Positions 1-31,559 of a stretch of DNA of 31,559 bases are shown one piece after another. Each line of letters begins with the position of its first letter. Position 1 is the first letter of the stretch. Both the position numbers and the translations under genes were made by a program. The stretch is taken from IMG/VR virus record IMGVR_UViG_3300031848_001226, positions 1 through 31,559 of that record. The stretch is one strand, 5' to 3'. The DNA is from a virus. Taxonomy: Duplodnaviria; Caudoviricetes. The notes under the pieces were generated by a model that worked only from the letters and a program-made list of their open reading frames with translations, was not told the origin of the DNA and did no database searches.

Positions 1-1204
1 TAACAGCAGATTCCACATGCATATTCTCATATTCTAGATCTTGGTACAATCCATTACATACAACAGTACCTTGATCGTTTGATTCAATAACTACATATGC
101 CTGATTGTAGGAAACTGCCCATTTATAAATAATATCGGGGAAGAGTAATGGAGAGATAGTATTGTTGCGATACACAGCCACCTGTTTAAATGGGCGCAAG
201 CTAATGTCGATCACATTGAACGTAGAATAGTCCTGACCTCTTCCCTTGCTGACGTCACATAACATAATATATTCGTTACCTTTAATAGGTTCTTCGTATA
301 TTAAAAGATCTCCACTTTCACGGTGCAGTTTATAGTTTTCAGCTCTAAGCTTAAGTAATGTTTCGCCGTTAATAAGTGTATCACCTGTGCCAAAAAATGT
401 ATTACCAAATTCTTGGTCAAATTGCAGTTGAGATGTATTACCAATTGTTTCTTCTTGCCAAGCCTTGTCTCGACCAGGAACATCCCACCAATCAACCCTC
501 ATAGGTTTAAAATCGCTTACACCTTGAAGCGCTGATTCCCATATCTTATGAAATACATTACCAATACCATTAGCAGTTGATGTAATAATAACTTTAGTAC
601 TTTTACCAGAAGAAACAACAGGATAGGTTGATGTATAAAACTGAGCATCATTTTCAACAAAAGCAAACTCGTCAAGATATAGCAGCGAGACTGACAGACC
701 ACGAATTGAAGAACCGGATGTTGCTGCAGCAATTATCCGAGAATTATTTGAAAATTCGATTGAACCTTTATTCAGAGCCTTACACCCAGGCTGTAAGAAG
801 AAAGGTAGATTTTCTAGCATAAGAGTAATACGACCTAACATCTCACGGGCGGTCGCACCCTTATTTGCCATAACAGCAATAACCTTTTCAGAATGGAATA
901 ATGCATACCAAAGTAGATACGCAACCGCACTGATTGACTTTCCAGATTGTCTACATGCAAGAACGATATTAAATCTATTCTCGTCAAACTGCTTAAACAT
1001 TTGTTCTTGATAAGGATACAGGTTAAAAGGCACTAGACCATCGTCCAGTGATATAACCTTACAATATGTGGTTGTAAAATAAGCTGGATTCTTCATGCAT
1101 TTAGCATATTCTGCTATTTGCTCGTTAGTCCATTGTTGAACGATTCCGTCTCGTTTAACATTTACATTGCCAAGATACGTGTCACTCTTTGGTTGGAGAT
1201 ACAT
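1..1204 (-). CDS. gp17: Terminase large subunit (T4 gp17-like), 3'-truncated by the window edge
   Basis: Not in the ORF track because it has no stop in the window. Hand translation from ATG 1204 is open for 401 codons: MYLQPKSDTYLGNVNVKRDG...LYPYQ (adenine-binding), ACRQSGKS (Walker A), LLYLDEFAF (Walker B), ITSTANG (motif III), CDVSKGRGQDYS (nuclease). Follows gp16. Confidence 0.96.
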   Translation of the reverse strand, partial: MYLQPKSDTYLGNVNVKRDGIVQQWTNEQIAEYAKCMKNPAYFTTTYCKVISLDDGLVPFNLYPYQEQMFKQFDENRFNIVLACRQSGKSISAVAYLLWYALFHSEKVIAVMANKGATAREMLGRITLMLENLPFFLQPGCKALNKGSIEFSNNSRIIAAATSGSSIRGLSVSLLYLDEFAFVENDAQFYTSTYPVVSSGKSTKVIITSTANGIGNVFHKIWESALQGVSDFKPMRVDWWDVPGRDKAWQEETIGNTSQLQFDQEFGNTFFGTGDTLINGETLLKLRAENYKLHRESGDLLIYEEPIKGNEYIMLCDVSKGRGQDYSTFNVIDISLRPFKQVAVYRNNTISPLLFPDIIYKWAVSYNQAYVVIESNDQGTVVCNGLYQDLEYENMHVESAV

Positions 1205-1535
1205 CTATAATTTTCTCATCATTTACTTCTTGTAACATACGTTGCAGTTCAGTAGTTGATCCGACAAACACATTGTTAGTAGTTCCACCCTCAATCGCTA
1301 CAGGTGCTTTATCATTAGTATGAAATTCTTTTTTCTTCTTATGCATATCCATAAGATTACCACTAATGTCTGCCATATTTTTCATCATACCAGATAATAC
1401 TTCAAAGGCTCTAGGATGTTCTGTCGCTTTCGCGACCTCCATCATATCTTCTAATGAAGATCCACCCTTTGATAGTAGATCATGATATGTTTGACGAACC
1501 ATTTCGAAATCGTCATCGGCTTGATTTTTATCCAT
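1182..1535 (-). CDS. gp16: Terminase small subunit (T4 gp16-like)
   Basis: EHPRAFEV and NNVFVGSTTELQ motifs typical of marine T4-like gp16; lies between gp15 and gp17. Confidence 0.92.
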   Translation of the reverse strand: MDKNQADDDFEMVRQTYHDLLSKGGSSLEDMMEVAKATEHPRAFEVLSGMMKNMADISGNLMDMHKKKKEFHTNDKAPVAIEGGTTNNVFVGSTTELQRMLQEVNDEKIIDVSPTKE

Positions 1536-2317
1536 TATGCACTATCTATCTCTTTTATCACTTCAAGGAATCCAAAGTCACTATCAGCACTCACACCGCT
1601 AGGCGTTGGAGTTACAGTAATTGATTCAAGTGGCAAATCGCTATCAAGTAAGCCTGCGCTTCGATTGAAAATATTAGTAATAGACTTAGTAATAATACCA
1701 CTTGTCGATGTTGGTCCATGGAATGTTACATGCATATCAAAATCTAAAGTGTAGATAATTGATCTTCGGCCTTCCATAGGTCCTTCATAGTCGTCATTTA
1801 GGACTACGCCAGTTAAAACAACTGGCACGTCTTCTTTAATATCAGAAAAGTCGTCAAACGGTTTAACTGATAATGTATATTGTGGGTTAAAATACGGAAT
1901 AATTTGCTCAACTAGTTGTAGTGCGTCATCCTGATTTTTTGCATATATGCTAAGTTGAAAGCTCATAATATATGGGCTGCCTGCATAAAATTTTTGTCTA
2001 GAAAGAATTGATCCTGTTACAGCTTTTGCATAGTTATTTACTTTAGGCAATTGCCTTGAAGGATCATAGGATACATTGGTAATTTCAAAAGACATTCTTG
2101 GTAACTTAATAGCTACTTTAGTGTCAGTTTCAAGATCGGCATTTTCTCTAATACGCTCAAGAAATTTGGCTTTAGGCCCATATGATAATGGAACCTTTTG
2201 AGTACTAATCACTCCACCGCCAGCATCTTTTCTTAGAACGTATAGATTGTTAAACATTGCTCCAAATGTTGCAACTGCTTTGCGCGTACGCTGATGATAA
2301 AAATATGTACCAAACAT
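1535..2317 (-). CDS. gp15: Tail sheath stabiliser/completion protein (T4 gp15-like)
   Basis: YFYHQRTRK..FG.MFN, KVPLSYGPK.KFL, LPRMSFEI, QIIPYFNP motifs; gp13-14-15-16-17 synteny. Confidence 0.94.
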   Translation of the reverse strand: MFGTYFYHQRTRKAVATFGAMFNNLYVLRKDAGGGVISTQKVPLSYGPKAKFLERIRENADLETDTKVAIKLPRMSFEITNVSYDPSRQLPKVNNYAKAVTGSILSRQKFYAGSPYIMSFQLSIYAKNQDDALQLVEQIIPYFNPQYTLSVKPFDDFSDIKEDVPVVLTGVVLNDDYEGPMEGRRSIIYTLDFDMHVTFHGPTSTSGIITKSITNIFNRSAGLLDSDLPLESITVTPTPSGVSADSDFGFLEVIKEIDSA

Positions 2318-3195
2318 TAGCTAGGATCTCCAAACGGATTGCTTTCACTGAAGTCTAAGAATCCAGCTCCGACAGTATCGAACGTTGTATTTTGTTCATT
2401 TTCGGATAGCTTATTATCTTCGACAAAGGATGCAAGGGTTCCAACAGCATTAGTGTCATCTCCAGTTACTGTAAGACTTGTAACCGGCAAATGGAACTTA
2501 CCATCGCTTCCACCGAAGTGAATAATTGATAGCGCATTAGTACTTGATACCCAACTTGATACCTCACCTGATAATATAACTCCACCAGCAGTTGTCTGTC
2601 GTACTCTCTCACCAACTTCAAAAGTACCGGTGACTCCTGATAGAGTAAGATCGAATTCATATGCGTGATCTTGTTCAATACCATCGATTGTATTCAAACC
2701 AGTATCAAGATCTTCATCACTATATTCAAACAGTGAACATCTCATTTTAAAAGTAGGTAAATTTGCTAATTGATAAAACGGTGATTCATGTTCAACATGT
2801 GTGATTTCAAACATTGAATTGGTCATAGGAAGATAAATCAAATCACCCTCACGCGGCCGCTCACCTGTTATCTCATTATTATTACGTCCGACAGTGTGGT
2901 TCCATCGTTTCTTTGCAACAGTAAATGTAGCTTCGTCTCTAATCTCGACACCAAACTTACTGAATAGATCGCCTTCACCTTCGAACCCATCACTGTTGTC
3001 AATGTACATTTCTATTTTATAACTATTATTGAATTTTGAAGGAACGTCTTCACCAAAAATTTTATTCTCGTTGACAATAGTTCGAGGCAAATAGTATAGG
3101 TCTTGCCCATACATTTTCAGAGATTCAATAATAATATCTTCGTATAGTCTCTGCTCGGATTTGACCGCGTCAGAGAAATATAAATTTCTGGCCAT
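2317..3195 (-). CDS. gp14: Neck protein (T4 gp14-like)
   Basis: EQRLYEDIIIESLKMYGQD.YYLPR, FSKFG.EIRD, RPREGDLIY, C-terminal DFSESNPFG. Confidence 0.94.
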   Translation of the reverse strand: MARNLYFSDAVKSEQRLYEDIIIESLKMYGQDLYYLPRTIVNENKIFGEDVPSKFNNSYKIEMYIDNSDGFEGEGDLFSKFGVEIRDEATFTVAKKRWNHTVGRNNNEITGERPREGDLIYLPMTNSMFEITHVEHESPFYQLANLPTFKMRCSLFEYSDEDLDTGLNTIDGIEQDHAYEFDLTLSGVTGTFEVGERVRQTTAGGVILSGEVSSWVSSTNALSIIHFGGSDGKFHLPVTSLTVTGDDTNAVGTLASFVEDNKLSENEQNTTFDTVGAGFLDFSESNPFGDPS

Positions 3196-3198
3196 GGT

Positions 3199-3951
3199 TT
3201 AACCTACATAAAATGATGGTGGAAGTTCTTGCTCTAATCTTAAACGCTCTTTAAGCTGTTCAATATCACTTGTGGCATCTTCATATATTTGACGACCGTT
3301 AAGTGATACTCCGCCCGGGAGTACCATACCGTCGAACTTAATAAGGTTTGCTCCCCATTGTTGTTTAATTAGCGCAGTCGTATAATCTTTTATAAACATA
3401 TCATTATATATTGAAGTATGTGTGTCAGGATCTATGGTCTGATAAACCTCAGCTACAATATAATCTCCGGCTTTAATGTCTTTATCCTGAAAGTCGCCGT
3501 GAACATACAACCTATTTTGCCTCCGAGAAAACGTGACTTGAGGAGTTCCGTTAAGCTTCATATCAAGCATCGATAGGTATTGTTGAGTTTGTTCGTAATA
3601 TGCAATTCCACCAACAACCGAATTAAGATCCCACATGTCATTAAGCATTAATTGATATTTGACGTCAAAGAAGTTTCTTGATGCTGATGATGTGGCAACA
3701 GGGAAAAGCCTAGCGATATATATAATATTAGAGCTAATAGGAATATACTCATTAGTCACATCGCTAGTAGTAACTAAGTGCTTAAAATATGTTTTAACTG
3801 TCGCATCTGAATGATATTCTTGATAAAGCTGTATAGCCTCATCAACTCTGTCTTCCAGTTGATCTTCATCTACGTTTATTTCGATAACCGGATCACCTAG
3901 CTTTCGCTTACAGTATTCGATCAATGTGTCTCTACTATTAGGAGAAGCCAT
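3199..3951 (-). CDS. gp13: Neck protein (T4 gp13-like)
   Basis: YCKRKLG.PVIEINV, K.QWG.NL.KF.G..LPGGV.LNG, C-terminal ELPP.FYVG. Confidence 0.94.
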   Translation of the reverse strand: MASPNSRDTLIEYCKRKLGDPVIEINVDEDQLEDRVDEAIQLYQEYHSDATVKTYFKHLVTTSDVTNEYIPISSNIIYIARLFPVATSSASRNFFDVKYQLMLNDMWDLNSVVGGIAYYEQTQQYLSMLDMKLNGTPQVTFSRRQNRLYVHGDFQDKDIKAGDYIVAEVYQTIDPDTHTSIYNDMFIKDYTTALIKQQWGANLIKFDGMVLPGGVSLNGRQIYEDATSDIEQLKERLRLEQELPPSFYVG

Positions 3952-3983
3952 GTTTTATATCCTCAATTCTTCAGTGTTACATC

Positions 3984-3991
3984 TATTTATA
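3984..3991 (-). promoter_or_regulatory. T4-type late promoter TATAAATA upstream of gp13
   Basis: Exact TATAAATA on the minus strand, 32 nt upstream of the gp13 start; GAGG SD-like sequence in between. Confidence 0.85.
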
Positions 3992-3993
3992 CG

Positions 3994-4022
3994 TTTACAA
4001 CAATAGCAAAATGTGGTATAAT
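3994..4022 (+). promoter_or_regulatory. Sigma70-type (T4 early-like) promoter for the hldC-cupin-carbamoyltransferase-hemA operon
   Basis: (G)TTTACA 3994-3999, 17-nt spacer, TGTGG-TATAAT with the -10 at 4017-4022; ATG at 4028. Confidence 0.8.
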
Positions 4023-4027
4023 CAATT

Positions 4028-4429
4028 ATGAAAACAGTATTTACAAACGGGTGCTTCGATATTTTGCATCGAGGCCACTTAGATTACCTAGAAAGATCAA
4101 GAAATCTAGGTGATAGATTAATAGTTGGTATAAATTCTGATGAGTCTATACGAAGGCTTAAAGGTAATTCAAGGCCAATTAATAATGAAGAAGACAGAAG
4201 ATATATGCTGCAATCATTGCGGTTTGTAGATCACGTATACATATTCTATGAAGACACTCCGTATGAACTAATTAAACGATTAAAACCAGACGTACTCACT
4301 AAGGGCGGTGATTACCAAATTGACCAGATTGTAGGAAGAGACATAGCAAAATTAACTGTCTCACTAAAATTACGTAATGGTTATTCTACTACTAATATTA
4401 TTAAAAGGATTTGCAATGGCACGGCTTGA
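4028..4429 (+). CDS. hldC: Heptose-1-phosphate nucleotidyltransferase (RfaE domain II / HldC)
   Basis: VFTNGCFDILHRGH (HxGH), GINSDES.RRLKG..RPIN, KGGDY, LRNGYSTT. Confidence 0.92.
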   Translation: MKTVFTNGCFDILHRGHLDYLERSRNLGDRLIVGINSDESIRRLKGNSRPINNEEDRRYMLQSLRFVDHVYIFYEDTPYELIKRLKPDVLTKGGDYQIDQIVGRDIAKLTVSLKLRNGYSTTNIIKRICNGTA

Positions 4430-4775
4430 AGGAATGGTAGAAAAGGGCTGGGGCCATGAACTTATTTTTGCTACTAACGATAAGTATTGTGGTAAGCTTT
4501 TAAACTTTAATAAGGGTGCTAAATTCTCTATGCATTTTCATGCAATAAAGGATGAGACTTGGTTAGTGTTTGAAGGTCTATTTGATGTTTTAACTATAAA
4601 CACCGCTGATGCATCTGTTAAAAAACAAAGATTAAAGGCCGGAGATTCACTTAGAATTGAGCCATTAGTGCCACATCAATTATTTTGCATTGAAGAAGGT
4701 ACTATAATTGAAGTGTCCTCGCCAGACTCAGTTGAAGATAACTATAGAGTTGCTAAAGGCGACAGCCAAAAATGA
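4416..4775 (+). CDS. Cupin-domain protein (mannose-6-phosphate isomerase / ketol-isomerase-like)
   Basis: Start revised to ATG 4416 (AAGGA upstream). VEKGWGHE, SMHFH..KDETW and P.VPHQL cupin metal motifs; IEVS.PD..ED.YR. Confidence 0.8.
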   Translation: MARLEGMVEKGWGHELIFATNDKYCGKLLNFNKGAKFSMHFHAIKDETWLVFEGLFDVLTINTADASVKKQRLKAGDSLRIEPLVPHQLFCIEEGTIIEVSSPDSVEDNYRVAKGDSQK

Positions 4776-5650
4776 TAATATGGGGTATGGTAGGAGGTTG
4801 TCATGATGCTACAATTTCAATCTTTAAAGATAACACATGTGTTAAGACATACTATTCAACTGAAAACAGGCATAGCCAAAATTTAATAGATAAAGCTTTT
4901 AAGTATGGCAAACCAGACTTAGTTGTATGGTACGAAAAACCTTGGGCTAAGGCAATACGCCAATGGTTAGTTGGTCAGCCTAAACCATTTAAGCGTAATA
5001 ACATCCGCAAGTATTTGCGGGGCCTAGGAATAACCTGTAAATATAGAAGCGTGTGGCATCATGAATCTCACGCAGCTCATTACTATAAGACTGATAAAAC
5101 TCCTAGCGTAATAGTTGTCATAGATGCAATCGGTGAATTTAGTTGTACGTCTATATGGACAACTAAGAATGGTAAGCTTACACAAAGAAAATCAATTAAA
5201 TATCCTAATAGCCTAGGTCTATTTTATTCTTCTATGACTCAAAGATGCGGATTTGAACCGTCAGCCGATGAAAGTAAATTAGAAAAGTTCGGCAAGGGAT
5301 ATGCCACAGATTTAGTAATACATAACATATATAAGGATTTCTTGGTTCAACAGACAATAGAGCCATTATTTAAAATTAATATGCATAAAGGCATAGGCAA
5401 TTGGAAACCATCTTATAGCAAAAAAGAAATTGCTGGTTCAACACAAGTTGTATTTGAAAATCTGTGCCGTAATTTAATAGAATACGCAATAAGCAAATAC
5501 AACAGACCACAATTAATTGTTACAGGTGGATGTGCATTTAATAAGGGTTTACAAAAAATATTACATAAAGAATATAATGCATATATTCCAGAAAATCCAG
5601 GAGACGCCGGATCTGCAGAAACTGCAGTATTAGCGTATTTAAATAGATGA
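4772..5650 (+). CDS. Carbamoyltransferase N-terminal (Kae1-like) domain only, NodU/CmcH family
   Basis: HDA, WYEKP, HHESHAA, DAIGE, YPNSLGLFYS..TQ.CGF.P..DE.K, GGCAFN, PGDAGS. Ends before any YrdC-like domain. Confidence 0.82.
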   Translation: MIIWGMVGGCHDATISIFKDNTCVKTYYSTENRHSQNLIDKAFKYGKPDLVVWYEKPWAKAIRQWLVGQPKPFKRNNIRKYLRGLGITCKYRSVWHHESHAAHYYKTDKTPSVIVVIDAIGEFSCTSIWTTKNGKLTQRKSIKYPNSLGLFYSSMTQRCGFEPSADESKLEKFGKGYATDLVIHNIYKDFLVQQTIEPLFKINMHKGIGNWKPSYSKKEIAGSTQVVFENLCRNLIEYAISKYNRPQLIVTGGCAFNKGLQKILHKEYNAYIPENPGDAGSAETAVLAYLNR

Positions 5651-6852
5651 TTGATATTACTCCATTCTCTAACACGATAAGCAAAGCTAAAGAAGAAGGA
5701 AAATACCGAGTGTTCAACGATATTATTCGTGAACGAGGTAAGTTCCCTAAAGCAATTTGGTATGGCAAATACGCCATTAAAGAAATAGTTAATTGGTGTA
5801 GTAATGACTATTTAGGTATGGGTCAACACAAAGTCGTGATTGATGCTATGCATACAGCTCTAGACCAAACAGGAGCGGGCTCAGGCGGCACTAGAAATAT
5901 ATCTGGTACTTCACACTACCATGTAGCACTAGAACATGAGATAGCTAAGCTACATAAAAAAGAATCAGCATTACTATTCTCAAGTGCGTTTGTGGCAAAT
6001 GAATGGGCACTGATAGCGATGTCTCGCATCAATAAGAATATATGTTGGGTAAGTGATAGCAAAAATCATGCAAGTCTTATTCAAGGTATGAGACACAGTA
6101 GACGCGAGATCTTTAAGTTTGAGCATAATAATTTAATGGATCTTGATATTAAATTAGAAGAGGCCACGCTAGCCGGATTTGTTCCATGTGTTGTCTTTGA
6201 ATCAATCTATAGTATGGACGGAGATATTTCAGATATTGATGCTATATGTGATTTAGCTGAAAAGTATGAAGCTATAACATATATCGATGAAGTACATGGT
6301 GTTGGTTTATATGGTGATAGTGCGGCAGGCAAGCTTGATGAGCTTGGTTTAGAAGACCGAGTTGATATTGTCAATGGTACTTTAGGCAAAGCTTATGGTG
6401 TAACCGGTGGTTATATTGCTGGTAATAAAACTATTATCGATGCTATAAGGTTAGAAGCAAGTGGTTTTATTTTCACTACAAGTATTTCACCAGTTATATG
6501 TGCCGGTGCATTGGCTAGTATTAAATATCTTAAAGATCATCCTGGCCTCAGAGTCCAACATCAAGCCAATGCGAAATCATTGAAGCAAGAATTTATAGCA
6601 AGAGGAATAGAGGTATTAGAAAAAGCTTGTACCCATATTGTACCTGTTATGATACGTGATGCCGAACTAGCAAAGGCTATATCAGATAGATTACTAAATG
6701 AACATGGCATTTACGTTCAAGCTATTAACTATCCAACAGTTGCTGTCGGAGAAGAGCGATTGAGATTTGCACCAACACCACTTCATACAAATGCTATGAT
6801 AGAAGAATGTGTTGATGCATTAGAAGAATCAATTAACTATTTCAGGAAATAG
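5647..6852 (+). CDS. hemA: 5-aminolevulinate synthase (PLP-dependent, C4 pathway)
   Basis: WCSNDYLGMG, GAGSGGTRNISGT, NHAS.I.G, FES.YSMDGD, DEVH.VGLYG, GTLGKA.G (PLP Lys), INYPTV..G.ERLR..PTP.H. Confidence 0.96.
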   Translation: MIDITPFSNTISKAKEEGKYRVFNDIIRERGKFPKAIWYGKYAIKEIVNWCSNDYLGMGQHKVVIDAMHTALDQTGAGSGGTRNISGTSHYHVALEHEIAKLHKKESALLFSSAFVANEWALIAMSRINKNICWVSDSKNHASLIQGMRHSRREIFKFEHNNLMDLDIKLEEATLAGFVPCVVFESIYSMDGDISDIDAICDLAEKYEAITYIDEVHGVGLYGDSAAGKLDELGLEDRVDIVNGTLGKAYGVTGGYIAGNKTIIDAIRLEASGFIFTTSISPVICAGALASIKYLKDHPGLRVQHQANAKSLKQEFIARGIEVLEKACTHIVPVMIRDAELAKAISDRLLNEHGIYVQAINYPTVAVGEERLRFAPTPLHTNAMIEECVDALEESINYFRK

Positions 6853-7482
6853 ACATTCGTCAATATATTCCCGCACGCGTTTAGGATCTACGCCTAAAGT
6901 CTCCATCACCCTTGGTGTATGGGGATTTTTCTTTTGGTTTTCACAGTACCAATTGTGTTTACATGTATAATCTTTATCACTTTCTTCACCAATAGCAGTC
7001 AGATAATATTCTAGATTACTTATGGCTAATTCTAGAATGTCGTCTAATTCTTGTCCGTCTCTAACATTACCGGCTGATACCATAGAATCGCTGAATATAT
7101 TTCTTGCCCACTCAGGTAATTCTCTGCGTTTTGATGGAATAAAAGGTTTTACATTCTCTTTGAACTGTGTTAATATAGGGTTATCAAATGCTACTGGACT
7201 GAAATCATGAAAGGCACCAGTAACTTTGTTAGGACCAGCAATTATATCGAAGCCGTAAATAGGTGACGGATCGTTAACTTTCGGATATATGCATAGATGC
7301 ATCATCCACAGCTTACGATCGAGCCTCGCATCAATGATGTCTAGGTCGGCTCTACGATATACCGCAGGATTCTTATAAGTGATTGCTGGCCAGTCAAAAG
7401 GATGTTGAGAGTTGCTAACAGAGTTAGCTTCTAATATTCTCTGCATCCTTTTACTGGCGGCAATTAATTTATCAAAGACCAA
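6829..7482 (-). CDS. pcyX: Ferredoxin-dependent bilin reductase, PcyX/PcyA type
   Basis: Probable TTG start at 7482 after GGAG. LWMMHLCIYP...PIYGFDIIAG.NKVTGAFHDFSP has a His/Asp pair 17 residues apart, as in PcyA H88/D105; also RELPEWA..IFS and YCENQKKNPHT. Immediately downstream of the heme oxygenase. Confidence 0.88.
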   Translation of the reverse strand: MVFDKLIAASKRMQRILEANSVSNSQHPFDWPAITYKNPAVYRRADLDIIDARLDRKLWMMHLCIYPKVNDPSPIYGFDIIAGPNKVTGAFHDFSPVAFDNPILTQFKENVKPFIPSKRRELPEWARNIFSDSMVSAGNVRDGQELDDILELAISNLEYYLTAIGEESDKDYTCKHNWYCENQKKNPHTPRVMETLGVDPKRVREYIDECLFPEIVN

Positions 7483-8071
7483 AACGTTTCTCCAAATCAG
7501 AGAATAATCGCATAGCATATTCGAAGCATAAAACAGCGTCATCGCCCATAGACTTATCTAATAGAGTTCTAAATTCTTTTATAAGCTCCGGACGATTTTC
7601 AAACATATATGTGCTTTGACATACTTCAGGAGATTCTTCCCATATTCCAACGCCGGTTACGGGGTCAACCCAGGCTTCACAATATGGTTCTGGTAGTTTT
7701 TTTCTAATGATCTGGCCACCGTACATATCACCAAAGTGCCTAACGTACATATGTGCAGTAATTTCGTCTAATGATTGGTGTGATATATAGTCTATATACT
7801 CTAGTGTAGTAGGTTCTAAACCAACATCATGTTCGTAAAAGGCTAAATCTCCGCTCATTGCAAGTGTGCGTTTCATATCATCAAAAAGAGGATACTTTGT
7901 GAAAAAATCTAATTCAAAAGCTCGATTTTCTAATGCAGAATAAATTTGCAATTGATTATAAAGATATTGGCCATATTGTTTACTTGTAATATTACCGGAA
8001 ACTAATAATTTAGACCACTTCATTTCTTCTGCTTCTTTATGTATTGAAGCAGTTAACAGTTTTAAAGACAT
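7472..8071 (-). CDS. hemO: Heme oxygenase (biliverdin-producing)
   Basis: Start revised to ATG 8071 (GGAG upstream). LK..T...HKEAE (proximal His), Y..LE, AHMYVRHFGDMYGGQII distal helix. Confidence 0.92.
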   Translation of the reverse strand: MSLKLLTASIHKEAEEMKWSKLLVSGNITSKQYGQYLYNQLQIYSALENRAFELDFFTKYPLFDDMKRTLAMSGDLAFYEHDVGLEPTTLEYIDYISHQSLDEITAHMYVRHFGDMYGGQIIRKKLPEPYCEAWVDPVTGVGIWEESPEVCQSTYMFENRPELIKEFRTLLDKSMGDDAVLCFEYAMRLFSDLEKRFGL

Positions 8072-8103
8072 AAATAACTCCATAATGTTATGCAATAGAT
8101 TGG

Positions 8104-8111
8104 TATTTATA
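8104..8111 (-). promoter_or_regulatory. T4-type late promoter TATAAATA upstream of hemO-pcyX
   Basis: Exact TATAAATA on the minus strand, 32 nt upstream of the hemO ATG, the same spacing as at gp13. Confidence 0.75.
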
Positions 8112-8113
8112 CT

Positions 8114-9034
8114 ATGATTCATGTGATAGGCGATCTCATCATCGATGAGTACTGGTATGGAAATACATTACGTATATCACCAGAAGCCCCTGTACCAATA
8201 GTAGAATTAAATAGTAAAAAGATTTCACTAGGTGGTGCTGGTAATGTATATATGAATATACGTGGCATGACCAATCAAGTTACGCTAGATGCTTATTATA
8301 GCCCAGATTTTCAGTATATATTTGATGATATTGAAATGACTGGTAATCTATTACCAATAGAAAGCATGCCACACAAACTCCGCATCTTCTCAGGTTCGCA
8401 CTATGTTTCGAGAATTGATGCAGAAAAAAGAATAGAAAATAACGATGTACAAGATAAATTCTTTGTACCAAATCAATATGACATAGTTGTACTATCCGAT
8501 TATAATAAGGGAACTGTAAAAGATCCTCAAAAAATTATTAAAAAATCGAAGAGAACTATAGTCGATCCAAAGGTTTCATTAGATAGATATAGAGGCGCTT
8601 TTATATTAAAGCCAAATCTTAAAGAATTCGAAGACTATGTAGGTAAAACATTAACACCTAAGCAGTTAATGTCAGAAGCACAACGAGTAAGAAATGAACT
8701 TGATATACATCATTTCATTGTCACTCTTGGTGCAGATGGTGTACTATATGTTGGAGATACCATTGAACACTATGCGGCTACCGCACAAGAGGTGTTTGAT
8801 GTTACAGGTGCTGGAGATACTTTTACCGCTGCGTTAGCTTTCGGTATATATAATAATCTACCAGTTCAAGATGCCGTGATTGTAGCAAATAAAATGTCGG
8901 GGTTATCAGTAGCCACTTCAGGAACATATGCTATACAACCAAATCATTTTAATGAAGCGATGGATGAAATCAATGAATATATTAATAACAGGACACAAGG
9001 GATTTATCGGGAAGAATCTTTGGATTTACTTTAA
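8114..9034 (+). CDS. hldA: Heptose-7-phosphate kinase (RfaE domain I / HldA, PfkB family)
   Basis: VIGD.IIDEY.YG...RISPEAPVP, GGAGNV, LSDYNKG, VDPK, KPN..EF, VTLG..G, DVTGAGDT. Confidence 0.92.
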   Translation: MIHVIGDLIIDEYWYGNTLRISPEAPVPIVELNSKKISLGGAGNVYMNIRGMTNQVTLDAYYSPDFQYIFDDIEMTGNLLPIESMPHKLRIFSGSHYVSRIDAEKRIENNDVQDKFFVPNQYDIVVLSDYNKGTVKDPQKIIKKSKRTIVDPKVSLDRYRGAFILKPNLKEFEDYVGKTLTPKQLMSEAQRVRNELDIHHFIVTLGADGVLYVGDTIEHYAATAQEVFDVTGAGDTFTAALAFGIYNNLPVQDAVIVANKMSGLSVATSGTYAIQPNHFNEAMDEINEYINNRTQGIYREESLDLL

Positions 9035-9800
9035 AAGTAAGGGCCATGATGTAGAGGGTTGGGAGTATGGAGATACACCTGAACTTCTATTACATAAGGG
9101 TATAGATTTAGTAATTCACTGCGGTGCTATTAGTAGTACTACAGAAACCAATGCTGAAAAGCTTATGACAATGAATTATGAATTTACTACTGATTTAATT
9201 GTTAAATGTCTTGAGTTGAGTATTGACATTCAATATGCATCATCAGCATCTGTATATGGTAATAGTGAAACGTTTAAAGAGACAGATGATTGTCATCCAA
9301 TGAATGGTTATGCATGGAGCAAATACCTTGTCGATAGGTTTGTCACAGAAACCTTAGCGATGGGTTCATTGCCAATTAACATTCAAGGTTTTAGATATTT
9401 TAATGCCTATGGTAAGTTCGAAGGTAATAAAGGAAATCAGGCATCTCCTGTTACAAAGTTTAAGCTTGACGCTATTACTGATGAATCTATAATGTTATTT
9501 GAAAATTCTACTGAGTACAAGAGAGATTTTGTATGCGTTGACGATATATGCGAAGTGCATGAAAAAATGATCGACGTAGATGTATCAGGAATATTTAATG
9601 TTGGTACTGGTAATGCGGTTAGTTTTGCTGAGGTTGGAGAAGCTATTGCTACAAAATATGGTGTAACTATTAATCATATTCCTATGCCAGATCAACTTAA
9701 AGGCAGTTACCAAACATTCACTGAAGCAAACATTGATCAGCTATCAAAGCACATTGACATGAAATGGACTAACGTATTGGATTATATTAATGACGTTTAA
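8973..9800 (+). CDS. hldD: ADP-L-glycero-D-manno-heptose-6-epimerase
   Basis: Start revised to ATG 8973 (MNILITGHKGFIG). H.GAISSTTE, YASSASVYG, YAWSK (YxxxK), FRYFN.YG, KRDFV.V.D, FNVGTG, YQ.FT.A. Confidence 0.9.
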   Translation: MNILITGHKGFIGKNLWIYFKSKGHDVEGWEYGDTPELLLHKGIDLVIHCGAISSTTETNAEKLMTMNYEFTTDLIVKCLELSIDIQYASSASVYGNSETFKETDDCHPMNGYAWSKYLVDRFVTETLAMGSLPINIQGFRYFNAYGKFEGNKGNQASPVTKFKLDAITDESIMLFENSTEYKRDFVCVDDICEVHEKMIDVDVSGIFNVGTGNAVSFAEVGEAIATKYGVTINHIPMPDQLKGSYQTFTEANIDQLSKHIDMKWTNVLDYINDV

Positions 9801-10434
9801 CATGTGGGGAGAAGAATCGTCGGCTGATATTCAGCAAGGTTCTCCTGATCAGCTATTAGATAGATCTCAATTAAATAAGAAATATGCTAAGCCACTTATT
9901 GCTATCGACCGTGATGGTGTTTTGATTGAATGTAAGGATGGAATTAAAACTAAAGATAGGTTTATCCCTATCGAAGGTTCACTTGCGGCTGTCTCTATGA
10001 TTAGGGCTAAAGGATATAAGCTAGCTGTCATCTTTGACCAACCAGGCATCTCTAGAGGTGAACTAACCATTGATGAAGTAGAAGATATGAACAACTATAT
10101 GATTGAGTTATTCGGTGATGTTGGATGTCCTAGTATAGATGGCGTGCTTTATAACATGTCTGATTATAAAGATGATATGTATGCTAAGCCAAAAACAGCA
10201 ATGTTTAAACGATTGCGCGATGAGTTTCGTGTTCCTATCAAAGGCGGATATTATGTTGGTGATAGGTTGGTTGATGCTAAAATGGCAGACAAAGCTAATC
10301 TTAAACCAATATTAGTTAAGACTGGCAAATACAGTGAAGACGAGAAAAAGTTTAATAGCTTTGCTAATAGACCTCTTAAGAAGAAGACTAAAGTTTATAA
10401 TAGCCTATTAGACTTTGCAGAATCTTTATTATAA
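9790..10434 (+). CDS. gmhB: D,D-heptose-1,7-bisphosphate phosphatase-like HAD-IIIA protein (divergent)
   Basis: DRDGVL, Q.GISRG, KP..AM, YVGDR..D...A, PILVKTGK; heptose-pathway context. Confidence 0.82.
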   Translation: MTFNMWGEESSADIQQGSPDQLLDRSQLNKKYAKPLIAIDRDGVLIECKDGIKTKDRFIPIEGSLAAVSMIRAKGYKLAVIFDQPGISRGELTIDEVEDMNNYMIELFGDVGCPSIDGVLYNMSDYKDDMYAKPKTAMFKRLRDEFRVPIKGGYYVGDRLVDAKMADKANLKPILVKTGKYSEDEKKFNSFANRPLKKKTKVYNSLLDFAESLL

Positions 10435-10437
10435 CAT

Positions 10438-10647
10438 CTACCACCAGCCCAGTGTTCTTCCATTACCAGCAACAATCATTAGGCAGGTAACTACATGTAT
10501 AACTATCCAAAAGGTTCTAAAAGCAAGAGCCTTAGCAACATCAGATTGTTTGATTGGAAGAAACTCGGGCTTATCTTCATCTGTAGATCCGACGGGCATA
10601 CCGACAGTTCTCGCCCAGACTCTTATCCATCGCCTTTGTCCGCTCAT
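10438..10647 (-). CDS. Small hypothetical membrane protein
   Basis: GGAG SD 7 nt upstream; one hydrophobic C-terminal segment; fills the intergenic space. Confidence 0.7.
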   Translation of the reverse strand: MSGQRRWIRVWARTVGMPVGSTDEDKPEFLPIKQSDVAKALAFRTFWIVIHVVTCLMIVAGNGRTLGWW

Positions 10648-10674
10648 GTTTTATCTCCGTTATATATTTTTTTT

Positions 10675-10701
10675 GCATTTAATTGAAAATAAGTGTGTAC
10701 A
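10675..10701 (+). repeat. 27-bp direct repeat copy 1 (UP/-35 part of a putative early promoter)
   Basis: GCATTTAATTGAAAATAAGTGTGTACA is identical to 11011-11037; TGTACA, 17 nt, TACAAA, then GGAG and ATG 10748. Confidence 0.85.
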
Positions 10702-10747
10702 TCTCATTAGTAGTACGTTACAAAGGTATTATCAAATGGAGATAAAC

Positions 10748-10960
10748 ATGACATACGCAATTTTAAATCAAAACCAAACTTCACTTTCCGACTTCGATAC
10801 CATTCCTCAAATCATCTCTCATATCAAATCATTAAATCTTCCATCATCCGAACAATATCTAATTTTTCCATCACATAATCAAATAACTTCTACATTCTTT
10901 CTCTTAACCTTAAAACAACTTATTAAAACATTCAAAAATACTCCACACGAATTTAATTAA
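10748..10960 (+). CDS. Small hypothetical protein (70 aa) with an almost G-free coding strand
   Basis: Start revised from track ORF 10415 to ATG 10748, which has GGAG upstream and follows repeat copy 1. Confidence 0.6.
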   Translation: MTYAILNQNQTSLSDFDTIPQIISHIKSLNLPSSEQYLIFPSHNQITSTFFLLTLKQLIKTFKNTPHEFN

Positions 10961-10971
10961 AAATATTATAA

Positions 10972-11008
10972 TATATCGACAATAATACACAATATTATTG
11001 TCGATATA
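10972..11008. repeat. Perfect 16-bp inverted repeat with 5-nt loop
   Basis: TATATCGACAATAATA-cacaa-TATTATTGTCGATATA. Confidence 0.9.
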
Positions 11009-11010
11009 AC

Positions 11011-11037
11011 GCATTTAATTGAAAATAAGTGTGTACA
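11011..11037 (+). repeat. 27-bp direct repeat copy 2 (UP/-35 part of a putative early promoter)
   Basis: Identical to 10675-10701; TGTACA, 17 nt, TATTCT (11055-11060), upstream of ATG 11096. Confidence 0.85.
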
Positions 11038-11095
11038 ACACTTCTCAAATGCGTTATTCTGGTTATAGAAACAAGATAACAAGAAAGAGAACAAA

Positions 11096-11365
11096 ATGAA
11101 CAACTTTAAATCAGTATGGTGTGACATTGAACTTCCAGCCAATCTTAAAGCTAACTCACGTATAACATCTTCATTCATTAACGGTGAAAATGAAAACGGT
11201 TATACTTACGGCGAAGTTTCTGCATTCATTACGACAGCTGATCAAGTTGGTGTTCAAACTGCTGTTGATTCTCTTATCGCTCAATCAGGTGACGAGCATC
11301 ATGTCTTTATCGAAGACTTAGAGTACAACTGCGACGGTTCTTTTGAAGTTTGGTTGGGTTCTTAA
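11096..11365 (+). CDS. Small acidic hypothetical protein (probable early gene)
   Basis: Purine-rich leader; preceded by repeat copy 2 and followed by a terminator hairpin. Confidence 0.75.
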   Translation: MNNFKSVWCDIELPANLKANSRITSSFINGENENGYTYGEVSAFITTADQVGVQTAVDSLIAQSGDEHHVFIEDLEYNCDGSFEVWLGS

Positions 11366-11395
11366 AAAAAGCCGGACAAACTAATGCCCGGCTTT
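11364..11395 (-). terminator. Intrinsic terminator of the GT9/carbamoyltransferase transcript, possibly bidirectional
   Basis: Minus-strand stem GCCGGGCA/TGTCCGGC (one G-U pair), 6-nt loop, then T7; lies between convergent genes. Confidence 0.85.
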
Positions 11396-11415
11396 AATTC
11401 TAAGAGGTGCATCTC

Positions 11416-13227
11416 TTAATTTGAAACTGTGATAAGCTTTCCATGCTCCGGTAAATACAGATATTCGATATCTGATTTTTCCAAAGTGTCGATAGCGTGA
11501 TCAATAGTTTCTACGAGAGGGTCTCCCCCCAAGTTAAAACTGGTATTAAACACGATAGGTACACCAGTTTTATCTTTGAATGCAGTAATCAAACGATGGT
11601 ACAAAGGATTTTGTTCCTTAGTAACAGTCTGAATACGGCATGTTCCGTCAACATGGATGATAGCCGGAATCTTTTCTTCTACTCCTGGTTGACAATTAAC
11701 CGCGTACATCATATGCGGTGTCTCATCCATTCCACGTAAATCAAACCATTCATGCACGTCTTCGGCTAGAATAGATCCAGCAAATGGTCTAAAGTATTCA
11801 CGGTTCTTTACTAGGTTGACATAATCTTTACCATCTTCAAGTGTAGGATCAAATAGAATAGATCTGTTTCCAAGCGCCCGTGGTCCATTCTCAGAACGAC
11901 CTTGGAAGACGGTTACGATGTTCTTGCTTGTAATAAGGTCAACTATGTCTTTGTCGTTAGCATCTTTCATTACAGCCGTATCACTTTTTGTTACGGCCAA
12001 TGCAATATCATCAATAGTATAATTGTGGTCTGGACCCAAATACAATGTATTAAGATCTCTATTAGTTTCGTCATCAGTACGAGCATGCCAATACATTAGG
12101 GCTGCACCCATCGCGGTACCAGCATCATTAGAAATTGGTTCTACATAAATGTTAATGCCTTCGTCTTTAAGCGCATCAAGATATTCATAGTTTGCCACAC
12201 AATTAAGTCCATATCCACCAGAGATCACTACATTCTTCGTGTCGCCCATCTCTACGGCTTTTCGGATCAGTTTAATCATTTCAGCTTGAGACTGAGTTTG
12301 AATAGCATAAGCCATATCTCTACGAGAATCGAGCTTAGTAAGATCTCCTTCTACGGCATCAAATTGCTCTGCAGTTGCTTGCAAGAAATCATAGAATCCA
12401 TCATTTACGTATGCACCATTAGGAACATTTGGAATAAACAGATTTCTATCAAATACACCAGGATGTGGTGAACGCGGATCAAACAAATTATCTAAGTCTG
12501 AGTTCTCATTGCCATATGGAAATAAGCCCATAGTTTTGCCGGCTTCTATTGGTTGCCAACCACAGTATTGCGTAACAGCCTCATATGTTTTAGTGATGCC
12601 ACCACGGTCTGAAATCATAACTTGAAACTCGCCTTCTTCACCAAATTGCTCACCACTAAATGATGCATCAGCACCAACTAATGGATCTCTGCAACCCATG
12701 TGTTTGTACAAGGTCTTAAAGTTTGCAGGGTAAGACGCCGTAATGATAGATTCATATTCCCATAGCGCAAGACCTTCACCCGTATGTGGGTTTGACACTG
12801 GTATCATTGAACCAGCACCGTCAGCAATAAGTGCTACAGCTTCCTCAAACGGAGAGCGATAGAAAGCCACTGCAGCATGCAATTTGTGATGCTGCTGAGA
12901 CATATCGATAACTTGTGGATGTGCCTGAGTCTGGATGTTTTGATCTATTAATCCAAGCTTTCTAGCAAGCCCGGTGTACACATCTTCGCCAGAAAAATCT
13001 ACTTTACCAGCAGTTTCCTGAAGTGATTGTGTGTGTGCTACTACCAAATAATCAAGCTTATCAGTGTAATCAAGAATTTTTACCATTCCTGCATATGGAC
13101 CACCGTCATACTTTCTACGAGAAAGTCGTTCTTCCTCAATAGAAAATATAATTTCACCATTCTTTAGTAGACATACACCAGCGTTATGGCCTCGTGCAAT
13201 ACCTGCAATCCAAATATCATTTTTCAT
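11416..13227 (-). CDS. Full-length O-carbamoyltransferase (NodU/CmcH/TobZ family)
   Basis: Start revised to ATG 13227. EEERLSR.K, HH.LHAA.AF, DGAG, EAGKTMGL.PYG, SGG.GLNCVAN, D.GTA.GAA, GRSE.GPRALGNRSIL, K.RE.FRPFA, HVDGTCRIQTV, NTSFNL.G.P.VE. Confidence 0.93.
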   Translation of the reverse strand: MKNDIWIAGIARGHNAGVCLLKNGEIIFSIEEERLSRRKYDGGPYAGMVKILDYTDKLDYLVVAHTQSLQETAGKVDFSGEDVYTGLARKLGLIDQNIQTQAHPQVIDMSQQHHKLHAAVAFYRSPFEEAVALIADGAGSMIPVSNPHTGEGLALWEYESIITASYPANFKTLYKHMGCRDPLVGADASFSGEQFGEEGEFQVMISDRGGITKTYEAVTQYCGWQPIEAGKTMGLFPYGNENSDLDNLFDPRSPHPGVFDRNLFIPNVPNGAYVNDGFYDFLQATAEQFDAVEGDLTKLDSRRDMAYAIQTQSQAEMIKLIRKAVEMGDTKNVVISGGYGLNCVANYEYLDALKDEGINIYVEPISNDAGTAMGAALMYWHARTDDETNRDLNTLYLGPDHNYTIDDIALAVTKSDTAVMKDANDKDIVDLITSKNIVTVFQGRSENGPRALGNRSILFDPTLEDGKDYVNLVKNREYFRPFAGSILAEDVHEWFDLRGMDETPHMMYAVNCQPGVEEKIPAIIHVDGTCRIQTVTKEQNPLYHRLITAFKDKTGVPIVFNTSFNLGGDPLVETIDHAIDTLEKSDIEYLYLPEHGKLITVSN

Positions 13228-14179
13228 TTTTACCACCCTTCGAAATAACCATATCAAGCTCTTTAGCAATCTCATTGATTGCACCTTCAGACAGCATCAT
13301 AATACCTTCATGTGCCATATGAATTTCTTCTTCAAAGGAAATGCGAATAGGATCATATTGACGGCGACCATGCCCAAGATCCAACACCTGAAAAATATCA
13401 CTATCCGGATAACTTACATTTTCTTGATATGTTGCTCCCAATACAGTTACTGATGGTGTTTTGGTTGAATACGAAAAGTGTTGGCCTACGCTATCACAAC
13501 CTAAAAAACCATTTGCTGCTTTAATTGCTGCTGCCCAAATACGTAATGGAGCACCTTCTGGTTGAGCAACTGGTTCGGTAATACCGTGCTGAGACCAATC
13601 ACCCTGAAATTCAGACATTACTACAACTGCATATTTTTTCTGTAATTTCTTTATTAATTTAATTGTATCTTGTAATCCAAATGATCTGCCACCACTATCA
13701 ACTAGGTGTTGACCTTTACTACCCATAGGCTGCGTACTACGCCCGTATGGTTGGAATACAACTACTTTTTCCTTTTTAGTTTTTTCACGAACTTCATCAA
13801 TAATATCTTGACCTTGAATCAGTTCTGTAGCAGTTAAGTATAAAGCAGGATCTTGAAGATCACGCAAGCCTTTATTATTAACTTGAATGTCAAAGGCTGA
13901 AACTAGATTTGCCTCTTGATTATAGTATTCCCAAACACGATATGGTTCAGTAGTAATACAATTTCTATGTTTGATTTTATCTTTAAATAAATTTTTATGC
14001 CAGTTATCATATGAGCGGGCATGCAAAGTCGGGTGACCTTTATACATGTCCATACCGCCCTCACAGACAATGATAAAATCATCATCAGGATTTTCGGCTT
14101 CATATTTTTCGAATGCTGGGATTGAACAGATATGTCGGCCTGCTCCACCGTTTACAAAGAACGCTGTCGATCTTGTCAT
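13217..14179 (-). CDS. GT9-like (ADP-heptose heptosyltransferase-like) GT-B glycosyltransferase
   Basis: Start revised to ATG 14179 (GAGG upstream). N-terminal GGAGRHICSIPA resembles GT9 G.GD.....P; P.LYL and VVFQP.G; LRIWAAAIKAANGFLGCDSVGQH resembles the GT9 L....A.I..A..F.G.DSG..H motif. Confidence 0.7.
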   Translation of the reverse strand: MTRSTAFFVNGGAGRHICSIPAFEKYEAENPDDDFIIVCEGGMDMYKGHPTLHARSYDNWHKNLFKDKIKHRNCITTEPYRVWEYYNQEANLVSAFDIQVNNKGLRDLQDPALYLTATELIQGQDIIDEVREKTKKEKVVVFQPYGRSTQPMGSKGQHLVDSGGRSFGLQDTIKLIKKLQKKYAVVVMSEFQGDWSQHGITEPVAQPEGAPLRIWAAAIKAANGFLGCDSVGQHFSYSTKTPSVTVLGATYQENVSYPDSDIFQVLDLGHGRRQYDPIRISFEEEIHMAHEGIMMLSEGAINEIAKELDMVISKGGKNEK

Positions 14180-14227
14180 TTTGCACCTCACAAGAATTAA
14201 TTATAAATGAATAGTCATCATCATTAT

Positions 14228-14245
14228 ACGTTTATATATAAACGT
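14228..14245. promoter_or_regulatory. Perfect 18-bp palindrome upstream of the GT9-like gene
   Basis: ACGTTTATATATAAACGT, abutting a minus-strand TATAAT (14228-14223). Confidence 0.55.
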
Positions 14246-14250
14246 TTTCA

Positions 14251-14270
14251 GAGAGCCCCGTAGGGCTCTC
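14251..14270 (-). other. Stable RNA hairpin with cUACGg tetraloop and no U-tract
   Basis: GAGAGCCC-TACG-GGGCTCTC, 6 nt after the stop of the 14277-14987 gene. Confidence 0.7.
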
Positions 14271-14276
14271 CGGTAA

Positions 14277-14987
14277 TTATCTACCTTCGGCTGCTTCGTC
14301 AGAATCTCTAGCGGCGTCTGCCACAATTTTTGCCGCAGCAATAACACCTTCGTCAGAATCATGTGGTGTCATCCTAAATGTTACTTCATGCGGAAGTAAA
14401 CTAGCCGCACTATATCCTGAAACTTTAGAAACTGCTTCTGTTTGAATGCGTGTCCATGCTACTGTAAGATCAGAATCTGCAACAACAGCATCTGTTGCTA
14501 ACCATGCGGTTGCATCTGCAGCAACATTATTTGCTTGCAAACCAACCATATTCCAATCAGTCCATGGGTGATGCCATGGATAAGGTTTCTGCCATGACCG
14601 TAATTCAGGTAAATAAGTCATAGCCGCTGCTTCATATGCCTTGTGGGGCGGAATAGGCCATGGATACTTGTACTCCAAGCCATCTGGACCAGCTTTTGTC
14701 TTCACCGACAGATCCATCATATCAGAATCTCTCATTTCCCAAAATATAGAAGCTTCTAAAGGTTGTGCCATAGCGTTAATTAAAACAGCACCCTCTTCAT
14801 CGCCTTCCGCAATCCACTCTTCAATAGTAATGGGTTGTACATTTTGTTTTTTGCCTGTTAGGTTAATATCCACCTTAAGATATGCCGGACCATGATACGT
14901 AAAGCTAGAAGAGGAATCATTTGAAGCTTCTTGTAATGTATAGTCGTCTGGCACTTTAAAGCTAAACGTTTTTGTTATCTTTGCCAT
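14277..14987 (-). CDS. Hypothetical protein, possibly a tail-fibre assembly chaperone
   Basis: Last gene after the fibre cluster; Trp/Pro-rich; C-terminal W..IQ......P.EV.F..P only loosely resembles tail assembly chaperones; four DSD motifs. Confidence 0.5.
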   Translation of the reverse strand: MAKITKTFSFKVPDDYTLQEASNDSSSSFTYHGPAYLKVDINLTGKKQNVQPITIEEWIAEGDEEGAVLINAMAQPLEASIFWEMRDSDMMDLSVKTKAGPDGLEYKYPWPIPPHKAYEAAAMTYLPELRSWQKPYPWHHPWTDWNMVGLQANNVAADATAWLATDAVVADSDLTVAWTRIQTEAVSKVSGYSAASLLPHEVTFRMTPHDSDEGVIAAAKIVADAARDSDEAAEGR

Positions 14988-14996
14988 TTTAGTTCC

Positions 14997-16061
14997 TTAT
15001 GAATAGCTTATTTTTACGAGAGGCGGACCACCAGTACTGCCGCAACAACATGTGCCGCCGCATGTCCATGTGATTAAACCTGGCATTCCAGGTACTGTTT
15101 GCGCTCCCCAAGATTGACACTGTCTGCCCATACTTTGCGAAAGATTGGAAACCATCATTCCAAACATATCTGGATGAATGTTACATTGCTTGTACATAGT
15201 CATGCCACCGTTAATCGAGACTTTTTCTTGAAATCCAGAATTCCAATGGTTTAATCCACCAGGATATGGAATAAAGTGTTTATCTCCACACCGACTAGCA
15301 TCAACATTGTCAGCGCCACAACAACCTATTTGCATACATGACCACATACCCTTAGATCCAATATCGGCTCCATAGTAATTGGCTCTTCTGTACACATCAC
15401 CAACACTATCTTCCATGGTTCTTTGTACTACATCTTTCATACAAACTGTTTTACAGCATGCTTTCGCACCCGTTATTGTCCCAAAGTAGCATACCCACCA
15501 ATTACATCTTGTTATTCCAGGATTACCACCTTCTGCACAGAAATTTGTAAGGCCAGGACCAGTAACAAAAGCTTTAGGTCCACGCTCACCTCTGTGCAAA
15601 GGCATATTTGGCCATGATCCTGCTGCTTGGTCAAGTGTCTGTCCAGCAATATTGTTGTACTGTGAACAACAAACTTTATCTAAGTCTTGGTAACATGAAC
15701 AATATACATTTCCCGCAGTAACCGCAACCTCTTTAACAGCATGGGCACCAGATCCAGCATGCATACCTTGCATACAACAATGACTCGCAGCCCCGGTACC
15801 GCCACCACCCCAAACTTTAAATGTAGCTCTAGTTACACCTGCCGGAACTTTCCATTTCCATGATGTATAGGCCGCAACATTAGTAACAGTGCCGTTTTGC
15901 CGATTACTGCCCGCAGCGTTTACTGTATCGAATCCGGCATATCTTCCACCACACGTATAATTCAATGGCCAGCTTATTTCGCTCTCCGCAGTTTCGTGTT
16001 GTTCTAAAGGTGCATCTGCTGATAAGTATTGCCCTAAAAAGACTTGTAGTTTTTTAGCCAT
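14997..16061 (-). CDS. Cys/Gly-rich putative tail-tip protein, type C2
   Basis: MAKKL start; WKVPAGVT.ATF.VWGGGG; GPGLTNFCAEGGN; TCGGTCCCG; about 23 Cys. Confidence 0.7.
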   Translation of the reverse strand: MAKKLQVFLGQYLSADAPLEQHETAESEISWPLNYTCGGRYAGFDTVNAAGSNRQNGTVTNVAAYTSWKWKVPAGVTRATFKVWGGGGTGAASHCCMQGMHAGSGAHAVKEVAVTAGNVYCSCYQDLDKVCCSQYNNIAGQTLDQAAGSWPNMPLHRGERGPKAFVTGPGLTNFCAEGGNPGITRCNWWVCYFGTITGAKACCKTVCMKDVVQRTMEDSVGDVYRRANYYGADIGSKGMWSCMQIGCCGADNVDASRCGDKHFIPYPGGLNHWNSGFQEKVSINGGMTMYKQCNIHPDMFGMMVSNLSQSMGRQCQSWGAQTVPGMPGLITWTCGGTCCCGSTGGPPLVKISYS

Positions 16062-17065
16062 TATTCTGCCTCTGCTTCATATCTAATTACTGTAATACCA
16101 GACTGTCCGGGTGCTCCGCAACAACAGTTACCACCAGTGACATTCGCACCCATATGTGATGAACCTGCCCACCAGTAATCTCCGTGAGCACCATCATGTC
16201 CATACGTACAAGCTATTGCGTTCCGTTGGTTCCATCCACCCTCACCCTCAGCACATTTAAAGAGACCAGATCTTGCTATCAAACCTTGTCTAAATGCAGA
16301 ACCTTTCCAGATTGGAGTATAATGCATACGTTGTTTATACCTGGTATCGGCGGAATTTCTGGCAATACACGATCCAACTTCATAACCTGCCGGTCCTTGG
16401 TATCTACATAAGGTAGCGTCAAATCCAGCTTCGCTACAGCCAGCCGGAGGTATTGCGGCACCAGTAGTAAAGCAAAGAGCCTCGACAGATATACCATTTT
16501 GGCAGCAACACCATTTCATCTGGTTGGTTTGAATATTCAATGCACCAAAATTACAACAGTTGAATTGGTAGTCAGCAAAACATACTGTTGTACCGCCACA
16601 CGCGCCAGACGCACATAAATTTTGTTTAATAACAGGACTAGCTTTAGTACCTGTTACATGACATAATCTCCATCCCGCAATACCCTGTCCTTGGGCCGAT
16701 TGAGGAATGCAACATTTATTTGCTGGTCTTTGACATAATTGAATATAATCACTATCACCATCAGACCATTGTGGAGTATATTTAAAACTAGCAGCATTAT
16801 AGCCCATCTGACCTTGCATACAGCAACAAGAACCACCAGCTTGTCCACCATTAGCAATTGTCCAAAGGTGAGTCTTATTTTTTATATATTTTTTACCTGA
16901 ATGAGTAGCACACTTGTCGATGAACGTATACATATTCCCATACGCTGATTCTGCGTTGCCTTCGCCCTCGTTGCCCCATGCGGATGAATATATATCCGTA
17001 TAATATTCTAATTGACTGTTCGCCTTTGCAGCGCCCGGTAAAAATGTACTTAAATTTTTTGCCAT
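16061..17065 (-). CDS. Cys/Gly-rich putative tail-tip protein, type B2
   Basis: MAKNLSTFLPG; GGSCCCMQG; GGNCCCG...VIRY; about 25 Cys. Confidence 0.7.
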   Translation of the reverse strand: MAKNLSTFLPGAAKANSQLEYYTDIYSSAWGNEGEGNAESAYGNMYTFIDKCATHSGKKYIKNKTHLWTIANGGQAGGSCCCMQGQMGYNAASFKYTPQWSDGDSDYIQLCQRPANKCCIPQSAQGQGIAGWRLCHVTGTKASPVIKQNLCASGACGGTTVCFADYQFNCCNFGALNIQTNQMKWCCCQNGISVEALCFTTGAAIPPAGCSEAGFDATLCRYQGPAGYEVGSCIARNSADTRYKQRMHYTPIWKGSAFRQGLIARSGLFKCAEGEGGWNQRNAIACTYGHDGAHGDYWWAGSSHMGANVTGGNCCCGAPGQSGITVIRYEAEAE

Positions 17066-17076
17066 TTTTCTTAATC

Positions 17077-18003
17077 CTATTCAGCGAATGTGTTACAGCA
17101 AGAAAATGATATTCTAGCTCGGCCTGAAGTATTTCCGTTACTACAACACGCTGTTGAACCCGCGCAATCAATAGGACTTGGAACTCCCCAACCTGCCATT
17201 TTTCCATAGCCATTTGTGTTGCCAGGGGCTGTTCCGCCACCTTCGGTACCATGTCTCATAGCCGCGACTGACCAAAGATTGTCGATAGCTTTACAAGAAC
17301 ACCAACTGTTACCCATCGCGTGAATAACATGGTGACCGCCGCATTTATTAATTTGTCCACCTGGATATGGAATCCCTTGTCTGTAGTTAGCCCATTCATT
17401 CACTGTTAAGGCTGAATCCATTAGTTCAATCCAACCTGCACGACCTCTTTGACCGCAATCGCCTCCAAAAAATCTTGCGCCTTCGCCAGCAGAATCTTGA
17501 AATACATATTTCAAAGTCGATCCTGTTGCTGTATCACAACACTTAGCAACTGCCATACATCCTTGTTCGGCACAGAAATTTGTAAGACCGGTACCAGTAG
17601 CCCAAGAATTAAAATTTGCAACTGTACATACAGAGTGTTTAACAGTATTAGACCCACCGCTTGGTGGTCTTGTGCAATAATTCCATCCCAAATGGATTCG
17701 GTAGCACTCACCAGGAACAGTTGTTATCATCTTTGAAACATATGCACCTGAACCAGAAGGTCCGGCCAACGTACAATTACATGCTCCAGCACCATTTCCG
17801 CCTGCACCCCAAAGTTCAATCCTTGCACAGGTGATACCTGTTGGAACACACCAAAAAGGTTCATGGTTGAAATTGTAACAACCTTTATCGCCTGCATCGA
17901 CAATCGTTGGCATATAATCCCAAACGCACATAGGATTTAGTCCGGTGGTCTTAGGCCCACCTGCGCCGATAGATCTTACGAATGATGTTAAATTCTTTGC
18001 CAT
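17077..18003 (-). CDS. Cys/Gly-rich putative tail-tip protein, type A2
   Basis: MAKNLTSFVRSIG; WCVPTGIT.A; TGTGLTNFCAE; KCGGH; about 22 Cys. Confidence 0.7.
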   Translation of the reverse strand: MAKNLTSFVRSIGAGGPKTTGLNPMCVWDYMPTIVDAGDKGCYNFNHEPFWCVPTGITCARIELWGAGGNGAGACNCTLAGPSGSGAYVSKMITTVPGECYRIHLGWNYCTRPPSGGSNTVKHSVCTVANFNSWATGTGLTNFCAEQGCMAVAKCCDTATGSTLKYVFQDSAGEGARFFGGDCGQRGRAGWIELMDSALTVNEWANYRQGIPYPGGQINKCGGHHVIHAMGNSWCSCKAIDNLWSVAAMRHGTEGGGTAPGNTNGYGKMAGWGVPSPIDCAGSTACCSNGNTSGRARISFSCCNTFAE

Positions 18004-18011
18004 GTCAAATC

Positions 18012-19151
18012 CTATTTATACGTAATTACTGTCAAACCAGATCCGCCATAACCGCCGCAGCAACAAGTGCCGCCACAGGTAAATGCCGTTAATCCACCCC
18101 AACCGATTGCACCGCCGCCGTCGTCATAATTATATTTTGCACCACCTATTGGTCCAAGAGATTGTTGTCTGTCAGCTGTGCCATGGGGTCCAAATAAACC
18201 CCAATCGTTGTTGGTGCAGCTTCGATAGTTGCTACTGAAAGTTTGGCCATACTTGACAGAATTTGTGCCTTCCCACCATTTAGCACCACTAATTGCATGC
18301 CATTTTCTATCACCGGATTGATTGCAAGCGGCTACTTCCCAGCAACCACAGCAACTTAATTGATAACATGAATATGTACCCCTAGCGCCATCATCGCCGC
18401 CATAATATCTAGCTTTTCTAAAAAAACCAGCATCACTATCAGTTTCTTGGCCCCTAAGATCACACATACGAAATGTTTGATTACAACAATTTAATACTCC
18501 ATAGCCGCTATTAGGTCCACCGGTTCTTGCAATGCATCGTGTACATAAATTATACAGCATTTTATAAAGGCTTAATCCGCCATTACCACCTTCTGCACAG
18601 AAATTTGTAAGGCCAGGACCGACAATAGAAACATCAGGACCTCGACAACCACAAAGGGTATCAAACTTATCCACTGCTGTTACATCCCACGTACCAGCCG
18701 TGCCAGGAGCAGTACCAAGACCAGTGCCTCCGCCGTTTACGTTATATTCACTTGCTTGTTTTGAAGCTGCAGCTGAAGCGCAGTTTCTTGAACCGGCAGT
18801 ACCATTAGCAGTTAAACAAATAATATATCTACTTGAGCCCGGAGTAAATCCGGTTTTTAATTTTTTTGTTACCCACGAACCAGATCCACCGTCAATACCT
18901 TGTGTACAGCAAACACCTGGAGCACCAGATCCACCGCCGCCCCATGCATGAAAATTAATTTCAGTGACGCCTGTCGGAACTTTCCATATAGCTTTTTGGC
19001 CACCACCGTCGGTAGCACTACCATGAGTGCTAATGTGCGTAACGTTTGGAATATTGGTGTTATTTGAAAACCACCAAACATTATCTCCATGATCAGCCTC
19101 ATCAAAGGTTCCTGGCGCAATAGGTATAAGGTCTTGTAAATTTTTAGCCAT
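18012..19151 (-). CDS. Cys/Gly-rich putative tail-tip protein, type C1
   Basis: MAKNLQ; WKVPTGVT...F.AWGGGG; GPGLTNFCAEGGN; TCGGTCCCG; about 22 Cys. Confidence 0.7.
   Translation of the reverse strand: MAKNLQDLIPIAPGTFDEADHGDNVWWFSNNTNIPNVTHISTHGSATDGGGQKAIWKVPTGVTEINFHAWGGGGSGAPGVCCTQGIDGGSGSWVTKKLKTGFTPGSSRYIICLTANGTAGSRNCASAAASKQASEYNVNGGGTGLGTAPGTAGTWDVTAVDKFDTLCGCRGPDVSIVGPGLTNFCAEGGNGGLSLYKMLYNLCTRCIARTGGPNSGYGVLNCCNQTFRMCDLRGQETDSDAGFFRKARYYGGDDGARGTYSCYQLSCCGCWEVAACNQSGDRKWHAISGAKWWEGTNSVKYGQTFSSNYRSCTNNDWGLFGPHGTADRQQSLGPIGGAKYNYDDGGGAIGWGGLTAFTCGGTCCCGGYGGSGLTVITYK
18013..18020 (-). promoter_or_regulatory. TATAAATA late-promoter motif formed by the Tyr-Lys-stop codons of C1
   Basis: TAT AAA TAG; 9 nt upstream of the A2 start. 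Confidence 0.55.
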
Positions 19152-19175
19152 TATATTTTTCCATATCTCTTTACC

Positions 19176-20165
19176 TTATTTATACCTGATTGTAACAACA
19201 GCTTGGCCTCCTGAGCCGCCGCAATAGCAGTTGCCACCCTCTGAACCACCTACAAGTGGACCCATGCCACCCGCACATATTGCGCCGGCTCGACCATAAG
19301 CATTGACGCCTCTACTCCACAGAGTTAAGTAATTACAATCTGCTCCAGAGCCTGTCCAATTGGCGGTAAAGTTTGCGGGAGCCGCCACATAATGACTTTT
19401 GGTAGTGTCGAAGTGTTGTATAGGAACTACGTGTTGTATAGCACAAGCGGCACCAAGTGTCGAAGCACCAGAGCATGGCATGATTGTAAATCCTGAGCGG
19501 GATTGGAACATATCTACATCAGAATCAAGCGTACCATCAGTTAGTGCTGTATGACTAGTACCAGAATATTTCATACAGTTTTTGCATGTAAACCTACTAG
19601 TATTATCAAAGTTCTTTTTTGAATGCCAATCCTTTGCACATGTAAAGGCCCCGCAAGCTGTGTCAAATCGTGTTTGTCCACTTACATTACAACATGTACC
19701 CCAATTACAAAATGACCCACTACAAGATGCTCCAGATAAATGCAGATATTCGCAACCAGAAGCACCATTCACAGTCCTGTTATAAACCCTCAAGTAACAC
19801 GCTTGCTGTCCATTAACATCAGCAATGCAACAACCGCCAGCAGACATACAGAATTGCCATTCGTCACCAACAGTCATAGTAGGGCATATTACAGCAGACA
19901 TACCACTGTTTCCGGGTGATCCTCTCATACAGCAGCAAGTACCTCCGCTGCTGTTTCCAGAAGATCTTATATAAAATTCGGCTTTTGTCACGCCTGTTGG
20001 GACAGTCCAATTAGCTTGATTACTACCATAATTTGGATCCCTTGGACCAGGACCATATGAGTGACAACCATTCCCGGTTGTAAATGTCATTTGACACCAA
20101 GGATTTGCCCCTTCTGATTGGGACCGTCCTGAACCAGGCTGAAATGTTACTAAATTTTTAGCCAT
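19176..20165 (-). CDS. Cys/Gly-rich putative tail-tip protein, type B1
   Basis: MAKNLVTFQPG; WTVPTGVT.A.F; GGTCCCMRG; GGNCYCG...TIRYK; about 25 Cys. Confidence 0.7.
   Translation of the reverse strand: MAKNLVTFQPGSGRSQSEGANPWCQMTFTTGNGCHSYGPGPRDPNYGSNQANWTVPTGVTKAEFYIRSSGNSSGGTCCCMRGSPGNSGMSAVICPTMTVGDEWQFCMSAGGCCIADVNGQQACYLRVYNRTVNGASGCEYLHLSGASCSGSFCNWGTCCNVSGQTRFDTACGAFTCAKDWHSKKNFDNTSRFTCKNCMKYSGTSHTALTDGTLDSDVDMFQSRSGFTIMPCSGASTLGAACAIQHVVPIQHFDTTKSHYVAAPANFTANWTGSGADCNYLTLWSRGVNAYGRAGAICAGGMGPLVGGSEGGNCYCGGSGGQAVVTIRYK
19177..19184 (-). promoter_or_regulatory. TATAAATA late-promoter motif formed by the Tyr-Lys-stop codons of B1
   Basis: TAT AAA TAA; 25 nt upstream of the C1 start. 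Confidence 0.6.
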
Positions 20166-20177
20166 TCTAGATTTTCC

Positions 20178-21095
20178 TCAACTGAATAGTACTCTTACTT
20201 TGCCACCATTGGCCATATTACCACAAACGCAAGTACCACCACAAACCGAGGCTCCTGTGCCGCCCATTCCAGCTGTATCCCACATTTGTGCATTTGTATC
20301 ATCACTCAAATGATTGTTATAACAGACGCCAAGGTCCAGCTGTATGCCCAACTGTTTGTTAGATGCTCCGCAGTGAGTATGGTTGCCGCAAGCTGCTACA
20401 AGTATGTGACCACCACATTTTCCCCAGCCGCTACAATTTGGAAGAGCTTGATTAAACCTAAAATTGCATTGTGCAGTGCCAATACCAAGGCTATTAGTAG
20501 TCATATAAGATTTTCTACCTCTTAAACCTTTATCAGCACCATAATAACAAGCGCGATTTGCACCAAGGGCAGAATCTCCTTGTGAATAATAATGAGTTTC
20601 ACTATCAAGAAGAGTTGTGCCATAGTTAGTTGTGGTGCAACATTCAAAAGGTGTATTGTAACCAGGTTCTGCACAAAAGTTTGTTAGTCCAGTACCTGTA
20701 ACAGATGTTGTACCATGTACTAGATCTTTATTAGTAATTCCCCATGCAGAAGCACCGCCGGCGTTTGTATGCGGACAGCGACAATGTCTTTGCCCGGTTT
20801 GGACTTTATAACATTGGCCAGCCGTAACACTTATTGTTTTCTCAGCATATGCTCCGGTTTGACCAGGTGCACTAAAACCACAACCTGTTAAACCTTCTGA
20901 TTGACCTCCAGAACCCCATATTTGGAATTTTGCAGTAGTAATACCGACTGGAACACACCACATTGCAATATGCTTGAAACAAGTACAGGCTGATGCATTG
21001 GCGTTATAGCCAACAAAATCTAAAATATGATCTTCGTATTTTAGTCCGCCACCTCCGCCTATTGATTTGACATATAGTTTTAAATTTTTTGCCAT
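20178..21095 (-). CDS. Cys/Gly-rich putative tail-tip protein, type A1
   Basis: MAKNLKLYVKSIG; WCVPVGIT.A.F.IWG; TGTGLTNFCAE; KCGGH; about 20 Cys. Confidence 0.7.
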   Translation of the reverse strand: MAKNLKLYVKSIGGGGGLKYEDHILDFVGYNANASACTCFKHIAMWCVPVGITTAKFQIWGSGGQSEGLTGCGFSAPGQTGAYAEKTISVTAGQCYKVQTGQRHCRCPHTNAGGASAWGITNKDLVHGTTSVTGTGLTNFCAEPGYNTPFECCTTTNYGTTLLDSETHYYSQGDSALGANRACYYGADKGLRGRKSYMTTNSLGIGTAQCNFRFNQALPNCSGWGKCGGHILVAACGNHTHCGASNKQLGIQLDLGVCYNNHLSDDTNAQMWDTAGMGGTGASVCGGTCVCGNMANGGKVRVLFS

Positions 21096-21119
21096 GTTGA
21101 TGTTCCTATTATTACCAAA

Positions 21120-21545
21120 TTAACCTTGAACCAGGAACTGCCAACCATAAGTATCGCCGGACCAAACAATTGTTACAGCAATACCTTGAGTATTAACAAG
21201 AATATCACTATCCTGTCCTAGAATTTTATTTCCAGTTGCAGGAGAAATAGTAAAGTTGTTTGTTTGAAATTTTTGTGCTAGATCAACAAAAGAGACTCTA
21301 CCATCGCCAGCAATATTACTCGTCATAGGAGGAAGTGTTGCTTTTACTGCGGCGGCAGTTGTATTTACAAAGTGACCACCATAACTATCAGCAGTAAAAT
21401 CAACAGCATCAGTCGACCATGCGGTTGACTGTTCGATGCCATTTGCTGCCTTTGTAAGGTATGCCAGTTGCTCTGGTGTTGCGGACGCAATCGAAGTATT
21501 GATTTTGTCCAGGAGTGCATTACGTACAGTATCAATGCTTGCCAT
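21120..21545 (-). CDS. Small tail-fibre-associated protein
   Basis: Helical N-terminus plus the TLP....GD..V.F.D....F.TNN.TI.....I.G...D......V.....GW module common in marine phage fibres. Confidence 0.65.
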   Translation of the reverse strand: MASIDTVRNALLDKINTSIASATPEQLAYLTKAANGIEQSTAWSTDAVDFTADSYGGHFVNTTAAAVKATLPPMTSNIAGDGRVSFVDLAQKFQTNNFTISPATGNKILGQDSDILVNTQGIAVTIVWSGDTYGWQFLVQG

Positions 21546-21573
21546 TTTTTAATATCCTTTTCCGTGGTTATCT

Positions 21574-24500
21574 TTATTTAAGATTTTTACCATCATTTTT
21601 AGTTAAGTCTTTAATGTCAAATCCTAGGAACGCTTCGGTAGCTAATCCCCCGGCTTTAGCGTTTTTGGGTAGCGACTGTGAAGATGCTCCTTCAATTGCC
21701 AAATCGACATATGTTTTTACAGCTTGTTCGGTTGGAACAGCCAAGTTTGAATTGCCTGACAAAGTGCCATCTGCCGAAAACTCATTAATCGCTTCACCGA
21801 GTTGAGCACCAATCGAACCAAGTCTCAGAGATGTCAGACCAGAAAGGTCAAACGCTGAGGCGTCCAATGTTGCTCGGCCTGTCGCCTGATCAATCCTGAA
21901 GTAGTTACCTACTCTAAAGTTACCAGATTGGTCAGTTGACACATAGAATACTCGGCCAGTATTTCTTTCAATAACCTCATTGCCTTGTTTAACAGGAAGT
22001 GACGGAGCACCTGGATAGTTAGTTTCAGTTTTATCACCAAAACCAATATTCAAGAAGTCATGACCAGTTAGTCTTGCTTGTGAGTATTTATAACGAATTT
22101 TTACCGCTTGTCCGTTAGGTGCTGGACGTGTGTTTAATTTTTGCTGGGCAAAGACTAGGACGGCATTACCAGTAGATGAGTCATAATCACCAACTGATTG
22201 TATAACATATGAGCCAACAGAGTCATAACCAGAATCACCAACGTTACCAATGAATTCAACTGAACCACCAGTTTTTGGTTTTGATCCCGTAAGACCGGTA
22301 AATGACATTGTAGCACCATACTGATTGTGTGCAGCATTAGAGGCAGTCAATATAGCAAATACGCTAGCAGCATTACCTGAGTCGATTATTGAGTCTCCGT
22401 CATCGAAGCCTGTTCCAACAATATTGGTAATAGTTAGTTTATTTGCACCAGGTTGGTGGTCAATAATAAGAGCCTTAGTACCTAGAAGTGTGCCTGATCC
22501 AGAGATTAATTCATCACCAGAATCTGTTTTTCTAAGTTGTCCACCAGAACTATATACTGAGTATGAAGTAGCATCTACATCACCAGGTGCAGCAACTGTA
22601 ATTGTACCGTATGTTGAAGCAGTATTACCATTTGCATAATACAATGTGCTTGGAGCACTACTATCAATCGTAATGGCTAGTCTGCCACCACCAATTGCTC
22701 TTGATCCGGTAACGCCTGTCGTATATTCACCGGTGTATTGAAGAGCTCCCCAACTAGAGGCCGGATTAGTGGTTGTTAGATAGAAGCCAGCTGTATTTGT
22801 TGAATCAACATTAAAGTAATAACGCGATCCTTTATAAAGTGTCAGTCCAGGTTCTACTGCTGCAGAGTGTGCAGTTCCACCGGCCGTGCCAGTAATTACA
22901 TAATTAGTAGATGCAGTTGCAACACCAATATAGTTATTCTCAGCCTGCTTAAGTTTGATAATAGAAGAAGTATTATCCATTACAAGGAAATAACGATCAT
23001 TAGCTTGTGTCATGCCGCCAACACCTTGGATACGAATCAAGTCGTATGAATCTAAAGCGTGCGAAGCAACCGTAACTGCCATTGGGTTTGAACGTGTAAT
23101 GTCTGAGATAGATGTGTTAGTTACTACTCGTCCACCCCATGCTTCACCTGATACCGATGCATTAAGCGCCGCATTAGAATAAAGGTTGAAGGAATATGAG
23201 TCTTGTACGTCAGCATAATATTGACTAGCATTTGGCTGTGAACCAGAATTCCAACTAATAGGAAGTAAGCTGCCGAATTTAACTCTATGTCCGTCTGTAA
23301 CACCGTGTGCCACTGTTGTTGTAACTCTAGCCGGATCAGTCTTAGAGATTGTATTTAGAGCTTTAGTTCTATCTTGTGCTCTAACAATTCCGCCTTTTGT
23401 AAACTCACCGTTTTTAATACTTGTTTCTACATAATCAAGGTTATAACCACGAACCGAACCGTTAAGTGTAGCTTCGCTTGAATCATTACCTGTTGAGATT
23501 GTACCATATTCGCCGTAAGAGTTATTACCGTTAAGGGATCTAATTTGACCACCACCAGAAGATGCATAACCAATATCACAATAATAAGTAAAGCAAGATA
23601 CGATCTCAGCTTTACCATTACGTCTTACCCAGAAACCAACTCCGCCAGAGTGGATTTGAGTAAATGTGTGGAACACCATCGAACCAGCATTGTTTGCGTT
23701 ATTATTCAAACCACCATCAATAAGACAGCCAATACCACCAATAGAGAATGCTGAACATTCTTTAATGTATGGAGATTTAGTAATAACTGCTGTTGGGTCT
23801 AGTCTAAAGAATACACCACCAATTGTTGCTTGTTCAATGTCTTCTGGAACAGAGCCATGAAGAGCAAACCCGGTAAGACCGGTAAATTTAATCTCTTTAA
23901 TAAGAACGCCACTATTCACAAAGAACATTGTTTTGCTTGAGTCACCAGCAATTGGTGAAATCGTAGTATTACGTTGACCATCACCAAATACTGTTGTATC
24001 TGCCGGGATTGTCATTGGCAACGCTTCTCTATACTCACCATCTTTAATAAAGACCTGAGCCGAAGAGTCAGCAGTTTTTTCTGCAGCAATACGCGTCATA
24101 CAATATGCAACTGAAGCAAATGGTCGTTGAAGTGATCTACCTGCAAAGGAGTCATCAACCGCACCATCAATACCAACGTAGTATGTATTTGGAGAGTTAT
24201 CTGTATAACCTAATTCAAAGCCAGATCCATCCGTTTTAACAACCAATGATTTACCAACATCGATACCAGTAATTCCTGGTAGTACGCCTGCAGCGCCTGA
24301 AGCAAATATTGTCCATTTACCGGCTGCTGCATCGGTCGCAAAGTTAGCGGTTGATGTATAATCACTTGCTGCAATGTATGTTGATGTACCAGATTGAATA
24401 AGGTCGTTTTTAAGATATAATGTTGAAGCGACCCAAGTACCTCTATTACGAACACCTTGAGCAAACTCTGCCAATTTACCAGCAGAAAGATCAGTCGCAA

Positions 24501-25545
24501 ATGTCGCGGAAGTATGAGAAGTTGAAACTGTATAAGTTGAACCGCCATGCTGAACAAGATCACCCGGATAATAAGCAGTTGATGTTACCCAAGTTCCTTG
24601 ATTGGTAATACCAGAAGATACGTGAATCCATGTGGCTGCGTTAGATGACGGTGAAATGTTTGTGCTTGTAATCTTAGCTTGGTAAAGATTACCACCGTTT
24701 GTTACTAGCTCACCAGGATAATACTTACGAGCAGTATTCCATGTACCGACATAAGAGAAACCACTTAGGAATGAATCCCAATAAATTGTATTAAGAGGAT
24801 GCGTTCCAGTAATATCACCTTTAGCTTTAAAGAGATTTGCACCAAAAAGTACAATGTCATCTTTAACATAAGTGTTAGCAGAATCAAATGAATCTCTTAG
24901 ATTTAGACCAGCAAGGAATGTGTTCCAATTAGGAGCGCCGGCAGAAGGCTTAGTTCCGGCAGAAGTGTCTTGTAACGCACTGTATGTTGTTCCGCCATAG
25001 GTGACAATATCACCTTTTTTATAAGCGGTTGCATTGTTATAAGTTCCAAGCACCGATAAACCATCAGCAAATACTGACCATTGCGCACCAGAAGAAGAAG
25101 GTGTATTGCCCGTTGTATCTTGAAGGGCAATATACGATTTGCCACCGTATGTTACAATGTCAGCTTTCTGATAAGCCGTAGCACTTGCCCATACGCCTTC
25201 GAACTGAAGACCATCAACAAATGTTGAGTAGTAAGATGCATTAGGTGGTGATTGGCCGACAACAGTATTTGCTGTAACGATGTAAACAATGCCGCCATGC
25301 GAAAACGCATCACCGATATTATATGTTGTTCCTGTGCTGAAGACGCCTTCAAAGTTGAAGCCCTCCATCATCAGATCCCAATAAGTTACATTGGTAGGAA
25401 CGTTTCCTGCTGTGGCTAATCCGTATGTGTATACATATACGTTGCCACCATATTTGATTACATCGTTTACTTCGTACGTTGTCGCACCAGAGTAAACACC
25501 TTTGTATTCAAATCTAATTTTACCTAAGTCGATAATTGTTGCCAT
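21574..25545 (-). CDS. Large tail fibre/spike protein (1323 aa): 8 N-terminal carbohydrate-binding-like repeats, beta-helix-like middle, beta-rich modules
   Basis: Eight ~50-aa repeats G.W.....Y...D.V.(Y/H)GG..Y.A......P......W; PF.SV...I..G.Y.E..P..IP....V.GD entry motif of pectin-lyase-like folds; C-terminal FS.D..L..NS..AVPTEQAVKTYVD. Confidence 0.8.
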   Translation of the reverse strand: MATIIDLGKIRFEYKGVYSGATTYEVNDVIKYGGNVYVYTYGLATAGNVPTNVTYWDLMMEGFNFEGVFSTGTTYNIGDAFSHGGIVYIVTANTVVGQSPPNASYYSTFVDGLQFEGVWASATAYQKADIVTYGGKSYIALQDTTGNTPSSSGAQWSVFADGLSVLGTYNNATAYKKGDIVTYGGTTYSALQDTSAGTKPSAGAPNWNTFLAGLNLRDSFDSANTYVKDDIVLFGANLFKAKGDITGTHPLNTIYWDSFLSGFSYVGTWNTARKYYPGELVTNGGNLYQAKITSTNISPSSNAATWIHVSSGITNQGTWVTSTAYYPGDLVQHGGSTYTVSTSHTSATFATDLSAGKLAEFAQGVRNRGTWVASTLYLKNDLIQSGTSTYIAASDYTSTANFATDAAAGKWTIFASGAAGVLPGITGIDVGKSLVVKTDGSGFELGYTDNSPNTYYVGIDGAVDDSFAGRSLQRPFASVAYCMTRIAAEKTADSSAQVFIKDGEYREALPMTIPADTTVFGDGQRNTTISPIAGDSSKTMFFVNSGVLIKEIKFTGLTGFALHGSVPEDIEQATIGGVFFRLDPTAVITKSPYIKECSAFSIGGIGCLIDGGLNNNANNAGSMVFHTFTQIHSGGVGFWVRRNGKAEIVSCFTYYCDIGYASSGGGQIRSLNGNNSYGEYGTISTGNDSSEATLNGSVRGYNLDYVETSIKNGEFTKGGIVRAQDRTKALNTISKTDPARVTTTVAHGVTDGHRVKFGSLLPISWNSGSQPNASQYYADVQDSYSFNLYSNAALNASVSGEAWGGRVVTNTSISDITRSNPMAVTVASHALDSYDLIRIQGVGGMTQANDRYFLVMDNTSSIIKLKQAENNYIGVATASTNYVITGTAGGTAHSAAVEPGLTLYKGSRYYFNVDSTNTAGFYLTTTNPASSWGALQYTGEYTTGVTGSRAIGGGRLAITIDSSAPSTLYYANGNTASTYGTITVAAPGDVDATSYSVYSSGGQLRKTDSGDELISGSGTLLGTKALIIDHQPGANKLTITNIVGTGFDDGDSIIDSGNAASVFAILTASNAAHNQYGATMSFTGLTGSKPKTGGSVEFIGNVGDSGYDSVGSYVIQSVGDYDSSTGNAVLVFAQQKLNTRPAPNGQAVKIRYKYSQARLTGHDFLNIGFGDKTETNYPGAPSLPVKQGNEVIERNTGRVFYVSTDQSGNFRVGNYFRIDQATGRATLDASAFDLSGLTSLRLGSIGAQLGEAINEFSADGTLSGNSNLAVPTEQAVKTYVDLAIEGASSQSLPKNAKAGGLATEAFLGFDIKDLTKNDGKNLK

Positions 25546-25566
25546 AGGACTAGTATCTCCGGTTCA

Positions 25567-25875
25567 TTAATACGCAACCATTTCTAAATGGCCTGTCGTG
25601 TTATTAAATCTAAATGTAATTGCGTCCATGGACCAAAAGTATGATCTGTAGTCATCTGGATGGGCAAAAGTTACGTTAAGTGAATCAGCCGCTGAATCAA
25701 CATACGCGGCCTGTGTTGTGTATGGTAGTTTAATAGTATCGCTGTCATCTGATCGAATAATCTCTACATTTAAATGACCAACGCTATCTAATTTAAATCC
25801 ATAAAATGTCTTGTCGTGGAACTGTGTACCATTGTATATACCACCACTATTATCTCTGCTATATTCACCGCTCAT
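25567..25875 (-). CDS. Small hypothetical (probable virion) protein
   Basis: In the late operon, coupled to the upstream gene; GGAG-type SD; four DS in 102 aa. Confidence 0.7.
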   Translation of the reverse strand: MSGEYSRDNSGGIYNGTQFHDKTFYGFKLDSVGHLNVEIIRSDDSDTIKLPYTTQAAYVDSAADSLNVTFAHPDDYRSYFWSMDAITFRFNNTTGHLEMVAY

Positions 25876-26204
25876 GTTAATATTTCCTCAGTTACGGTAA
25901 TCATCGCGCTGAATGCATTATCCAACGGAGCAGAGACTTTAATAAGATCTCCAACCTTTAGTGAAATTTTAGTATTCATCAAAAGGTCGATAGTGTCGTT
26001 TGGTAGTACTCGTCTGTTATAAGCGAGGTAGTATGTGCTAGCACCTCTAACCAGTTTCACAGTTATTGGCAAGGCTGAGCCAAATATATTAGTCGCAATG
26101 AAGCCTACAACTAAATGTATTCCAGATAGACCACTCGGCGCAGTGTACAAAGTTGCCTCTGTGCTTCCAACTGTCGCAAAACCATTTTCGAATGTTGCTG
26201 CCAT
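25872..26204 (-). CDS. Small beta-rich probable virion protein
   Basis: LYTAP....KI.L..GD.I.V pattern common in T4-like marine phage fibre regions; downstream of a late promoter. Confidence 0.7.
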   Translation of the reverse strand: MAATFENGFATVGSTEATLYTAPSGLSGIHLVVGFIATNIFGSALPITVKLVRGASTYYLAYNRRVLPNDTIDLLMNTKISLKVGDLIKVSAPLDNAFSAMITVTEEILT

Positions 26205-26240
26205 GTTCTACCTGATCTACTTCTTGTTCTTATTTATGTT

Positions 26241-26248
26241 TATTTATA
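26241..26248 (-). promoter_or_regulatory. T4-type late promoter TATAAATA
   Basis: Exact intergenic motif upstream of 26204, with a tandem CATAAATA variant 10 nt downstream. Confidence 0.85.
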
Positions 26249-26261
26249 TCTTTAAAACGCA

Positions 26262-29200
26262 CTACAGATTAATATAACCAAATATACTGCTTCCGCCACC
26301 ACCGCCACCAACAACAGATGCTAATGTGTTAAGACTCATTTTTCTCAGTCTTCCACTAGTTCCACTATATATCATCATGCTTTCTTGTGCAGCGACAAAT
26401 GAGTCAATACCCACTTCATCTAATCCAGTAATATGTCTTTTATGTAATCTAAGTCCGCCCTTTGTTCCATAAGCAGAATCCCATACCGCATCACCAAAGC
26501 TATCGGCATTATCTTTAAAGTGTTTATACCATTCAGTTTCTGACGGACCAGTGTATGTAAACACACCACTAGCAGAATCATATGCCATCGATCCATCGCC
26601 ACCAGCATCTGTTAATGATAAGTGAGTTCGAGTTTCTAATGCAGAAGGACCTGTATATGATATAACACCTGTTGCGGCATTATATGACATGGATCCGTCA
26701 CCACCATTATCGGTAACGGAAATGTGTGCCCGAGCTTCGGCAGGACTAGGTCCCGTGTACGTCATTGCACCTGAAGCGGAATCATATACGAATGATCCGT
26801 CACCGCCAGCATCTGTTACCGTAATACTTGATCGTGCACGGCCATTTGTGAAATATAGATTACTGCCTTCTGCCAAACCTGTTGTACTGTGGTTTGATAT
26901 ATCGGATACTTGACCAGTTACGTTTCCTGTAACATTACCTGTTACATCACCGTAAAAACTATCTGCTTGGATATTGCGATTGAATACAAATCTTTGTGTA
27001 GAATGGGCATATGTAAACGTAGGTTTGTCTACAATGTTTGTTCCGCCGATAGTTAATCCAGCGCCGTTGAGGGCAGATGAATCTGCTGCACTATCAGCTA
27101 ATACAATGTTCTTATCATTAAGACTTATTGCAGTAGAATTAATAGTTGTTTGTACACCTTCGACTTGAAGGTTACCAAGAATTCTTACTGTACCAGTTGC
27201 ATCGCCGTGGGCGGCCGGATCAATAATAAAATCTGCAGGGCCTCGTAACGTGCCGGTCTGTATTATATTATTAAAAGTAACATTACTGGTTGAGTCTAGC
27301 GCTTGATTTGTAGATATAGTACCAGTACTAGCATTATATGTTAAACTCTGACCAGCATTGATATATGATCTAATAGTAGCAGTAGAAGTTGTATCACCTA
27401 GAGCACTATCAAATCGGGCTCGTGTATAGTATTGATTAGAACCTTCTGACAATGTCGATGTTGTAAATGGATCGAGTGTTACTTTGTTATAAAAGTTTCC
27501 TGCACCTGTGACGATGGTTTGCTGACCAGTTGACGAGTCAAACGTAAAGTTGGAAACTGCTGCAATAGTAAGAGTGCCGATACTATCGATTTGACCTAAT
27601 GAATCCACTGACAATCGAACTGCTTCTGTTGCAGATCCATATGTGCCTGCAGTTACACCTGAAGATGTAATTCGATATATGCCATTAGTATTATCGTAGG
27701 ATAATCCAGGACCAGCAGAAAGAATACCTTTCATTTCCGCAGAGTCAGGTAGTGCGTCAATAAGTTTGTTTATTGAGTCAATTGTCTTACCAGTCATATC
27801 ACCCGGAATATACAAACCAGTATTTGTAGCAAAGTAATCATTAGCTACGCTATAAGCAAAATATTTCGCATTTGACCCGCCACCAATCTGAAAACCACCA
27901 GCTTGGTAGTTAGTAGTATTACTATCATCAACCGCAAAAATAATTCTATTGTCTGTTGTATGAAGAAACTGAGTGTCGAGTAGGATACGCTCTGATGTAC
28001 CTTTTAAAGTAATAGCTTTACCAGTAATAGTAATATTACTTGAGTCCGTCAATGAGCTTATTGTACCGACATTTAACTTAGTGTTGGCATTAACTATACC
28101 TGAAGTTAATTGACCTGTAACAATACTACCAGTTACAATATTTGCAGAGCTGTCAAGTCTAAATGTGCCGGTTGATTGATTATAGTCTAATCCTAATCCA
28201 CCGCTAAAGTGCGCTCGTGCTTCAGTAGGACTAGGGCCGGTATATGTAAACACACCGCCTGATTCAAAGTATGTAAATGAGCCATCTCCACCAGCGTCAA
28301 CAGCACTTACCTTTGCGCGTAGTCCTAAATCCGATGGACCGGTATAAGCAAACACACCTGTAGCTTGATTGTACGCAAGCGATGTTCCACCTTGGTTATC
28401 TGAAGTAACACTGAATAGAGCTCTGACACTATCATCTTCTAACTTAAGTGTAAACTGACCTTTACTAGAATCAAGAGTAAGTTTACCCATTGATAGGGGA
28501 TCAGTCCTAGCCGATAATGTTCCAGCAATATCAGTATCACTTGGTCCTGTATATGTAACTTGACCTGTGCCTTGATTGTACGCAAGCGATCCTAGACCAC
28601 CAGCATCAACAAAACTCATTGAATTACGAATATCAGAATCACGTGTGCCAAATATTACTACTTCGCCAGTTGCTTGATTAAACGTTACTGTTCCATATTC
28701 ATTGACATTATTAATTGAGTCTGCATCATGTCTAAAGCTAATAGCATGACGTGCATCTGAGTCTTGGTAATGTGCACCTGTTGTGATACTAAATTGACCA
28801 GTACCAGAATTATATGCTAGATCACCGGATGCAGATAACAACCCACGAATGTCAGCGTCTGTTCGTTTAGAATAACTAAATTGGCCTGTTGTCTGATTGT
28901 ATGCCAAATCACCGGAGGCAGACAAAGATCCTCTTATGTCAGAGTCTGTAACCTTTGTAAAGGCAAATTGTCCGGCAGCAGCATTATAAGCAAGTGAACC
29001 ATAATCACCGGCGTCGTTTGTAACAGAAAATAGTGCTCGAGTAACTGCAGAATCAGTTACATCCACCGATCCGAGATCAACAGAAAATACACCAGTACCA
29101 GTATCGTAACCAAGGTCGCCAGAGACATTAAAAAGCCCTCGTATTTGTGCATCAGTCTTTTGTGTAAAGTTAATAACACCAGTATTTTGATTGTATGTAA

Positions 29201-30089
29201 TATCACCAGTTGCACTAATCAAGCCGCGTGTAGAGGAATCAGAGGCGCCTGTATATGTTATTTGTCCAGTTGCATTACTATATGCAAGTGAACCTGCACC
29301 ACCTGCATCGACAACACTTATCGATTTGCGTGCATTAGCCGAATCAAAAGTTCCGCCAAGTGAACCTGTAAATGTAATTTTGCCTGACGCAGAATCATAT
29401 GCTAAGTTCGCACCAACATTAATTCCGGATCTTATATCAGCAAGACTTGGGCCGGTGTAGGTTAATATACCTGTCGGAGCATTATACGCAAGTGAACCAT
29501 ATCCGCCTGCATCGTTAACAGAAATAGATGCTCGCCCACGAGAGTCAGTATAATATAGATTAGAACCTTCTGACAAGTTTGTTGTAGACTTGGCATTAAA
29601 ATTACTGTCAAATCCAGCCGATCCGCTTGGGACCGTAACAGAGAATTGGCCAGTAGCAGCATTATATTGTAAATCGTTACCAGCACTGAATTGACTACGA
29701 ATTTGTGCAGGCGTTACACCTGTTAATCGTGTTGTTCCACCAGTTTTAACAAGTGTTCCTAGTGCACTGCTGTCGTACGTAACATTGAAAAGAGCTCGAA
29801 CACTATCAACACTTGGTCCAGCATATGTAAGCGTACCACCGGTTTCTGACAATGAGCCCATGCCAGATGCAGAAACTGTTAGACCATCAGAGGTAAGCGT
29901 AGCAGGCGAGACGTGTATAAATTTTCCGGCAGCAGAATCGTATTGTAGTATTGTATCGTGTGCACGATTGATTACGCCATTAACATCATCTAACCCGGTA
30001 AGACTACCGTTTGCTGCGGAACCAATTTTTAGTGGTGTTCCGACAGTAACTTTTTTTACGATGGTATTCGTTCCGATAACGACCTTCAT
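26262..30089 (-). CDS. Large repetitive fibre protein (1275 aa)
   Basis: Many repeats of DAGG.GS..Y....G..TYTGPS....R and S.SGDL.YN..TG.FS; three T..L.EGSN.Y.T motifs; GDVTGNVTGNVTG. Confidence 0.8.
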   Translation of the reverse strand: MKVVIGTNTIVKKVTVGTPLKIGSAANGSLTGLDDVNGVINRAHDTILQYDSAAGKFIHVSPATLTSDGLTVSASGMGSLSETGGTLTYAGPSVDSVRALFNVTYDSSALGTLVKTGGTTRLTGVTPAQIRSQFSAGNDLQYNAATGQFSVTVPSGSAGFDSNFNAKSTTNLSEGSNLYYTDSRGRASISVNDAGGYGSLAYNAPTGILTYTGPSLADIRSGINVGANLAYDSASGKITFTGSLGGTFDSANARKSISVVDAGGAGSLAYSNATGQITYTGASDSSTRGLISATGDITYNQNTGVINFTQKTDAQIRGLFNVSGDLGYDTGTGVFSVDLGSVDVTDSAVTRALFSVTNDAGDYGSLAYNAAAGQFAFTKVTDSDIRGSLSASGDLAYNQTTGQFSYSKRTDADIRGLLSASGDLAYNSGTGQFSITTGAHYQDSDARHAISFRHDADSINNVNEYGTVTFNQATGEVVIFGTRDSDIRNSMSFVDAGGLGSLAYNQGTGQVTYTGPSDTDIAGTLSARTDPLSMGKLTLDSSKGQFTLKLEDDSVRALFSVTSDNQGGTSLAYNQATGVFAYTGPSDLGLRAKVSAVDAGGDGSFTYFESGGVFTYTGPSPTEARAHFSGGLGLDYNQSTGTFRLDSSANIVTGSIVTGQLTSGIVNANTKLNVGTISSLTDSSNITITGKAITLKGTSERILLDTQFLHTTDNRIIFAVDDSNTTNYQAGGFQIGGGSNAKYFAYSVANDYFATNTGLYIPGDMTGKTIDSINKLIDALPDSAEMKGILSAGPGLSYDNTNGIYRITSSGVTAGTYGSATEAVRLSVDSLGQIDSIGTLTIAAVSNFTFDSSTGQQTIVTGAGNFYNKVTLDPFTTSTLSEGSNQYYTRARFDSALGDTTSTATIRSYINAGQSLTYNASTGTISTNQALDSTSNVTFNNIIQTGTLRGPADFIIDPAAHGDATGTVRILGNLQVEGVQTTINSTAISLNDKNIVLADSAADSSALNGAGLTIGGTNIVDKPTFTYAHSTQRFVFNRNIQADSFYGDVTGNVTGNVTGQVSDISNHSTTGLAEGSNLYFTNGRARSSITVTDAGGDGSFVYDSASGAMTYTGPSPAEARAHISVTDNGGDGSMSYNAATGVISYTGPSALETRTHLSLTDAGGDGSMAYDSASGVFTYTGPSETEWYKHFKDNADSFGDAVWDSAYGTKGGLRLHKRHITGLDEVGIDSFVAAQESMMIYSGTSGRLRKMSLNTLASVVGGGGGGSSIFGYINL

Positions 30090-30104
30090 GAGAATTCCTT
30101 AAAG

Positions 30105-30449
30105 TTATGTTACGGACGGCGTAACTTCAATTGTGCCTTCAAGGACTCTTTCTACGACAGTGTTTGAACCACTGTCTACAAAAGAAATCTCAACATCGTA
30201 TACGTATCTACTGGCTTTTAGAGCATTTGTTTGCACATTCGTTAGGCTTAAATTTACGACACCAGATGTTGCGGGCGACTGGATCTCAGTTGTAAATGCT
30301 GTCGAAGTCGCTGAACTGTAGGTTTTTTTAACCTTACCTGCAACAGTATAGTTTGTAAGATTCTTCGGGTTGCCACTAGTGTCTTCCAGTTCTAACTGAA
30401 CTGTTACATCAGTACCTTTATCGATTTGAAGTTCTTCATATTGTGCCAT
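30105..30449 (-). CDS. Baseplate-associated Ig-like structural protein (BppU-N-like)
   Basis: I..G.D.....D..G.P.NLT.YT...K..G.V.LSLT..QT..L...RYVYDVEI...RVLEG...V.P.VT. Confidence 0.72.
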   Translation of the reverse strand: MAQYEELQIDKGTDVTVQLELEDTSGNPKNLTNYTVAGKVKKTYSSATSTAFTTEIQSPATSGVVNLSLTNVQTNALKASRYVYDVEISFVDSGSNTVVERVLEGTIEVTPSVT

Positions 30450-30471
30450 TGGATATATGCTCTTTGCTAAA

Positions 30472-31362
30472 CTACTTACCCTTATTTATACCTTTTATCC
30501 ACTGCATTTTTTTATTGATGAAGTGATAAAGCTTAGCTTTAGGATTCATTTGACTTGGTTGACTTATCAACTCATCAACTAGGTAATGCCATAAATTATC
30601 CATGTATTGCACTTTAACATCGCGTGACTTAATATAATAACTAAACACCGTTTCATTATCATAATTAAATATACGCTGAATGTTTTTTGGATACATTGAA
30701 AACTCATCATGCTTAATATTTGTCATGAGATTAATAGTATTATCGAAATCTTTAAAATAATCTAGTCTCTTAATTACTTCACTTGACCCGGCCATAATTC
30801 CGGTATTAAACACATCATTTTCACCGTCTAAACCTTCTTCAAAAAGCATAGCATGGGTGTTCCAATATTTTGAAGCTGGATTTCTAATACACAAATTATA
30901 TTTAGCAGACGCCATTGATTTGCCCCTTGCAGCCAATCTATTAGAATTGGCTACAGCAAACCTATTGTCTACATCATGAGCATCAAATATAGATTCTGTT
31001 GTGTTAGGTACAACGTCAAAATCCATATATGCAACGTAATCATATTCATTAGCTAGAGCCCTCATGCGACTGTGCTTATAGAAGTTTACTATATCATACT
31101 CACTGATCTCTGTAAACCTATTTTTTATATCATCAAAAAATTCTTTGTATGTACTATCATATTGGTATAGTATATAGTCAGCACCAATATCATTGGCGTA
31201 CTGGCGCTGACGTTCTGTAACTAGATCTGCATTAGACAACAAAGACATTTTAGTCTGGTGACTTTTATCAGTTGTTACCAGTTTTCCATCTTCATACCAT
31301 CCAGGATTATCTAATCTCTCTTCTGGTATGTCAATGAAAATACTAAATACTACTTTAGCCAT
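30472..31362 (-). CDS. GT-A fold glycosyltransferase-like protein
   Basis: YK......EYD.VAYMDFDVV (DxD), VFNTGIM, YDNETVFSY, C-terminal H.INK. Confidence 0.68.
   Translation of the reverse strand: MAKVVFSIFIDIPEERLDNPGWYEDGKLVTTDKSHQTKMSLLSNADLVTERQRQYANDIGADYILYQYDSTYKEFFDDIKNRFTEISEYDIVNFYKHSRMRALANEYDYVAYMDFDVVPNTTESIFDAHDVDNRFAVANSNRLAARGKSMASAKYNLCIRNPASKYWNTHAMLFEEGLDGENDVFNTGIMAGSSEVIKRLDYFKDFDNTINLMTNIKHDEFSMYPKNIQRIFNYDNETVFSYYIKSRDVKVQYMDNLWHYLVDELISQPSQMNPKAKLYHFINKKMQWIKGINKGK
30483..30490 (-). promoter_or_regulatory. T4-type late promoter TATAAATA within the end of the GT-A gene
   Basis: Exact motif, 33 nt upstream of the 30449 start. Confidence 0.75.
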
Positions 31363-31559
31363 GCAATCTTTTTACCTTTTTCAACTCGGTTATCATGTTC
31401 TTCATGCGAACCTGGAAATCTCCAAGCCCATATAGCACAAAGTGCCATTGCTCCACCGCTCCATAGTACAGCTTTAGGATTACCTGTAGTAAACCAAAGT
31501 ACTGCTACACTTGAACTCATTGTTACAAGCATAAAGTATTTGAACTTGGTAGGGAAGAC
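31350..31559 (-). CDS. C-terminal part of a membrane protein, DUF454/YbaN-like (5'-truncated)
   Basis: Frame is open to the window edge: VFPTKFKYFMLVTMSSS..., two TM segments ending WR.P. The P.K.K.....M..S pattern resembles YbaN. Confidence 0.5.
   Translation of the reverse strand, partial: VFPTKFKYFMLVTMSSSVAVLWFTTGNPKAVLWSGGAMALCAIWAWRFPGSHEEHDNRVEKGKKIAWLK

Follow-up and report, generated by a model that had tools for sequence, protein, structure and literature searches.

The analysed stretch of DNA (the window, 31,559 nucleotides of IMG/VR record IMGVR_UViG_3300031848_001226) comes from an uncultured marine T4-like phage and carries six adjacent paralogous genes, whose products we propose to assemble into fibre heads that are 1:1:1 A-B-C heterotrimers in alternative versions, with B as the variable slot (probability roughly 0.55). 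All six open reading frames lie on the minus strand in the order A-B-C-A-B-C, as a sequence-only reading had described: gene 1 of class A1 (20178..21095, 305 aa), gene 2 of class B1 (19176..20165, 329 aa), gene 3 of class C1 (18012..19151, 379 aa), gene 4 of class A2 (17077..18003, 308 aa), gene 5 of class B2 (16061..17065, 334 aa) and gene 6 of class C2 (14997..16061, 354 aa). The start-to-start distances of 3092, 3100 and 3090 bp agree with these coordinates. Genes 1, 3 and 4 match phrog_4205 at E 7e-22, 2e-23 and 3e-25, respectively, and gene 2 does so at E 8e-4, while gene 5, without a PHROG match, is recognised by the family profile at E 1e-36. The six proteins are rich in cysteine (5.8–7.6%) and glycine (13–19%). 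The MAKNL start ascribed to all of them is present in five, gene 6 beginning with MAKKL, and all 12 tested motif claims hold in exactly the genes named, with the correction that GGNC.CG..IRY needs up to nine residues, not two, between CG and IRY. Four contigs of the independent run X7 cover 14358–21521 except for 42 bases with zero differences, so the six-gene array is not an assembly artefact.

The array is flanked on one side by a candidate fibre-tip adaptor (21120..21545, minus strand, 141 aa), whose domain forms the end of the long fibre in some relatives, and a long tail fibre protein (21574..25545, minus strand, 1323 aa; phrog_9851, E 1e-207) with CBM5/12 repeats, and on the other side by gene X (14277..14987, minus strand, 236 aa), a likely tail-fibre assembly chaperone. 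Gene X of the window has no direct match in a Pfam scan; 13 of 36 relatives pass PF16778, and the X of this lineage matches the PF16778-passing group in a profile comparison at 99.7% over 212 columns. Fold searches with gene X returned no match, Pam3 gp25 included (Foldseek best E 0.22; VIA best Z 6.0, helical only). For the adaptor, one relative matches PF07880 at E 2e-4, below the curated cut-off. A single adaptor gene and a single putative chaperone gene accompany 4–6 heads.

A tree of the six proteins and their relatives places each class on one side of a branch (bootstrap/SH-aLRT 100/99 for A, 100/100 for B and 100/98 for C), a separation equalled by none of 200 label shuffles, and the pairs 1/4, 2/5 and 3/6 fall in three clades with bootstrap 100 each, as had been predicted. 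With respect to a single origin of ABCABC, the B1 and B2 clades are supported, and their A and C counterparts are without support. In BLASTP, gene 1 aligns with gene 4 at 36% (E 6e-30) and gene 3 with gene 6 at 34% (E 1e-35), the match of gene 2 to gene 5 being weak by itself (30% over 128 aa, E 4e-7). An x-PG motif marks the N-terminus in 36 of 39 B proteins, 1 of 26 A proteins and 0 of 27 C proteins, and held-out assignment to the A/B/C classes of the lineage was right in 39 of 39 cases.

Every one of the 16 distinct complete arrays of the lineage reads ABCABC, ABBC, ABBBC or ABBBBC, and in all 24 complete loci (16 distinct) A is first, C is last, A and C stand at 1:1 and B is present at least twice. 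All three classes are retained in each complete array, and the earlier idea of alternative versions of an A/B/C set is supported. B is the amplified and fastest-evolving class, with A:C held at 1:1. Specifically, B is the least conserved class in 26/28 and 34/36 locus pairs, which are not independent; mean identities over locus pairs are 47/46% for A, 35/36% for B and 44/44% for C, and those among ABBC loci are 58% for A, 41/42% for B and 62% for C.

Across the wider family (474 cluster representatives at E ≤ 1e-10), three copies are present in 72 of 102 dereplicated complete arrays, and in 7 of 13 arrays fetched by the neighbour gene alone; arrays with several copies are more readily picked up when sampling relies on head motifs. 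The expectation that copy number comes in multiples of three fails in 22 of the 102 arrays, which hold 1, 2, 4 or 5 copies (among them seven distinct four-copy arrays and one five-copy array), and we count this against the heterotrimer reading. That reading absorbs any copy number, so the counts test it weakly. The three-copy state was reached separately in several lineages; three lineages with closed paralogue clades still hold three copies (15/15, 10/10 and 7/8). In six triplet groups, 85/105, 11/21, 39/45, 36/36, 66/66 and 55/55 pairs are position-specific, against 1 in 6 by chance. Two broader rules were rejected: copy numbers restricted to divisors of six, true in the first 38 loci and broken by the four- and five-copy arrays, and universal A/B/C classes, since 0 of 86 arrays with at most three copies classify as A-B-C.

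A Pfam scan gave no match, gp38 included, for any of the six proteins, none of which matches PF21722 (Gly_rich_2) at E ≤ 0.01; a precomputed PF21722 match is present in 4 of 39 gene 6 homologues, and an Atlas cluster with 17% carriers was found at 0.94. A PDB sequence search returned nothing real (2 rows, E 0.65–0.9). The monomer model of gene 6, the only one of the six that was folded (pLDDT 76, pTM 0.82), predicts a Pam3-type TNF-like sandwich with an inserted glycine-rich lattice. It matches the Pam3 fibre 7YPX in Foldseek (E 4e-5, TM 0.33/0.44) and Pam3 gp24 in VIA (Z 13.3, rmsd 3.4 over 192 residues), in line with the earlier proposal of a fibre-tip, receptor-binding type of fold. Further VIA matches are the Bxb1 tail tip (Z 10.8), ALK (Z 8.5) and TNF/C1q (about 4); S16 gp38 is absent among the fold matches listed, which does not exclude it.

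In the proposed heterotrimer, a trimeric chaperone X would hold one head chain per arm, comparable to Pam3 gp25 with gp24 at 3:3, and the A-B-C register would be set by the interfaces and by class-specific N-terminal peptides. The common MAKNL start may then dock onto the conserved tip adaptor, leaving distal loops to bind the host surface, with most of the variation coming from B. Alternative heads would arise by duplication of the whole triplet, as in this window, or of B only, as in the sister lineage. Should slot-specific heterotrimers indeed be formed, the choice of subunit would be the means of varying host range, and host specificity should be sought in the B genes. A bolder version, which we offer tentatively, is a combinatorial receptor-binding head in which class-locked A, B and C slots of one trimer are filled from interchangeable paralogues. 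Mixing of chains between the two triplets would then give up to eight head types from the six genes of this window, and in sister phages A and C would stay fixed while the B chain came from one of 2–4 rapidly evolving copies. Further shuffling would result from gene conversion at a shared motif, and mixed tips could be displayed on one virion without inversion or a retroelement, in a system spanning cultured marine cyanophages and uncultured relatives.

A candidate gene-conversion tract of 39 nt, made up of GPGLTNFCAEGGN codons, lies in gene 3 (18582..18620, minus strand) and is identical to its partner in gene 6 (15522..15560, minus strand). The octamer TATAAATA (19177..19184, minus strand), which corresponds to the T4 late-promoter consensus, is located 25 nt before gene 3 and overlaps the last codons of gene 2. 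There is no sign of an inversion switch, as 14200–21600 contains no long inverted repeats (9 pairs, the longest of 28 nt at 71%) and a scan of 30 proteins of the window revealed no recombinase. No joint deleting one triplet length was found in eight runs; a triplet deletion could still be hidden in X7, whose contigs break off at the 39-nt repeat. In one study, the contigs from RNA libraries belong to relatives (none at ≥99% identity) and do not demonstrate transcription. Apparent long shared DNA in loci L189 (4-5/5-6), L195 (4-5), L115 (5-6), L117 (3-4) and L063 proved to be an ORF-overlap artefact and was ignored.

The best-placed alternative, possible though doubtful in our judgement, is that each gene forms its own Pam3-like homotrimeric head, with several head types carried on different fibres and one common chaperone. 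Pam3 gp24, the nearest solved relative, is itself a homotrimer, which counts against heterotrimers, and one-copy arrays occur (3/102). Moreover, X lies between heads in 10 F-X-F, 10 F-X-F-F-X and 6 F-X-F-(gene)-F-X arrays, orders that resemble repeated head-chaperone units and likewise count against the heterotrimer. The trimerisation of gp24 is mostly through a long N-terminal helix bundle, its heads being in loose contact, whereas the gene 6 model has no such helix (helix 3–9 spans seven residues at pLDDT 50–60, and the gp24 match starts at residue 25), a further point against the heterotrimer. What homotrimers do not account for is that expansions in separate lineages end at three, that none of the 16 distinct arrays has lost a class, and that A:C stays at 1:1 while only B multiplies.

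A less likely reading takes the heads to be monomeric adhesins of the gp38 (T2/S16) kind: three would plug in by their N-terminal peptides, one at each of the three sites of an adaptor trimer, and hardly touch one another. The short conserved N-terminal peptide without a long helix fits this arrangement, as does the adaptor, which is 84–89% identical across the lineage and, in 16 of 102 arrays, fused to the end of the fibre; gp38 docks via its N-terminus (PMC3157838) and is described as monomeric (PMC12032242). Yet three equal sockets would not demand one of each class, and the best fold match is gp24.

The proteins could instead be metal- or disulfide-loaded structural decorations, or a scaffold on which the linked glycosyltransferase and carbamoyltransferase construct the actual surface ligand or shield; we regard both as improbable. 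The cysteine content, about 21–33 residues per chain, would suit such roles, and a glycosyltransferase-like gene (phrog_8954; 13217..14191, minus strand) and a NodU-type carbamoyltransferase gene assigned by Pfam (11416..13284, minus strand) are co-inherited with the array, following it within 4.5 kb in 80/82 and 81/82 arrays (for the former, PF01075 is matched weakly by 8 of 11 relatives, and by 0 of 11 at the cut-off). However, the fold and the likely chaperone type match host-recognition fibres, and the position and divergence of the genes are those of the host-recognition cluster of T4-like myophages (PMC7029224). In particular, the fibre and sugar genes (4028–30089) lie upstream of the neck-side genes gp13, gp14 and gp15 and the small terminase (1182–3951), gp15 being 52% identical to its closest record. 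A fixed heterohexamer, as earlier suggested, or another fixed ring with one subunit per gene is very improbable: the ABCABC order is held in 14 complete loci (7 distinct), but the sister arrays ABBC, ABBBC and ABBBBC have 4, 5 or 6 genes, with 2–4 B and a single A and C.

Among known systems, the Pam3 fibre gp24 forms a trimer in a 3:3 complex with the Tfa-like chaperone gp25 (PMC9608196; PDB 7YPX, 7YFW; PMC9942802). The array resembles gp24/gp25 in its predicted TNF-like plus glycine-rich fold, its adjacent gene of probable chaperone type and its myophage fibre context. Pam3 has one gene for a homotrimer with a long N-terminal helix bundle, attached directly to the baseplate, whereas here 3–6 diverged paralogues in fixed classes contain 6–9% Cys, start with a short N-terminal peptide and are accompanied by a long fibre and an adaptor encoded separately. 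The globular head of complement C1q is a 1:1:1 assembly of three paralogous chains, A, B and C; its TNF/C1q-like sandwich matches at Z about 4, in the range of common arrangements, and as an animal protein it serves as an analogy only.

Heterotrimers from three adjacent phage genes are already known, of another fold. Mycobacteriophage Jabs ORF60-61-62, a proposed receptor binder of one shared fold (bioRxiv 10.64898/2026.07.24.740622), and Mysterious gp35-36-37 (PMC13252515) are solved 1:1:1 heterotrimers. As in both, three adjacent genes of one fold are kept together here. Those phages are siphophages, and their heterotrimers, of other beta-sandwich folds, sit at the core of the baseplate; the available text of both sources describes no alternative versions or amplified slot; the trimer proposed here is inferred. 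Like gp38 of T2/T6/S16-type phages, the heads would be separate glycine-rich tip proteins on a long fibre, with conserved motifs between variable segments and exchange near those motifs (PMC3157838), while gp38 is single-copy, monomeric and without a TNF-like domain (PMC9608196). The array position is occupied by three genes of 260–265 aa in both S-SSM7 and Sf-FS3, assigned by their location. Cyanophages S-CAM1, S-CAM3 and P-SSM2 carry PHROG 4205 as tandem genes with no annotation, of the same family and gene neighbourhood, in two or three copies whose triplets do not map onto A/B/C. For a run of genes so far called hypothetical, in the host-recognition island of marine T4-like phages that are abundant and include these three cultured cyanophages, the proposal offers an identity open to testing.

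The genes of the window mark it as the host-recognition region of a T4-like myophage: besides fibre genes there are neck and terminase genes (1182–3951), haem oxygenase, bilin reductase, two carbamoyltransferases and heptose-pathway-like genes. The ferredoxin-dependent bilin reductase and haem oxygenase are paired at 6829–8122, within this region, and the pair is present too in loci L005, L006, L012 and L038. The second carbamoyltransferase gene (4772–5650, N-terminal part only) lies on the opposite strand and is neighboured by cupin, cytidylyltransferase and aminotransferase genes.

The head array is real and conserved. The six cysteine-rich paralogues (14997–21095) are minus-strand open reading frames located as the sequence-only reading had placed them, with intergenic gaps of 12, 24, 8, 11 and −1 nt; the next gene follows after 9 nt. 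All 12 of its motif claims that were tested hold, and the MAKNL start it ascribed to all six stands except in gene 6, which starts MAKKL. In run X7, contigs carry the same array sequence with zero differences, and an identical head protein is also found on contigs of up to 153 kb. No Pfam family matches any of the six heads; five of them match PHROG 4205 (function unknown).

Among 243 stretches (the window, four annotated records and 238 fetched loci; L181, the window itself, was dropped), the head family is present in 239 and the array is complete in 190. Because many contigs were fetched twice, counts are given per 102 clusters at 80% identity. The typical order is long fibre, small genes, heads, X (14277–14987, a likely tail-fibre assembly chaperone), glycosyltransferase-like gene and carbamoyltransferase. 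The domain of the 141-aa fibre-tip adaptor candidate (21120–21545) lies 5′ of the heads as a separate gene in 65 clusters, which the tie rule of the count makes an undercount; in 16 it closes a longer reading frame, which in two cases is a complete fibre. Among 82 clusters with room to look, excluding those retrieved via the gene flanking the array, X comes after the last head in 73; the remaining nine are F-X-F arrays, where F is a head gene. Of 36 X relatives, 13 reach the PF16778 cut-off and three more match below it, and the lineage X compared with a set of 12 relatives (11 passing PF16778, one unscanned) gives 99.7% over 212 aligned columns. The model of X (pLDDT 91) has a beta domain followed by helices, and fold searches with it returned no match. 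Arrays with X between heads (F-X-F, F-X-F-gene-F-X; for example L003 6902–9768 of P-SSM2, L054, L068, L071 and L096) mostly have no recognisable adaptor gene directly upstream, and may represent a different assembly mode. One-copy arrays such as L018 (2153–4356) have a head with 15% cysteine and, upstream, a 733-aa protein whose coiled-coil-like tail presumably resembles self-cleaving fibre chaperones.

In 82 distinct related arrays retrieved independently of the sugar genes, a GT9-like glycosyltransferase lies within 4.5 kb after the heads in 80 and a carbamoyltransferase in 81 (11416–14191 in the window), often accompanied by heptose-pathway genes; a fibre carrying a phage-made carbamoylated sugar is a possibility. 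Asp-Ser is in excess in 12 virion-like proteins (63 observed versus 29 expected), 50 of the 63 being in the two long fibres (21574–25545 and 26262–30089); X has 5 versus 1.4, and nine enzymes have 7 versus 11.

The arrays of the window's lineage display an ordered set of three classes, A (genes 1 and 4), B (2 and 5) and C (3 and 6), with A and C at 1:1 in complete loci, a variable B and conserved neighbours. In an IQ-TREE phylogeny of 67 rows (11 of the 18 classified lineage loci and three outside loci), each class forms one side of a branch with bootstrap 100, as the predicted pairing of 1/4, 2/5 and 3/6 required, and a FastTree of 110 rows agrees on the three classes. By BLASTP, 1/4 and 3/6 pair clearly, while 2/5 alone is weak (E 4e-7). 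Twenty-four of 40 lineage loci are complete and read ABCABC (14), ABBC (8), ABBBC (1) or ABBBBC (1), which correspond to 7, 7, 1 and 1 distinct arrays, as assigned by a classifier trained on 18 of those 40; profiles from ABCABC loci only classed 39 of 39 sister-lineage proteins as in the tree. None of the 24 reads plain ABC or misses a class. The 16 cut-off loci are compatible with these orders except L192, which reads B, B, C, both B being pieces (158 and 110 aa). Of the three positions, B shows the lowest conservation. The second copy in L117 is an intact gene that starts with GTG. The sister-lineage B copies form their own clade (100/100, IQ-TREE), indicating that at least two versions were reached twice, by triplet doubling or by B multiplication.

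The expectation that copy number comes in multiples of three fails across the family: clusters have one (3), two (11), three (72), four (7), five (1) or six (8) copies, and neighbour-gene-only retrieval gives one (3), two (1), three (7) and six (2), so three is the mode and no law. Three groups in a 322-protein FastTree still have three copies, with all paralogues in their own clade (15/15, support 1.0; 10/10, 0.91; 7/8, 1.0). The sequences suggest that three copies were reached repeatedly; homogenisation inside arrays could look alike. None of 86 arrays with up to three copies reads A-B-C under the window lineage's profiles.

Genes 3 and 6 have 39 identical bases in common (18582–18620 and 15522–15560), and similar 30–54-nt tracts, some across classes, occur in L182, L184, L189, L116, L117 and L223. 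Synonymous identity at this motif within loci is 0.59 versus 0.47 ± 0.02 under label permutation (0 of 1000 reach the observed value; 46 genes, 17 loci), and is 0.46 outside the motif. These values point to gene conversion between paralogues, akin to the exchange near conserved motifs of gp38 in the accessible part of PMC3157838. Boxes resembling TATAAATA, the T4 late-promoter consensus, lie 17–43 nt upstream of a class C gene in five of nine ABCABC and six of nine A-Bn-C loci (the sister orders), and are non-coding in four of those six. On the minus strand of the window the TATAAATA box occurs seven times (19177–19184, 18013–18020, 30490, 26248, 22092, 8111 and 3991), versus once on the plus strand.

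The fold of the heads is predicted from an AlphaFold2 model of gene 6 alone (class C; 73 sequences, pLDDT 76, pTM 0.82), the family profile being common to classes A and B. Its best match is the cyanophage fibre Pam3 gp24 (Foldseek E 4e-5; VIA Z 13.3, rmsd 3.4, 192 residues), followed in VIA by a chain from the Bxb1 tail tip (Z 10.8) and the glycine-rich domain of ALK (Z 8.5); the first unrelated row stands at Z 4.8.

We favour a three-slot heterotrimeric head at a probability of about 0.55: the heads would form a trimer with chains in set register, dock and bind the receptor. This arrangement explains the mode of three, the retention of classes and the amplification of B together, and the A-Bn-C pattern sharpens the idea, short of proof. 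Separate homotrimers, one per head gene, which we consider unlikely, have the Pam3 precedent and 26 arrays reading F-X-F, F-X-F-F-X or F-X-F-(gene)-F-X. In the accessible text of PMC9608196 and PMC9942802, gp24 carries an N-terminal helix bundle that the gene 6 model lacks, which weighs against heads built simply as in Pam3. Monomeric heads on a three-site adaptor are more doubtful still.

The literature covered, mostly outside subscription journals, holds no account of the head family or of heterotrimers of its fold, and the portion of the PMC3037559 main text available to us holds no virion proteome for a phage with the head module. The heterotrimers in the accessible parts of PMC13450770 and PMC10966104 are baseplate wedges. 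Solved three-gene heterotrimers are found in Jabs ORF60–62 (preprint bioRxiv 10.64898/2026.07.24.740622) and Mysterious gp35–37 (PMC13252515), as described in the available portions of both sources.
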